The translations under genes were made by a program, and so were the position numbers. 64,000 nt of DNA from an uncultured bacterium (GTDB lineage Bacteria > Krumholzibacteriota > Krumholzibacteriia > LZORAL124-64-63), in assembly GCA_963727525.1 (NCBI GenBank), contig CAVSGO010000005.1:160001-224000 (forward strand), in the 5' to 3' direction. A model generated the notes under the pieces. That model saw only the letters and a list, made by a program, of their open reading frames with translations, was not told where the DNA came from and did not search any database. Position 1 is the first letter of the stretch; every line of letters starts with the position of its first letter. Positions 1 through 64,000 of the stretch are shown in pieces.

Positions 1-784
1 TCGCGTCGGCCCTGGCGTCGGACAAGGCGCCGTAGAGTTCGAGCTGACCGCTGCTGGGCACTTGCACCGTACCCGTCACCAGGCGCCGGCTGCCCAGCAG
101 ATGACCGGCGCGCACGCGCGTGGCCGGATCCACGAGGCCCGATTGCATCAGCTTCAGTTCGTCAGTGATGCGATCGATCTCCAGCCGCTCGAGCACCTTC
201 AGCGCGTGCACCTTGCCCAGATCGAGCGCCAGGAAGTTGGCGAGCCCCTTGCCCATGGGTGCGAGTTCCGCCGGAAGATCGGCGGTGTCGAACGCCACCA
301 CGGCGATCGTGTTGGCGGGGGGTGTTGTGAACTGACCGGTCGCCTCCGCGTCACGGGCTGCGCGGGCGAGCCGCGCCGCCTGGTTGCGCAGCAACGCCTC
401 GTAGTGCGCATGAGCGAGCTGCCGCACGCTGCCCGAGGGCCGCATGGTGAGGACCTTGCGATACGCGGTCATGGCGGCGTCGGTATCGCCAGTGGCCTCG
501 CTCACCAGCCCGCGGTAGAGCGTCGTGCGCAGGTCGGGTGCGAGCCGCGCGGCTGCGGTGAGGGCCGAATCGGCCTGCGCGTACTGCCCCAGGTTGTAAT
601 AGACGACCCCGGCTTCCCGCCAAGCAACGGCGCTGTCGGGATGGCGCTGGATATCCTCCCGCAACGACGCGAGCGCTTCTTCTTGCCGCCCCTCGGCCAT
701 GAGCTGGCGCGCCCGATAGTAGTTGTTCGGCGCGCACGCAGCGAGGCAGGACAACAGTACGATCAGGATCGAGAGCCTCAACAT
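1..784 (-). CDS. TPR-repeat lipoprotein with CsgG/HfaB(TolB_N-like) domain; 3' end runs off the window
   Basis: Not in the ORF track (no stop in window). Read manually from ATG at 784: MLRLSILIVLLSCLAAC (lipobox), TPR-like helices (AVAWREAGVVYYNLGQYAQA), then TIAVVAFD...GLANFLALDL...LKVLERLEIDRITDELKL...AGHLLG, typical of CsgG/HfaB-like domains. Confidence 0.7.
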   Translation of the reverse strand, partial: MLRLSILIVLLSCLAACAPNNYYRARQLMAEGRQEEALASLREDIQRHPDSAVAWREAGVVYYNLGQYAQADSALTAAARLAPDLRTTLYRGLVSEATGDTDAAMTAYRKVLTMRPSGSVRQLAHAHYEALLRNQAARLARAARDAEATGQFTTPPANTIAVVAFDTADLPAELAPMGKGLANFLALDLGKVHALKVLERLEIDRITDELKLMQSGLVDPATRVRAGHLLGSRRLVTGTVQVPSSGQLELYGALSDARADA

Positions 785-1105
785 CGCGCATCCTCTTTCC
801 CGCGTGGACGCCTTGCACACGTCTGGCATATTCGTACAGAATAAGGGTGATCACTCTCTCCTACCAACGCATGAATCGGCGAAGTTACCGCCCACGCCGG
901 ATTTTCAACTGCAGTAAAGAAAACACGGGAAACGCGGCGGAACCGTCGATATTCGCGGCGCCGTACGCGCAGATTCGTGATACCATGTCGCCGACATACC
1001 GCGTAGGTGAACTTGCAGCAACCAGTTCGACCTCACCCTCGCAATCTGGAAAGTCGTCCACGCGAGGCCACCGTGACCTCGCGAACTCAGGTCAGGAGAT
1101 CACAC

Positions 1106-1831
1106 ATGGCGACGGTGCTCGACTGTGCTCGTCTCGCCCAGGCCGCGTATACCGGCACGGCGCCCGATGGATGGCGCGTGATCGGTAATCCCCAGTTGAC
1201 GACGGGTGGCCTGTGGGGTGCCTTCCAGGGGTATCTCTTCGCCCAGGGCAACATCGTCGTCGTTGCGTTCAAGGGGACGGCGCTCGACACCGCGGCGGCC
1301 GCCGGCGATGTGGTCGCGGATGCGAAGCTCGGTGTTGGCATGAACACCGTGCAATTCGATCAGGCGGAAGCGTTCCTGGACGACAACGCAGGATTCATAC
1401 CGAGGGGCGCCACGGTCTACGTCTGTGGGCACAGCCTCGGCGGCGCGATCGCCCAGATCGTGGGTAACAGGCGGCGACTGCCTTTCGTCACGTTCAACGC
1501 GCCCGGCGTCGGCGTCATCGCCGGCAACCTCGGCGATATGGCATCGCAGACGAGCGTGGGGCTGACCGCGCGCGCGGCTGGTTCCGTGCTCAGCGTGGTG
1601 CGGCACCCCGTGCAGGCCTGGCGCGACGCACGCTCGCTCTTCTACCGCGTACAGGGGACCAACGTGCGCCTCTCGTCGGATCCGGTGAGCATGGTCGGAA
1701 TCCACTACGGCCGGGTGGCCACGCTGTCCTACCTCGGCCTCGACGCCCACAGCATCGCCACCGTGATCCGGGTGCTCATGCAGAACCCGCCGACCGCGCT
1801 GGCGAATCTCGAGGGTTTCACACGACGCTGA
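1106..1831 (+). CDS. Lipase class 3-like alpha/beta hydrolase
   Basis: AGGAG RBS before ATG 1106; VVVAFKGT, GHSLGG nucleophile elbow, TFNAPG, D-P-V and C-terminal HSI. Confidence 0.8.
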   Translation: MATVLDCARLAQAAYTGTAPDGWRVIGNPQLTTGGLWGAFQGYLFAQGNIVVVAFKGTALDTAAAAGDVVADAKLGVGMNTVQFDQAEAFLDDNAGFIPRGATVYVCGHSLGGAIAQIVGNRRRLPFVTFNAPGVGVIAGNLGDMASQTSVGLTARAAGSVLSVVRHPVQAWRDARSLFYRVQGTNVRLSSDPVSMVGIHYGRVATLSYLGLDAHSIATVIRVLMQNPPTALANLEGFTRR

Positions 1832-1859
1832 CCGTGGCCACCTTGACCGACTGGACGAC

Positions 1860-4661
1860 CTACTTGATCAAGCTCATCTTGATCGTCTGACCCTCGCGGG
1901 CGCCGTCCACGAAGACCTGGCTGAAGTACAGCCCGCTCGCCAGGGGATTGCCCTGCTGGTCCCGGCCGTCCCAGTGGACAGAACCGGGGCCGGCGCCGCG
2001 CACCTCACCGGCGAGCTGACGCACGAGACGCCCGTTGACGTCGTACACGCGCGCCTCCACCCGACCGCCGCGCGCGAGGGCGAACTGGATATCGGTGCTC
2101 GGGTTGAAGGGGTTCGGTGCGTTGCGGAGGCTGCCGTCGATCAGTGCGTTGGCCGCCGTCGCGAAACGGATATCGCCCGCGCCGTTCACGACTGCGGCCG
2201 CACCGGACGCGTCAGCACCGGCGACGATCAGGCGACCCATGGCCGCATTCTCGCCGATCGTGCAGAGCACCGACCCCGCACCGGCGGCGCGTTCCAGGAA
2301 GACGGCGCCGGGCCGGTCGTCCGTCGCTCTCAGCGTGACGGTGAGCGCACAGACCGATCGGCCGGCGGCCTTCGCGACCTGGGGTTCGCTCCAGCCGATC
2401 ATGAATTCGGGCGGCTCGCTCACGTTGATCTGACCATCGCGGAACGACCACTGCACGATGTCGAGGTTGTCAGTCGTGCGTAGGCGGCCCTCGAGACCTC
2501 TCAGGCCCCGCGCGACGGCCTCGCCACTGACCAGCACATGCGCCTGGAAAAGATCGCCGGGCGCAACCGTGATCGACGGCTGCACCGCGTCACGCACGAA
2601 GGACACCGCGACCATGCCCATGTCCGGCGCATCCGCTGCGTGCGGCTGGCCGGAGCCGCATGTCGCAGCGATCGCCGACGCCAGCTGCGATAGGTCGGAG
2701 AGATTGATGACGTCGTCCCAGTTGAAATCGCTGCGGTAGTGGTACGCGTTGTAGAAATCCCCGGCGAAGAGCGTCACGTCGCTCAGGTCCACGATCAGGT
2801 TGCCGTCGATATCCGGGCCGTTGAACGTCATGGGGATTCCTGGCTGGTTGATCGGGCTGCCGGCGATGTAGACGTTCGTCGTCTCGCCCTCGGAGTGTCC
2901 GCCACCGGCGATCGGTACGGTGAACGTCGTGTGGCCGTTCGCATCGGTGTCGTGGTCGGCGTTGGAACCTCCCGCACAGATGACGAGCCCGCCACCGCTC
3001 GTCTGGAGCCACATATCCTCTCCCGGATAGAACGGGATGGGGTTGCCGAAGTAGTCGGCCAGGGTCACCGTGATCGTCGCATCGACGATCGTACCGCCCT
3101 CGGCGAAGCTCTCGCCCAGCGGTTGACCGTTGCGATCCGGACGGGTGAAGACCGATACCGGACCCGGATGGGCGACGGTGTAGCTGGCGATCAGCTCGAA
3201 GGGACTGCCGTATTCGAAGTGCTGGAAATAGGCGCCCTGATCGACGGTATCCCCGCCGATCCAGATGACGCCGATGGAGATGAAGATGTCGGTCACCGGG
3301 ACCGGGATCGCCTCCACTGTCATCGGCATGCCCACGGCCACGCCCACGTCGTTCACCTGCCTCGGCGCACCCCATATGATCTCGCGGCCGTCAATATCGG
3401 GAACCCCGACCACGGCGTCATAGGCGAGCCACACGAGATCGCCGGCGTCGGCCGGCTGCTGGAAGATCACGGCGAAACCCGAACCCAGGCGCCCGCCCAC
3501 GCGGGGTTCACGATACGACACGTCCGCTTCCGGCAACGCGACGTCTGTGGAGCTCCAGGTGGCGCCACCGGTGACGGACAGCTGGGACTTGATCCCGGTG
3601 CCGATGGCATAGGCATACTCGTAGACGACCATGACCTGGTCGTCGTAGGCCGCGATCGACGTCGCACCGGTCGTGCTGTCCAGATCCTCGACCGGATAGG
3701 GAGCCGACGCCCCATCATCGACGCGGACGACGTGCACCCGATCGTCCACGCTCCGGAATGACGCCAGGAAAGAGTTCTCGCCCGCGTTCCAGTGCACCGA
3801 CAGGCCACCACTCGCGTCCGTGATGCCCGGTGCGAGGTCCGACCAGACGAAGACCGGCGGCGTCATCACGCGCATCGCCAGGCCGTGGTCGGCGAGGACG
3901 CCGACACAGAACACCCGATCGTTCGCGTCGTCGGCATTGGTCTCGACGGCAACCTCCCTGACCTCCACCGGGTAGGACGCCACGTGCTGGGTCGCAAAGA
4001 TCGGATCCGCACTGGCATCCGCGAGGGAGAACCGCTGCATGTCGATCGCCGTGTTGTCGCCGTCACCCGTCGCGGTGTAGCCCACGTAGAGGTAATCGGC
4101 ACCCACCCGGCCACTGACGGCGGTGATCGGCGTCGCGCTCAGATAGGCGTACGTCTCCTGCCAGGTCTCACCGTCGTCGACGGACAGGTTGACCGACCAG
4201 CCGCTGCCCCCGCCGGCCAGGTCGAACGTCAGGACCGAGTAGAGCTGGAAGTTGAGCAGTGCGTATGCCACATAGTCGAGCCCCACGTCCTTCACGCGTT
4301 CACGGTCACCGATGCGCCGATCGTCGCGGTTCGCGTCGGCCCGCGGCGCGAGCCACTGGATACCGACGGCCAGCGGCGTGGCGCTCTGCTCGGCCTCGAA
4401 CGCCCGCAGCATCGTGAGCGCCGCATCCGTCTGCCCGGAGTTCCAGGACGCCGCGATCGCACGGGCCGCGTCGCGCTGCGTCGCCGGCATGCCGGCCGGC
4501 AACTGGAGTGTGATCCGGGCCTCGTCCCGGCTGGCCGGCGCCATGGCGCCGAGTTGCAGCGCGAGCGTGGCCGGTCTAGCCCAGGCCGCACTCGCCCCCG
4601 CGAGCCCCGCCGTGACGAGCATCACGGCAAGCAATAGCGACTTTCGTGGTAAGCCTTCCAT
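1860..4661 (-). CDS. Large secreted protein: Asp-box region, dockerin-like Ca-binding pair, cohesin-like domain, C-terminal FlgD-Ig/T9SS-like domain
   Basis: GAGGGG before ATG 4661; signal peptide ending ASAAWA; SVDDGETW and SVTGGATW Asp-box-like motifs; DIDGNLIVDLSD...DFNWDDVINLSD; PNPFNP...YDVNGRLVR...WDGRD...ASGLYF...KMSLIK. Confidence 0.8.
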   Translation of the reverse strand: MEGLPRKSLLLAVMLVTAGLAGASAAWARPATLALQLGAMAPASRDEARITLQLPAGMPATQRDAARAIAASWNSGQTDAALTMLRAFEAEQSATPLAVGIQWLAPRADANRDDRRIGDRERVKDVGLDYVAYALLNFQLYSVLTFDLAGGGSGWSVNLSVDDGETWQETYAYLSATPITAVSGRVGADYLYVGYTATGDGDNTAIDMQRFSLADASADPIFATQHVASYPVEVREVAVETNADDANDRVFCVGVLADHGLAMRVMTPPVFVWSDLAPGITDASGGLSVHWNAGENSFLASFRSVDDRVHVVRVDDGASAPYPVEDLDSTTGATSIAAYDDQVMVVYEYAYAIGTGIKSQLSVTGGATWSSTDVALPEADVSYREPRVGGRLGSGFAVIFQQPADAGDLVWLAYDAVVGVPDIDGREIIWGAPRQVNDVGVAVGMPMTVEAIPVPVTDIFISIGVIWIGGDTVDQGAYFQHFEYGSPFELIASYTVAHPGPVSVFTRPDRNGQPLGESFAEGGTIVDATITVTLADYFGNPIPFYPGEDMWLQTSGGGLVICAGGSNADHDTDANGHTTFTVPIAGGGHSEGETTNVYIAGSPINQPGIPMTFNGPDIDGNLIVDLSDVTLFAGDFYNAYHYRSDFNWDDVINLSDLSQLASAIAATCGSGQPHAADAPDMGMVAVSFVRDAVQPSITVAPGDLFQAHVLVSGEAVARGLRGLEGRLRTTDNLDIVQWSFRDGQINVSEPPEFMIGWSEPQVAKAAGRSVCALTVTLRATDDRPGAVFLERAAGAGSVLCTIGENAAMGRLIVAGADASGAAAVVNGAGDIRFATAANALIDGSLRNAPNPFNPSTDIQFALARGGRVEARVYDVNGRLVRQLAGEVRGAGPGSVHWDGRDQQGNPLASGLYFSQVFVDGAREGQTIKMSLIK

Positions 4662-4947
4662 GACAAAACCCCCTCGAACATGTTGATGTTGGCATACCGG
4701 ACATGATTTCGGGAATATAGCGTACCTGCGTAATGATACAGACTTCAGAAGTCGGAATCCACAGTACTGTCCGACGCGTTCATGAAGGTGCCCACGAGCC
4801 ACCATGCGTGATTTACTCCCACGACCACCCGATCGCCGATCCCTAAGCCAGGGAAAGATCTGTGCACGCTACGCACGGAAGACGGCGGCGTGCAGTCGCG
4901 CCAGCTGACTTTGATGAAGTGATCGCGATGCGGCCGCGCCCCCGTGA

Positions 4948-5628
4948 TCAGGGGGCACCGTGACCATAGAGCGACTTCACGTCGCCCCAGCTCCGAGACT
5001 GGACAGCCACCGCGTCGCAGGTGGTCTCGACCGCATGGTCGACGATGAGATAGGGTCCCTCGAAATTGACACCGACGTCACCGTAGACGTCGAGCACGGT
5101 TTCCGTCCCGAAGTACTCGTAGAGCGAGATCCCACCACCGATGCCGAGAACCAAGGGCCCCCAGTACCATGAAGGCATCCAGCATGAATCGGAACATGGC
5201 GCGATACCATGGCCGAATACACCACCGCTCACGACACGGCCGCGGATCAGCGGGGCACCGTGGGGATTGGCGATGGTTGAGCTGTGGAAACCGAATTCGA
5301 AACCGACGAGGTTGCCCTGGGTGTCGATTGCCCGGATCGAGTAACTGTTCGCAAGTTCCCGGTACGCCGGATAGTCGATGACCTGCAGCCCCTCGGTGAA
5401 CGCCACAGGTTCTTCGGTGAGCGGAACGCTGGCTGCACAGACACCCATGGCGTCGCGCACGACGGTGTAGCCGACCGTTTCGCCCCAGGCCGGCGGCATG
5501 GGATCAACGACGGTCACTGTGAGGGTCACGCCATCGCCGTCGCTGGTGGCGGTGATCGATGCCGTGAAAGCACGGGCCGGTACCGCACAGCTGATCAGAC
5601 CGAGCATCGTCAGGATCGTCGTCTTCAT
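4948..5628 (-). CDS. Secreted hypothetical protein with C-terminal SWGDVKSLY tail
   Basis: GGGGAG RBS before ATG 5628; signal peptide MKTTILTMLGLISCAVPARA; ends VAVQSRSWGDVKSLYGHGAP. Confidence 0.7.
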   Translation of the reverse strand: MKTTILTMLGLISCAVPARAFTASITATSDGDGVTLTVTVVDPMPPAWGETVGYTVVRDAMGVCAASVPLTEEPVAFTEGLQVIDYPAYRELANSYSIRAIDTQGNLVGFEFGFHSSTIANPHGAPLIRGRVVSGGVFGHGIAPCSDSCWMPSWYWGPLVLGIGGGISLYEYFGTETVLDVYGDVGVNFEGPYLIVDHAVETTCDAVAVQSRSWGDVKSLYGHGAP

Positions 5629-5870
5629 ATTCGTCTCCCCTCGACTGGCGACCATCGAAGCGCATTCGTCGCTTCGGGCGCGAGTAAACCATCGGCCCAA
5701 CTTGCTGTCATTGCCCTGCAATATCAAACCAAATTTATCGTATATTATTAAATAACAACGGCTTGCATGGCCCAAGACTTTCAGGAAACACGCCGTCCGT
5801 GTTAGAATCAAGCGTCAGGCATCTGTGCGTCCGCATCCTCGCACCTTGTTCCCACCGAGAGAGGTCGACC

Positions 5871-8800
5871 ATGGGCTTTGGTATATCGCTGGAGAGCGCA
5901 GTCCGCCGCGCGCCGCTTGCAGTCTTCGTCCTCGCCATCGTCCTCGCGCCGGCTGTCGCAAGTGCCGGCTGGGTCGATCTGGGCGGCCAGGACCCCGTCC
6001 AGGTGCGGCTCGTGTCCGACGACGGGACCCGCAGCGTCGTGGAGATCACGATCGGCGGCTTTGAAGCCGATGCCGTCACCATCGATGGGCAGGTCTACTA
6101 CCAGATCAGCCTGCCGCGGGAGGGGCGGTCGAAGCTCGTCGGCATGCCCGAGCTGCCGTCTGTGCGGCGCAGCCTCATCATCCCCGACAATGCCGCAATG
6201 GACGTGCACGTGCTCCAGGCGGAGACGGTGGATCTGCCCTACCCCGTCGCGCCGTCGAAGGGCGACCTTCTGCGCACCGTCGACCCCGCCACGGTGCCCT
6301 ACACGTTAGACGCCTTCTACGACGGCAGTGACGTGTTTCCTGCCACGCCCGCCCATCTCGACGACCCGTACATCCTGCGTGACTATCGCGCCGCCGTGAT
6401 GTCGGCCGACGTGTTCCACTACCTGCCCGCCACGCAGACGCTGCGGGTGACGACGCGTCTGGTGGTGGAGATCGCACCGGTGGGGCCGGGCCGCGTGAAC
6501 GTGCTGCACGAGCACGCGTCGGCCGGTCACCTCGACGCCCAGTTCGCCAACCTCTATTCCGACCGCTTCCTCAACTACGCCGAGCGCCAGCGGTATACGC
6601 CGATGCCGGAGGATGGCGGCCTGCTCATCATCAGTTACGACGCCTATGCTGCTTACCTGGAGCCGTTGGTCGCCTGGAAGAATCAGCGCGGCCTGCCGAC
6701 CCGCCTGGTGACGCTGGCTGACACGGGCCCCACCTACACCGACATCTTCAACTACATCCAGAATGCATACCAGACCACCGACCTCGCCTACGTCCTGCTC
6801 GTGGGTGACGGGCAATACGTGCCGAAGTACGGCTCCGATTCCGATCCGTGCTACGCGCTGCTGGCCGGCGGCGACAACTACCCGGAGATCTTCGTCGGGC
6901 GCTTCTCGGCCGAGTCGCCGCAAGATGTCCAGACGCAGGTTGCGCGCACCATCGCTTACGAACGAGACACCATCGCGGGCGACGCCTCGCGGTGGCTGCA
7001 GAGCGGCACCGGCGTGGCCTCCGACCAGGGCCCTGGCCACTTCGGCGAGTACGACTTCCAGCACATGGACAACATCCGCACCGATCTGATCGGTTTCGGC
7101 TACTCCACCGTCGATCAGATCTATGATCCCAGCGCCACCGCCGCGATGGTGTCCGCCGCGTTGAACGGCGGCCGCGGCATCGTGAACTACTGCGGCCATG
7201 GCAGTCAGACGTCGTGGGGCACCACCGGCTTCAGCAACACCAACGTCAACGCGCTGGTGAACGACGGCCGCCTGCCGTTCATCTTCAGCGTGGCGTGCAA
7301 CAACGGCACCTTCACCGGCGGCACGTGCTTCGCCGAGGCCTGGCTGCGCGCCACGAGCGGCGGCCAGCCGACCGGTGCCGTGGCCACGTACATGTCGTAC
7401 ATCAGCCAGTCGTGGGATCCACCGATGTACGCGGAAGACGAGGCCATCGACCTGCTCGTGGCCGACCAGGCGCGCACGATCGGCGGGCTGTGGTTCAACG
7501 GTTCCTGCGAGATGATGGACGTGTCCGGCGCGACCGGCATGACCGAGTTCCGCAACTGGACCATCTTCGGCGACCCGTCGCTGAATGTGCGCACGAAGAC
7601 ACCTGGTGTCATGGCTGTGAACCATTCCGGCGTGCTGCTGATCGGTATGAGCGACTACGCCGTCGACGTGCCGGGCATGGCCGGCGCGGCGTGCGCGCTC
7701 TACGGCAACGGCGTGCTCTACGGCGTGGGTGCCACCGATGCCTCGGGCCATGCGGTGATCGCCATGGCCGCCCCGCCGACGGCCCCCACCTCGCTCACGC
7801 TCACGGTCTCCGCGTACAACCAGGCGACCGTGGTGGAGCCGGTAGCGGTGTTGCCGCCCGATGGCCCGTATCTCGTCTTCGACGCGGTGCTGGTCAGCGA
7901 CCCGGCCGGCGACGGCGACGGTCACCTCGACTACGGCGAGTCTGCCGGCCTCACGCTGTCGCTCGAGAACGTGGGCGTGGAAGCGGCCACGAACGTGATG
8001 GCGGTGCTCGGTAGCGAGGATCCTCAGGTCATCGTCGTCGCCGGTGACGCCACCTTCGGCGACATCGCCGCCGGCGGTGCCGCCACGTGCGCCGCCCCGT
8101 GCGCGATCACAGTGGCCGGCAACGTGAGCGACGGCCAGATGCTGCCCTTCACCCTGCACGTCACCGCCGACAACGGCGTGTGGGACACCACCTTCTCGCT
8201 GTCCGTGCAGGCACCGATCCTCGCGGTGCAGGAGGTGGCCGTGGACGATGCGAGCCATGGCGACCACGACGGCTATGCCGACGCCGGCGAGACGGTGGGC
8301 CTGCGCATCCGTATCGTGAACACCGGCCATGCCGACTCCGGCCCGCTGACAGGCGCAGTGGCAAGCGCGAACCCGGACGTCGACGTGATCACGCCCGCCG
8401 TGACGAGCGCCGCGGTGCCGGCCGGTGGCTTCACGGATCTGAGCGGCTGCAGTATCGCGATCGCGGGGAGCTGCCCCGAGCCGTCGTACCTCACCCTCAC
8501 CGTCGACGGCGCCGACGAGATCGGCTGCGCGGTGACCGGCACGTTCCGCCTCTCGGTGGGCGGCTGGTACGACGACGCCGACGACGACCGCGGCTGGACA
8601 CTCGGCCTCGCCGGCGACACGGCGACGAGCGGCGACTGGATCCGGGCGGAACCCGTGGGAACGGTCTACAACGGTTCGCCGGTGCAACCCGAAACGGACC
8701 ATACCGACGATCCGGGGACGCTGTGCTTCGTCACCGGCAACGGCACCGTGGGTGGCGCGGCTGGCGACGCCGATGTCGATGGCGGCACGACCACGCTGCT

Positions 8801-9428
8801 CTCGCCGGTCTTCGACCTCGCCGGTGCCGTGTCGGCGCGCGTCAGCTACTGGCGCTGGTACACGAATGATCTGGGCAACAACCCGGACAGCGACTGGTGG
8901 AACGTCGACGTGACGAACGACGGCGTCACCTGGGTGAGCCTGGAGCATACCCAGGCCTCGCTCGCGAGCTGGACGCAGTTCACGTTCGAGCTGAACGACG
9001 TCATCGCGTTCACCGACCACGTGCAGCTCCGGTTCGTGGCCGACGATGCGTCGCCCGGTTCCCTCGTGGAGGCCGGTGTCGACGACGTCCTGCTCAGCGT
9101 GGTACGCGATATCTCCACCGCCGTGGACGACGCCACACCGCTGGTGCCGGCGCACGTGACACTGGCCGGCGCACACCCCAACCCGTTCAACCCGCAGACG
9201 ACGATCGCCTTCGCGCTGCCGCGCGCGGGCAAGGTGGACCTCGCGATCTACGACCTCGCCGGCCGCCGCGTGGCCACCCTGGTGAGCGGCATGCTCACCG
9301 CCGGCCCCCACGCTGCGGTGTGGTCCGGCCGCAACGCCCAGGGCGGCGCCGTGGCCAGTGGCGTCTACGTCACCCGCCTGGTCACCGACGATGGTGCGCA
9401 AACCCGCAAGGTGATGCTCGTCAAGTAA
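5871..9428 (+). CDS. C25 family (gingipain-like) cysteine peptidase with propeptide, Ig-like and MAM-like domains and FlgD-Ig CTD
   Basis: Signal peptide; C25 propeptide (GMPELPSVRRSLIIP); YVLLVGD, IFVGRFS, NYCGHGS (His) and FSVACNNG (Cys), FGDPS; PNPFNP...KVMLVK C-terminus. Confidence 0.9.
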   Translation: MGFGISLESAVRRAPLAVFVLAIVLAPAVASAGWVDLGGQDPVQVRLVSDDGTRSVVEITIGGFEADAVTIDGQVYYQISLPREGRSKLVGMPELPSVRRSLIIPDNAAMDVHVLQAETVDLPYPVAPSKGDLLRTVDPATVPYTLDAFYDGSDVFPATPAHLDDPYILRDYRAAVMSADVFHYLPATQTLRVTTRLVVEIAPVGPGRVNVLHEHASAGHLDAQFANLYSDRFLNYAERQRYTPMPEDGGLLIISYDAYAAYLEPLVAWKNQRGLPTRLVTLADTGPTYTDIFNYIQNAYQTTDLAYVLLVGDGQYVPKYGSDSDPCYALLAGGDNYPEIFVGRFSAESPQDVQTQVARTIAYERDTIAGDASRWLQSGTGVASDQGPGHFGEYDFQHMDNIRTDLIGFGYSTVDQIYDPSATAAMVSAALNGGRGIVNYCGHGSQTSWGTTGFSNTNVNALVNDGRLPFIFSVACNNGTFTGGTCFAEAWLRATSGGQPTGAVATYMSYISQSWDPPMYAEDEAIDLLVADQARTIGGLWFNGSCEMMDVSGATGMTEFRNWTIFGDPSLNVRTKTPGVMAVNHSGVLLIGMSDYAVDVPGMAGAACALYGNGVLYGVGATDASGHAVIAMAAPPTAPTSLTLTVSAYNQATVVEPVAVLPPDGPYLVFDAVLVSDPAGDGDGHLDYGESAGLTLSLENVGVEAATNVMAVLGSEDPQVIVVAGDATFGDIAAGGAATCAAPCAITVAGNVSDGQMLPFTLHVTADNGVWDTTFSLSVQAPILAVQEVAVDDASHGDHDGYADAGETVGLRIRIVNTGHADSGPLTGAVASANPDVDVITPAVTSAAVPAGGFTDLSGCSIAIAGSCPEPSYLTLTVDGADEIGCAVTGTFRLSVGGWYDDADDDRGWTLGLAGDTATSGDWIRAEPVGTVYNGSPVQPETDHTDDPGTLCFVTGNGTVGGAAGDADVDGGTTTLLSPVFDLAGAVSARVSYWRWYTNDLGNNPDSDWWNVDVTNDGVTWVSLEHTQASLASWTQFTFELNDVIAFTDHVQLRFVADDASPGSLVEAGVDDVLLSVVRDISTAVDDATPLVPAHVTLAGAHPNPFNPQTTIAFALPRAGKVDLAIYDLAGRRVATLVSGMLTAGPHAAVWSGRNAQGGAVASGVYVTRLVTDDGAQTRKVMLVK

Positions 9429-9456
9429 GCGCCGATGCCAGCGTGTCGACGAATAG

Positions 9457-9480
9457 GGAAGGGCCCACGAGGGCCCTTCC
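9457..9480 (+). terminator. Hairpin after the C25 gene (possible terminator, weak U tract)
   Basis: GGAAGGGCCC-ACGA-GGGCCCTTCC perfect 10-bp stem. Confidence 0.45.
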
Positions 9481-9504
9481 TGCGTCCTTCTTGGCACAAC
9501 GGAA

Positions 9505-9550
9505 ACAATCATGAAAAGCTGTATTGACACATACAACCTTGTGAAGTTGT
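9505..9550. promoter_or_regulatory. Tandem palindromic operator pair (ACAAC-N8-GTTGT-like) flanking a TTGACA -35 hexamer, upstream of satD-like gene
   Basis: ACAATCATGAAAAGCTGT (9505-9522), TTGACA (9524-9529), ACAACCTTGTGAAGTTGT (9533-9550). Confidence 0.65.
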
Positions 9551-9598
9551 GTCTAGGCAAGACGTACCGCGCCAGCCTCAAGTGAGGAGACCACATCC

Positions 9599-10282
9599 GT
9601 GGACCACTTCTTCGGAGCCGTCATCACCGGCGACGTGAACGCCTCGTCGCGCCTGCCCAGCGAGCAGGCCCGCCGGCTCGCATCCCTGCTCGAGTCCTGC
9701 TTCACGGAAACCGCCACCGCTTTACCTGCGGCCGAACTCACGGCCTTCACGGGTTTCCGCGGCGATGGATGGCAGTTCGCATTGCGCCGACCGGAGTTCG
9801 CGATGCGCGCGGCCCTGCACTTCCGCGGTCGCTTGCTCGTACGCAGCTGGGAAGAGTTCGCACGGCGCCTTCACAGCTCGGCCGCCGTCGGCTTCGGGAC
9901 CATCGAATACCTTCCCGACGAGACGACCACATCCGGCGGTGGCGAGGCGTACGAGCGGTCGGGGCATCGGCTCGACCGGATGCACAAGCGCATGCCCGGC
10001 ATGGGCGTGGCCGCGAGCGACGCGTTCGATGCCGCATGCCTCGACGCCCTGCTCGGCGTGGTCGACGCCCTGGTCAGGCAGTGGACCGTCCATCAGGCGG
10101 CCGCTGTGTCGCTCGCGATGCAGGGATGGTCGCAGACCGAGATCGCACAGTCCTGGGATCCAACGGTGAGCCAGCAGGCGATCCACAAGCACCTTGCGGG
10201 GGCGGGCTGGCCAGCGCTCGAGCCCGCCCTGAATTGGGAAGAAACAACCTTGAAGGGCTGTTTTAGCAAAAACAACCTTTAA
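9599..10282 (+). CDS. SatD-family protein (palm/cyclase-like N-terminal domain plus C-terminal HTH)
   Basis: GAGGAG RBS, GTG start; AVITGDVNASS, FRGDGWQ, GEAYERSG, W-T-x-x-Q and SQTEIAQ...VSQQAIHKHLAGAGW; adjacent DUF3307 gene fits the usual pairing. Confidence 0.75.
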   Translation: MDHFFGAVITGDVNASSRLPSEQARRLASLLESCFTETATALPAAELTAFTGFRGDGWQFALRRPEFAMRAALHFRGRLLVRSWEEFARRLHSSAAVGFGTIEYLPDETTTSGGGEAYERSGHRLDRMHKRMPGMGVAASDAFDAACLDALLGVVDALVRQWTVHQAAAVSLAMQGWSQTEIAQSWDPTVSQQAIHKHLAGAGWPALEPALNWEETTLKGCFSKNNL

Positions 10283-10289
10283 GGGATGT
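10244..10289. promoter_or_regulatory. Second tandem operator pair overlapping the satD stop, upstream of the DUF3307 gene
   Basis: ACAACCTTGAAGGGCTGT (10244-10261) and ACAACCTTTAAGGGATGT (10272-10289); same 28-bp period as the upstream pair. Confidence 0.65.
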
Positions 10290-10303
10290 TTTTAGGAGGA
10301 ACC

Positions 10304-11128
10304 GTGTTCGACCCCACGACCCTCGCCGCCCTGGTCACGGGCCACCTGCTCGGGGACTTCGTGCTGCAGACCGACGCCCTCGCCGAGCTCAAGACCCGCA
10401 GCACGGGCTGGCTGGTCCTGCATGTGGCCGTGGTCAGTGCGGTCACGGGACTGCTGCTGGGCACGGTCGCGGCCTGGCCGTTAGTGGCCGCGCTCTTCAT
10501 GCTGCACCTCGTCATCGATCTCACCAAACGGCAATGGGGACCCGCCGGGGGCGAGAGCCGTCGTGCCGGCAATCCCGTCGCCGGCGTCGACGGCGCCCGA
10601 TACGTGCCCGGTGACGAAGCACGGCACGAAGACTCGCGCGGTTTCGCGTGGTTTGTGGCCGATCAGTTCCTGCACCTCGCCGCCCTGATCGCACTCGCGT
10701 GGGCGGCCGACGCCTTCCTGCCCGGCCTCGCGGCGCTCAACGCATGGACGCTCCAGTGGGGTGGCGGCTACACCCGCGCTCTGATCCTGGTGTCCGGCTT
10801 CGCCGCCACCGTCTGGACCCTGGGCGTGGTGTTGCGGTACCAGATGGCGGAGTTCGCCGCCGGCCTGCCCGACGAGATGGTCGGCGGACTGCCCCGCGCC
10901 GGCCGCACCGTCGGTCGCCTGGAACGCATGCTGATTTTCGTCTTCGTGCTACTCGGCCGTCCCGAGGCCGTGGGATTCGTGGTGGCGGCCAAGTCTGTGT
11001 TCCGCATCGGCGACCTCACCCGACCGGCCCAGCGCGACCATGCCGAGTACATCATGATCGGCACCCTGCGCAGCTTCGCCTACGCCCTGATCCTCGCCCT
11101 CGCAACCCGCTGGCTCGCCTTCCTCTAA
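10304..11128 (+). CDS. DUF3307 membrane protein
   Basis: AGGAGG RBS before GTG 10304; GHLLGDFVLQT, LHLVID, DQFLH, G-x-LER, AAKSVFR, EYIMIGTL. Confidence 0.85.
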   Translation: MFDPTTLAALVTGHLLGDFVLQTDALAELKTRSTGWLVLHVAVVSAVTGLLLGTVAAWPLVAALFMLHLVIDLTKRQWGPAGGESRRAGNPVAGVDGARYVPGDEARHEDSRGFAWFVADQFLHLAALIALAWAADAFLPGLAALNAWTLQWGGGYTRALILVSGFAATVWTLGVVLRYQMAEFAAGLPDEMVGGLPRAGRTVGRLERMLIFVFVLLGRPEAVGFVVAAKSVFRIGDLTRPAQRDHAEYIMIGTLRSFAYALILALATRWLAFL

Positions 11129-11265
11129 GCTCGCGGAGTTCGACGGCCCGGTCCTTGCGGAAGTCTCGACCGGGTTTCCGGCCGTCCCGCGCGACGTCCC
11201 GGCCCCTCATCCAACGCGTTGCCGGGCATGGCCTTGCCACGGCCCCCCGGACCGGAAGGACATCC

Positions 11266-12198
11266 GTGAGCTACGCCCACGCTCGATATGCCCAGTCACT
11301 GGCTGATTTCGGATCACCCCGACGTCTGCCCGCGTGTGATGGCTGGGTCCTCGAGCGGACGATCCCCGGCCCCGGCGGCCGGCGGGACGCGACAGGCTGC
11401 TACCCGCTCTTCCGCTGCGCCGACTGGGGAGGTCTGCCCGACGATCTCGCGGCGTTGCGCCAGGATGGGATCGTCAGCCTCGTGCTCGTGGCCGATCCCC
11501 TGGGCGGCGCGCCGCCTGGAGGATTCGCCACCCACTTTCCCGATCTCGCCCGGCCGTGGAAGACTCACTACCTCGTGGACCTGCGCGGCGATCCCGCCGC
11601 GCTGGGTTCGGTCCACCATCGCCGCAACGCGCGTCGCGTCCTGCACCATGTCACGGTGGAGGCGTGCGGCGATCCGCCAGCACACCTCGACATATGGTGC
11701 GCCCTCTACGACGAACTCATCCGGCGCCACGAGATCCGCGGTACCGCGCGCTTCTCCCGCGACGCCTTCGCTGCGCAGCTCGCCCTACCCGGCGCCGTGT
11801 TGTTGCGGGCCGTCACCGCCGACGGGGCGACGGTCGGCATGCAGCTCTGGTTGACGGCGGGCGAGGTCGCCTGGCACCACCTTTCAGGCTACGCGCCCGC
11901 AGGCTACCACTGGGGAGGCGCGTCGTATGCCCTGATGCAAGCCGCGCTCGTGCACCTCGCTGACCGTGGTGTACGCCTCGTCGACCTCGGCGCCGGCGCC
12001 GGCCTGGCCAGCGACCCCCAAGACGGACTGACGGCTTTCAAGGCGGGTTGGTCCAACGGTACCCGACCGACCTGGCTGTGCGGCGTCGTGCTGGACCGTG
12101 GAGCCTACGCCGCCCTCACCGCCGGCCGTGCCGGCGACTATTTTCCGCTCTATCGCGTCCCATCGCGTCCGGAGGTCTCCCATGCTCACGTTGGGTGA
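11266..12198 (+). CDS. GNAT (FemAB/Acetyltransf_6-like) N-acyltransferase
   Basis: GAAGGA before GTG 11266; GCYPLF, HHRRNARR, WHHLSG, ASYALM, DLGAGAG...DGLTAFKAGW; overlaps the downstream aminotransferase start. Confidence 0.75.
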   Translation: MSYAHARYAQSLADFGSPRRLPACDGWVLERTIPGPGGRRDATGCYPLFRCADWGGLPDDLAALRQDGIVSLVLVADPLGGAPPGGFATHFPDLARPWKTHYLVDLRGDPAALGSVHHRRNARRVLHHVTVEACGDPPAHLDIWCALYDELIRRHEIRGTARFSRDAFAAQLALPGAVLLRAVTADGATVGMQLWLTAGEVAWHHLSGYAPAGYHWGGASYALMQAALVHLADRGVRLVDLGAGAGLASDPQDGLTAFKAGWSNGTRPTWLCGVVLDRGAYAALTAGRAGDYFPLYRVPSRPEVSHAHVG

Positions 12199-13438
12199 TC
12201 CCGGTGCTCTCGCCGTCGCCACCGTCGCGGTGGCGCCCCGTCGCCTCGCGGTGCTGGGCGGCGAGCCGGCGTTCGCCACGCCCCTGCACGTGGGCGCCCC
12301 GAACATCGGCGACCGTGCCGCGTTGCTGCGGCGGCTGGACACCCTCTTCGTGAGCCGGCGTCTGTCCAACAACGGACCGTTCGTGCGGGAATTCGAGGCG
12401 CGCGTGGCCGCGCTGGCCGGCGTGAAGCACGCCATCGCCATGTGCAACGGCACGGTGGCGCTGGAGATCGGCGCACGGGCCCTGAACCTGTCGGGCGAGG
12501 TGATCGTGCCGGCCTTCACCTTCGTGGCCACGGCCCACGCTCTCGCATGGCAGGGCATCACACCGGTGTTCTGCGACATCGATCCCGACACGCACGCCAT
12601 CGATCCCGACCAGATCGAGGCTCTCGTCACGCCGCGCACCACGGGCATCCTCGCCGTGCACCTGTGGGGGCGCCCTGCCCCTACGGCGCGGTTGCGGGCC
12701 GTTGCCGACCGTCATGGCCTCGCGCTCATGTTCGACGCGGCCCACGCCTTCGGATGCAGCCACGAGGGACACATGATCGGGGGCTTCGGCGACCTGGAGG
12801 TCTTCAGCTTCCACGCCACCAAGTTCCTCAACACGGCCGAGGGTGGCGCCGTGGTCACCAACGACGACCGCGTCGCCGAGCGCGTGCGCCTGATGCACAA
12901 CTTCGGATTCACGGGACTCGACACGGTGGAGGCCCTCGGCGTGAACGGAAAGATGAACGAGCTATCGGCCGCCGTGGGTCTGACATCCCTCGACCACATG
13001 GACGCGTGGATCGCGATCAACCAGCGCAACAAGGCGCTGTGGGCCGAAGCGCTCGAGCCGCTGCCGGGCATCACGCTCCTGCAGTGGGGCGAGCACGAGC
13101 ACCGCAACGATCAGTACGTGGTGTGCGAGGTGGACGCCGCCGCCGCGGGCCTGACGCGCGATGACCTCGTGACGGCATTGCGCGCGGAGAACCTGCTCGC
13201 CCGCCGCTATTTCTACCCCGGCTGCCACCGCATGGAACCGTACCGATCGCAGCCGCCAGCCGGTGGCTGGCACCTACCGGCCACCGAAGGGGTGGCCTCG
13301 CGGGTGATGGTGCTGCCCACGGGAACCACCGTCACGCCCGAGTCCATCGCGCGCGCGGGTCGGCTCATGGGCGAGATCGTCGCGCAAGCATCGGACGTGA
13401 CGGCCGCCGTGGCGGCGACGGAAACGATGAACGCCTAG
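12182..13438 (+). CDS. DegT/DnrJ/EryC1/StrS PLP sugar aminotransferase
   Basis: GGAGG RBS; NGTVAL, PAFTFVAT, FDAAHAFG, FSFHATK, EGGA, NGKMNE, RRYFYPGCH. Confidence 0.92.
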   Translation: MLTLGDPGALAVATVAVAPRRLAVLGGEPAFATPLHVGAPNIGDRAALLRRLDTLFVSRRLSNNGPFVREFEARVAALAGVKHAIAMCNGTVALEIGARALNLSGEVIVPAFTFVATAHALAWQGITPVFCDIDPDTHAIDPDQIEALVTPRTTGILAVHLWGRPAPTARLRAVADRHGLALMFDAAHAFGCSHEGHMIGGFGDLEVFSFHATKFLNTAEGGAVVTNDDRVAERVRLMHNFGFTGLDTVEALGVNGKMNELSAAVGLTSLDHMDAWIAINQRNKALWAEALEPLPGITLLQWGEHEHRNDQYVVCEVDAAAAGLTRDDLVTALRAENLLARRYFYPGCHRMEPYRSQPPAGGWHLPATEGVASRVMVLPTGTTVTPESIARAGRLMGEIVAQASDVTAAVAATETMNA

Positions 13439-14463
13439 GCGTGGACGACGCCCCGATGGGCGACCGCCTGCCACGGTCGCGCCGCGATGCGCGCGAGGAC
13501 CGCGGCGCGCTCGGCACGGATCTGCTTTTCCGCGGCGGGCACATCGGCCCAGCCCGGCTTGTCGGCGCGCTCGCGCGGCAGCAGTTCGGCCTCCAGCTCG
13601 GCCGTGGTGCGCGGGTCGTCGGTCTCGCACTCATAGCCGAACACGGCCATCGCCGGACCGCAGAGCCGCTCCACGTAGGCTGCCTCGGTAGCGTCGAGAC
13701 CGCGCTTCCATTTGCCGAAGTTGGACGCCATGACGGGCCGATCCACGTTCTTCCAGTCGTCGCTTCGGCCGGCCGCATCTTTCGCGGCAGCCGTGGTGTG
13801 GAATGCGAGCATGGCCCGATCCATGGGCAAGTCCACGGCCGCGCATGCGGCGGCGAGCTGGCTCTCAGGGTCAGCCACGAGATCCTCGTAGCGCAGCAGA
13901 TGGATGTCGCGGCCCGGATCGAGGTAGCCGAGCACCTGGATGAGCTGCTCCTGGTCTTCCTGCCACACCCGCGCCGCCCGCACGACGTCGCCCCGCAGGA
14001 TGGGCGAGCGCTTCCAGGACAGGGCCATGTCGCGCGGGTCGCGCACCATGGCCACGATCCTCAGACCAGGGAAAGCCTTCTGGACGAAGGGCAGGTAGCG
14101 GTAGAGGTGGTTCTCCTTGAGGAAGAGGCGGCTCTTGCCGGCAAACTTTGCCTCTGCCGAGAAGACCGTACGTACCAGGGCAGCGAGGCTGTGGCGCGGC
14201 GTGGCGGCGGCCAGATCCTCCGCGCTCCACGCGCACTGCCAGGCACCCACCCTGGTGGCCAGGATATCGGCTGCATCGCGACACAGTGTGCGCCAGGCGT
14301 CATCGTCGGCGAGGTTGCCGTAGCGTGGCCGGTTCTCGGCCAGGATGCGCAGGAGATGGGTGGGTGACGGCCCGCAACAATCGGGGTGCGCATCGAACAT
14401 CCGGGTGATCAGGTTCGAGCCCGATCGCTCCGAGCATATGAGAAAGATGACATCCGGAGTCAC
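13435..14463 (-). CDS. Sulfotransferase family protein
   Basis: GGGAG before GTG 14463; 5'-PSB-like ICSERSGSNL, 3'-PB MVRDPRDMALSW, RYEDLV. Confidence 0.85.
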   Translation of the reverse strand: MTPDVIFLICSERSGSNLITRMFDAHPDCCGPSPTHLLRILAENRPRYGNLADDDAWRTLCRDAADILATRVGAWQCAWSAEDLAAATPRHSLAALVRTVFSAEAKFAGKSRLFLKENHLYRYLPFVQKAFPGLRIVAMVRDPRDMALSWKRSPILRGDVVRAARVWQEDQEQLIQVLGYLDPGRDIHLLRYEDLVADPESQLAAACAAVDLPMDRAMLAFHTTAAAKDAAGRSDDWKNVDRPVMASNFGKWKRGLDATEAAYVERLCGPAMAVFGYECETDDPRTTAELEAELLPRERADKPGWADVPAAEKQIRAERAAVLARIAARPWQAVAHRGVVHA

Positions 14464-14651
14464 GGCAATCTCCCGAGTGGGGTTCCCCAAGGCGGCTCGG
14501 CGACCGACGGCCGCCTCGCCCCGTGCAATGTGGCGGTGCAATGCCCGTTCCATTTCCGCGGCTCTGGGCGCCGGCCGGCTGGACATCGTCCTGGACGAAA
14601 CGTACGATGGTGACGAAAGACGGGGCCCGCAGCATCGAGAAGGGATCCTGG

Positions 14652-15041
14652 ATGCCCATCAACTTCCGCTACGACGCCTCGCGCCAGCTCGTGATCCATG
14701 TCGGCTCCGGCCCGGTGAGCCTGGCCGATATCGAGAACCTGCGCGCCCGACGCCGTCAGGCCGGAGTCCCCGCTGCCGTCCCCCACACCCTCACCGACAT
14801 GCGCCACGCGTATTTCAGCTTCGACACCGCCGCCCTCAAGGCCCACGAACAGGGGTTGCCCAAGGACGAATACGCCGGCTTCCGCCAGGCCGAGATCACC
14901 ACCGACCCCAAGACGACCGCCATCCTCATGATCTGGCGCAACTGGCTCCCCCGCGGCGTCAGCGTGGAGATCTTTTCCACGCCCGCGGCCGCCTACTGGT
15001 GGCTGGACGTCGAGCCTCACGCCGGGGATCTCGATCCGTGA
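14652..15041 (+). CDS. Small hypothetical protein, possibly SpoIIAA/STAS-like
   Basis: Pattern VIHVGSGPVS...LTDMR...EIFSTPAAAYWWL resembles STAS/SEC14-like small proteins. Confidence 0.5.
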   Translation: MPINFRYDASRQLVIHVGSGPVSLADIENLRARRRQAGVPAAVPHTLTDMRHAYFSFDTAALKAHEQGLPKDEYAGFRQAEITTDPKTTAILMIWRNWLPRGVSVEIFSTPAAAYWWLDVEPHAGDLDP

Positions 15042-15149
15042 GAGGCTCCGGCCGCCCCCGAGGAGCGGCCGCACCATGGCCCAGATCGATTTCAACAACG
15101 TGACCTTGGTCATCGTGCGCCGCTCGCGGGTCCAGGCGCAGACGGATGC

Positions 15150-17414
15150 CTACATCGCCCACGCCACCCGCAACGAGATGTCGCGGCCAGGATCCAGGGC
15201 GAAAGTCTTGTAGCGGCTCAGGAAGTCGCGGTAGGCGTGGTCGAGGAGATTGGCCACACGCAGGTCGAGACGCAGCGGGCGACCGGCGAACGTGCGTGTG
15301 ATGCCGGCCTCGAGGTGTAGGAGCACGTAGCCGGGCACAGGGACGTCGAACATCCCGAGGCGGGTCTGGCGACCGACGAGCTCGGTGACGAGACTGATGC
15401 GCGGTTGCGACGGGGCCAGGACGCGCCACGTCACGCCTACCCTTCCGCGCCGCGGTGGCATCAAGGGCAGCGGCGCGCCACTGTCGCGGTAAGAGCCACG
15501 CACGAGGTCGGCGCTGGCGTTCACGGCGACCGCGGATGTGGCCTGCACGCCGAACGTGACCTCCGCGCCGGTGAGAACGGCATCGGCTTGCTGGGCCCGG
15601 TAGTCGGCCAGGCCACCGGTGGAATCACCAGTGGCGGCCACGTGGATGAAGTCGTCGACGAGGTTGCGATACACCGACGCCTCGGCGTGGACACGCGCGA
15701 AGCGGCAGCGCACGCTGGCCTCGAGATCGAGGCTCTTCTCCGTCGTCAGTTCCGGATTGCCGTGCTCGTAGATCAGGTCGCCGATACGCGGACCGTTGGC
15801 GAACAGCTCAAAGGCGCTGGGGGCGCGCCATGCCCGGCCCACGTTGGCGGCGAGCGCCACCGAGGGTGCCACCCGGTAGACGGCGCCCAGGTCGCCCGTC
15901 ACGGCGCGGTAGGTGCGGGTCTCGTCGGCGTTGCCGACGCTGTCGTTCGCGTCAGCGTGGAGGCGTCGCGTGTCGCCGCGCGCGCCCGCCAGCAGGCTCC
16001 AGCGGCCGAGCGCGAGTTCTTCGGTGGCGAACGCCGCGCCCCACCGCACGTCGGTGTCGGGCACCAGTACCACCGGGCCACGCGAGTCGCCGTTCTGCAG
16101 CGCCCCGCTCAGGCCGAGAGTGCCGCGCAGCGATCCGCCGGCGTCGTGGTGGCCGAGCAGGTCGACCGTGGTCGTCATCAGCAGGAGATCGAAGGCGGTG
16201 GCTTCCTTTCTCTCCGCCTTGGCGGCCGGGAACTCGTCCGACAGCTCGATCAGCGAGTGACGCTGCCACTGCGTGCGCGCTTCCCACCGCCAGGCTCCGC
16301 GCTGCAGGCTGCCATCGAGTTGCACGCGGTCGTCCGCCACCATGCGCTCCGGACCCTCCTCCTGGGCGTCGTTGCCCGTGTCCATGGTCGGGCCGCCCGC
16401 CTCGAGCAGCTTGTACTCGCCCGCATAGCGCGCGTAGCGCAGGCTGGCCTGGCTATCGGCGCGCCAGAGGCCGATGGCACCCTCGCCGTTGAAGGCGCTG
16501 AAGCCCGTGTTGGGGATCTCGCCGGTCGGCGTGTGCATGTCGTCGGCGTGGCGGCCGATGCCCGCCAGGCGCCAGCCCAGGTTCTCGCGCGCACCCTCGA
16601 CGCGCACGCCGGCCCCCACCTCGGCGTTGGCGCTGCCCAGCGAGAGCTGGGCGCCCACGCGGGTGAACGGTGCCCTGCCGCGCGCGCGCGGCAGGGGTTC
16701 GGGGATGGCGTTGATCACGCCACCCAGCGCGTCGGACCCGTAGAGTACGCTGGCGGGGCCACGGATCACCTCGACACGCTGCGCGAGCGCGGCGTCGACG
16801 GGCGGACCGTCCTCGTCGCTCCAGGAGTAATCCTCGAGGCGATGCCCGTCATCGAGCACGAGCACCCGCGCCCCGGTGAGTCCGCGTACCACCGGCTTGC
16901 CGATCTGCTGCCCGGTGTCCAGGGACCGCACGCCGGCTACGTCGTCGATGGCCCGCGCCAGCGACACGCCGGGTTCGCGCCGCATCTGCTGAGGATCCAC
17001 TTCGGCGTACGGCAGCGGCGTGGTGAACGGATCGTGCAGGGTGCGCGTGGCGGTCACGGTGACGGCCGGCGAGGCGAAGGGCGTGGCTTGCAGCACGACG
17101 GTGAGCGGTCCGGGCGCCGGCACCTGCACCGTGGTCATCACGGCGCCGTACCCGGTGTGCCGCACGAGCAGCACGCAGCGGCCAGTCGGCACGTCGGCGA
17201 TGGTGAAGCCCCCCGATTCATCCGTGGTGGTCCGCAGACTCAGCCGGGGCGCGATCACGGTGGCGTCCGCGATCGGTGCGCCCTGCGCGTCGGTGACGGT
17301 GCCGGTGAGGAGCGCCAGAGAACCGGGTTCCGGAGAGCCCGGCGCAGAGAATCCTCGACCCACGATGCCGAACAGACCGACGAGAAACAACCCGATGACG
17401 ATGATGCGCGACAC
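15150..17414 (-). CDS. TonB-dependent outer-membrane receptor with N-terminal carboxypeptidase-regulatory-like domain
   Basis: AGGAGG before GTG 17414; TGTVTDAQGAPIADATV; VTVTATR; KPVVRG; RVEVIRGPASVLYGSDALGGVIN; PGRDISLRVAW C-terminal strand. Confidence 0.92.
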   Translation of the reverse strand: MSRIIVIGLFLVGLFGIVGRGFSAPGSPEPGSLALLTGTVTDAQGAPIADATVIAPRLSLRTTTDESGGFTIADVPTGRCVLLVRHTGYGAVMTTVQVPAPGPLTVVLQATPFASPAVTVTATRTLHDPFTTPLPYAEVDPQQMRREPGVSLARAIDDVAGVRSLDTGQQIGKPVVRGLTGARVLVLDDGHRLEDYSWSDEDGPPVDAALAQRVEVIRGPASVLYGSDALGGVINAIPEPLPRARGRAPFTRVGAQLSLGSANAEVGAGVRVEGARENLGWRLAGIGRHADDMHTPTGEIPNTGFSAFNGEGAIGLWRADSQASLRYARYAGEYKLLEAGGPTMDTGNDAQEEGPERMVADDRVQLDGSLQRGAWRWEARTQWQRHSLIELSDEFPAAKAERKEATAFDLLLMTTTVDLLGHHDAGGSLRGTLGLSGALQNGDSRGPVVLVPDTDVRWGAAFATEELALGRWSLLAGARGDTRRLHADANDSVGNADETRTYRAVTGDLGAVYRVAPSVALAANVGRAWRAPSAFELFANGPRIGDLIYEHGNPELTTEKSLDLEASVRCRFARVHAEASVYRNLVDDFIHVAATGDSTGGLADYRAQQADAVLTGAEVTFGVQATSAVAVNASADLVRGSYRDSGAPLPLMPPRRGRVGVTWRVLAPSQPRISLVTELVGRQTRLGMFDVPVPGYVLLHLEAGITRTFAGRPLRLDLRVANLLDHAYRDFLSRYKTFALDPGRDISLRVAWAM

Positions 17415-17531
17415 GGTGCATCCTCCTGCACGTCGGGGCGATATGCGGACGCGGCCACGAAAGTAGATCGCGGCGGCGGCGCAATCAAGAAAACGTGAGG
17501 TCAGGCGCACTCGCGCGGTTCTGGACCGCGG

Positions 17532-18476
17532 CTAGTCGCGCGTAAGAGCGAGATCGTCCACCTGCAGCACCACGGTGTCGGCAGGTGACGCCACGTAGAA
17601 CAGCAGCCCGTGCATCATTGCCAGTTCGAGCGGGCGGTCCCCGTGGTGCGTGCGCAGCGATGGCAGATCGATCGCGAACCGTTGCCACTGCCGGCCCGTC
17701 CGCACGCGCCGAAATGCGAAGTCGTGGTCCTCGTGATAGCTGTCGTCGTCGAGCCGGACCATCACGTTCACACTGTCGGTGGGCGCCTGCATCACACGCA
17801 CCGCGCCCGTGAGCCGCGGGTAGCCCGACCAGTCGCGTGGGAAGCCGCGCATCTGCACGCCCGGATACGGGATGGGCGGCAGCACCGCGCGCAGCACGCG
17901 GCCGTGCGCAGGATCACCACTGTTCACCACCTGCATCGCGGCCCCGTTGCTCGGGCCCCACAGGGCGCCGGCGTGGGCGTCGTGAAAGTCGGCCAGGCGC
18001 GGAAACTCCTGCCGCGACACCGCCTGCGCGAGCAGGAGGCGCGGGATGAACCGCAATTGCCAGGGCACCAGCAGCGCCAGCGCGATCCCGGCCGCCAGCG
18101 CGATCCAGGAGCGCCAGCGGCGATACACGAGCCAGCAGCCGGCGATGCCGATCCCGACGAGATCGAGGCTGAAGTCGCGCCAGCGCGCGCTGCGGCTGGT
18201 GAGGAGCTGAAGGAACTCGATGCCCCCGCCCAGCAGCATCGCCAGGATCACGCCCAGGACGATGGCCCGTACCGGTCCGCAGCGCCGCGCGGCCAGATAG
18301 GCGAAGACCAGCGTGGCCAGGCCGAGCAGAACCACATGCACGCGGTCGCCGAGGGCGGCGATCACGAGGTTGCGCTCGAGCACCCGCGGAATGGGGACCA
18401 GAAAGACGGCGAGAAAGACCGCTGCGACGAGCAGCCACCAGGGCCGCGGCCGCAACGGGGATCGAGGTTCAGCCAT
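17532..18476 (-). CDS. VanZ-like membrane protein with C-terminal carbohydrate-binding-like beta-sandwich
   Basis: D-x-x-H, GGGIEFLQLLTSRSARWRDFSLDLVG (VanZ-like); C-terminal PRDWSGY...VRLDD...VDDLAL. Confidence 0.65.
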   Translation of the reverse strand: MAEPRSPLRPRPWWLLVAAVFLAVFLVPIPRVLERNLVIAALGDRVHVVLLGLATLVFAYLAARRCGPVRAIVLGVILAMLLGGGIEFLQLLTSRSARWRDFSLDLVGIGIAGCWLVYRRWRSWIALAAGIALALLVPWQLRFIPRLLLAQAVSRQEFPRLADFHDAHAGALWGPSNGAAMQVVNSGDPAHGRVLRAVLPPIPYPGVQMRGFPRDWSGYPRLTGAVRVMQAPTDSVNVMVRLDDDSYHEDHDFAFRRVRTGRQWQRFAIDLPSLRTHHGDRPLELAMMHGLLFYVASPADTVVLQVDDLALTRD

Positions 18477-19851
18477 TGGCACCGTCGCGCTCGATGGCCC
18501 AGTGCCACAGCTCGGGATACTGCGTCTTCGTCTTCTGCTTGTGGGTGGTGACCATCTCGTTCGCCGCCAGCTCGAAGAGTTTCTGCTGCGGAGACTTGAG
18601 CGGGTGTGCGTCGCCCAGCACCTCCACCGACTGGATCGCCACGTCCGGCACGCGCGGCGTGGCCACGCGCGGGGTGGCGAGGTTGAGCACATCACCGATG
18701 CTGGTGATGCCGGCATCCCGCCGCCGGTTCACCACGTCGTTGTACCCCCGCGACCGCGGGGCGAAGAGCTGCGCGAGGAACTGCAGGATCGACGTGTGGT
18801 CGAGCGGCTCCTTGTAGACGGTGCGCGAGGCCACGAGCGGCGAGACGATGATGCCCGGCACCCGCACTCCGGTGGTGGTGAAGGCCGGGTACTCGGCGGC
18901 GGGGCGCGGATCATAAGGGATGTTCAGCGGCGGCACGTGATCGTAGAAGCCACCATGCTCATCGTAGTAGACCACCATCATCGTCTTCGCCCAGCGCCCT
19001 GGGTTCGCCGTGAGCGCGCGATAGATGAGGCGCTGGAAGTGCTCGCCGGGCGCCACGGGCAATGGCGCGTGGTTATCGTTGGGCTTGTCGGTGCCCAGGT
19101 GCGGCGCATCGCCGTAGGACGGCTCGATGATGATCACCTGCGGGAACGTGTCGTCGGACTCGGAAAGCACGTCCAAGGCCAGATGCTCGAAGCGCTTGAA
19201 ATTCTTGCTCAGCACATGCTTGAACGCCCCCAGCAAGGTGAAGAACGACAGGCCGTCGTGGTACACGCGCCAGCGAACGTCATGGGCGTCGAGCCAGTCG
19301 AGAAGCGTGTCGTCGCGCGGCGGCAGCACGCTGCCGGTGTGGTCCACGTGAGCGGAACCCGTCCAGGCCATCAGGCGATTGGGCAGCGTGCTCGTGGGCA
19401 GCGCGGAGAAGAAGCGATCGCACACGGCGAAGTTCGAGGCCAGGAAGGACGTGATCGGCACCTCGTTCGGTGGATAGAATCCCAGGGGCTCGGGCGTGCG
19501 CGTCCAGTTCACCGTGGTGTGCTGGTAGTAGGCCTCCACGAAGCCGCGCATGGTATGGCGGCCGGAGGTGCGGCTGAAGGCGAGTTGCTTCGCCACCTCC
19601 TCGCGCTCGTGGGGCAGGTCGCTGGGCAGGATGCCGTCGCGCATCGTGAACGGGTAGTACGGCTGGGTCGCGTAGGGATTCTCATACGCCGGCTGGTCGA
19701 GCGGATCGCGCAGCCCATCCACCTGCAGACCGGTGTCGAACTGCCGGTAGCTGAGATGCCCGAGCATGTGGTCGAAGCTGCGGTTCTCCATCATGACCAG
19801 CACGACGGTGTCCACCAGCTTGCGAATCTGCTTCAGATCGAGCGCGGGCAT
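18469..19851 (-). CDS. Phosphoesterase family (phospholipase C / AcpA-like acid phosphatase)
   Basis: MMENRSFDHMLG, CDRFFS...PNRL, DNHAP, YDEHGGFYDHVPP, GVRVPGIIVSP, DHTSILQF. Confidence 0.9.
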   Translation of the reverse strand: MPALDLKQIRKLVDTVVLVMMENRSFDHMLGHLSYRQFDTGLQVDGLRDPLDQPAYENPYATQPYYPFTMRDGILPSDLPHEREEVAKQLAFSRTSGRHTMRGFVEAYYQHTTVNWTRTPEPLGFYPPNEVPITSFLASNFAVCDRFFSALPTSTLPNRLMAWTGSAHVDHTGSVLPPRDDTLLDWLDAHDVRWRVYHDGLSFFTLLGAFKHVLSKNFKRFEHLALDVLSESDDTFPQVIIIEPSYGDAPHLGTDKPNDNHAPLPVAPGEHFQRLIYRALTANPGRWAKTMMVVYYDEHGGFYDHVPPLNIPYDPRPAAEYPAFTTTGVRVPGIIVSPLVASRTVYKEPLDHTSILQFLAQLFAPRSRGYNDVVNRRRDAGITSIGDVLNLATPRVATPRVPDVAIQSVEVLGDAHPLKSPQQKLFELAANEMVTTHKQKTKTQYPELWHWAIERDGANG

Positions 19852-19860
19852 GAGCGTCCC

Positions 19861-20508
19861 CTATTCGCCGCACGTGAGGGTCACCTGCAGGCGCAGCACC
19901 TCGGCTGGCGCGTGCTCCGGATCCCCGATGACTTCCAGAGGCAAGAGCCTCGCCGTCAATGTCCACGTCCCTCCGTACGGGAGGTCCGCCAGCGCGTCGG
20001 ACACCGCCCCCACCGCCAGCTCGGCGGTGCGTCCACCGTGCGTGACGATGACGGGTCGGTCCGACGTGTTCGCCACGCGCGCGATGCGCAGCGTGTCGTC
20101 CCAGTCGTGCTCCGGTGCCATCCCCACGGCCTTGAGACCGCCCGTGGCGTCGTCAGGCTCGGTGGAGACCGCGAGCGGAAGCGAGGCCGCCGTGTCGTAC
20201 ACCACCACTTCCTGCGTGGCGTGGATCTCCTTGCCTCCCCGCGTCACCCGCAGGGTGAAGCGCGTCGTCGTCTGCGGCGCGAGCGCGAGCGAACCTGTCG
20301 CATCCACGGGACCGGCGTCGGCAATCGTCGGTTCGGCCTCGAGAACAGCGTCGCCCGTCACCGACCACGACAGGGTGGTCGTCTGGTCCCGACAGATCTG
20401 GTTGGGGTCGGCATCGAATTGGACGATCTTGGGTGATGTGCAGGACGACAGGAGGACGACGCCCAGCAGGAGGACGGGTAGGCCGAGGCGAGGACGAGCG
20501 TGTCTCAC
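19861..20508 (-). CDS. Hypothetical lipoprotein with Ig-like N-terminal domain
   Basis: GGAG RBS, lipobox LSSC; F-x-A-x-P...TTLSWSV...P-x-x-TT-x-FTL Ig-like pattern. Confidence 0.7.
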   Translation of the reverse strand: MRHARPRLGLPVLLLGVVLLSSCTSPKIVQFDADPNQICRDQTTTLSWSVTGDAVLEAEPTIADAGPVDATGSLALAPQTTTRFTLRVTRGGKEIHATQEVVVYDTAASLPLAVSTEPDDATGGLKAVGMAPEHDWDDTLRIARVANTSDRPVIVTHGGRTAELAVGAVSDALADLPYGGTWTLTARLLPLEVIGDPEHAPAEVLRLQVTLTCGE

Positions 20509-20561
20509 GGCGACTCCAGTTCGTCAGGGAACGGACGGCCGGCAAGATCCAGGCAAGGTCA

Positions 20562-21983
20562 ATGAACCGTAGGCTAGCGAATCCAACGGCAAGCGGCAAC
20601 CGCCATTTCCGACTGCATAGATCCTTTATATGGTCGGCCCTGTTCGCGCTACTTCTCGGCGGCTGCGCCGACGAGTCCATCACACCGCCATCGCCGCCGG
20701 ATACGCCCGATTACACCTTCGACGGCGCCATGCCGCGCAACGTGCTTGTGAGCTATCTCACGCGCGCCATGACCATGAGCGACCTCTGCCTCGACGACGA
20801 TTGGCCGAACCAGGCTTGGGACGCCAACCTCGCCATGATCGCGCGGCTGCGCCCCATGCTGCTCAGCCGCGTGATCTACGCCTGGGGCTGGGAAGACGAG
20901 TACCTCGATCGGATGGGTGAACTGGCGACCCGGACCGCGGCAATCCACGCCATCGATCCCCGGATCATTCTGCAGGGCGCCATCTTCGAGTTCGTGAGCG
21001 AACGGATCGAGCAGGTGCCGGTGCCCGCCGCCGTGCAGGCGGCCTTCGGCCTCACGCCGGTGGCGCGTACCTACGACCTCGACCGCATGCGGCCCGAGCA
21101 GGGCGACGCATACGAGTATGCCGGGTGGCCCTTTGTCGCCATCCAGCCCGACATCACCCGTCTCGAGACCCAGATGTGGTACTACCAGCTCGCCACGCGC
21201 TACATCGACGCCGGACTCGAGGCCATCCATCTGGGCGCCTTCCCGGCGGTCGCCAGCCACGACCATGGCTACGTCCAGACTCAGGCCCTGCTGCAGCGCA
21301 TCCGCGCATACGCCGGCGACCACGCCCGCCGCCACTGGGTGCTGCTCGACGCGCACACGCACGGCATGACCTGCGGCAAGCAACTGCTGCTCGACTTTCA
21401 TTCCTGGCCGCTGCGCCCACGCGAGATCGCCGGCGCTGCCGACCAGGACGCCACGCTGCAAGCCGGCTACCTCGACGCGATCTACGGCCGCAGCCAGGGC
21501 GGGGTGACGCCCGCGGGCTGGTACGCGCACAGCCTGCCCTTCCTGGTGGAGTTCGACAACGGCTACGCCGGCGGCATTGCCGGCGCCTGCAACCTTCCCG
21601 AGTGCGTGTGGGGCAACGACGAGATCACATGGTTCGCCGAGCAATCCCGCACGCGCCGCGATGCGATCCTGCGCAACTTCGCCGCCCAGGTGCGCGCGCT
21701 CGACCCCGACGGCTGGCTCGCGATGCCCGGCATGCGGCCCATCGTTCCGCGCGACGGCGGCGACTGTCCGTTCTACTTCCTGGTGGACGAGAGTGCTTTT
21801 CCGGACGGGGGAAGTCAGGAGAATGCCGTGGCAAGCATCTGGGATGCGACGACCGATACCTTGCGCGAGAGAGAGGGCCCGGGTGCTGATCCGGGCCCCC
21901 CGGTTGGCCGCTGTGCGCGAAGGGAATCACGGATGCGGCCTCGGCATCCATCCCATTGGACGCCGGAGGCCACGGGAAGGTAA
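20562..21983 (+). CDS. Hypothetical lipoprotein, possibly TIM-barrel glycoside-hydrolase-like
   Basis: Lipobox LGGC; ILQGAIFE, YIDAGLEAIHLG, LLDAHT, LPFLVEFDN, WGNDEITWF. Start and C-terminal tail uncertain. Confidence 0.6.
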   Translation: MNRRLANPTASGNRHFRLHRSFIWSALFALLLGGCADESITPPSPPDTPDYTFDGAMPRNVLVSYLTRAMTMSDLCLDDDWPNQAWDANLAMIARLRPMLLSRVIYAWGWEDEYLDRMGELATRTAAIHAIDPRIILQGAIFEFVSERIEQVPVPAAVQAAFGLTPVARTYDLDRMRPEQGDAYEYAGWPFVAIQPDITRLETQMWYYQLATRYIDAGLEAIHLGAFPAVASHDHGYVQTQALLQRIRAYAGDHARRHWVLLDAHTHGMTCGKQLLLDFHSWPLRPREIAGAADQDATLQAGYLDAIYGRSQGGVTPAGWYAHSLPFLVEFDNGYAGGIAGACNLPECVWGNDEITWFAEQSRTRRDAILRNFAAQVRALDPDGWLAMPGMRPIVPRDGGDCPFYFLVDESAFPDGGSQENAVASIWDATTDTLREREGPGADPGPPVGRCARRESRMRPRHPSHWTPEATGR

Positions 21984-22015
21984 CAGCGGGATCGACCCAT
22001 GGTGCGGGCCGATGA

Positions 22016-22837
22016 CTACAGCGATACCCGCAACACGTTCTTCAGCGCCAGCCCGGCGGCCAGCGAGAGCACCATGAACGCCACCAGCCACGACATCTCG
22101 ATGCCGAGGTAGCGCGTGTGGCGCGCCGGGAGTTGCAACGTCATCGCGGCGAGGGCGCCATCGCGCGGCAGCGACGGCGCACCGGGGGCGAGCAGCGGGG
22201 CGAGGGTGTGCGCGGAGCTCGTCTCGTTCAAGCGCGGCAGATCGCCATCGACCATGAGAGTGCGCCGTCCCACCTCAGTGCCATCGAGCATCACGCGCAG
22301 ATCGTGCCGGCCGACGCTGCCGGCGCCCAGACGCCAGGCTGCGGCGCCAGTGACGCGGTCGCGTACCGGACCCGCCTGCACCGTCACCGGCGACGGCACT
22401 TCGAGCTGGAGATCGGACACGCGGTCCCGCTGACCCGGCGCGAGCGTCACCGTGAACACCGCGGGTTCGTCCACGCGCAGGGGCCGGTGCGCGAAGTGGC
22501 TGTCGAGCTGCGCGAGCGTAATCACCATGGGCACGGCGAGGGCGAGCAGCGCAGGCAGGCTGAGCGCGAGATAGCGGAGGTTGGCCTTCGCGAGGTCACG
22601 CTGGATGCGGCCCACCACCGAGAGATGCTCCTGGTACAGCCCCATCTCGAAGATGTGGCCGGTGAGGCGGTCGCGCGCGGCCACGAGCCGCTTCTGGGGC
22701 GTGACGGCCTTGAACAGCAGCAGGGCCCACACCGACGTCACGGCGCTCACGAATAGCATCGCCCACGCGGCGTGCGCCGCGAACGGCCGCACGAGCAGGT
22801 CGAAGAGACCGTTGATGGTTTGGCTGATCATCGTCAT
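22016..22837 (-). CDS. Membrane protein resembling EMC3/TMCO1/DUF106 (Oxa1 superfamily) with an inserted soluble beta domain
   Basis: TM1 (AMLFVSAVTSVWALLLFK), helical hairpin, TM2 (YLALSLPALLALAVPMVITLAQL), ~130-aa beta-rich insert, terminal TM (GIEMSWLVAFMVLSLAAGLALKNVL). ORF is solid; the family call is by pattern only. Confidence 0.55.
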   Translation of the reverse strand: MTMISQTINGLFDLLVRPFAAHAAWAMLFVSAVTSVWALLLFKAVTPQKRLVAARDRLTGHIFEMGLYQEHLSVVGRIQRDLAKANLRYLALSLPALLALAVPMVITLAQLDSHFAHRPLRVDEPAVFTVTLAPGQRDRVSDLQLEVPSPVTVQAGPVRDRVTGAAAWRLGAGSVGRHDLRVMLDGTEVGRRTLMVDGDLPRLNETSSAHTLAPLLAPGAPSLPRDGALAAMTLQLPARHTRYLGIEMSWLVAFMVLSLAAGLALKNVLRVSL

Positions 22838-22845
22838 GGCTCGCG

Positions 22846-23043
22846 TCAGGAGATGTAGCCCAGACCCTGCATGCGCCGACGGATCTCTTCCTCCGTATCG
22901 CCGCCCTTCTCGAACTTCGCGATCTCTCGCTCGACGATGTGCTTCACGAACTCCTCGGGCGAGGCGTAGCCGGCGATCCCGCTGTACTTCTTCACCTTCT
23001 CGAGAAGCTCCTTGTCGAGCTTGATCTTGTCGCCGCCGAACAT
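22846..23043 (-). CDS. 65-aa protein, ribbon-helix-helix-like N-terminus plus EEEIRRRMQGLGYIS tail
   Basis: GAGGAG RBS; G/C-ending codons; IKLDKELLEKVKKYSGIAGYASPEEFV RHH-like pattern. Confidence 0.75.
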   Translation of the reverse strand: MFGGDKIKLDKELLEKVKKYSGIAGYASPEEFVKHIVEREIAKFEKGGDTEEEIRRRMQGLGYIS

Positions 23044-23060
23044 CGTGGTCTCCTCTCTCG

Positions 23061-25019
23061 CTAGCGGTCGCGGAACAGATCGCCCCCGACCATATCGGCC
23101 GGTGGGGTGATGCCGAAGAGCCCGAGGATCGTGGGCGCCATGTCCACCAGCGCGGGATCCGCGCGGCGGATGGGCCGGTTGGCCATGATGATGCCCGGCA
23201 CCTCATCGGCGGCGATGCAGTGGTCGCCGCTCCACTTCAGCATGTTGTCCTCGAACTCCATCTCCGGGATCTGACCCAGCGCTGATTCGTTGCTGCCGCG
23301 CCAGCCGCGGTAGTAGCCCACATCGATGTCGGGCCCGCGGCCGGCCATGTCCCCATGGTACACCTGATCGGCACGGTAGGCGTGCTTGATCGCGCGGCGG
23401 CCGTCGAGGGGATCAACCACTGCCTCGAGGCCCGTGCACAGCTCGGCGAGCAGGGCCTCCTGCGCCGCGCCCGGCGGCACGATGCCGTGGGCTTCGCGGC
23501 CGGCGAGGTTCAGGTACAGCCCATTGATGCCCACGGCGTAGGCGCGCGAGCGCGACCAGTCGACACCCTGCAGCAGGTCCACCTGCGCCTGATCGACACC
23601 GTCCTTCAGCACGAGGTAGCCGTGGTCCAGCAGCCAGGTATTGAGGTGGAAGGCGCGGTTCCAGGGTGCGAAGCCGTGGTCGCTCATCACCATGATCACG
23701 GCGTCGTCGCCGGCACGATCCATGGCAAGGCCGAGCACACCGTCGAGCTCCCGGTACACGTCGCGGATGCGCTGCGCTTGGCGCGGGTCGCTCGCCGCAT
23801 GGGTGGGCGAGTCGGGATCCATGTTCCGCCACGTCATGTGGCAGGTCTGATCCGGCGAATTGTAATAGAAGAAGAGGAAGCCCGACTTCAACGTGGCGAA
23901 ACGATCCAGCTCGTGGCGAAGCTCGTGCGTGCGCTCCTGGAGCACGAGGTCGCTCTGCTGCACATACTGGTCGTCGGTGAGGAACCCGTTTTCCAGGCCG
24001 CTCGTGTCATCGGGCAGCCCCTGCGTGTAATATGGGCCCACGGCCTCGGCCAGGTCGCGGCTGTAGCCGTCGGGCGTGCTGATGGGCATCTCCGGGTGGG
24101 CAGGATCGATCTGCACCGGCGTGACGTAGAGGCGCAGCGTCGGCTCGATCGAGATGAGGTAGAAGCGGCAGATTCCGTGCACCGTCTTCAGCAGCGGCAC
24201 CATCGGATAGCCGATGCTCACCCAGTCGCTCCACTCGCCCTCGCGAAGCACGATCTCGGTACCGTCCACGTCGAGCCAGGCGTTGCGCGATTGCGAGTCG
24301 ACGGTGCCGTTCACCACGACCTTCGCTTCCGGATCGCCGGTGCGCCACGTGTTCGCCGGACCGGGCAGCGAGGCCGTGAACCGACCCTTGCGCACGAACA
24401 CAGCGTCCACGCGGCCGCCGGCGAGGTCGCGCTTGATCGGCGGGTCGTCGGTGATCAGGGTGGAGATACCGTAGTTGCCGGTGATGTCGGGCGTGCCCAT
24501 GCCCGACAGGCTGCGCGCCTCGCACTCCACGGGCGGAAAATTCGACGGCACCTTGAAGATCGTCGCATCCACGCCGGCATCGGCGAGGATCTGCCAGAAT
24601 GCGGTACCGTGGCGCAGGTTGCGCACGTCGCCGCCCTCGCGCGGCAGTTTCCACTTGCCCAGATGGATGAACCGCGTGGGGCCCTTGGCCTCGCTCGCCG
24701 AGAAGAACGGCATCAGGGTGACCGGGTCGCGGTGGATGAAATCGAAGATCCCATGGCCGCCCGGATCGCGTCCGGTGATGAAATTGGACCACGCTACCGG
24801 CGACTGCGGCGGGATCGACGTGCCGAACGCGCTCAGGCTGCCGCCCTCCGCCAGGAAGCGGTCGAAATTGGGCATGGCGCCCTCGGCGCGGAATCGCGCC
24901 AGTAGTTGCGGATCCATGCCGTCGAACCCGAGCACGAGCACGCGCGGGCCGTCGGCCGCCTGCGCGACCGCGCCGGCAAGCAGCGCGATGAGGATGAACG
25001 CTCCGGCCAGCCGCTTCAA
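23061..25019 (-). CDS. Alkaline phosphatase superfamily (type I phosphodiesterase/NPP-like), secreted
   Basis: GGAGG RBS, TTG start overlapping the upstream TGA; signal peptide; VLGFDGMD, PQSPVAWSNF, DQTCH, MSDHGF, WSGDH, D-x-APT. Confidence 0.85.
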   Translation of the reverse strand: MKRLAGAFILIALLAGAVAQAADGPRVLVLGFDGMDPQLLARFRAEGAMPNFDRFLAEGGSLSAFGTSIPPQSPVAWSNFITGRDPGGHGIFDFIHRDPVTLMPFFSASEAKGPTRFIHLGKWKLPREGGDVRNLRHGTAFWQILADAGVDATIFKVPSNFPPVECEARSLSGMGTPDITGNYGISTLITDDPPIKRDLAGGRVDAVFVRKGRFTASLPGPANTWRTGDPEAKVVVNGTVDSQSRNAWLDVDGTEIVLREGEWSDWVSIGYPMVPLLKTVHGICRFYLISIEPTLRLYVTPVQIDPAHPEMPISTPDGYSRDLAEAVGPYYTQGLPDDTSGLENGFLTDDQYVQQSDLVLQERTHELRHELDRFATLKSGFLFFYYNSPDQTCHMTWRNMDPDSPTHAASDPRQAQRIRDVYRELDGVLGLAMDRAGDDAVIMVMSDHGFAPWNRAFHLNTWLLDHGYLVLKDGVDQAQVDLLQGVDWSRSRAYAVGINGLYLNLAGREAHGIVPPGAAQEALLAELCTGLEAVVDPLDGRRAIKHAYRADQVYHGDMAGRGPDIDVGYYRGWRGSNESALGQIPEMEFEDNMLKWSGDHCIAADEVPGIIMANRPIRRADPALVDMAPTILGLFGITPPADMVGGDLFRDR

Positions 25020-27145
25020 CGCGCGCCTCCTGACCCGTTGGCGAAGATGCTGCGTCCGGTCATGTACGGCGGCGTGGCCAGGCCGAGCAGATCGAGTACC
25101 GTGGGCGCCAGATCCTCGAGGGACGGCCTGGGTATCGTGAACGGCACCGTCGAGAAGAGCACGCCGGGCACCTGGCGCGGATCCATGCAGTGGTCGCCTG
25201 ACCAGCTCCGCGTGTTGTCGCAGACCACGGCATTCGTGACTCCGCCCACAACCGCGTCCCAGTCGGCCCGGTACCCGGGCTTGTAGCCCACCACCACGTC
25301 GGGCCCGTTCTCGCGATATGGCCCGGAGTAGACCTCCTCGCAGGCCCAGAGGTCGGCGATGGCGGGGCCGGGCCACGCGGGATCGGGATCGGGCAAGCCG
25401 CGCAGCCTGGCGATGAGTTCTTGCTTGAGCGCCGGCGCGTCGTCGGGATCCACGCAGCCGTCTTGCTCGCGGCCCTGGATATTCAGGTAAAAGCCCGTGA
25501 GGCCATTCGTGTAGGCGCGGGTACGCGGCCAGTCGATCTCGCTCACCTCGTGACGCACACCTTGGGGGATGGGCGGCAACGGACCCGTGGCCGGATCGCT
25601 CTTGAGGAAGAGGTAGCCTTGCTCGCGGAACCAGGCGTTCAGGTTCACGCCGCGCTTGAAGGGCTTGAAACCGTGGTCGGAGCAGATAAGCAGCACGTCG
25701 CGCGGATGCAGCTTCGCGAGCGTGCGTCCCACGAGGTCGTCGGCGCGGCGATAGAGGTCGTCGATCGTGTCCTTGTGCTTCTCGGTATCCTTGCCGCGAT
25801 TCGCGGGGTGGTCGGCGTCGCGGTAGCGGAAGAACATGTGCTGGATACGATCGGTGGCGTCGAAGACCACCGAGACCACGCCGTCCGGCTGGCGGTCGAG
25901 GGCGTGGAAGAACTGCGCCTCGCGCTCGGCATGGATGCCCCAGGCCTGGTCGAGGAAACCCTGCTCGTCGAGCACGCGCTCGTTCAGGGCCCAGGTATCT
26001 TCCGCGAGGCCGAGGGTGGCGAAACGCCCCTGTAGCCTGGCCAGCGTCATGGCCAGGTGCGGCGGATTGCTCAGCGGCAGCGCCGGCTTCTGCGGGTCGA
26101 TGTGCACCGGCGACACGTAGAACGAGAAGTGCGGCGCAAAGCTCGTGACACGCACCTTGCAGATGCCGTGGGCGGCCAGGCGTCCGCTCTGGAAGCGTAC
26201 CGTGATCCAGTCGGAGTAGGTATCCGGCCCGAGCGTGAAGGTCTCGTCGCCGATGCGGAAGTCGGCGCGCTGGGCGGCGCGGTCCACCGTCACGGCCACG
26301 GGTACCGTGAGTTCGCCCTGGCCGGAGGGATGGTCGGGGCCGATGAGGTCGGCCGTGAAGCGCCCCCCGCCAGTGGGCACGAGCGTCAGGCGCACGCCGC
26401 CGACCGTCTCGCCGTCCTTCGGCGCTTCGCCGGGCTCGGTGTAGTGCGAGAACGTGCCCTGGGTGCCGCGCAGATCCGGCACGCACATGGCGGAGAGCTG
26501 CTTGCCGCTGAACTTGTCGGGCGGGAACGTGATCGGGATGCGCAGGATCGAGCTGGCGATGCCCGCCTCGCCACACACCGTCCAGAACGGCTTGGAACGG
26601 CGCAGTAGCTCGTACTTCGGTCCGCCACCGGGCAGGCGGATGGGCCCCAGCTTGCGCCCCGCGCCGCGATGCAGCCGCGTGGACGACAGGATAGGCAGGT
26701 GGGTGGCGCGGTCGCGCGACAGGAAGTCGAAGATATTGTGCCGCGAGGCGTCCACGCCCGTCGCGAAGGTGGACCAGCCCACCGGCGACATGGCCGGGTA
26801 CGTCGTTACTAGCGGTCGGAAACCGCCGCTCTCCTTGATGGCGCGCAGGTTCGGCAGCTCGCCGCGCCGCCACATCTGCCGCACGATGCCGGGATCGACC
26901 CCGTCGAGCCCCAGCACCACCACCCGCCGCGCCCGTGCCTTGCGGTGCCGGCCGCGGCCGCGGATCGACCGCACCACCACGCGCACCGGCCACAGCACAA
27001 TGGCCGCCACGGCGAGAAAGGCTCCCGCGATGGCGAAAAGGAACGACCCGCCCAGCGCGAACCCGGCGCCCGGCCCGATGTAGGCGGGCACGGCGACGAC
27101 GCCGAGGTGCAAGGCTACGATACCGGTAAGAACGGACACGAGCAT
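25016..27145 (-). CDS. Alkaline phosphatase superfamily (NPP-like) with N-terminal AYIGPGAG plus TM anchor
   Basis: VLGLDGVD, AMSPVGWSTF, DRIQH, CSDHGF, WSGDH, DLAPT; start codon approximate. Confidence 0.85.
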   Translation of the reverse strand: MLVSVLTGIVALHLGVVAVPAYIGPGAGFALGGSFLFAIAGAFLAVAAIVLWPVRVVVRSIRGRGRHRKARARRVVVLGLDGVDPGIVRQMWRRGELPNLRAIKESGGFRPLVTTYPAMSPVGWSTFATGVDASRHNIFDFLSRDRATHLPILSSTRLHRGAGRKLGPIRLPGGGPKYELLRRSKPFWTVCGEAGIASSILRIPITFPPDKFSGKQLSAMCVPDLRGTQGTFSHYTEPGEAPKDGETVGGVRLTLVPTGGGRFTADLIGPDHPSGQGELTVPVAVTVDRAAQRADFRIGDETFTLGPDTYSDWITVRFQSGRLAAHGICKVRVTSFAPHFSFYVSPVHIDPQKPALPLSNPPHLAMTLARLQGRFATLGLAEDTWALNERVLDEQGFLDQAWGIHAEREAQFFHALDRQPDGVVSVVFDATDRIQHMFFRYRDADHPANRGKDTEKHKDTIDDLYRRADDLVGRTLAKLHPRDVLLICSDHGFKPFKRGVNLNAWFREQGYLFLKSDPATGPLPPIPQGVRHEVSEIDWPRTRAYTNGLTGFYLNIQGREQDGCVDPDDAPALKQELIARLRGLPDPDPAWPGPAIADLWACEEVYSGPYRENGPDVVVGYKPGYRADWDAVVGGVTNAVVCDNTRSWSGDHCMDPRQVPGVLFSTVPFTIPRPSLEDLAPTVLDLLGLATPPYMTGRSIFANGSGGAR

Positions 27146-27403
27146 TCCCGCGGGCAGGACGCAAGGTGCCACCGGCCCGGATGGCTGGAGAACGCGCAAG
27201 TGACAGGGCCCAGGGCCGTGGCACGGACTTGCGAGATGGTAATCATGGCGTCGGGAGCGAGCAACCCACGAGCCGAACGACAAGTTATCCCGGATCTGCC
27301 ACAAAGTCATACATCGGAACGAGTTGTTTGCCGAGAATGGCGGTAGGGACTAGGTTCTACTGGTCAAGAACCCACCAGTTCCCCCCTGGAGAGGACCCGA
27401 TCG

Positions 27404-29254
27404 ATGCCCGTCACCGCCGCGCGCACTCTTCTGCTGGCCGCCGTCGCGAGCCTCGTGGCCGGGTTGCTGGGCGGGTGTTCCCGCGGGTCCGTGACCTCCC
27501 TGGCCGGGTCCGTGAAACCGGGCCAGGCCGCCGGATACAACGTGGTGCTCGTGACCATCGACACAGCCCGCCGCGACCACTTCGGCTGCTACGGACACGC
27601 CGAGGCGCGCACGCCCACCATCGACGCCCTCGCCCACGACGGCGTGCTCTGCGACGACGCCGTCACCAGCGTACCGCTCACGTTGCCGTCGCATACGACG
27701 CTCCTCACGGGACTCTACCCGCCTCACCATGGCGTGCACGACAACGGCATCTCCCAGCTCGGCACCGAGCCGCCGCTGTTGCAGGCCGAGCTGCGCGACC
27801 ACGGCTACGCCACCGCAGCCTTCGTGGGTGCTTTCGTGCTCGACGAACGCTTCGGCCTGGCCCGCGGCTTCGACCACTACGACTTCGAGGTGACCGACGA
27901 GGGCTACCATCCGCAGATGACCGAGTTCAACGAGCGCTCCGCCGGCGCCGTCACCGACTCGGCGCTCGCCTGGCTCGACCGCCACCATGCTCAGGCGCCG
28001 TCGCAGCCGTTCTTCACCTGGCTCCACTACTTCGATGCGCACCACCCGTACACGTCGCCGCTGGCGTCATTGCCGGAGTTCGCCGGCAAGCCGTACGACG
28101 CGGAGATCGCCTATGTCGACCAGCAGTTCCAGCGCGTGGTCGGCTGGCTCATCCGGCAAGGTCTGCGCGATCGCACGATCATCGTCGTCACTGCCGACCA
28201 CGGCGAGTCGCTGGGCGAACACGGCGAGAGTACACACGGCATGTTCATCTACGATTCCACCCTGCGAGTGCCTCTGGTGATCTCGTGCCCGTCCCTCATC
28301 TCCGGTCCGCTGCGACTGCGTGACGTCACGGTGGGTCTGGTGGACATCCGGCCCACGATCGACGACCTGCTCGGCATCACGCCCACCGGCGTCCACGACG
28401 GGCGCAGCTTCCTGGCGGACCTGCCCCCCGACCGGGCCATCTACATCGAGACGGAGGGGCCGCGCCGCATGGCCAGGTGCAGTCCACTGCGCGGCCTTCG
28501 CTCGCACGTCGCCAAGTTCATCGAGGCACCGGAGCCCGAGTACTACGACCTTGCGCAGGATGCGGCCGAGTTGCACAACCTCTACAGCACGAGCGCCGCG
28601 GCCGTGGCGCCGCTGCGCGATGAGCTAGCATCCGTGCTCTCCAGCGGGACCACCTCGCCCCAGGCGGAACACGAGATCACCGAGGAAGAGAGGAGCCGCC
28701 TGCGTTCGCTCGGCTATACCTTCACGGCCGCGTTGGGCGATACCGCCAGCCTGCCCGACCCGAAGTGGCAGATCGAGTACTTTAATGAGGGAATGGAGGC
28801 CGAGCAGCTCTACGCCCAGGGCGATTACGCCGCGGCGGCCGACCTGGCACGCAAGGTCGTCCGAGGTTGCGGCGGCTGCATGAATGCCCAGCGCGTGCTC
28901 GCCTTCAGCGAGCTGCGTCTCGGCAACGACGACGAAGCCATCGCCATGCTACACGACGACGTCAAGAAAAATCCCGACGCATTCCTGGTGCGTTCACTCG
29001 TCCAGGCCCTCATCCTCACCAAAGACTATCCGGCCGCCCTCGACGTGATCGGCACCTACGACAGCCTCTACCCGCGCGACGGCTGGTTTCCCCTGCTACG
29101 AGGCGACTGCCAGTCGGCCCAGGGCGACTACGATGACGCGCTCAAGAACTACGAACGGGCCATGCGTATCGACGCCGCCCGCTGCGGCCGCCGCGCCAGT
29201 GCCCGCATCGAGGCTACGCGGGAGAAGTTGAACGACTTGGGGAGCCCACACTAG
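27404..29254 (+). CDS. Sulfatase-like hydrolase lipoprotein with C-terminal TPRs
   Basis: Lipobox LGGC; NVVLVTIDT, TLPSHTTLLTG, WLHYFDAHHPY, TADHGE, HG, RLRSLGY, then TPR helices. Confidence 0.88.
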   Translation: MPVTAARTLLLAAVASLVAGLLGGCSRGSVTSLAGSVKPGQAAGYNVVLVTIDTARRDHFGCYGHAEARTPTIDALAHDGVLCDDAVTSVPLTLPSHTTLLTGLYPPHHGVHDNGISQLGTEPPLLQAELRDHGYATAAFVGAFVLDERFGLARGFDHYDFEVTDEGYHPQMTEFNERSAGAVTDSALAWLDRHHAQAPSQPFFTWLHYFDAHHPYTSPLASLPEFAGKPYDAEIAYVDQQFQRVVGWLIRQGLRDRTIIVVTADHGESLGEHGESTHGMFIYDSTLRVPLVISCPSLISGPLRLRDVTVGLVDIRPTIDDLLGITPTGVHDGRSFLADLPPDRAIYIETEGPRRMARCSPLRGLRSHVAKFIEAPEPEYYDLAQDAAELHNLYSTSAAAVAPLRDELASVLSSGTTSPQAEHEITEEERSRLRSLGYTFTAALGDTASLPDPKWQIEYFNEGMEAEQLYAQGDYAAAADLARKVVRGCGGCMNAQRVLAFSELRLGNDDEAIAMLHDDVKKNPDAFLVRSLVQALILTKDYPAALDVIGTYDSLYPRDGWFPLLRGDCQSAQGDYDDALKNYERAMRIDAARCGRRASARIEATREKLNDLGSPH

Positions 29255-29263
29255 CCGCAAGTT

Positions 29264-30486
29264 GTGCCAAGAAGAATGTTGACGAGGCTTCGCACCGAGA
29301 TCTCGCCCGCCAGGCCCGACTTTCTCACTACGCGGCGTACGTCAGCTTGTGCCTCCGGTTCACCTTCAATGGCCGCGTCTCGACCCGTCGCCAGTAGTAG
29401 TCATCCCACAACGGCGGCAACTCGATATGCGACACGAACAGCCGCCGCGACAACACCTCCTCCTCGGTCAGGGGCTTCGTGGCGATCCCGATCTGCATCG
29501 CCGGCGTGCTCCAGCACCGCTTCTCCCGACGCAACTTGATCGTGTTGCGCCACACCAGGAAGATCGCCAGCCGGTAGATCGAATGCTGGCGTCGCTTCCC
29601 GAACGCGATCGTCTCCCGCGTGTGGTCTTTCAGACAATGCCGCAGCAACATGTCCAGCAAGTTGACCTCGAACAACGGGTTGCGACTCGTCCGCGGCTCA
29701 CGGGAGTCGATCGTCTCGTGGATCACCTTGCAATACCGTAGCTTCGCGATCGCGTAGGGATAGGTCTTGTGCTTGTCGCTCCAGATGTGGGCCTCGGTGG
29801 CGCCGTCGAGCGAGACCGAGAGCACCTCGAGCAGCGCCCGCATCAACGACCTGGGGTCCGGCCGGCCATAGTTTTGTTCAAAGAGGGACCGTTTCCATTT
29901 CTGCTCGACGGTCATCGCCCCGCTGCGTCGCCGCTCGGCCTCGGCGAAGTGGATGATGAAGCTGGAGGGGCGATCGACGGCCGTGACGATCTCGTAGGGG
30001 AAGTACTGGGAGTGCTCGAAGGTGACGAGCCCGTCGATGGCGATGTCCACGAAGGGTGACGCCTGGGACACCAGGTGTCGATGGAAGAGGATGCAGTGTC
30101 GGCCGAGGCGGGCGAGGAGGTTGTCGACGGTCGTCGGCGAGGTGTCGAGGAGCCTGGCGATCTGGCGGTTGGCGGCGCCAGAGACGGCGTGCTTATGGAC
30201 CTTGGGCAGGAGATCGGCGCGTTTGAGCCAGTATGTGGTGCGGAAGGTCTGGTCTGAGCAGGTCCTGCCGCAGGCCAGGCAGAGGTAGCGTTGGACGGTG
30301 TAGGGCGGGGATTTTCGGGAGAAGGTGCCGAAGAGCGCGAAGGGCCAGGGTTGCGGCTGAGGCTTGTGGTATTTGCAGTTAGGGTTGGGGCAGTGGGGAG
30401 GAAGCGTAGGGCATGAAGTGAGGGTTTTGGTGTTCATGAAGACGGGCCCAGGCAAGCGCTGGACCCGTCAACATTCTTCGTGGCAC
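29264..30486. mobile_element. Insertion sequence (~1.22 kb, IS1-like DDE) with 21-bp terminal inverted repeats
   Basis: GTGCCAAGAAGAATGTTGACG (29264-29284) versus reverse complement of 30466-30486, GTGCCACGAAGAATGTTGACG (1 mismatch); single transposase ORF inside; no clear target-site duplication. Confidence 0.8.
29328..30437 (-). CDS. IS1-like transposase (Zn ribbon, HTH, DDE-like core)
   Basis: CPNPNC...QRYLCLACGRT Zn ribbon; ANRQIARLLDTSPTTV HTH; IAIDG, IWSD, R-H-x-x-K...RET-I-AFGK, TPAM. Confidence 0.8.
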   Translation of the reverse strand: MNTKTLTSCPTLPPHCPNPNCKYHKPQPQPWPFALFGTFSRKSPPYTVQRYLCLACGRTCSDQTFRTTYWLKRADLLPKVHKHAVSGAANRQIARLLDTSPTTVDNLLARLGRHCILFHRHLVSQASPFVDIAIDGLVTFEHSQYFPYEIVTAVDRPSSFIIHFAEAERRRSGAMTVEQKWKRSLFEQNYGRPDPRSLMRALLEVLSVSLDGATEAHIWSDKHKTYPYAIAKLRYCKVIHETIDSREPRTSRNPLFEVNLLDMLLRHCLKDHTRETIAFGKRRQHSIYRLAIFLVWRNTIKLRREKRCWSTPAMQIGIATKPLTEEEVLSRRLFVSHIELPPLWDDYYWRRVETRPLKVNRRHKLTYAA

Positions 30487-31685
30487 GCTGGAAACATTGC
30501 CACCGCACGGCCCAGCCGCGCGCAACCCTCAGAGATGCGATCGGGCGGCATGAAGCTGAAGTTCAGGCGGGCCGTGTTCTCGTGGCCGCCGTTGGGAAAG
30601 AAGGCGCCGCCGGGGACGAAGGCCACGTCGTGCTTCAGGCACTCCTCGAGCACCTCGCGGGCGTTCACCGATTCCGGGAACGTAAGCCACAGGAAGAGAC
30701 CCCCGTCCGGCGTGCTGAACGTCACCGACGCCGGCAGGTGGGCGTGCAGCTCGCGCACCATCGTATCGCGGCGCTCGCGATAGGCGTCGACGAGGCGGCG
30801 GATGTTGGCGTCGAGGTCGTACTGGTCGAGGTAGGTGGCCACCTGGCGTTGCACGAGGGTGCCGGTGTGCAGGTCGGCCGCCTGTTTGACAAGTACGAAG
30901 CGGCGGTACACAGGGGCGGGCGCCACGAGCCACGCCGTGCGCAGGCCCGGGCAGAAGATCTTGGAGAAGGTGCCCAGGTAGACCACGAGATCGTGCGTGT
31001 CGAGAGACTTGAGCGCGGGCAGAGACTCGCCCTCGAAACGCAGATCGACGTAGGGGCAGTCCTCGATCACGGCCACCTGGTGGCGAGCCGCCAGATTGAG
31101 CAGCGCCTGGCGGCGGGGAAGAGACCAGGTGCGACCGCTGGGATTCTGGAAGTCGGGCACCACATAAATGATCTTCGCCTTCGGGTTCGCCTGCAGGGCC
31201 TGCGCCACCGCCTCCGGCACCATGCCCTCGTCGTCGGTGGGCACGTCCACGAATCGCGGGCCATAGGCGCGGAAGGCGTTGATCGCGCCCAGGTAGGTGG
31301 GGCTCTCGCAGAGCACCACGTCGTCCTCGTCGAGGAAGACCTTGCCCACGAAGTCGAGGCCCTGCTGGGACCCCGCGGTGATCAGGATGTGATCGGGATC
31401 CACGCGCGTGGCCTGCCGCGCGTTCATACGGGCGGCGATCCTCGCGCGCAGGTCGGGATCGCCCTCGGTGGTGGAATACTGGAGCGCCGACGTCCCTTCT
31501 CTCTCCATGATGAGGCGCGTCACCTCGGCCATCTCGTGGGTCGGGAACAGCTCGGCGGCCGGCAGACCGCCGGCGAAGGAGATCACGCTGGGCCGCTGCG
31601 TGAGTTTGAGCAACTCGCGGATCTCACTGGCCCGCAGATTGTCCATGCGCCGGGCGATCTTGAGATTGACTGTCGAATCACTCAT
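30468..31685 (-). CDS. PLP-dependent class I/II aminotransferase (LysN/2-aminoadipate transaminase-like)
   Basis: SEIRELLK, ISFAGGLP, ALQYSTTEG, GSQQGLD, PDFQNPSG, ED-x-PY, GTFSKIFCPGLR, RLNFS. Confidence 0.92.
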   Translation of the reverse strand: MSDSTVNLKIARRMDNLRASEIRELLKLTQRPSVISFAGGLPAAELFPTHEMAEVTRLIMEREGTSALQYSTTEGDPDLRARIAARMNARQATRVDPDHILITAGSQQGLDFVGKVFLDEDDVVLCESPTYLGAINAFRAYGPRFVDVPTDDEGMVPEAVAQALQANPKAKIIYVVPDFQNPSGRTWSLPRRQALLNLAARHQVAVIEDCPYVDLRFEGESLPALKSLDTHDLVVYLGTFSKIFCPGLRTAWLVAPAPVYRRFVLVKQAADLHTGTLVQRQVATYLDQYDLDANIRRLVDAYRERRDTMVRELHAHLPASVTFSTPDGGLFLWLTFPESVNAREVLEECLKHDVAFVPGGAFFPNGGHENTARLNFSFMPPDRISEGCARLGRAVAMFPACHEEC

Positions 31686-31904
31686 GAAACGCCTGCCTTG
31701 CCAGAAAACGCCTTATCGCCGGGACCGGAACGGCGGTCCCGCCAAGATCGCCGACCGCCGCGGCGAAGTAAAGCCGCCACCTCTGACGGAAACCGGACGT
31801 AACCGATTCCTGCGCTTGGATCTGAGCCGGTGACTTGCTATCGTTGCCTCGTTGTGTCCGCCAAGCTTGCCCGCATGACGACCTTAGACGCGAGGATGGT
31901 ATCC

Positions 31905-32627
31905 ATGGCCTCCTTCGGATCCCTTGCCGGCTCCTCGGTTGGAAAGAAGGTGTTCGTCGCCGTCACGGGGCTGCTTCTCTTCGGCTTCGTATGCGTGCAC
32001 CTGCTGGGGAACCTCACATTGTTGATTCCCGACGACGGTAAGGCGTTCAACCACTATGCGCACTTCCTGGAGACGCTGATCCACGGCTGGCTGATCATCG
32101 CTTTCGAGGTGGGGCTGGTCCTTGCCTTCCTCGTCCACGCGATCTACGCGGTGACGGTCGCACTGGTGGACAAACAACGCGCGCGCCCGCAGAAGTACGC
32201 CTTGCAGCGCGATGCGGGCGGCAAGAGCCGCAAGACGCTGGCCTCGCGGTCGATGATCGTGACGGGTCCGGTCATCCTGCTCTTCGTGATCATCCACGTG
32301 AAGATGTTCAAGTTCGCGCACCATCCCGACGTGACGTACGACGGCACCACGATGAAGAATCTGTACGCCGTGGTCGTCGACGCGTTCAAGCAGCCACTCA
32401 TCATGATCGCCTACATCGTGGTGATGCTGCTGCTGGGCACCCATCTATGGCACGGCGTGTGGAGTGCGTTCCAGTCGATGGGCTGGAACAGCGATCGCCA
32501 CGTGAAGGTGCTCACGCGACTGTCGGTAGTGTTCGGGATCCTACTCGGCTTCGGCTTCCTGATCCTGCCGGCCTATGTGTTCTTCTTCGTCAATCCGGCC
32601 GCCGCTGTCGCCGTGGGAGGTCATTGA
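31905..32627 (+). CDS. sdhC: Succinate dehydrogenase/fumarate reductase cytochrome b subunit
   Basis: SSVGKK..VAVTG, HLLGN, HLWHG..SAFQSMG; first gene of the sdh operon. Confidence 0.9.
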
Positions 32628-32629
32628 TC

Positions 32630-34555
<1,926 letters not shown>

Positions 34556-34567
34556 GGAGGTGGCCCG

Positions 34568-35326
34568 ATGGCCGAGACCCGGACCGTTCATCTGAAGATC
34601 TGGCGGCAGAAGCGCGGAGAGTCGCGGGGCCGCTTCGAGACCTATACCGTGGGCGACGTGCTGCCCGAGATGTCGTTCCTCGAGGTGCTGGACATTCTCA
34701 ACGAGGACCTCGCCAGGCAGGGCGCGGAACCCGTGGAATTCGACAGCGACTGCCGCGAGGGCATCTGCGGCACCTGCGGCCTCGTGATCAAGGGTATCGC
34801 TCACGGCCCCGAGGCTGCGTGCACCACCTGCGAGATCCGCATGCGCCAGTTCAAGGACGGCGAGACCATCACGGTGGAGCCGTTCCGCGCCGGCCCGTTC
34901 CCCATCATCAAGGACCTCGTGGTCGACCGTACCGCCTTCGACCGCATCCAGCAGAAAGGCGGGTTCGTCTCCGCCAACGTGGGCTCCGCCCCCGACGGCA
35001 ACGCGATCCCCGTGCCCAAGGTGGATGCCGACAAGGCCATGGACAGCGCGTCATGCATCGGCTGCGGCGCCTGCGTCGCGGCGTGCCCGAACGCCTCGGC
35101 GTCGCTCTTCGTCAGCGCCAAGATCGCGCAGCTCGCGCGCCTGCCCCAGGGCGATCCCGAGCGGAAGCGCCGCGCGCTGGCAATGGTGGCGCGGATGGAC
35201 GAGGAGGGTTTCGGCGATTGCTCCAACCACGGCGAGTGCGAGGCGGTGTGCCCGAAGGAGATCTCCATCGAGAACATCGCTGTCATGCGCCGCGAGTACC
35301 TGAAGGCGATCCTGCGCGGCGTCTGA
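34568..35326 (+). CDS. sdhB: Succinate dehydrogenase/fumarate reductase iron-sulfur subunit
   Basis: [33 protein letters not shown]. Confidence 0.96.
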
Positions 35327-35347
35327 TCACAACCTGCATCCCGTCAC

Positions 35348-35382
35348 GCGACCCGCGCCACTGGAGGCGCGGGTCGCTTTTT
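35348..35382 (+). terminator. Rho-independent terminator of sdhCAB
   Basis: GCGACCCGCGCC-ACTGGA-GGCGCGGGTCGC followed by TTTTT. Confidence 0.85.
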
Positions 35383-35414
35383 CATCCTTGGCAACACGCA
35401 TCCCATGTGCCAGA

Positions 35415-35430
35415 TTGACCACCTGGTCAT
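35415..35430. promoter_or_regulatory. Palindromic TetR-type operator
   Basis: TTGACCACCTGGTCAT (TGACCA-CC-TGGTCA), about 30 nt upstream of the TetR start. Confidence 0.65.
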
Positions 35431-35459
35431 TTTCCGTTTCCCGCGCGACCGAGGAGCCC

Positions 35460-36131
35460 ATGGTCGAGACCGAGGCCTTCCGCAATCTGCCCGACCACAA
35501 GCGCGAGCGCGTGCTGCGCGCCGCGGCCGCCGAGTTCGCCGACCGCGGCTACGGCGAGGCGTCGATGAACACGTTGGTGCGCGAGGCCGGCATCAGCAAG
35601 GGTAGCTTGTACCAGTACTTCAAGACCAAGCTCGACCTCTACGATCGTATTGTGGCGGCAGCCACCGGTCTCGCCAAGGGCCTCCTGCGCGATGCGCGCG
35701 ACTCGTCACGCGACCAGCCCCTGCCCGCGCGCCTTACCACGGTGCTCCGCACGGGCTTCCGCTTCATCGACGACCACCCTCACCTGGCGCGTATCTACTT
35801 CCGGCTGCTCGGCGGCGATGCGGCACCCTTCAAGGCGGCGCGGCTGCAGAGTCTTCACCGCCAGAGCCGCGAATTCGTACACGATCTGCTCGCCGAGGCG
35901 CGTGAGCGAGGCGAGGTTCGTGCCGACATCGACCTGCCGCGCGCCGCCTACCTCGTGCACGGCCTACTGCAGCAGATGCTCGCCGCCTACGACACTCGCC
36001 ATGTCGACTCTGGCCTGGGTCTCTACCACGGCGACACCGCCGAGGTCGAGCGCTGGGTCGCCACCGCCACCACGCTCGTCACCACCGGCCTGGCGACGCC
36101 CACCCGCCAGCGATCCCGAGGAAAGACATGA
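35460..36131 (+). CDS. TetR/AcrR family transcriptional regulator
   Basis: GAGGAG RBS; AAAAEFADRGYGEASMNTLVREAGISKGSLYQYFKTK. Confidence 0.92.
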   Translation: MVETEAFRNLPDHKRERVLRAAAAEFADRGYGEASMNTLVREAGISKGSLYQYFKTKLDLYDRIVAAATGLAKGLLRDARDSSRDQPLPARLTTVLRTGFRFIDDHPHLARIYFRLLGGDAAPFKAARLQSLHRQSREFVHDLLAEARERGEVRADIDLPRAAYLVHGLLQQMLAAYDTRHVDSGLGLYHGDTAEVERWVATATTLVTTGLATPTRQRSRGKT

Positions 36132-37087
36132 TCAAGCGCCCCACGCCTCTCGTGCTCTTTCTCGTCCTGCTCGTCCACGTCCTGCTCGTCGGCTGCGGCG
36201 GCAAGACGCCGCCCGACGGCGCCACCACCGTCCGCTTCGGCGTGTTGCCGGTGCTGCAAGCCCTCGAGCTGTTCGCCGCTGCCGATGGCGGCGACTTCGC
36301 GCGCGCCGGCTTGACGGTGGAACTGGTGCCCTTCGACACGGCCGCCGACAAGGACATCGCTCTTGCCGCTGGCCGCATCGACGGCTATTTCGGCGACCTG
36401 TTCACCCCCATCGTGGTGCGCGGCAATGGCGTCGACTGCCGCATCGTCGCCACGAACTACGATACGCGGCAGGACCGGCGCATGTTCGCCGTCGTGGGCA
36501 AGCCCGGAGGCGGCTACGCCACCGCGGCTTCGCTCGCCGACGTGCCGGTGGCCATCTCCAGCAACTCGGTCATCCACTACGTCACGGCGACGCTGCTGGG
36601 CGAGGCCGGTCTGGCACCCGCGCACTTCGCGACCTACGAATCGAAGAACATCGGCATCCGCATGCAGATGCTCATGAGCGGCCAGCTCGAGGCGGCCACG
36701 CTGCCCGAACCGCTGGCCACGGCCGCGCTGCGCGGCGGCGCCACTCTGGTGGCCGATGACCGCGGCCTCGAAGCGAGCCAGACGGTACTCGTCTTCCGCG
36801 AAGCCTTCCTGCGCGAGCACCACGACGCAGCCTCGCGCTTCGTGCAAGCCGTGGCCGCCGCGCGCGAGCGCCTGGGCGCCGACCCGGTGGCCGCGCGGAC
36901 GGTGATGACCGCGAACGTGCGCGTACCCGAGGCGCTCCAGGCCACCTATCCCGTGCCCTCGTTCCCGCCGCTCGCAGCCCCGTCGGCGGCGGCCGTCGCC
37001 GCGGCGAGCGCCTGGCTGCGCGAGCGCGGCGTGCTCGCAGCACCACTCGCGTACGCCGACATCGTCGACACCACGCTGGTGAAGTAG
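36128..37087 (+). CDS. NitT/TauT (NMT1/SsuA-like) ABC substrate-binding lipoprotein
   Basis: Lipobox LVGC; G-F...GL-x-VEL, ALAAGRIDG, G-QLEAATLPEP. Confidence 0.85.
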   Translation: MIKRPTPLVLFLVLLVHVLLVGCGGKTPPDGATTVRFGVLPVLQALELFAAADGGDFARAGLTVELVPFDTAADKDIALAAGRIDGYFGDLFTPIVVRGNGVDCRIVATNYDTRQDRRMFAVVGKPGGGYATAASLADVPVAISSNSVIHYVTATLLGEAGLAPAHFATYESKNIGIRMQMLMSGQLEAATLPEPLATAALRGGATLVADDRGLEASQTVLVFREAFLREHHDAASRFVQAVAAARERLGADPVAARTVMTANVRVPEALQATYPVPSFPPLAAPSAAAVAAASAWLRERGVLAAPLAYADIVDTTLVK

Positions 37088-37096
37088 GGTCTGGCG

Positions 37097-37855
37097 ATGC
37101 TCGGCGTCCACGATCTCCGCCTCGACTACGCCGGCGACCGCGGCCGCGTGACCGCGTTCACCGGCGTCGATCTGCAGCTCGAGGCGGGCCGAACCCTGGC
37201 GGTGCTCGGCCCCACGGGGTGTGGCAAATCGTCGCTGCTGCTGGCGCTCGCCGGACTCCACCGCCCCTCGCAAGGCCGCGTCGTGTTCCAGGACCAGCCG
37301 CTCCTGCGCCCCCACCCACGCATCGCCCTCGTGTTGCAGGACTACGGGCTCTTCCCCTGGAAGACGGTACGGGACAACGTGGCGCTGGGCCTGCGCATTC
37401 GCGGTCTCTCCGACCTGCCCGCCGTCTTTCGCCTCGTGGGCGACCTGGGGCTCAGCGACAAGCTCGACGCGTACCCCCGTGAGCTGTCCGGCGGTCAGAA
37501 GCAGCGCACCGCGCTGGCGCGGGCACTCGTGCTCGATCCCGAGCTGCTCCTGCTCGACGAACCGTTTGCCGCCCTCGACACGCTCACTCGCGAGCGCCTG
37601 CAGGATCTGCTGGCCGACGTCTGGCGCCTGCGCCGGTTCGCTTTCGTACTGGTAACCCACGACATCGCGGAGGCCGTGTGTCTGGGGCAACGCATCGCCA
37701 TCATGAGTGCCGCGCCGGGCCGCGTGGTCGCGACGGTCACCAATCCGCTCGCACTGATGGATGCCCCGCGCCGGCATGCCGATTTCGCGTCGATGGTCGG
37801 CGACGTGCGCGCCGTGCTCGAACGCGAGGCAGCCTTCCAGGGAGGCGCCGCGTGA
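37097..37855 (+). CDS. NitT/TauT ABC ATP-binding protein
   Basis: GPTGCGKS, LSGGQKQR, LLLDEPF, VTHD. Confidence 0.93.
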   Translation: MLGVHDLRLDYAGDRGRVTAFTGVDLQLEAGRTLAVLGPTGCGKSSLLLALAGLHRPSQGRVVFQDQPLLRPHPRIALVLQDYGLFPWKTVRDNVALGLRIRGLSDLPAVFRLVGDLGLSDKLDAYPRELSGGQKQRTALARALVLDPELLLLDEPFAALDTLTRERLQDLLADVWRLRRFAFVLVTHDIAEAVCLGQRIAIMSAAPGRVVATVTNPLALMDAPRRHADFASMVGDVRAVLEREAAFQGGAA

Positions 37856-38592
37856 CCCGCACCGGAGCGTATACCGCCGCGCTGGCCAGCGTTGTGATCG
37901 TGTGGCAGATCCTGGCGATGCTGGCCGGACCGGCCGTGGTGGCCCCGCCGGCCGCCGTGGTCGCGCTGCTGGTGCGCGAGCTGGGCACCGCGCTCTACTG
38001 GCAGCACGTGACGGCCTCGACCCTGCGCATCCTCGCCGCGCTGGGTATCGCCTTCGTGACCGCCGTCCCGTTGGGACTGGCGCTGGGTTCGAGCCGGCGT
38101 CTCGACCGCTGGTCGCGGCCGCTGATCTACCTCAGCTATCCGGTGCCCAAGATCGTGCTCTTGCCTCTCGTCTTTCTCGTGTTCGGCATCGGCGACGGCG
38201 GCAAGATCGCCATGCTGGCCTTGATCCTCTTCTTCCAGCTCCTGGTCTCCACCCGCGACGCGGCCGTGGCCGTGAGCCGCGAGCACAAGTACGCGCTGTA
38301 CAGCCTCGGCGGCGGGCGGCGCCACCTCTTCATGCATGTGATCTGGCCGGCGTGCCTGCCGGCGGTGTTCACCTCGCTGCGCATCGCCACCGGCACGGTA
38401 GTGGCGGTGCTGTTCTTCGTGGAATCGCTCGGCACCCGCCGCGGACTCGGCTACTACATCATCGACGCGTGGGGCCGCGCAGCCACCGCGCAGATCTTCG
38501 TCGGCATCCTCACCCTCGCCGCGCTCGGCGTGGTCCTCTACGAGATCTGCGATGGTCTCGAGCGGACGTTCTGCCGCTGGCAGCGCGGTTGA
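37852..38592 (+). CDS. NitT/TauT ABC permease
   Basis: GTG overlapping the ATPase TGA; PVPKIVLLP, HVIWPACLP..FTSLR, GLGYYI. Confidence 0.9.
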   Translation: MTRTGAYTAALASVVIVWQILAMLAGPAVVAPPAAVVALLVRELGTALYWQHVTASTLRILAALGIAFVTAVPLGLALGSSRRLDRWSRPLIYLSYPVPKIVLLPLVFLVFGIGDGGKIAMLALILFFQLLVSTRDAAVAVSREHKYALYSLGGGRRHLFMHVIWPACLPAVFTSLRIATGTVVAVLFFVESLGTRRGLGYYIIDAWGRAATAQIFVGILTLAALGVVLYEICDGLERTFCRWQRG

Positions 38593-38615
38593 ACCGCCAG
38601 CAAGGAGACGTGCGC

Positions 38616-39809
38616 ATGCGCCTGGTCGCGAGTCTGATCCTGTTCCTCATCCTGTCCGCCGCCGCCTCCGCGCAGGTGGAGCGCGCCGAGATGACCACCC
38701 TGTGGCAAGACACCCACGAGATCCTCACCGCCGAGAACGGCAATCTGCCCCCCGACACCGACGTGGGCGCCGGATACTACCTCGGCCGCCTGCGTCTACA
38801 GGACTCGCGCGGCTTCCCGATGTACGAGCTTCGCTACGCCTACACCGACAATGGCGCCGGCGTCGACCTGCGCGACCTGCGGCTCGCCGCCGAACAGCCC
38901 CTCCCCCTGGCCGGCTGGACGGCCAAGGGCCTCTACGTGGAGCAGAATCCCGCGAGCAGCGACCCCTCACACTACACCGCGCTGTACCTCGACGGCGCCG
39001 TGCAGGGGGTCATGTTCTCCGCCGGCATCGATCACGCAAGCTTGCCAGCCACGTCCCTGAGCGTCGGCTCGTTGCGCGCGAAGTACCGCACCGGACCCGT
39101 GACGTTGCTCGCCGGGGGATCCAACGAGACCGACGAGAAGGCGCGCTGGCTGGGGGGCGGCCTCGTGGAGCTGCCGGGCCAGGTCATGGTAGGCGGCATG
39201 TTCGGCCACTGGGCCGAGGACGACGGCTTCGCCGTGAACGTGGGCCGGTACAACCGCTTCGGCGACTTCGCCGGCATGCCCTCATTCTCGCTCAATTACA
39301 TCGAGGTGCCCACGCTCTACAAGTGGACCAACTTCCGCGTGATGTGGGGCGACCGCGGCATCCACTACGTGCCGCCCACCTTCAGCAGCACGACGTTCAC
39401 CGGGCAGTACGACATCAACATGGGACTGCTGCTACACGAACTGGTGCCGGACAACTACCGCCACTTCGACGCACCGCTGCTCTTCAAGCGCTACGACGAG
39501 TACGGTCGCGTGGCACTGCGCGTGAACTTCCTGGAGACCCCGACGAGCTTCCGCAAGCTCGACGTGAGCCTGAGCACGAACCTCGCCGTGCACGCCGGCC
39601 CTCTTACCTCGGTGCGCGGCATCCTGAGCCTCGAGCGCCTGCACAACCCGGCCTTCGGCTGGCAGGACGACCGCTTCCACCTCACCGGCGCCATGACGAT
39701 CCGCCATGGCCTCTACGCGGGCGTGACCTGGAGCACGGACTTCGGCGACTACAGCCGGACCATGGTCGAGCTGCGCACCGAGTTGCCGCTGCCGTTCTCC
39801 GGTTCCTGA
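38616..39809 (+). CDS. Secreted hypothetical protein, probable outer-membrane beta-barrel
   Basis: AAGGAG RBS; signal peptide ending ASA; many alternating amphipathic beta-strand segments. Confidence 0.6.
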   Translation: MRLVASLILFLILSAAASAQVERAEMTTLWQDTHEILTAENGNLPPDTDVGAGYYLGRLRLQDSRGFPMYELRYAYTDNGAGVDLRDLRLAAEQPLPLAGWTAKGLYVEQNPASSDPSHYTALYLDGAVQGVMFSAGIDHASLPATSLSVGSLRAKYRTGPVTLLAGGSNETDEKARWLGGGLVELPGQVMVGGMFGHWAEDDGFAVNVGRYNRFGDFAGMPSFSLNYIEVPTLYKWTNFRVMWGDRGIHYVPPTFSSTTFTGQYDINMGLLLHELVPDNYRHFDAPLLFKRYDEYGRVALRVNFLETPTSFRKLDVSLSTNLAVHAGPLTSVRGILSLERLHNPAFGWQDDRFHLTGAMTIRHGLYAGVTWSTDFGDYSRTMVELRTELPLPFSGS

Positions 39810-39820
39810 GCGCCTGGCAT

Positions 39821-39848
39821 GAAGAAGGGGGCGCCGATCGGCGCCCCC
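39821..39848 (-). terminator. Hairpin terminator between convergent genes
   Basis: Perfect palindrome GGGGGCGCCGATCGGCGCCCCC (39827-39848), followed by TTCTTC on the minus strand. Confidence 0.6.
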
Positions 39849-39880
39849 AGACGGACGTGCAAGACGTCCTGGCGAGTCAA

Positions 39881-40576
39881 TTACCGGTACAGGCTCTTCA
39901 CTCCGCCCCACGGCATCGGATCGGTCGCCACCACCGAGCCGCCAACCTTGACGTTGGCCAGGTACCAGCCCGGATAGGCCACGCTGCTATCCGCGCCGAG
40001 TTGGAAGCGCAGATCGACCGTCTGGCCCATGAAGTCGGCCAGGTCGAAGCAGCTCGTGATCAGGACCCAGTCGTCCAGGTCGTGGCCCGAGAAGCCCGGC
40101 TCCATGTCGACACAGTACGCGTAGAAGGACGTGCTGGTGCTGATCTCCGGCACCGTGTAGCCCTCCATCGGAGTCACCGGCGTCCCGTTGACCACGAGAT
40201 TGCAGCCATCGAAGTTCAGCTCGGTGTCGAAGTAATGAGTGACCTCGACGAGCTGCGTGGTCTGGTCGACGAGGAAGCTCGGCGAGACGAGTGCCTCACC
40301 CGCATTGTTGGGGTAGTTCCCTGCAAGCACGGTACCCCAGCAGTTGCCGAAGTGCGACTCCGCGCCCCACTCCCAGACAGCCTCGCCACCATCCGGATCG
40401 CAGGTGGCGGTGGTGAAGCCCTGATCGCTGGCCGAGAAATCCCAGTCATAGGTCGTGGCCTCGAGCGGGCACGCAATGCGATAGGACGGCAGGTTCACTG
40501 GACCGTCGTACGGCTTGTCGGCGATCGCCGCGGTGGCAAGCGACAAGATACACACCATCAGAATCAAGTTACGCAT
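39881..40576 (-). CDS. Secreted InhA/MAM-like beta-sandwich protein with WGGVKSLYR tail
   Basis: GGGAGG RBS; signal peptide; LVSP, HYFDTE..FDG, DLADFMGQTVDLRF..D..V..PGWY; ends VATDPMPWGGVKSLYR. Confidence 0.75.
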   Translation of the reverse strand: MRNLILMVCILSLATAAIADKPYDGPVNLPSYRIACPLEATTYDWDFSASDQGFTTATCDPDGGEAVWEWGAESHFGNCWGTVLAGNYPNNAGEALVSPSFLVDQTTQLVEVTHYFDTELNFDGCNLVVNGTPVTPMEGYTVPEISTSTSFYAYCVDMEPGFSGHDLDDWVLITSCFDLADFMGQTVDLRFQLGADSSVAYPGWYLANVKVGGSVVATDPMPWGGVKSLYR

Positions 40577-41109
40577 GTTGGCCTCCCAAATCTTGGATTG
40601 GTCGATCATCTCGGTTTGGTCGAGCGGTGGCACGACCCGTCGCGCTAGCCATTGCCTCGCCACGCGAGGCAGCAGACCACACTGCGAACCTGAGAATAGC
40701 ACAAGACTGGAGCCGGGAGTGGAAAATATCTCATCCCTGGGATGAAATTTTCCCACGATGTCCTCGTCCTCGCGGCGGCTCGAATCCGACCTCACACCAG
40801 CATTAAAGAAAAACTTAAATGCGCGAACGCCTGGCGGGCGGCGAGGTTCCCGGCCCTGCCGGCGGCCGTGATTCTTTTGGGACAATCGAAAATTTTCCTG
40901 GCCGACAAGGGCTCGTTCATGCTGTATTCTATGATGCGACCGTGAGGATCGAGGCGGACCGGGCGTCAACCGCCGCGTCGCTCGTTGATTCTAGGTCAGT
41001 GGTCCGACGCGGCGTCGGATCGGTATCGAGCCCGAGGGCATTCCCGGATGAGGCCGGCGGTCCAGGGGGTTCGCGATCGCCGGTGAAACCGGCACTTGGA
41101 GCGTTCGAC

Positions 41110-41460
41110 GTGAAGAAGATCTATGTGGGAAACCTGCCTTTCAGCGCGACCGAGGACGAAATCACCGAACTGTTCGGCGCACATGGCACCGTGCACTCGG
41201 TGGCCCTGATCAATGATCGGGACACTGGCCGTCCGCGTGGCTTCGGCTTCGTGGAGATGGATGACAACGAAGCGATGGCTGCCATCCAGGCTCTCGACGG
41301 CAAGGAGCTGGGTGGCCGTGCCCTGCGTGTGAACGAGGCCCAGGATCGCCCGCGCGGCGGCGGCGGCGGCGGCGGTGGCCGTGGCGGCATGGGCGGCGGC
41401 GGCGGCCGGGGCCGTGGCGGTTATGGTGGCGGCGGTGGCGGTGGCGGCCGCGGCTGGTAA
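41110..41460 (+). CDS. RRM RNA-binding protein with Gly/Arg-rich tail (copy 1)
   Basis: RNP2 IYVGNL, RNP1 RGFGFVEM; GTG start 8 nt after TTGGAG. Confidence 0.95.
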   Translation: MKKIYVGNLPFSATEDEITELFGAHGTVHSVALINDRDTGRPRGFGFVEMDDNEAMAAIQALDGKELGGRALRVNEAQDRPRGGGGGGGGRGGMGGGGGRGRGGYGGGGGGGGRGW

Positions 41461-41488
41461 CTCGCCCGACCTGCACGACAGCACAGAT

Positions 41489-41526
41489 GAGACCCCGCGC
41501 CCTTCCGGGCACGGGGTCTCTTTTTT
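41489..41526 (+). terminator. Rho-independent terminator
   Basis: GAGACCCCG...CGGGGTCTC stem followed by TTTTTT. Confidence 0.85.
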
Positions 41527-41549
41527 GCCGTCAGTCTGCCGCGCCGCGG

Positions 41550-43799
41550 CTACTTGCCGGCCTGATAGCAGGACAGCGCCGCCATGTTCACGATCTCGCG
41601 CTGATCGGAATTGAAGCTCACCACGTTGATGGGGTACTTCAGTCCCGCGAGCAACGGGCCGATGACCTCGCGCTGACCGATGCTGCCCACCAGCTTGTAC
41701 GCGATGTTGCCCGAATGCAGGTCCGGGAAGATCAGCACGTTCGCCTTGCCGCCCACACGGCAGTGCGGGAAGTTGCGCGCGCAGTAGTCCGGCTTCACAG
41801 CCACGTCGCCGTGCATTTCGCCATCCACCACGAGCTCAGGATGCTCTTCCTGCAGGATGCGCACCGCCTCCCTCAGCTTGCGCGTCTTGGGGTGGTTGTT
41901 GTCGCCGAAGTTGGAGAACGACAGCAGCGCCACGACGGGTTCCAGGTTGAATTGACGCGCCACGTCGGCGGCGAGCGTCGCGATGTTCACCAGGTCCCGC
42001 GCCGTGGGATCGATGGTCACCGTCGTGTCGGCGAAGATGTACACCTGCCCCTCGGCCAGGAGCACGTGCATCCCCACCGCGCGCTCCACGCCGGGCTTGG
42101 GATCGATGAGTGGCAACACCACGCGGATCGTATCCACGTACGCGTTGTCGGCACCGGCCACCATGCCGTCGGCCTGGTTCTGGCGCAGCATCATGATGGC
42201 ATGGTGCAGCGGCTCGCGCACCAGCAGGGCAGCCTTGCGCGGCGTGTATCCCTTGCGCGAACGCATGCGATACAGCTCGGCGGCGAACGCCTCGTTCTGG
42301 TCGTTCTCCGCCGGATCTCGCAGCACGCAACGATCGAGATCAAGGCCCACGCGCTCCGCGCGGCTACGGATCACGTCGACGTTTCCGAGCAGCACCGGCG
42401 ACGCGAAACCCTCCTCGATGATCACCCGGCAGGATTCGAGGATCCGCGGGTTCTCGCCCTCGGGGAACACGATGCGCTTCGGCGCGCGCCGCGCACCGGA
42501 GCGGACGGTACGCATGACCTGCTGGCTCTTGCTGGTCATGTTCTCCAGGCGCTCGCGGTACGCCTCCCAGTCGGTGATCGGCTGCTGGGCCACACCCGTC
42601 TCGCACGCGGCCTTCGCCACGGCGACGGCTTCCCATGACAGCACGCGCGAATCGAAAGGCTTGGGAATGATGTACTCGGGGCCGAACTCGAAGCCCTGGC
42701 CGGAGTAGGCCGCGAGCACGTACTCGGGCACCGGCTGGCGCGCCAGCTCGGCGAGGGAGTGCGCGGCCGCCATCTTCATCTCCTCGTTGATCGCCGTCGC
42801 CCGCACGTCGAGGGCGCCGCGGAAGATGAAGGGGAAGCCGAGCACGTTGTTGACCTGGTTCGGGAAGTCGGAGCGCCCCGTCGCCACGATCACGTCGGGA
42901 CGCGCGGCCTTGGCCTCCTCGTACGAGATCTCGGGATCGGGATTGGCGAGCGCGAAGACGATGGGCTTGTCGGCCATGGAGCGCACCATGTCTTGCGTCA
43001 CCAGGCCCTTCACGGAACAGCCCAGGAACACGTCGGCACCCTGCATCGCCTCGGCGAGCGTGCGCTTGTCGGTGTCCTGCGCGAAGTGCGCCTTGAACTC
43101 GTTCACGCCTTCCTTGCGCCCCTTGTAGACCACACCCTTGGTATCGACGAGCAGGAAGTTCTTCAGCGGCACGCCGAGCACCTCGTAGAACGTCGCGCAG
43201 GCGATGGCCGACGCCCCGGCGCCCGACACCACGACTTTCACCTCGGAGAGCTTCTTGCCCTGCAGGAGGCAGGCGTTGATGAGCGCCGCGCCGGAGATGA
43301 TGGCGGTGCCATGCTGGTCGTCGTGGAACACGGGGATCGACATCGTGCGACGCAGCGCCGCCTCGATGTGGAAGCACTCGGGCGCCTTGATGTCCTCGAG
43401 GTTGATGCCGCCGAACGTGGGCTCGAGGAGCTGACAGACCTTGATGATCTCCTCCGGGTCGTGCGTGTTCAACTCGATGTCGAAGACATCGACGTGCGCG
43501 AAGCGCTTGAAGAGCACGCCCTTGCCCTCCATGACCGGCTTGCCGCCCAGCGCGCCGATGTCGCCGAGTCCCAGCACGGCGGTGCCGTTGGACACCACGG
43601 CCACCAGGTTGCCCTTGTTCGTGTACTTGTAGGCGTCGGCGGGGTTCTTCTCGATCTCGAGGCAGGGCACCGCCACACCGGGCGTGTACGCCAGAGAGAG
43701 ATCCCGCGCCGTCAGGCACGGCTTCGTCGGCACGACCTCGGTCTTGCCGGGACGTCCCTCGGAATGGTAATTAAGGGCATCCTGATCACTGATCGACAT
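41550..43799 (-). CDS. maeB: NADP-dependent malic enzyme with phosphotransacetylase-like C-terminal domain
   Basis: [61 protein letters not shown]-like KRIVFPEGE...DGEM...GNIAYK. Confidence 0.95.
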
Positions 43800-44080
43800 G
43801 GTCCACGCATCCTTTCCCGGCCAGCAACGCCACGTCCGTCCACGGGCGCGAGGCCCGGGACGCTCGGAATCGTCGGCACCAAGATCGTGCACGGGCACCG
43901 CCGGAGTCCAGTGGAGATGTGCATGAAAGCGAGCTTAGAATATCGAATGAATCTGGTCGACTATTTCCTGACGGCCTCTGCAGACCCCTGCAGCTGAAAT
44001 CGCCACTCAATAGGTAGCGGCCGCGACCGAAACCAAGGTGCAATCGGTTTCACCCCGCCACGAGCGAGGAAGGTGACGGA

Positions 44081-44491
44081 ATGCTGCAGCGCCCCGGCTT
44101 CACGTTGATCGAGCTGATGGTCGTCGTGGTCGTCATCGGCCTGCTCGCCGCCATCGCGATCCCCAATTACATCACGATGCAGGATCGCGCCAAGGAGGCC
44201 ACGGTCAAGAGCGCGGCGCACACGGTGCAACTCACGGCCGAGGAATACGCCACCCGACACGACGGCGTGTATTCGGACCAGGCCGCTGATCTCGCGCCCG
44301 TGCTTCCCAATGGTGTGCTGCTGGAGAACGCGTTCACGCGCGTGCGCACAGAGCCGCAGTTCGGTGCGTTGGCCGCCAATCCTGGCCAGGTGGGCATCGT
44401 CGCCTTTGCGGCCAACGGCGTGAACGTGGGCTACACGATCAACGGTTGCGGCAAGAACAACGAGATCATCGTCCAGATCGGCGGGCACTAG
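44081..44491 (+). CDS. Type IV pilin / pseudopilin
   Basis: Prepilin cleavage motif G|FTLIELMVVVVVIGLLAAIAIP. Confidence 0.9.
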   Translation: MLQRPGFTLIELMVVVVVIGLLAAIAIPNYITMQDRAKEATVKSAAHTVQLTAEEYATRHDGVYSDQAADLAPVLPNGVLLENAFTRVRTEPQFGALAANPGQVGIVAFAANGVNVGYTINGCGKNNEIIVQIGGH

Positions 44492-44492
44492 T

Positions 44493-44900
44493 TCAGTTCG
44501 CGCGCCGCCGCCCGATCTCCTCACGGATGTATGCCACGATATCCTGCGTGCTCGCACCCGGGCCGAAGAGCCGGCCCACGCCCTCGGTCTGCAACGCGGC
44601 CATGTCCTCGTCGGTGATGGTGCCCCCGCCGGTGAGCAGGATGTCGCCGCCGCCCTTCTGAAGCAACGCCTCGCGCACGAGGGGGAAGATCGTCATGTGG
44701 GCGCCGGAGAGGATGGACAGCCCGACGGCATCCACGTCTTCCTGGATGGCCGCTTCAGCGATCATCTCCGGCGTCTGACGCACGCCCGTGTAGATGACCT
44801 CCATCCCCGCGTCGCGCAGGGCGCGTGCGACGACCTTGGCGCCGCGATCGTGTCCGTCGAGACCGGCTTTCGCCACCAGTACCCTGATCTTCCGTTCCAT
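44493..44900 (-). CDS. Cobalamin-binding small subunit of acyl-CoA mutase (IcmB/MCM C-terminal-like)
   Basis: [10 protein letters not shown] (DxHxxG), [11 protein letters not shown]. Confidence 0.93.
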
Positions 44901-44917
44901 CGTCCCGTCCTTTGGGG

Positions 44918-46537
44918 TCAGATGATGATGGGCTCCGTGTACTCGCCGTAGACGGTCTTGAGATTGCCGATGATCTCGCCTAGCGTGGCGTAGCAGCGCA
45001 CGGCCTCGATGAAGGGCGGCATGAGATTCTCACCGGCGCGGGCGGCCGTGGCGACCCGCGCGAGCGCCGTCTCCACCGCGCCGTTGTCGCGGCGCGACCG
45101 CAAAGCCGTCAGCTTCTTCTCCTGGGAACGGGCCACATTCTGGTCGATGCGCAGCAGCGGGATGTCGATCTTCTCCTGTGGGTCGACATACTCGTTCACG
45201 CCCACCACCACGCGCTGCTTCGTCTCGAGGGCCTTCTGGTACCAGTACGCCGCGTCGGCGATCTCGCGCTGGAAGAAGCCCTCCTCGAGGGCGCGCACTA
45301 CGCCGCCGATCTCATCGATCCGCGCGAAGTACTCCTCGGCGCCCTGTTCCATCCGGTCGGTGAGGCTCTCCACGAAATAGGACCCGGCCAGCGGATCGGA
45401 CGTGAAGGCCACGCCCGTCTCATGGGCGATGATCTGCTGCGTGCGCAGCGCGATCTCCACGGCCTTCTCGCTTGGCAGGGCCAGCGCCTCGTCCATGGAG
45501 TTGGTGTGCAGGCTCTGCGTGCCGCCGAGCACGCCGGCCAGGCCCTCGTAGGCCGTGCGTACGATGTTGTTGTACGGCTGCTGGGCCGTGAGGCTGCAAC
45601 CGGCGGTCTGCGTGTGGAAGCGCAGCAGCCAGGAGCGCGGATTCTTCGCCTTGAAGCGTTCCTTCATGTGGCGCGCCCAGATCCGTCGCGCCGCGCGGAA
45701 CTTGGCCACCTCCTCGAACAGGTCGAGGTGCGAGTTGAAGAAGAATGACAGTCGCGGTGCGAACTCGTCGATATCGAGCCCCGCCTTCACGCCCGCCTCG
45801 ACGTAGGCGAAGCCATCGGCCAGGGTGAAGGCCAGCTCCTGCACGGCGGTGGAACCCGCCTCGCGGATATGGTAGCCCGAGATGCTGATGGTGTTGAACT
45901 CGGGCAGGTGCCGGCTGCCGTATTCCATCGTGTCCACCACCAGCTTCATGGACGGCTCGGGCGGGAAGATGAATTCCTTCTGGGCGATGAATTCCTTGAG
46001 GATGTCGTTCTGCAGCGTGCCGCGCAGCTTGCGCACGTCGCAACCCTGCTTCTCGGCCGCCACGATGTACATGGCCCAGATGATCGCCGCCGGCGAATTG
46101 ATCGTCATCGACGTGCTGACCTTGTCGAGCGGGATGCCGTCGAAGAGCGTCTCCATGTCCTCGAGGCAGGTGACCGCTACGCCGCACTTACCCACCTCGC
46201 CCAGCGACCAGGGATCGTCGGAGTCACGCCCCATGAGCGTGGGCAGATCGAAGGCCACGGACAGGCCGGTCTGACCGCGGCTGAGCAGGAACTTGTAGCG
46301 CTGGTTCGAATCCTCGGCGGTGCCGAAGCCGGAGAACAGGCGCATCGTCCACATCTTGCCGCGGTACATCGTGCGATGCACGCCGCGCGTGTATGGGTAC
46401 TCGCCCGGATCGCCGAGCTGCTTCGCGTAGTCGAGGCCGCCGACGTCGGCCGGGGTCGCCAGGGGCGGCACCTCGAGACCGGACACCGTGACATAGGGAT
46501 TGCGCTCGTTGGAATTGCGCTCGTGGTCGGACATCAT
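44918..46537 (-). CDS. Acyl-CoA mutase large subunit, isobutyryl-CoA mutase-like
   Basis: [62 protein letters not shown]. Confidence 0.9.
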
Positions 46538-47487
46538 GACTCCTTCAGAACGGACGTCAGCAGCTCCTGGGCCGCGGAGTAGGGCGTGGCTTCCCCCGCG
46601 GCGATCCGGGCTGCCGCCACAGAGAACGATTCACCCAGGCGATCGCCGGCCAGGCGCCACAGCCGGTCGCGCAGGACTTCCTCGAGGTCCTTGTGCGCCC
46701 GGCGCAGTCGCTGGCGGTCGAGTCCGCGATGCTCTTCGAGATACGCGCGGTGGCGCCCGACCTCGGCAGCCAGTTCGGGCACGCCCTCGCCGCGCGCCGC
46801 CACCGTCGTCAGCACTGGCGGTACCCAGCCGCCGGCCGGCTTCAGTGCGAGGTCGCCACGCAGGGCCTGCATCATCTCGCGCGCGCCGGGCCGATCGGCC
46901 TTGTTCACGACGAGAATGTCGGCCACCTCGAGTAACCCCGCTTTCATGGTCTGGATCGTGTCGCCCGATTCCGGCGACACGGCCACGATCACGGTATCGG
47001 CCACGGTCGCCACGTCCACCTCGGATTGCCCCACGCCCACGGTCTCCAGGAGAAGCACTTCCTGGCCGAAGGCGTCGAGCACGTCGGCCACCTCCATCGT
47101 GGCGCGGGCCAGACCGCCGAGGCTGCCCCTGGTGGCCATGCTGCGGATGAACACACCAGGATCGGTGGCCACGGCGTTCATGCGCACGCGGTCGCCGAGC
47201 ACCGCGCCGCCCGAGAACGGGCTCGTAGGATCGACGGCCACGACCCCCACCCGCAGCTCGCGGGCGCGGTAATGCCGGATCAGGGTCTCCACCAGCGTGC
47301 TCTTGCCCACCCCCGGTGGTCCGGTGACGCCGATACGCATAGCGCCGTGACGCAGCGGGTACAGCTCGTGCAGAAGGCGGTCGGCCAGCGGGCCGCCATC
47401 CTCCACCGCGGTGATGATGCGGGCCGCCGCTCGGCGGTCGCCCGCGCGGAAGGCAGCGAGCGTGGTCTCGAGGTCCGATTCGCGCAT
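46534..47487 (-). CDS. meaB: MeaB/ArgK GTPase metallochaperone
   Basis: [41 protein letters not shown]. Confidence 0.93.
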
Positions 47488-47663
47488 GGCTCCCACCGGT
47501 TGCACGACCTGGGCGATAAACTGGGCACAATGTACCCGATCGGCGCCTCTGAGCCAAGCAAAGGGGTCGGGGCACACGGGTTTTGGATGAAAATCTGCAG
47601 GATATTGCCTACAATCGGGAACGCTCCCGCAGCCGCCGACCTGCCCGCGAAAGGACGCCTTCC

Positions 47664-48806
47664 ATGGACTTCAGGTTGACCGAGACCCAGCAGATGATGC
47701 GCGACGCCACCCGGGAATTCGCCGAGAAGCGTCTCGACCCGCTTGCCGAGAAGGCCGACCACGAGGCCAGGATTCCGGAGGAGATACTCAAGGAATGCGC
47801 GGCGATGGGCTACTGCGGCGTCGGCACGCCGGAGGCCTACGGCGGTGCGGGACTGGATGCCGTCACCTATGCGCTCATCATCGAGGAGCTGTCCTGGGCC
47901 GACGCGTCGGTGGGCGTGACGGTGTCGGTGACCAACAGCCTATGCCAGGATCCGATCATGTTCTTCGGCACGGAGGAACAGAAGCGCCGGTACTTGCCTG
48001 ACCTGGCGTCCGGCAAGACCTGGGGCGCTTTTGCCCTCACCGAGACGCAGGCCGGCACGGACGCCGGCGGCACCCAGACCACGGCCGTGCGCGACGGCGA
48101 CCACTACATCGTCACCGGCAACAAGATCTTCGTGACCAACGGGGCCTTCGCCGACGTCTTCATCGTCTTCACCAGCACCGACAAGTCGGTCAAGCACAAG
48201 GGCATCACGGCCTTCATCGTCGAGCGGGGCTGGCCGGGCTTCAGCATCGGCAAGAAGGAAAACAAGCTGGGCATCCGCGCGTCGTCCACCACCGAGCTGA
48301 TCTTCGAGGAATGCCGCGTGCCCGCCGCCAACCGCCTGGGCCAGGAAGGCGAGGGCTTCAAGGTGGCCATGATGACCCTCGACGGCGGCCGCATCGGCAT
48401 CGCCGCCCAGGCCCTGGGCATCGCCCAGCGCGCCCTCGACCTGGCCTTGAAGTACGCCGGCGAGAGACAGCAGTTCGGCAAGACCCTGGCCGCGTACCAG
48501 CACAACCAGTTCGCCCTGGCCGATATGGCCGTGGATGTGGAGGCCTCGCGCCTGCTCATCCACAAGGCCGCCAACCTGAAGGATCGCAAGGATCGCTTCT
48601 CACAGGCTTCCGCCATAGCGAAGCTCTTCTCGTCCGAGGCCGCGCACCGTGTGGTGCACAAGTCGCTACAGATACATGGTGGTTACGGCTACATCAAGGA
48701 ATTCGCCATCGAGCGCCTTTACCGTGACCAGCGCATCACCGAGATCTATGAAGGAACCTCCGAAGCCCAGCGGATGGTCATCTCGTCCGGGCTTCTCAGG
48801 AGGTAA
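47664..48806 (+). CDS. Short-chain (butyryl-CoA-type) acyl-CoA dehydrogenase
   Basis: MDFRLTE, FALTETQAGTD, GNKIFVTNG, KLGIRAS, GGRIGIAAQ, QIHGGYG, IYEGTSE. Confidence 0.93.
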   Translation: MDFRLTETQQMMRDATREFAEKRLDPLAEKADHEARIPEEILKECAAMGYCGVGTPEAYGGAGLDAVTYALIIEELSWADASVGVTVSVTNSLCQDPIMFFGTEEQKRRYLPDLASGKTWGAFALTETQAGTDAGGTQTTAVRDGDHYIVTGNKIFVTNGAFADVFIVFTSTDKSVKHKGITAFIVERGWPGFSIGKKENKLGIRASSTTELIFEECRVPAANRLGQEGEGFKVAMMTLDGGRIGIAAQALGIAQRALDLALKYAGERQQFGKTLAAYQHNQFALADMAVDVEASRLLIHKAANLKDRKDRFSQASAIAKLFSSEAAHRVVHKSLQIHGGYGYIKEFAIERLYRDQRITEIYEGTSEAQRMVISSGLLRR

Positions 48807-49019
48807 GCGATTATATCTGAATAGCTTACGACGTCACCCCGTGGCACAGGTCGGCGCTCCGGGGCTTACCCGCGGCCGCCCCGACCTGCCGGAACCGCAA
48901 GCATTCATTGAAATAGTCAATCTACTCTGGTATTCTCGATGGGTTCAAACGAGGGCGTTCCGCGCGCGCTCGTCACGTTGTGCCAGGTCCTTTTTGATTC
49001 TTGCCAAGGAGACGACCCC

Positions 49020-52000
49020 ATGCTCCGTAAGCTCACGCTCGGAACGTTCACGCTGAGCCTGCTGATCATTGCCATCGCCGCACCCGCCGGGGCGACAATC
49101 ATCGATCCCGGCCTGCGCGATTTCATGACCCAGAAGGCCGATACGGAACTGATCCCCGTGCTGATGGTCTTCGACACCCCCTACGACGTGTCGGACCTCC
49201 ACGACGCCGCGATCGAGCAACCCGACATGGGCAAGCGACGCACCAGCGTCATCGTCGCTCTGAAGAAATATGCCAAGAAGCTCATGCAGAACTCGGTCGA
49301 CGTGCTCACCGCCCCCGACACGCCGGGCGTCGCCGAGGACGTGAACGTGCTCTATTTCGCCAACGCACTGGCCTTCCGTGGCGATGCGGCCATGATCGAA
49401 GCCCTGGGCGCGGACAAGGCGACGGCCGCCACCTTGATCTACGATGAGCCGCGCAACCTCCTCGACATGACCGACGCCCGCCAGGCCCCGTCCGCCGCCG
49501 CGGCCGAGACCAGGTCCGACCGCGCCGACACCGTCTGGAACGTGCGCTGGGTGCACGCTGACCGGGTCTGGAACGAGCTCGGCTACACGGGCGACGGCGT
49601 CCTCGTCGGCCACATCGATTCCGGTGTCTGGCTCGCCCATCACGACATCTCCGGTCACATCTACCACAACCCGAACGAGATCGCGGGCAACGGTATCGAC
49701 GATGACGGCAACGGCTACGTCGACGACGTCAATGGCTGGGACTTCGGCGATGGCGACAACAACCCCAACGACGACAACCTCGATGGTGGCCACGGCACCC
49801 ACACCGCGGGTACGGTGTGCGGCGACGGCGCCAATGGCACGCAGACCGGCGTTGCTCCTGGCGCGATGCTCCTGGTGTGCAAGGTCTTCGCCCATGACGG
49901 CACCGGTACGGTGGCCATGATCTGGGAAGGCGAGCAGTACGCCGTGGAGATGGGCGCGCGCGTGTTGACCATGTCGCTGGGCGTGAAGGGCAACGACCTT
50001 CCGGCCAGTCTCCTGCGCAGCGAGCGCGCCAACTGCGCGGCCATCCGCGAGGCTGGCGTGGCCATCTTCAACTCGTCGGGCAACGAGCACTTCGAGTTCG
50101 ATCCACCGTTCGAATGCGGCATGACGGCACGCGTACCCGCACCCTGGAACGTCGATGCGGGCGTGCCCTGGAGCAGCACCGGCGGTGTGGTGTCGGTCGG
50201 CGGCACCGGCTACCAGAACAACAACGTGTACTCGTTTTCGTCGCAGGGGCCGGTCACCTGGGGCGACATCGACCCCTACAACGACTGGCCGTACAATCCC
50301 GGCGCGGGTCTGGTGAAGCCTGACATCGCGGCTCCCGGCACCAACGTCAACTCGCTCGTACCGCCGCAGGGCTACAGCGGCAACACCTGGTCCGGCACCT
50401 CGATGGCCTGTCCGCATCTGGCCGGCGTCGCCGCGCTCATGCTCGAGAAGAACCCGTCGCTCACACCCGAGAGCATCGACGCGATCATCGAGCAGTCGGC
50501 CGTCGATCTGGGCGTCGCGGGCAAGGACAACATCTTCGGTTCGGGCCTCGTGAATGCGTACGAGGCCGTCCAGCACACGCCGACCACGCAAGTGGCCAAC
50601 CTCGTTCAGACCGCCGTGCTGCCTGATCCCGCGGGCGACCAGGTCCTCGATCCGGGGATCGTCTCCCCCATCGCCTTCACCCTCACGAACAACAGCACCG
50701 TGGTGACAGCCACCAACGTGCAGGCCACGCTGTCCGTCGTGAGCAACCCGTACGTGACGGTGGTCGATGGGAGCGCGAGCTTCCCCGACATCCCTGCCCA
50801 TCTGGGTACGGGCGACAACACCGCCGATCCGTTCACGCTCGACGTCGCCGCCGGCACGCCGCAGGGCTACCAGTTCACGATGTTGCTCACCGTGACCTGC
50901 GACGGCGGCTTCTCGCGCACCTTCGACCTGGAGCACTTCGCGGGCCTGCCCGAGCTGCTCACCCACAACGTGGGCGGCGTCTTCGGTTCGGTCACCGACC
51001 AGGGCATCCTCGGCTACCTGAGCGACGACCAGACCGTGGGCGACGGCTTCGGTCTTGCCGGTGCCGGCAGCGCGCTGTTCCTCGGCTCCTTCTGGGGCGG
51101 CAACACGACGCTGTACATCTGTAACCGCGACTACCACGGCCAGGGTGCCGGGATCGAGACGTACGAGTGGGTGACGCGGCAGTCGCCCAACGGACGCGTG
51201 CGCGATCTGGGCGCCACCGGCTCGGACCAGACCTTCAGCGCCGCCTTCACCGACAGCGGCCATGCCAACCCGCGGGGCTTCGTCGTCGAACAGACGAGCT
51301 ACGCGTACGCCTCCAGTCCGAATGACCAGTTCGTGATCCTGGAGTACCACGTCACCAACGCCGGCCCGTACTCGGTGCCGACGTACTGGATGGGCGTGTT
51401 CTGCGACTGGGACGTCGCCGACGCCGCCTCGAACGTCGGCAGTTCGGACGTCGACAGGCATGCGATCTGGATGACAGGGAATACCGGCGGTCCCTACTAC
51501 GGCCTCACACTGCTGGGCGACGCGCCGCCGGAGAACGTCACCTTCATCAACAACCCGACGTACGTGTATCCGAACTCGGCGATCGACGACGGCAACAAGT
51601 TGCGTTTCCTACGCTCGCTGATCACGGTGCACGACACACCGACGCCCGACGACTGGTCGATGTGCTGCTCAGCCGGGCCCTTCGCCTTCGAACCCGGCGC
51701 GGAACACACCGCCGCTTTCGCAATGGTCTACGGCGCCACCCTCGAGGACTTCCTCGCCAACGTCGACGCCGCCAAGGCCGTCTACAACCCGTCGACGCCG
51801 GTGACGGACGAGCTGCCGGTGAAGATGTTCCACCTGGCGCAGAACACGCCGAATCCGTTCAACCCGGTCACGAGCCTCAAGTACGAGGTCGCGACGCCGG
51901 GCCTGGTGGATCTGGCGATCTACGACGTCAGCGGCCAGCGGGTGCGCACCCTCGTCAACGAGGAGCGACCGGTCGGCCAGTACTCGGTGACCTGGGACGG

Positions 52001-52100
52001 CACTGGCGATGCCGGACAGCATGTCGCCTCGGGCGTGTACTTCGCCAAGTACCGCTCGGGCAACCAGCAGCAGACGCGCAAGATGACGCTCGTGAAGTAG
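49020..52100 (+). CDS. Secreted S8 subtilisin-like serine peptidase with FlgD-Ig CTD
   Basis: AAGGAG RBS; catalytic D (HIDSG), H (HGTHTAG), S (GTSMACP); NGIDDDGNGYVDD; PNPFNP...RKMTLVK. Confidence 0.93.
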   Translation: MLRKLTLGTFTLSLLIIAIAAPAGATIIDPGLRDFMTQKADTELIPVLMVFDTPYDVSDLHDAAIEQPDMGKRRTSVIVALKKYAKKLMQNSVDVLTAPDTPGVAEDVNVLYFANALAFRGDAAMIEALGADKATAATLIYDEPRNLLDMTDARQAPSAAAAETRSDRADTVWNVRWVHADRVWNELGYTGDGVLVGHIDSGVWLAHHDISGHIYHNPNEIAGNGIDDDGNGYVDDVNGWDFGDGDNNPNDDNLDGGHGTHTAGTVCGDGANGTQTGVAPGAMLLVCKVFAHDGTGTVAMIWEGEQYAVEMGARVLTMSLGVKGNDLPASLLRSERANCAAIREAGVAIFNSSGNEHFEFDPPFECGMTARVPAPWNVDAGVPWSSTGGVVSVGGTGYQNNNVYSFSSQGPVTWGDIDPYNDWPYNPGAGLVKPDIAAPGTNVNSLVPPQGYSGNTWSGTSMACPHLAGVAALMLEKNPSLTPESIDAIIEQSAVDLGVAGKDNIFGSGLVNAYEAVQHTPTTQVANLVQTAVLPDPAGDQVLDPGIVSPIAFTLTNNSTVVTATNVQATLSVVSNPYVTVVDGSASFPDIPAHLGTGDNTADPFTLDVAAGTPQGYQFTMLLTVTCDGGFSRTFDLEHFAGLPELLTHNVGGVFGSVTDQGILGYLSDDQTVGDGFGLAGAGSALFLGSFWGGNTTLYICNRDYHGQGAGIETYEWVTRQSPNGRVRDLGATGSDQTFSAAFTDSGHANPRGFVVEQTSYAYASSPNDQFVILEYHVTNAGPYSVPTYWMGVFCDWDVADAASNVGSSDVDRHAIWMTGNTGGPYYGLTLLGDAPPENVTFINNPTYVYPNSAIDDGNKLRFLRSLITVHDTPTPDDWSMCCSAGPFAFEPGAEHTAAFAMVYGATLEDFLANVDAAKAVYNPSTPVTDELPVKMFHLAQNTPNPFNPVTSLKYEVATPGLVDLAIYDVSGQRVRTLVNEERPVGQYSVTWDGTGDAGQHVASGVYFAKYRSGNQQQTRKMTLVK

Positions 52101-52156
52101 TTGCTGAAGTGATCGCCGAAGCACGATCGATTCATAAAGATATACCGTAGTGCAAC

Positions 52157-52190
52157 AGCCCCGGCCATCACGGCCGGGGCTCTTTTTTTT
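52157..52190 (+). terminator. Rho-independent terminator
   Basis: AGCCCCGGCC-ATCAC-GGCCGGGGCT then C and T8. Confidence 0.9.
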
Positions 52191-52270
52191 CATCGGCATG
52201 TGATTTGCCGGCCCGTGCCTCATCCAACTCCACCACAACGCCCCTGAACCCAAACCTCTCGAGGTATGCC

Positions 52271-52771
52271 ATGCGCTCGACCGTCAATGCCTCTCTGGTT
52301 CTCCTGCTCACCCTCGCGTTGCCCGCTCTGGCGGCCGATTCCCGGCCTCAGCCACCGATCGACCCCACAGCGGCCAACACGGTCGTTCCTCTCGCGATCA
52401 ACCAGGCCGAGATCGCCGCCAACGTGGTGACGGATCCGGGCGCCGCCCCTGCTCCGGCACATGATCTCGTGGATCCGATGATCCTGGACATCGAGGGCGT
52501 CATCGCCGCGAGCCGCGCCCAGGTGGCCGAGCTGGCCGGCCGGGTGGCGTCCACCACGAACGCCACGACGATCGACGACCTGCAGCAGCAGATCGCCCAG
52601 GTCAAGCAGCATACCGAACTGGACATCCTCGCCATCCAGGTGCGTTACGCGCGTCAGCGCGGGCACGAGGGCCTCGCCGCGCGCATCGAGGCCGACATCG
52701 CCCTCATCCAGACTCCGCCGCTCCCCACACCGCCCACCACGCCGCGGCCCGCGCCTGGCGACCAGCACTAG
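52271..52771 (+). CDS. Small secreted coiled-coil hypothetical protein
   Basis: GAGG RBS; signal peptide ending ALA; helical core (DDLQQQIAQVKQHTELDILAIQ); Pro-rich ends. Confidence 0.7.
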   Translation: MRSTVNASLVLLLTLALPALAADSRPQPPIDPTAANTVVPLAINQAEIAANVVTDPGAAPAPAHDLVDPMILDIEGVIAASRAQVAELAGRVASTTNATTIDDLQQQIAQVKQHTELDILAIQVRYARQRGHEGLAARIEADIALIQTPPLPTPPTTPRPAPGDQH

Positions 52772-52782
52772 GGGGCCCCGTC

Positions 52783-55700
52783 ATGACGAGAAGGGTCTTC
52801 CATCACATCAGTTCTGGCTTGCTGGCGATCCTGGCCGCGTTGAGCCTGGCGCAGACGGCCCTCGCCGACGTGGCGCCGAGTGTCGAGATCCGCCTGGCGT
52901 CGCCCTTCGTGGCGGTGAAGGCCGGCGAGGTCTACGACGGCCGTTACGAGATCGTCTGCGCCGAGGACGGCACGCTCGCCGACTTCGCGCTCGCCGGTGC
53001 GAGCTGGTCGGCCAGCCTCACCGACGCGCCGCGTTCGCGCGACGTGCGTGCCGGCGATCGTTTCGTCGTGCCTTTCACGGCCACGCCCATGGACCCCACG
53101 CAGAAACTCGAGTTCACCTGCTCCTTCAACGGTTACACGGTGCACTACGCGATCGACCTGTCCGAGCGCAACGTGCACGACATGACCGAGGGCGCGCCTA
53201 CAGCGCCGGTTCCCGCGTTTCTGGACGGACGCGGCGACCCCTCGTACCGCGACGAGGACCTCGTCCTTGGCGGTCCGGGTCCCGAGCCGCCGCGCGACAG
53301 CCGGCGCACCGTCACCGTCACCGGGCGTTTCGGCTGCACGCTCGACGACGGTACCTACCTGCCGGGTCACTCCGTCCTCGTGCAGGTATACGACGAGGAC
53401 TCACTCGTCGACGACCTCCTGGTCTCCGGCTACACCAACTACGATGGCTACTACACGCTCGCCTTCAACAGCGACGACGCCGGCTGGCTCGACGAGCCCG
53501 ACGTCTATGTGCGCTTCACCACGAGCAACGGACGGATGCGCGTGTACGAACCGTCCAGCGGCGACAACTACGCCTTCGTCACCGGCGTCACGAACGACTA
53601 CACCGGCACCTACCTCGACTACGGTTCGCTTCAGCCCGCGAATCCCGACCTGCATCCTTGCGTCTTCCTGCACACGCAGGGCTCCCGCGGCTGGGTACAC
53701 GACAACAACCTCGGCTACGACGTGCCGGCGGCGCGCGTGGAATGGCCATCGGCCGCCTGGCCGAATACCAGCGGCGACGGGCGCATCCAGATTCGCAGCG
53801 ACTTCAGCTGGAACGATGGCACGCTCTGGCACGAGTACGGCCACTGGTTCGACCACGAGATGGCGAGCTGGGAGCCGTTCAACTACTGCAACGGCGTCTG
53901 CGACAACCCGCCCGACTGCGGCCACTGCTTCTGGTGCCAGGAGAGTCAGGCCATCGCCTGGCTCGAGGGCTGGGCGCAGTTCCACTCCTGGGCCGTCGGC
54001 TCCTGGTACCCCGGCTACTATGGGCGCTCGCCCCTGAGCGCCGTGAATGCCGAGAACCTCGGCACGTGCAGCGGCACCTATGGCGACCCCACCCTCACCG
54101 AGGGCTTCATCGCCGCCCTCACGCAGGACATCGCCGACAACGCGCAGGACAGCCATGGCGTGTACGGCACCTACACCGACCGGCTGGCCGTGGGAGTCGA
54201 CGACGTGTTCAACCTCAACGCCCTCGACAACCCGACCGGCTCGATGGACTTCATCAGCAAGTACATCGCGCGCTACGTGAGCCAGCGCGAGCTGTTCTGG
54301 GAGACGGCCGCGAACTGCGGCTACGACCTCGACGCCACCGCGCCCGGTCTGGTCGCCAACCTGCACTCCACCGACCACACAGCGGGCCTCGAGTCGCCCG
54401 ACCCCACGGTGAGCATGGCCTGGACGCGCGCGTCGGACAATCTGTCCGGCATCGCCGGCTACGGCCTGTTCGTCGCAGTGGGCGGACCGGGCCTGCCCTC
54501 GGCGGTGCAGGACATCGGCGACGTGACCAGCTACACCACCGATCCCCTGCCGCCGGGCACCTACTATTTCTGCATCCGCAGCGTTGACAACGCCGGCAAC
54601 TGGAGCGCCAGCTACGCGAGCTGGGGGCCGATCGTGATCCGCGAGCCGGATCCGGCCGATCTCATTCCGTACCTGCCCACGGGCTGGGATTACCCTCTGG
54701 TGCCGCGCGACGCCAACGACGCCACCATCAGCTCGGCTGAGGTCTCCGCCACGCTACCGGGAGGCGCCGCGAGCACCTACTGGAACATCTTCGGCCAGAA
54801 CCAGGGCGAGGCATCCACGGGCGTGGGCTTCTATGCCTGGCTGAACGTCGATGGCGAGAACGAGGCCAGCGTGTACTGGAACGCGGTGGGGGCGGGCGGC
54901 CTCTACTACGGTCCGAACCGCGGCCCGCTGACCGTACAAGCCGGCCGCCACTCGTTCACCTGTCGTCACGACGCCACGGACGTGGTGGCGGAGATCGACG
55001 AGACCAACAATGTCTTCGGCCGGCAGTTCATCTGGACGACGCCGACCATCTCCCCCGGCGCGCTGGTAACCCGCCCGGCGCCACCGGCCACCAACGGTGG
55101 CTGGAGCGACGTCACCTCGGGGTCCCTGTACTACAACTGCGACGGCGTCAGCGTCTCCACCACGACCGGCTGGTGGCACGCCGTGGCGGTGTGGGCCGAT
55201 TCGGACAGCGACGACTTCGACTGCCGTCTGCACACCACCTCCACCGGCGCCGAGACCGGCTTCGGCGCCAGCCTCGGCTACAGCACCAACGTCTACGGCC
55301 AGCTCGACGGCGTGATCGCCAACCGCAACCAGGTGAGCGACACGAGCTGGGACGTCGGCGTACTGCGCTGGAGCGGCGAGGGCACCTACAAGGCCTATCA
55401 CGCCTACAGCCAGATCCTCACCTTCGGCGATTCGGTCACCGTCGCGATGCCAACGAACGTGCCGATCCTGCTGCGGGAGTTCTTTGTGAGCACGGACGTC
55501 ATCGGCCCCGTGAGCGTGACCGCGCAGTGCGATCCCGCCGACGGTCCGATGCGGCTCGCCCTGCTGAACAGCACGTTCACGACGGGAAGCTTGACGTCCG
55601 GCGACCAGCTCGGTACCCAGTGGACCGACGGCGACGGCTTCGCTCGCGTGTCCAGCGACATCGCCACCACCGGCTGGTACGGCATCGTCGTCTACCGTGA

Positions 55701-57150
55701 CCAGGCAGGCGGTCTGCCGGCGACGAACGTGACCATCGAGGTCTCCACCACGCCGCCGGATCTGGCGCCGTGGACGCCGAGCGGCTGGTACGCGGGCCTC
55801 GTGCCTCGATCGGCACTCGACGGGACATCCACCTCCTGCCCGCTGCCCGACACGCTGTACTCCACGCCGCAGTACTCGTATCTCAACGTGGCAGCCACGA
55901 ACCTCGGGCCCGTGCCGTCGACCCTGCCGACGCACCTCTACCGCGACGATGCCTACCTCGGCTACGTCAGCTGGGGCGAGTTACCCGCAGGAGGCCAGGT
56001 GTCCTACAACTGGAACCATCAGTTCGCCTTCTCGCCGGGACGGCACATCCTCGCCCTGCGCGTGGACGGCGGCAACGAGATCGAGGAGACGAACGAGACC
56101 AACAATATCCGCGGCGAGCACTGGATCTGGAGTCCCTACGCCATGACGCCGCCCGCGACGGCGGCGCGTCCGGCTCCGCCGGAGCGCACGGCGGGCTGGG
56201 ACGACGTGACGATACCTGAAAGCCTCTACTACAACTGCGACGGTCTACGCCTCGCGGGGACCGGGGTGGGTTACTGGAAGAGCGTCGCCATCCTGCCGGC
56301 CGCAGGGTCAGACTTCGACCTGCGCCTGCATACGAAGGGAACCGGCACGAAGGATGGCTTTAGCGGTGCACTCGCGGGATCGTTCTTGGCCGGCACGGTC
56401 ACCGAGTACATGCTCGTGGACTACAACTCCACCGCGTTTGCCGACTACGATGTCGGCGTGCTGCGCTGGAGTGGTTCCGGCACCTACAAGGCGCAAACAT
56501 CCGCGTCGCAGTACCTCGGCGACGCACCCGTGGGCACCTGGGGTCCCTACACCATCGCGAGTGGCGGACTGACGCAGCTCATCGAGTTCCGGTTCCCGGT
56601 CGACGCCTACCAGATCACGGTCGACAACCTGTCGGGCGCCGACCTGGCGATCGCGATGCACAAGTCCGGCGTCGTGTACCAGAACCGGCTGGACGCGTTC
56701 GCCGAAGCCACGGATGCGGTGGCCGGAGCCGACCAGTCCATGACCGTCTCCGTCTCGGAGCAGGCCTACTACTGCCTCGTGATCTACCGACAGGATCAGG
56801 GCGGCGGTGCGGCCTCGTTCAACCTCACGATCTCGTCGGGCCTCACACCCGTCGAGGACGGCCTGCCCGCGCTGGCGAACCGCCTGGCCGGCGCCTCGCC
56901 CAATCCGTTCAACCCCCGCACGACCCTTGCGTACGAGGTCGCCAGGAGCACGCACGTGTCGCTGGCGATCTACGACCTGAACGGACGGCGGGTGCGCACG
57001 CTCGTCGACCGGCCACTGGCGGCCGGTCGCTATGAGGCGACCTGGGACGGCACGGACGACCGGGGCGGCCGCCTGGCTTCCGGCATGTACGTGGCGCAGT
57101 ACCGCGCGAGCGGCCAGGTGCAGACACGCAAGCTGACCCTGGTCAAGTGA
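52783..57150 (+). CDS. Large secreted putative zinc metallopeptidase with FN3-like domain, two ~366-aa CARDB-containing repeats and FlgD-Ig CTD
   Basis: Signal peptide; HEYGH plus downstream EGWA; E-x-x-E-TNN CARDB-like ends; duplicated LYYNCDG and DVGVLRWSG; PNPFNP...RKLTLVK. Confidence 0.8.
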   Translation: MTRRVFHHISSGLLAILAALSLAQTALADVAPSVEIRLASPFVAVKAGEVYDGRYEIVCAEDGTLADFALAGASWSASLTDAPRSRDVRAGDRFVVPFTATPMDPTQKLEFTCSFNGYTVHYAIDLSERNVHDMTEGAPTAPVPAFLDGRGDPSYRDEDLVLGGPGPEPPRDSRRTVTVTGRFGCTLDDGTYLPGHSVLVQVYDEDSLVDDLLVSGYTNYDGYYTLAFNSDDAGWLDEPDVYVRFTTSNGRMRVYEPSSGDNYAFVTGVTNDYTGTYLDYGSLQPANPDLHPCVFLHTQGSRGWVHDNNLGYDVPAARVEWPSAAWPNTSGDGRIQIRSDFSWNDGTLWHEYGHWFDHEMASWEPFNYCNGVCDNPPDCGHCFWCQESQAIAWLEGWAQFHSWAVGSWYPGYYGRSPLSAVNAENLGTCSGTYGDPTLTEGFIAALTQDIADNAQDSHGVYGTYTDRLAVGVDDVFNLNALDNPTGSMDFISKYIARYVSQRELFWETAANCGYDLDATAPGLVANLHSTDHTAGLESPDPTVSMAWTRASDNLSGIAGYGLFVAVGGPGLPSAVQDIGDVTSYTTDPLPPGTYYFCIRSVDNAGNWSASYASWGPIVIREPDPADLIPYLPTGWDYPLVPRDANDATISSAEVSATLPGGAASTYWNIFGQNQGEASTGVGFYAWLNVDGENEASVYWNAVGAGGLYYGPNRGPLTVQAGRHSFTCRHDATDVVAEIDETNNVFGRQFIWTTPTISPGALVTRPAPPATNGGWSDVTSGSLYYNCDGVSVSTTTGWWHAVAVWADSDSDDFDCRLHTTSTGAETGFGASLGYSTNVYGQLDGVIANRNQVSDTSWDVGVLRWSGEGTYKAYHAYSQILTFGDSVTVAMPTNVPILLREFFVSTDVIGPVSVTAQCDPADGPMRLALLNSTFTTGSLTSGDQLGTQWTDGDGFARVSSDIATTGWYGIVVYRDQAGGLPATNVTIEVSTTPPDLAPWTPSGWYAGLVPRSALDGTSTSCPLPDTLYSTPQYSYLNVAATNLGPVPSTLPTHLYRDDAYLGYVSWGELPAGGQVSYNWNHQFAFSPGRHILALRVDGGNEIEETNETNNIRGEHWIWSPYAMTPPATAARPAPPERTAGWDDVTIPESLYYNCDGLRLAGTGVGYWKSVAILPAAGSDFDLRLHTKGTGTKDGFSGALAGSFLAGTVTEYMLVDYNSTAFADYDVGVLRWSGSGTYKAQTSASQYLGDAPVGTWGPYTIASGGLTQLIEFRFPVDAYQITVDNLSGADLAIAMHKSGVVYQNRLDAFAEATDAVAGADQSMTVSVSEQAYYCLVIYRQDQGGGAASFNLTISSGLTPVEDGLPALANRLAGASPNPFNPRTTLAYEVARSTHVSLAIYDLNGRRVRTLVDRPLAAGRYEATWDGTDDRGGRLASGMYVAQYRASGQVQTRKLTLVK

Positions 57151-57237
57151 CCGACGTGCGCCGTATTCGCCCGACGGCGCACTCGCGGCTCCGCAACCCT
57201 CGTGGTTGCGGGGCCGCCCTACTTCGTGTGGGCACAC

Positions 57238-57270
57238 GAAGAACCCCGCCACCTCTCGGTGGCGGGGTTC
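57238..57270 (-). terminator. Hairpin terminator between convergent genes
   Basis: GAACCCCGCCACC-TCTC-GGTGGCGGGGTTC 13-bp stem. Confidence 0.7.
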
Positions 57271-57300
57271 TCGAATTCAACCCGTGGGCTGACTCTGGAC

Positions 57301-57615
57301 TTACCAGCGACCGCCGCGGCTGCCGCCACCGCCGCCACCGCCGCCATAACCGCCGCCGCCGCCGCCGCTACGCGGACGGCTCTCGGCCTCGTTCACACGA
57401 AGCGCGCGGCCACCCAGTTCCTTGCCGTCGAGGGCCTGGATCATGGCCTGTGCCGCGTTGTCGTCCACTTCCACGAAGCCGAAGCCGCGCGGACGACCGG
57501 TCTCGCGGTCGTTGATCAAAGCGACCGAATGAACGGTGCCGTGCTGACCGAAGAGCTGAGTAATCTCGTCATCGGTCGCGCTGAAAGGCAGGTTACCCAC
57601 GTACAACTTCTTCAA
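57301..57615 (-). CDS. RRM RNA-binding protein with Gly-rich tail (copy 2)
   Basis: LYVGNL, RGFGFVEV; TTG start 8 nt after TTGGAG (alternative GTG at 57624). Confidence 0.95.
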   Translation of the reverse strand: MKKLYVGNLPFSATDDEITQLFGQHGTVHSVALINDRETGRPRGFGFVEVDDNAAQAMIQALDGKELGGRALRVNEAESRPRSGGGGGGYGGGGGGGGSRGGRW

Positions 57616-58055
57616 AGCATTCACTCCAACCGCCGGTTCTCCGGCTTGACCAAGCGCTCAGGATCGCCAGTGTCTTCTGGCGCATCCGGCTGCGCTTCCA
57701 CCTCCCCGACGACCTAGTCGATCGCGGGGTGCCAATCCCCAACAGATCGGCTACGTTAAACGGACCGGCAACTCAACGCCACCGCTCGTTTGGCCATCCC
57801 CAGCAAACGCCAGGGATGGCCCCTAATAGCCGATTTCAAGAGCGTGAGCGGGATTTCCAGAGCTTTGGCACGCCGCGCGAACCCGCCGGCCGCGCCTGTC
57901 GACCGGTATCGACGTTCCGGGGCGCAATGGGGAACGGCCCATGTGCCACCACCTTGATACCCGCCGCGTACGACGTCAGGTGTTGGAAGTCTCCGTCAAT
58001 ATCTACGCGAACACCGCGACCCGCCAGAGGCGGTGATGAAGCCGATGAATCGCCG

Positions 58056-59216
58056 TTACCGATACATCGATTTCAGGTCGCCGAAGGTCCGCGACTCAGT
58101 CGCCACGTTCGGCTGCACGGAGATCGTGAGGGCGACCTCCGTCGTGCAGGGCGGGTCATAGTCGTCGGTCGCCGCGAAATGGATCACATGGTCGCCGACC
58201 TCGTTGATGTCCGGCGTGAATGTCATGCCCACGGTCGACGGATTACCATCGGTGCTCACGAAGTCGAAGTTCGCGAGCCCGCCGGTATCAACCTCGGTAT
58301 GGACCGTCTGCCCGGCTTCGGGCCCGATGAATCCCACCGTGAGATTCAGCGATGGATGTGTCTCGTCCAGCACCACGGTGTTATTTGCGGGGAAGTTGAT
58401 GGCTACCGGGCACTGATTGACGTCGCCGCTGACGTTGAAACAGATCTCCTGGTCGTCGAGCCAATCGACACCGCTGATGCCATCGGGCCCCGCGTAGTCG
58501 GCGCCGGAATGATCGAAGCGGCCGACGTTGAAATAGTTCACGCCGTCGCCCTTGTTCACCCCGGTGGTCGCGGCGGAGCCACCGAAACCGCCACTGCCAC
58601 CGGAGGCGTCGCCCGTTGTCCACTGCATGTCGCCGTAGCAGAAGCAGACGTTGTTGCCGGCGCCGATGCCGTCGAACGTACCGTCGCTGATGATGAGCTG
58701 GAACGTCGACTGCAGGTCCGTGTGCTGGGAGTAGTAGCCGACGTGATCCCAGGTGACCGCCAGGTAGTGCGGATCCATCTTCATCCACACGACGCCAGCG
58801 CCGTTATCGAGCGCGCGTGTATCGACGTCGCCCCAGAAGGCCGCAACCATCGGGTAGTCCGCGACGGGGAATCCCTCTGGCGTATAGGTCGAGTAGGGTC
58901 CGCCGAACGAGACGTTGCCATTGTTGTTGATCCATAGCTGAGTCTGCGGCGTGCCGAAGAGATCGAAGGTGAACGGGAGCGTCACCATATCACTCGAACC
59001 ATCGTCGTTCTCGTAACAATCGGCCTGAGCGTTCGTGAAAGGAACGACCTGCCAGGTCGAGTCCAGCGGCAAGCAGAGCCCGGGACTGCCCTGCTGATTG
59101 CAGGGATACTGCGAGGGAACGGACACCGTGGGGCGATCTCCGGGTTTCCCGGCCAGCGCCGGTACCGACACCGCGAGGATCAACCCGACCAGCAACACGA
59201 CATAGCGGGGTCGCAT
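58056..59216 (-). CDS. Secreted nidogen-like (NIDO) domain protein with Ig-like domain and FGDLKSMYR tail
   Basis: AGGAGG RBS; signal peptide; NDDGSS..LPFTF, WINNNGNVSF, AAFWGDVDTR, TWDHVGYY, TFQLII, YGDMQWTTG. Confidence 0.85.
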   Translation of the reverse strand: MRPRYVVLLVGLILAVSVPALAGKPGDRPTVSVPSQYPCNQQGSPGLCLPLDSTWQVVPFTNAQADCYENDDGSSDMVTLPFTFDLFGTPQTQLWINNNGNVSFGGPYSTYTPEGFPVADYPMVAAFWGDVDTRALDNGAGVVWMKMDPHYLAVTWDHVGYYSQHTDLQSTFQLIISDGTFDGIGAGNNVCFCYGDMQWTTGDASGGSGGFGGSAATTGVNKGDGVNYFNVGRFDHSGADYAGPDGISGVDWLDDQEICFNVSGDVNQCPVAINFPANNTVVLDETHPSLNLTVGFIGPEAGQTVHTEVDTGGLANFDFVSTDGNPSTVGMTFTPDINEVGDHVIHFAATDDYDPPCTTEVALTISVQPNVATESRTFGDLKSMYR

Positions 59217-59462
59217 GGAGAACCTCCTGAATTGATGGGGATACGGATGCTGAAGCGGTCGGACGAGGCTGGCCGGATCAGCGACGGATGCACCGTCGAT
59301 CGTCGGCACACTGCCCAGCGGTCGGCGCGGCGACCGGGATCGGTGGCGATTCACCACATATACCCCGGAAGACCGACGACAGTATCAACGGGTTCATAGC
59401 AGACGGCAACGATCCGATATCTTTAGTGATGCTCAGGAGTTGTGGTACGTGTCTCGAGCCGT

Positions 59463-59951
59463 TTACCCCAGCGACTTCACGAACACGTACTTCGCATCGC
59501 CCGGCGCGTAGAAGTCGGCGAACACGGCCGCGGTGTCGTAGCCGCAGCGCGTGTAGAAGCCTCGCGTAGGCGCGTACTGCGGTCGGCCGCTCGTCTCGGC
59601 GTAGACGGCGGTGCCGCCTGCCGCGCGGATCTTCAACTCCGTGGCCACGAGCAAACTCCGTCCGAGGCCGCTACCCTGCCGATCGGGATGGACGGCGATC
59701 CAGTAGAGGTCGAAGCTGCCCTCGGTGAGGGGGATGCGGCCGTAACACGAGTAGCCGACGAGACGCGCGCCGTCGTCGGCGAGGAGGAACTCGTAGCCGC
59801 TGGCCGCGCCCTTCTCCAGGCGCTCGTCCACCAGTTCCTGGGCGATAGCGACTTCCTCGGCGTGGAAGAACCCCGTCGCCTCGACGAGCGCACGCACGGC
59901 CCCGGCATCGGCCGGCCGCACGGAATCGCGATAGCCCGCGACCTCGGTCAT
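59463..59951 (-). CDS. GNAT N-acetyltransferase
   Basis: ATG overlapping the upstream TGA; DLYWIAVHPDRQGSGLG, ETS..Y..TRGFY..GY, DFYAPGD. Confidence 0.9.
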   Translation of the reverse strand: MTEVAGYRDSVRPADAGAVRALVEATGFFHAEEVAIAQELVDERLEKGAASGYEFLLADDGARLVGYSCYGRIPLTEGSFDLYWIAVHPDRQGSGLGRSLLVATELKIRAAGGTAVYAETSGRPQYAPTRGFYTRCGYDTAAVFADFYAPGDAKYVFVKSLG

Positions 59952-61690
59952 GTCTCGCGACTCCCTTTGCTCAGACCTTCCAGGAAGAACCGGGCGTTGC
60001 GGCCCAGGGTACGGGTACGGTAGCCACCCTCCTGCACCACGAGGGTCGGCAGCCGCAGAGCGCCGATCAGGCGGCCGTTGGCGTGGAAATCGTCGGCCTT
60101 CAGGGTCCACGTGCCCGTGGGATCGCCGCGGCCGGTATCCAGGCCCAGGGCGACCACGAGTACGGCGGGGGCGAAGCGGCGGATCCGGCGCAGCGCCGCC
60201 TCCAGGGCTTCGCGATATCCCGCGCCATCGAGTTGCTCGGGCAGCGGCACGTTGACATTGAACCCGCGGCCGGCGCCCTCCCCCTGCTCGTCGGCAAATC
60301 CCGTGAAGTACGGGTAGGCGAAGCGCGGATGGCCGTGCAGCGAGATCGTGAGCACGTCGTCCCGCGCGTAGAAGATGTCCTGCTGACCGTTGCCGTGGTG
60401 ATAATCCACGTCGAGGATCGCCACCTTGCCCAGATTCGACAGTGCGTGGGCGGCGATCGCCGTGTTGTTGAAGTAGCAGAAGCCGCCGAAGGCGCGGCGC
60501 TCGGCGTGGTGACCGGGCGGCCGCACGAGCGCATAGGCCAGCCGGCGGCCACCGCGGATCTCCTCGACACAGGCCATGGCGCAATCGACCGCCCCACGCG
60601 CGGCCAGGAACGCGTTGCGATTCAGCGGCGTGAACGTGTCGATACAGTAGTACCCCGCACGGATCGCCAGGTCCTGCGGGGGCCGCTGAACGTTGCGGAT
60701 GGGGAACACGTACGGATAGACCGATTTGTCGATCGGCAAGCTGGCGCATACCCGGCGCAGGTATTCCACGAAGTTCGAATCGTGGACCTGCTTGATCCGA
60801 TCGAGCGAGCGCTCGCGGGCCTTGATCATGTCGCACAGCCCCGAGCCGTCCAGCTCGGCGAGGATACGGCGCACACGCACCGGCGCCTCCACGTAGCCGC
60901 GGTCGTGGACGTGATGGATGTCGTGCCGGCTGTTCACAGCCAGGGCGATGCGCTCGTGCCCGATCACGGCCGGCATCCGCGGCGGCGGCGCCGGCTCGCG
61001 CGCGTTGCGTGGCGGCCGCAGCGGGACCGGGTCCTCCTTGAAGGAACGCACCACGGCATCGACGTAGGCCGGCGGGCACAGGTCGCCGTACTTGCGCTCG
61101 AGGATGGCGCGCACCACATCGCGCACGTACGCGCGCCGCAGTGGCTGATCACGATCTAGCAGGTCGGCCACGAGCAGCGGCATGTCCTTGTCGCCGGGTT
61201 CGATGGGTCGGGTGTAGTCGTTGTTGATCAGCGGCCGCGCGCCGAAGCGTTCGTAGAACCGCAGCCGCGCGCGATTGGCCGCGAGATCGGCGCGATCGCT
61301 GCAAGAGGCGGGATCATCGGGCAGGCACTCGAAGAAGATGGCACGGGCACCGAACTCGCGGGCCTCCTCGCGCACGCGTTGATAGAGTGCGGCCCCGATG
61401 CCCCGGCTGGTCAGGCGCGAGCTGCTGGCGATATAATCGAGGTACACCATGTGCAGCTGCGGTTCATGCAGCACGAGCGCGAAGCCCTGCACCCTGCCGT
61501 CGCGAGCCTCGGCCACATGCAGCACGCCGTGAAAACGCTGGATGAACGGGTCGCGCAGCTTGGCCGCAATGCCGGTGATGTCGCGCTCCGACGCGCCGGA
61601 AAACTGGTCGCGCATGATCGCCTGCACCTGCGCGATGGCCTCGCGGTTGATCGGCAGGGAGTCGTCATGGATGCGGCGAATGCGGAACAT
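59948..61690 (-). CDS. GNAT-like domain fused to HDAC/acetylpolyamine amidohydrolase-like deacetylase
   Basis: N-terminal LDYIAS...RGIG.AL...RLRFY; C-terminal RPPGHHA, GFCYFNN, DVDYHHGNG, LGLDT...DP, QEGGY. Confidence 0.88.
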   Translation of the reverse strand: MFRIRRIHDDSLPINREAIAQVQAIMRDQFSGASERDITGIAAKLRDPFIQRFHGVLHVAEARDGRVQGFALVLHEPQLHMVYLDYIASSSRLTSRGIGAALYQRVREEAREFGARAIFFECLPDDPASCSDRADLAANRARLRFYERFGARPLINNDYTRPIEPGDKDMPLLVADLLDRDQPLRRAYVRDVVRAILERKYGDLCPPAYVDAVVRSFKEDPVPLRPPRNAREPAPPPRMPAVIGHERIALAVNSRHDIHHVHDRGYVEAPVRVRRILAELDGSGLCDMIKARERSLDRIKQVHDSNFVEYLRRVCASLPIDKSVYPYVFPIRNVQRPPQDLAIRAGYYCIDTFTPLNRNAFLAARGAVDCAMACVEEIRGGRRLAYALVRPPGHHAERRAFGGFCYFNNTAIAAHALSNLGKVAILDVDYHHGNGQQDIFYARDDVLTISLHGHPRFAYPYFTGFADEQGEGAGRGFNVNVPLPEQLDGAGYREALEAALRRIRRFAPAVLVVALGLDTGRGDPTGTWTLKADDFHANGRLIGALRLPTLVVQEGGYRTRTLGRNARFFLEGLSKGSRET

Positions 61691-61702
61691 CGTCTCGTCC
61701 CT

Positions 61703-62695
61703 CTAGGTGAGTCCGTGCCCGCTCGCCGCGTGGGCGACGATACGGGCGATGATCTCGCGGTATGCGAGCCCCGCACGGGCCGCCGCGGCGGCGTATCCCG
61801 CGTCCGGGGAGAGGCACGCGTTCGCGTTGGCCTCCAGGATCCACGGGTTTCCGTCGGCATCGACACGGAGGTCTACCCGCGCCCATCCTCGCAGGCCCCA
61901 CAGGCGCCAGCACGCGCGGGCCAGATCGCTCAACCGCGCCATCAGCGGCATCTCGGCAGGATCCTCGGGAAACCGGCGCACCGTGTGCGTGTACTCGAAG
62001 GAGCCCTCGTCCCACTTGGCGGCGTAGCCAACGATGCGAGGCTTCTGTGCCGGAAAATCCGCGAAGACGATCTCCGCGATGGGCAGGACCTCGACACCGT
62101 GCGGCCCGGCGAGCAGCGACAGATTGAACTCCCTGCCTTCAATGTAGCGCTCGGCGAACCACGGCGCTCCTGGTCGGTCGGCACGCGCTGCGAGGAGTGC
62201 CCGCGCCGCGCCGGTACCGGCGACGACGGCGGTGTCGTCCATGCCAAGCGACGCGTCCTCCCACAGCGACTTGACGATCCAGCGCGTGTCGGCGTCGTCC
62301 ACGCCGGGATCGACGTCGGACGCGGTGAACCATTGCGGCGTCGGTAGACCGGCGTCGCGCAGCCGCTGCTTGGCCAGCAGCTTGTGCGAGGTCAGGTAGA
62401 TGGCCGCGGCAGGGCAGCCTGCGTAGCGCTGCCTGCGAGCCTCCAGCAAATCCGGCACGAGATGGATCAACCGGCCGTGGCCGCCGAGGGACTCCACGAG
62501 ATTGAAGACGACGTCCGGCCGCTCGCGATCCAGGTAGCTCGCCACGGAGCCCAGGTCGAGATCGCAGCCGAACGCGCCGGCCTCGTGGCCCAGGTCGCGC
62601 AGCGCCTGCGCGACGGCCGCGACCTGGACCAGAACGTCCTGCTCGTCAGGCGCCGCGTGCGGCGCGACCGCGTTGTGCAGTATCGCCACGCGCAT
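61703..62695 (-). CDS. D-Ala-D-Ala ligase-like ATP-grasp protein (paralogue 2)
   Basis: VFNLVE, K...GLPTP, VKS..EDASLG, ERYIEGREF, ARVDLR, LEANAN. Confidence 0.85.
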   Translation of the reverse strand: MRVAILHNAVAPHAAPDEQDVLVQVAAVAQALRDLGHEAGAFGCDLDLGSVASYLDRERPDVVFNLVESLGGHGRLIHLVPDLLEARRQRYAGCPAAAIYLTSHKLLAKQRLRDAGLPTPQWFTASDVDPGVDDADTRWIVKSLWEDASLGMDDTAVVAGTGAARALLAARADRPGAPWFAERYIEGREFNLSLLAGPHGVEVLPIAEIVFADFPAQKPRIVGYAAKWDEGSFEYTHTVRRFPEDPAEMPLMARLSDLARACWRLWGLRGWARVDLRVDADGNPWILEANANACLSPDAGYAAAAARAGLAYREIIARIVAHAASGHGLT

Positions 62696-63707
62696 GGCCG
62701 TTCACCTCCGGGGGCAGGGCCAGGACGCCGATGCGCTCGCTCGCAGACAGGACGATGCGGCCGACGAGCGTCCGGTACGGGATGCCCATCGCCGTGCAGA
62801 TCATCGGCAGATCCGAGTGCTCCGGGTGCATGCCCGCCAGCGGATTGAGCTCCATGATCTGGGGTTCGCCACGCTCGTCGCAGCGCAGGTCGACGCGGCC
62901 GGCGTCGCGGCAGCCGAGCACGCGCCATACGGCGAGCGCCGCGGCCTCGGCCCGCGCGATCACGGGATCGTCGCCGCCGCGCACGGGCACGTAGTCGACC
63001 AGATCCTCGCAGTTCTCCTTGTTGGCGTAGCTGTAGACCCCAGCCTCCGCCTGCGCCCGCAGCACCACCTCGAGCCCGCCGATCGACTCGGCCCGCTCTC
63101 CCGTGCCGATCACGCCGATCGTGAACTCGCGACCCGGGAGGTAGGTCTCCACGAGCACCGGCTGGCGGAACACGGCTAGCAAGTACGCGCAGCGCTCGCG
63201 CAACTCGTCCGGCGTGCGGATGATCGAGGCCCCGTCGATGCCCTTGCTCGTGCCCTCGGCCATCGGCTTGGCGAAGAGCGGATAGGGCAACGCCAGATCG
63301 TCGAGATCGGTCAGGGCGCGCACCTCGGCGAAGGGCGGCGTCGGCAGCCCGGCGTCGCGCATGACGCGCTTGGTCATGCCCTTGTGCAGACACAGCGCCA
63401 GGAGTAGCGGGTCGCTGAAGGTGTACGGGATGGCGTAGGCGTCGAGCAGCGCCGGCACCTGCGCCTCGCGCGCGATGCCGTGCAGCCCCTCGGCGATGTT
63501 GAACACGAGGTCCCAGCGTTCCCCCGCAGCCAGACACTGCGCGAGCGCATGGATACGCCCGATGCGGTCGACCCGGTGGCCGAAGCTACGTAGGGCCCCG
63601 TCGATGGCGTCGATGGTAGAGGCGCGGTCGAACTCCGCCGTTTCCTCCTCGCCGTAGCCGGCGCGCAGGTAGTCCTCGCGCAGGTCGTAGGTCAGACCGA
63701 TGTTCAT
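62646..63707 (-). CDS. D-Ala-D-Ala ligase-like ATP-grasp protein (paralogue 1)
   Basis: VFNIAEG, IPYTFSD, FAKP..EGTSKGI, ETYLPGREF, GRVDLR, MELNP. Confidence 0.87.
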   Translation of the reverse strand: MNIGLTYDLREDYLRAGYGEEETAEFDRASTIDAIDGALRSFGHRVDRIGRIHALAQCLAAGERWDLVFNIAEGLHGIAREAQVPALLDAYAIPYTFSDPLLLALCLHKGMTKRVMRDAGLPTPPFAEVRALTDLDDLALPYPLFAKPMAEGTSKGIDGASIIRTPDELRERCAYLLAVFRQPVLVETYLPGREFTIGVIGTGERAESIGGLEVVLRAQAEAGVYSYANKENCEDLVDYVPVRGGDDPVIARAEAAALAVWRVLGCRDAGRVDLRCDERGEPQIMELNPLAGMHPEHSDLPMICTAMGIPYRTLVGRIVLSASERIGVLALPPEVNGHARGDTAQRGRAARGA

Positions 63708-64000
63708 GTTTGCACCTCCGGCGCCAGATCCGGGTATCTATGGACATTACCGGTGAAGCTACGGAGCAGCACCTCGTCACCCTCGCGCCCGAGGAGATAA
63801 TCGGGTTGCAGCGGCACCTTGCCGCCGCCGCCCGGGGCATCGATGACATAGGTGGGCACCGCGTAGCCGGTGGTGTGACCGCGCAGGCCGCGGATGATCT
63901 CCAGGCCACTCGCGACGCTCGTGCGGAGGTGCGCCGATCCCGAGATCGGGTCGCACTGGTAGAGATAGTATGGACGCACGCGCATCAGCAGCAGACGGTG
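63704..64000 (-). CDS. KamA-family radical SAM aminomutase, 3' part only
   Basis: RVRPYYLYQCD...GSAH.RT...GLRGHTTGYAVPTYVIDAPGGGGKVPL is the KamA C-terminal signature; open to the window edge. Confidence 0.9.
   Translation of the reverse strand, partial: HRLLLMRVRPYYLYQCDPISGSAHLRTSVASGLEIIRGLRGHTTGYAVPTYVIDAPGGGGKVPLQPDYLLGREGDEVLLRSFTGNVHRYPDLAPEVQT

Follow-up and report, generated by a model that had tools for sequence, protein, structure and literature searches.

The gene at 22016-22837 on the minus strand of the window (the whole 64,000-nt stretch of DNA analysed in this study) encodes a DUF106/Ylp1-like membrane protein of the Oxa1 superfamily, 273 aa in length, with an Ig-like insert predicted to be periplasmic. 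We refer to it as the YidC-like protein. Profile comparisons established its homology to the archaeal-type YidC family (DUF106/Ylp1; Oxa1 superfamily), of which it is a divergent bacterial member. The gene was always found in one conserved gene set, together with two phosphatase-type enzymes (AlkP_A and AlkP_B) and a tiny tailed ribbon-helix-helix (RHH) protein, and such constancy suggests a dedicated membrane machine not studied so far. Our main reading, to which we give a probability of about 50%, is that the YidC-like protein serves as an operon-dedicated insertase or assembly partner of the AY[I/V]GPGAG membrane anchor of AlkP_A.

As far as the cited passages go, DUF106/Ylp1-type insertases are treated as archaeal, with EMC3, TMCO1 and GET1 as their eukaryotic descendants, and the form ascribed to bacteria is YidC (PMC5868721, PMC8675477, PMC8662606, PMC5898192). 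The family described here, with 1665 cluster representatives, is a large bacterial one of the DUF106/Ylp1 branch that occurs alongside YidC and is linked to a single conserved operon. How this branch came into bacteria, or was retained there, is a question that the family raises.

The gene and its family

Translation of 22016-22837 (-) gives 273 aa and a stop; a database copy, starting at the third codon, has 271 aa. The gene is present in a single copy in its own genome and closes a compact row of four minus-strand genes, following the RHH gene after a gap of 8 nt. A phmmer search of 1.84 billion proteins with the YidC-like protein retrieved 1665 cluster representatives (clusters at 50% identity) at E<=1e-3 and 933 at E<=1e-10, and among the matches listed (150 of the 1665) most are full-length, about 270-280 aa. 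The gene is thus real, as this family size and the conservation of its members rule out a chance ORF. Scanning 21700-27600 for promoters and terminators gave no signal exceeding that of shuffled sequences.

The family assignment was obtained from profiles. Searched alone, the YidC-like protein hit no family in Pfam or NCBIfam, Filamin appearing at E 0.19 only, and no PDB sequence. The profile of its close clade (A1) gave 0 PDB matches at E<=10, PF01956 was absent from the Pfam matches of the 32 A1 members, and a PF01956 search of its own genome did not recover the gene. Two further profiles, A2 (65 sequences) and A3 (27 sequences), each matched a single PDB entry, 5c8j, which is MJ0480/Ylp1 (DUF106, PF01956, COG1422), at E 2.6e-8 and 5.1e-9, respectively. 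The A2 alignment pairs query residues 7-118 with residues 8-123 of the chain, and weakly a TM3 stretch, 247-272, with 172-197. PF01956 itself matches 10 of the 65 relatives (best E 4.8e-8), the other 55 missing at E<=1. Since neither the query nor the A1 clade matches PF01956 or a PDB entry, family membership rests on transitive homology via more distant relatives. Many members are labelled "DUF106 family" in IMG.

Predicted structure and topology

An AF2 model built with 32 homologues as input reached a mean pLDDT of 89.7 and a pTM of 0.78. It matches the layout that the sequence-only reading had drawn from the letters, namely an N-terminal helix, TM1, a helical hairpin, TM2, a beta insert and a last TM. 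The N-terminal helix (residues 2-19; 22781-22834) is predicted outside and is followed by TM1 (residues 23-45; 22703-22771), with conserved S31 and K/R43 and, just after it, S/T46 and Q48 (97%). The cytoplasmic hairpin (residues 48 to about 90; 22568-22696) is modelled as helices 48-67 and 72 to about 90, the latter running on as TM2 to residue 116. The boundary between hairpin helix and TM2 (about residues 91-116; 22490-22567) is therefore approximate; N86, Y89 (94%), P103 and Q110 are conserved here. An Ig/filamin-like beta domain of about 130 aa (residues 119-248; 22094-22483), recognized in the AF2 model and by Foldseek, occupies the TM2-TM3 loop and is predicted to be periplasmic, with conserved W168, R169, G176 and P218. 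TM3 (residues 250-266; 22040-22090) carries W250 (98%), S/T258 and K/R266, which align with W, S and R of MJ0480. All of these features lie on the minus strand.

Mean net charges over 65 relatives are -0.06 for the N-terminus (residues 1-22), +5.5 for the TM1-TM2 loop (residues 43-92), -0.4 for the beta domain and +1.4 for the C-terminal tail of only about 7 residues. These values fit a predicted three-TM core with N-out/C-in topology. The TMs carry conserved polar residues where they meet the cytoplasm. The conserved S31, K/R43, S/T46, Q48, N86, Y89, S/T258 and K/R266 would be compatible with a lipid-exposed hydrophilic groove, judged by conservation.

The fold was compared with 48,161 chains by VIA-align, and just two chains had a Z of at least 8, both from the Oxa1 superfamily. 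The best, chain 8 of 7tut (the multipass translocon of the ER), had Z 11.6, with 136 residues aligned at an rmsd of 3.6 and spanning model residues 17-273. The second, B. halodurans YidC2 (3wo7_A), had Z 8.4, with 153 residues aligned at an rmsd of 6.8. Foldseek of the whole model against the PDB returned Ig/filamin-like matches only, at E>=3e-3, and left the helical core unmatched. We take 7tut chain 8 to be TMCO1 because the entry holds the TMCO1-OPTI complex and the chain length of 177 residues fits that of TMCO1. The complex is described for this entry in a passage of PMC11169918. Together with the profiles, these matches bear out the placement among Oxa1-type proteins that had been suggested from the sequence.

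MJ0480/Ylp1 is the closest relative of known structure by sequence. The alignment spans the N-terminal helix, TM1, the hairpin, TM2 and a weak TM3, and Q after TM1, N and P in TM2, and W, S and a basic residue in TM3 fall together. Both proteins have three TMs, N-out/C-in, and a short C-tail, the topology of the YidC-like protein being a predicted one. However, the YidC-like protein is bacterial, falls below Pfam detection when searched alone, bears the Ig-like domain in its TM2-TM3 loop, and is encoded in an enzyme operon rather than in a secY/ribosomal neighbourhood. Bacterial YidC (PF02096) shares the superfamily core and has small-anchor clients of the same kind; its core has five TMs against three here, and the YidC-like protein gave no PF02096 match. 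The large periplasmic domain of E. coli-type YidC precedes the core instead of lying between core TM2 and TM3.

Organization of the operon

The four genes, AlkP_A, AlkP_B, the 65-aa RHH gene and the YidC-like gene, were found together as far as the DNA extends at each locus, in 32 loci of the same phylum and 80 distant metagenome loci, so the four-gene operon noticed in the window is a conserved one. AlkP_A (25016-27145 (-), the start codon at 27145 being inferred) is a PF01663-type enzyme whose N-terminus carries a membrane anchor. AlkP_B (23061-25019 (-)), whose TTG start overlaps the AlkP_A TGA stop, belongs to the same alkaline-phosphatase superfamily (NPP-type). Both exceed the curated PF01663 cut-off of 23 bits (E 2e-24 for AlkP_A and 5.7e-30 for AlkP_B), and neither found a relative among PDB sequences at E<=1e-3.

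Inspection of the signal sequences showed a cleavable Sec-type signal on AlkP_B in the window (AQA|AD) and a Tat signal (RRDFLK) in distant relatives; judged by these signals, AlkP_B is exported. The enzyme domain of AlkP_A should stay cytoplasmic, a prediction from the positive-inside rule only. By these predictions the two paralogues are separated by the membrane. The pair had been read as membrane-anchored phosphodiesterases, which holds for the anchoring of AlkP_A and not for the exported AlkP_B. With one such enzyme in the cytoplasm and its paralogue outside, both by prediction, the operon represents an unstudied envelope system.

The RHH protein (22846-23043 (-)) is encoded by the constant upstream neighbour of the YidC-like gene and ends in an invariant GLGY, GLGYIS in most copies. 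Its AF2 model (pLDDT 89.3; helices 11-24, 29-45 and 51-60) shows an RHH fold plus a C-terminal helix. The top Foldseek matches are the RHH domains of NikR, CopG, Arc and PutA (probability up to 1.00, E 0.2 and above), and the best PDB match of the family profile is pArc (E 0.047). Identity to the window's copy ranges from 44 to 82% across 35 aligned sequences.

The anchor of AlkP_A

The anchor (26927-27145 (-)) consists of a short hydrophobic leader, the invariant AYIGPGAG (from 27085), a TM and the basic cluster WPVRVVVRSIRGRGRHRKARARR. The AY[I/V]GPGAG motif occurs once in the genome, in this anchor. Exactly one motif was found in 60 of the 112 loci, always at the AlkP_A N-terminus, the remaining 52 containing no complete AlkP_A start. 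This invariant N-terminal anchor is new here, as are the export of AlkP_B and the variant described next. Five anchor segments searched against Pfam at E<=10 gave noise only, with EMC6-type families absent.

In the rare G033 variant, the gene for a stand-alone anchor protein of 92 aa immediately precedes one for a YidC-like protein of 234 aa (hhalign 95%, E 3.1e-8), and this pair adjoins genes for a PAPS synthase and two sulfotransferases. The window also has a sulfotransferase gene and a sulfatase-like one close to the operon. Homologues of the window sulfotransferase were not found in the flank ORFs of the 112 other loci, nor in the 15 distant loci from which 56 flank ORFs were inspected, and an APS kinase is located on another contig of the same genome.

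Proposed role and alternative readings

According to our main reading, the YidC-like protein would insert the short-tailed AlkP_A anchor or hairpin and probably remain bound to it afterwards, its Ig-like domain facing the exported AlkP_B and its basic cytoplasmic hairpin facing AlkP_A and/or the tailed RHH protein. We infer this function, and with it the identity of the client, its stable binding and the insertase activity, if any. Short-tailed anchors and hairpins are a substrate class of Oxa1-type insertases, and substrate-dedicated Oxa1 paralogues are known in Cox18, which serves Cox2, and in SpoIIIJ/YidC2, a precedent for an Oxa1-family protein with one client. However, these belong to the YidC/Oxa1 branch and not to DUF106, and they are not known to share an operon with the client in this way. 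Several points speak against our main reading. The C-tail and hairpin are short, so that co-translational ribosome docking as in YidC is not evident, and the general YidC should manage such an anchor, which leaves the need for a dedicated insertase unexplained. A permanent complex would explain the nearly invariant anchor motif and Ig-domain residues no less well than transient insertion does. The sequence-only reading, which had proposed that the co-encoded enzymes are served by an insertase or chaperone of their own, is thus partly supported, the dedicated role itself staying a putative one. The operon offers a genetically simple setting, with one insertase-like protein and one candidate client or partner, for anchor recognition and small-partner pairing.

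Such pairing is known from the ER members of the superfamily. TMCO1, EMC3 and GET1 each work as one half of a heterodimer whose other half is a small EMC6-like membrane protein, and the EMC6-like partner sits on the TM3 face, as described in passages of PMC8675477. The AY[I/V]GPGAG anchor might parallel these partners, by analogy and as a candidate only. In contrast to the YidC-like protein, the ER proteins have no beta insert and a different host and partners, and the A2 and A3 profiles found no sequence match to them.

The strongest alternative, possible and less likely than dedicated assembly of the anchor, is that the YidC-like protein is no insertase and forms the lasting core of an enzyme machine that straddles the membrane. 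The Oxa1 fold would pair with the AlkP_A anchor as EMC3, GET1, TMCO1 and archaeal YidC do with EMC6-like partners, and the hydrophilic groove would act as a conduit or scramblase through which AlkP_A, in the cytoplasm, would hand a phosphate- or sulfate-ester substrate, amphipathic or lipid-linked, on to AlkP_B in the periplasm. The predicted placement of the AlkP paralogues, the almost invariant anchor and Ig-domain residues, the G033 pair beside PAPS synthase and sulfotransferases, and the sulfotransferase and sulfatase-like gene close to the operon in the window are consistent with it, and YidC is termed a lipid scramblase in the abstract of PMC11997395. However, the anchor matched no EMC6-type family in Pfam, the window sulfotransferase has no homologue in the flanks that were searched, and the APS kinase lies on a separate contig.

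A more specific version is rather doubtful in our view. Here, the YidC-like protein would pair with the AY[I/V]GPGAG anchor as a bacterial equivalent of the heterodimers EMC3-EMC6, GET1-GET2 and TMCO1-OPTI, and the two would make up the membrane core of an undescribed machine linking the cytoplasmic and periplasmic AlkP-type enzymes (or sulfotransferases in the variant). This machine would carry or hand over an amphipathic substrate with a phosphate or sulfate ester across the inner membrane, and the tail of the RHH protein would serve it as an adaptor in the cytoplasm. If this were true, the "archaeal/eukaryotic" Oxa1 branch with its paired small partner would also work in bacteria, beyond general protein insertion.

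The RHH fold suggests another, unlikely role, that of a membrane sensor or anti-repressor whose cytoplasmic hairpin sequesters the GLGYIS-tailed regulator and so controls the operon. The small protein resembles NikR, CopG and Arc in its model, and its gene always adjoins and co-occurs with the YidC-like gene. Against this, a repressor of such conservation would require an equally conserved operator, and the invariant AlkP_A anchor would be left unexplained. We know of no sensor role of the Oxa1 fold.

Distribution and the canonical YidC

Among 201 genomes of the phylum, the YidC-like gene was found in 117 and the RHH gene also in 117, with a matching distribution at the family level: 81 and 80 of the 86 genomes of family f1, respectively, 21 and 23 of 23 in f5, 10 and 10 of 12 in f8, and 3 and 3 of 42 in f4. 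Neither gene was found in the sampled genomes of f2, f3 and f6. An ordinary bacterial YidC, which had been assumed for the organism, is present: PF02096 matches at C2:136183-136764 and C5:788632-789218 of its own genome, both distinct from the YidC-like gene. Since the genome encodes this canonical YidC, the YidC-like protein is not the general insertase of the cell. A second general-purpose insertase backing up YidC is very improbable despite the Oxa1-superfamily membership, given the patchy occurrence within one phylum, the same family-level pattern of the RHH gene, and the position of the gene, as far as the DNA of the examined loci extends, beside RHH and AlkP genes rather than the secY/ribosomal genes reported for archaeal YidC in a passage of PMC5898192.

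For a third AlkP paralogue no orthologue was found in the window's own genome, only weak paralogous matches, and it is therefore accessory. The taxonomic labels on individual members of the YidC-like family, taken as leads only, name Krumholzibacteriota, Nitrospirae, Acidobacteriota, Aminicenantota and Planctomycetota.

Family membership and predicted fold

The YidC-like gene (22016-22837, minus strand) translates to 273 residues and a stop; its database copy has 271 aa, is 100% identical and starts two codons later. A total of 176 relatives were found at E<=1e-3 by a word-indexed search with 8000 candidates scored, and an exhaustive phmmer search of 1.84 billion cluster representatives gave 1665 matches at E<=1e-3, of which 933 reach E<=1e-10 and 34 reach E<=1e-30. 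The best 150 of the 1665 are mostly full-length, with about 270-280 aa. Judged by these matches, the YidC-like protein represents a real, widespread family. An alignment of 32 close homologues (A1, 48-76% identity) has 36 invariant columns in common, and one of 65 diverse members (A2, 24-55% identity) keeps Q48, Y89, W168, R169, G176, P218, W250 and V271 near-invariant.

Homology to DUF106/EMC3_TMCO1 proteins, as proposed in the sequence-only reading, is supported. The query alone matched nothing relevant in Pfam or NCBIfam (sole Pfam match Filamin, E 0.19), the A1 profile had no match among PDB chains at E<=10, all 32 A1 members lacked a PF01956 match, and a PF01956 search of the organism's own genome did not detect the gene. 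PF01956 (EMC3_TMCO1) was matched by 10 of the 65 A2 members (best E 4.8e-8), and the A2 profile hit exactly one PDB sequence, MJ0480 (5c8j, E 2.6e-8), aligning query residues 7-118 to chain residues 8-123, with a weak second stretch of 247-272 to 172-197. The profile of a distant subfamily (A3, 27 sequences, in part overlapping A2) again found MJ0480 alone (E 5.1e-9). Many members are named 'uncharacterized membrane protein (DUF106 family)' by IMG. Since it is the distant relatives in A2 and A3, not the query or A1, that give these matches, sequence comparison supports membership of the DUF106/Ylp1 branch transitively.

The AF2 model built on A1 (pLDDT 89.7, pTM 0.78) confirms the layout that had been read from the translation of this gene, TM1-hairpin-TM2-beta-TM3. 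It comprises an N-terminal helix (residues 2-19), TM1 (23-45), hairpin helices at 48-67 and from 72 onward, the second running on as TM2 to 116, a beta domain (119-248) and TM3 (250-266). Foldseek against the PDB found the beta domain only, matching filamin-type Ig repeats (E about 3e-3, target TM-scores 0.55-0.59). A structural search of 48,161 representative chains with the model gave two matches at Z>=8, namely 7tut chain 8 from the ribosome-multipass translocon (Z 11.6, 136 residues aligned, rmsd 3.6, model residues 17-273) and Bacillus halodurans YidC (3wo7_A, Z 8.4). We infer that 7tut chain 8 is TMCO1 from its length and from the entry composition given in the accessible text of PMC11169918. 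The protein has an Oxa1 fold of the DUF106 branch with an Ig-like domain that is predicted to be periplasmic. Averaged over the 65 members, the net charge is -0.06 in residues 1-22, +5.5 in the loop between TM1 and TM2, -0.4 in the beta domain and +1.4 in the C-tail, a pattern that fits a predicted topology of N-out/C-in and a periplasmic Ig-like domain. Conserved polar residues within the TM helices or at their ends include S31 (88%), K/R43, S/T46, Q48 (97%), N86, Y89 (94%), W250 (98%), S/T258 and K/R266, and make a hydrophilic groove plausible; W250, S258 and K266 are aligned to W, S and R of MJ0480.

The YidC-like protein coexists with an ordinary YidC in one genome: PF02096 matches at C2:136183-136764 (E 2e-63), and an A2 profile search found the gene under study as a single copy. 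A second PF02096 match outside the window (C5:788632-789218) lies in two pieces with two TGA codons inside, and could represent two short genes or a paralogue that is frameshifted or broken.

In the accessible text of the respective papers, DUF106 is termed 'archaeal and eukaryotic' (PMC5868721), PF01956 sequences outside archaea are EMC3 and TMCO1 (PMC8675477), and COG1422/pfam01956 is equated with the archaeal YidC adjoining secY (PMC5898192). In the literature listings and passages covered on DUF106, Ylp1/Oxa1 superfamily and PF01956/COG1422, neither a bacterial DUF106 family bearing an Ig domain nor this operon was found described. As a bacterial form of a known superfamily the protein is new, and its gene is set in an undescribed conserved system.

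Conservation of the four-gene operon

The YidC-like gene closes a tightly packed row of four minus-strand genes. The first is AlkP_A (25016-27145, start inferred); its TGA stop is overlapped by the TTG start of AlkP_B (23061-25019), which is followed by a gene for a 65-aa ribbon-helix-helix (RHH) protein (22846-23043) and, after an 8-nt gap, by the YidC-like gene. Downstream, the end of a convergent ORF on the plus strand lies 32 nt away, and a consensus scan around the operon found no promoter or terminator exceeding shuffles.

The claim of a conserved operon is borne out by 32 genome loci collected through A1, labelled Krumholzibacteriota and similar, and 80 metagenome loci collected through A3, which are 24-29% identical to the query. 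In the former, 31 of 32 have the RHH gene immediately upstream, AlkP_B precedes it in all 32, and AlkP_A precedes AlkP_B wherever the contig extends that far. In the latter, the RHH gene is upstream in 70, the remaining 10 having at most 624 nt of upstream DNA, and AlkP_B and AlkP_A come next wherever the DNA extends. Among 201 genomes sampled from the phylum, the YidC-like and RHH genes were each found in 117 with the same family pattern, which is to be read as a pattern rather than a statistic since related genomes are non-independent samples. The respective counts are 81 and 80 of 86 in family f1, 21 and 23 of 23 in f5, 10 and 10 of 12 in f8, 3 and 3 of 42 in f4, and 1 and 0 of 8 in f7 (the one being genome G033); both genes are absent from f2 (12 genomes), f3 (7), f6 (9) and f9 (1). 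Both genes are missing from the same five f1 genomes (G055, G102, G163, G178 and G190), and G123 has the YidC-like gene with no RHH match. The YidC-like gene is strictly linked to AlkP_A, AlkP_B and the RHH protein.

The one exception to RHH adjacency among the 32 genome loci is L014 (2569-6625), where about 3 kb separate the RHH gene from the YidC-like gene. At L030 (8001-8820) both AlkP genes as well as the YidC-like gene are broken into two ORFs each, by either frameshifts or assembly errors. Many distant loci carry a third, shorter AlkP paralogue upstream, without signal peptide; it is accessory, because the own genome has no orthologue. Many Krumholzibacteriota loci have a different AlkP-like gene with a lipobox downstream. 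The 56 flank ORFs scanned from 15 distant loci showed mainly ADP-forming acyl-CoA synthetase-like genes upstream (about 8 of the 15, with a thioredoxin-like gene in several others) and aminotransferases downstream; a class I/II aminotransferase shortly follows the YidC-like gene in about 25 of the 80 distant loci (L038-L117).

AlkP enzymes, anchor and RHH protein

AlkP_A (E 2e-24) and AlkP_B (E 5.7e-30) are PF01663-type paralogues of about 35% identity, and neither has a PDB relative by sequence. AlkP_B is predicted to be exported, because it carries a Sec-type signal here (MKRLAGAF...AQA|AD) and a twin-arginine signal (RRDFLK) in the distant subfamily. AlkP_A starts with a short hydrophobic leader, the invariant AY[I/V]GPGAGFA, a TM helix and a cluster of basic residues (WP[F/V]R...R..RG.K) ahead of the enzyme domain, which by the positive-inside rule would stay cytoplasmic. 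This anchor is unique and invariant: of 112 loci, 60 contain AY[I/V]GPGAG a single time, in every case in frame at the N-terminus of AlkP_A (two unusual cases were looked at separately), the other 52 have no complete AlkP_A start, and the own genome holds a single occurrence.

The RHH protein is the best conserved of the gene set in same-phylum loci (71-82% identity; 44-68% in distant loci), with an invariant C-terminal GLGY that in most copies ends as GLGYIS. Its model (pLDDT 89.3) shows a ribbon-helix-helix fold plus a third helix, with NikR, CopG and Arc as best fold matches and pArc as best profile match (E 0.047). In many f5 and f8 genomes, such as G019 (C1:2084882-2085076 versus 2093647-2093835), an additional RHH65-like gene with a weaker match (E 1e-6 to 1e-8) lies roughly 8-9 kb away from the one in the operon.

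Proposed role of the YidC-like protein

G033, of the same class and another family, has a weak A2 match (E 1e-7) in the core region only. Its cluster encodes, in this order, a PAPS synthase (ATP-sulfurylase fused to APS-kinase), an arylsulfotransferase of the ASST type, a stand-alone protein of 92 aa (leader, AAYVGPGTG, TM helix, WPFRALRRWMKKRKG), a YidC-like protein of 234 aa whose beta insert is shorter, and a Sulfotransfer_3 enzyme. Aligned to A2 with hhalign, the 234-aa protein gave 95% probability (E 3.1e-8) over TM1, hairpin and TM2. This form is rare, with 5 relatives; in G033 it occurs as two near-identical copies at the ends of two contigs (L121, C1:1-4000; L122, C78:1-4000), possibly an assembly duplicate. 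As the variant shows, the anchor module stays with the YidC-like protein even where AlkP enzymes are missing, and this is the main reason why we propose the anchor as client or partner.

Oxa1-type insertases classically handle short N-tails and hairpins. The YidC-like protein would insert the AlkP_A anchor and probably keep hold of it; its Ig-like domain would touch exported AlkP_B, and its basic hairpin would be turned towards partners in the cytoplasm. In the main rival reading, the protein is a permanent core or conduit, not an insertase, with the anchor taking, by analogy, the role of an EMC6-like partner; such partners accompany archaeal YidC, EMC3, GET1 and TMCO1 according to the accessible text of PMC8675477. 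A predicted insertase or partner function of the YidC-like protein is plausible.

Possible link to sulfation and other neighbors

A link of the operon to sulfation is a lead. It is favored by the PAPS and sulfotransferase genes around the G033 variant, by a Sulfotransfer_3 gene 7.4 kb downstream of the operon (13438-14586, minus strand), and by a divergent gene for a sulfatase-like TPR-repeat protein just upstream of AlkP_A (27404-29251, plus strand). However, the APS kinase of the own genome is on another contig, one alone of its five Sulfotransfer_3 genes is near the operon, and a homologue of the window's sulfotransferase is absent from the 112 other loci. The flank ORFs scanned from 15 distant loci, with acyl-CoA synthetase-like genes and aminotransferases foremost, also count against the link.

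Following the operon on its own strand are a PF04185 phospholipase C/acid phosphatase-type phosphoesterase (7e-59; 18469-19851), a VanZ-like membrane protein with a weak match under the Pfam cut-off (17532-18716) and a TonB-dependent receptor (15150-17510), none of them conserved beside the operon in other loci. A large gingipain-type C25 peptidase (5763-9425, plus strand) has a C-terminal FlgD_ig-like domain, and another large protein (1863-4805, minus strand) likewise has a FlgD_ig-like domain at its end.
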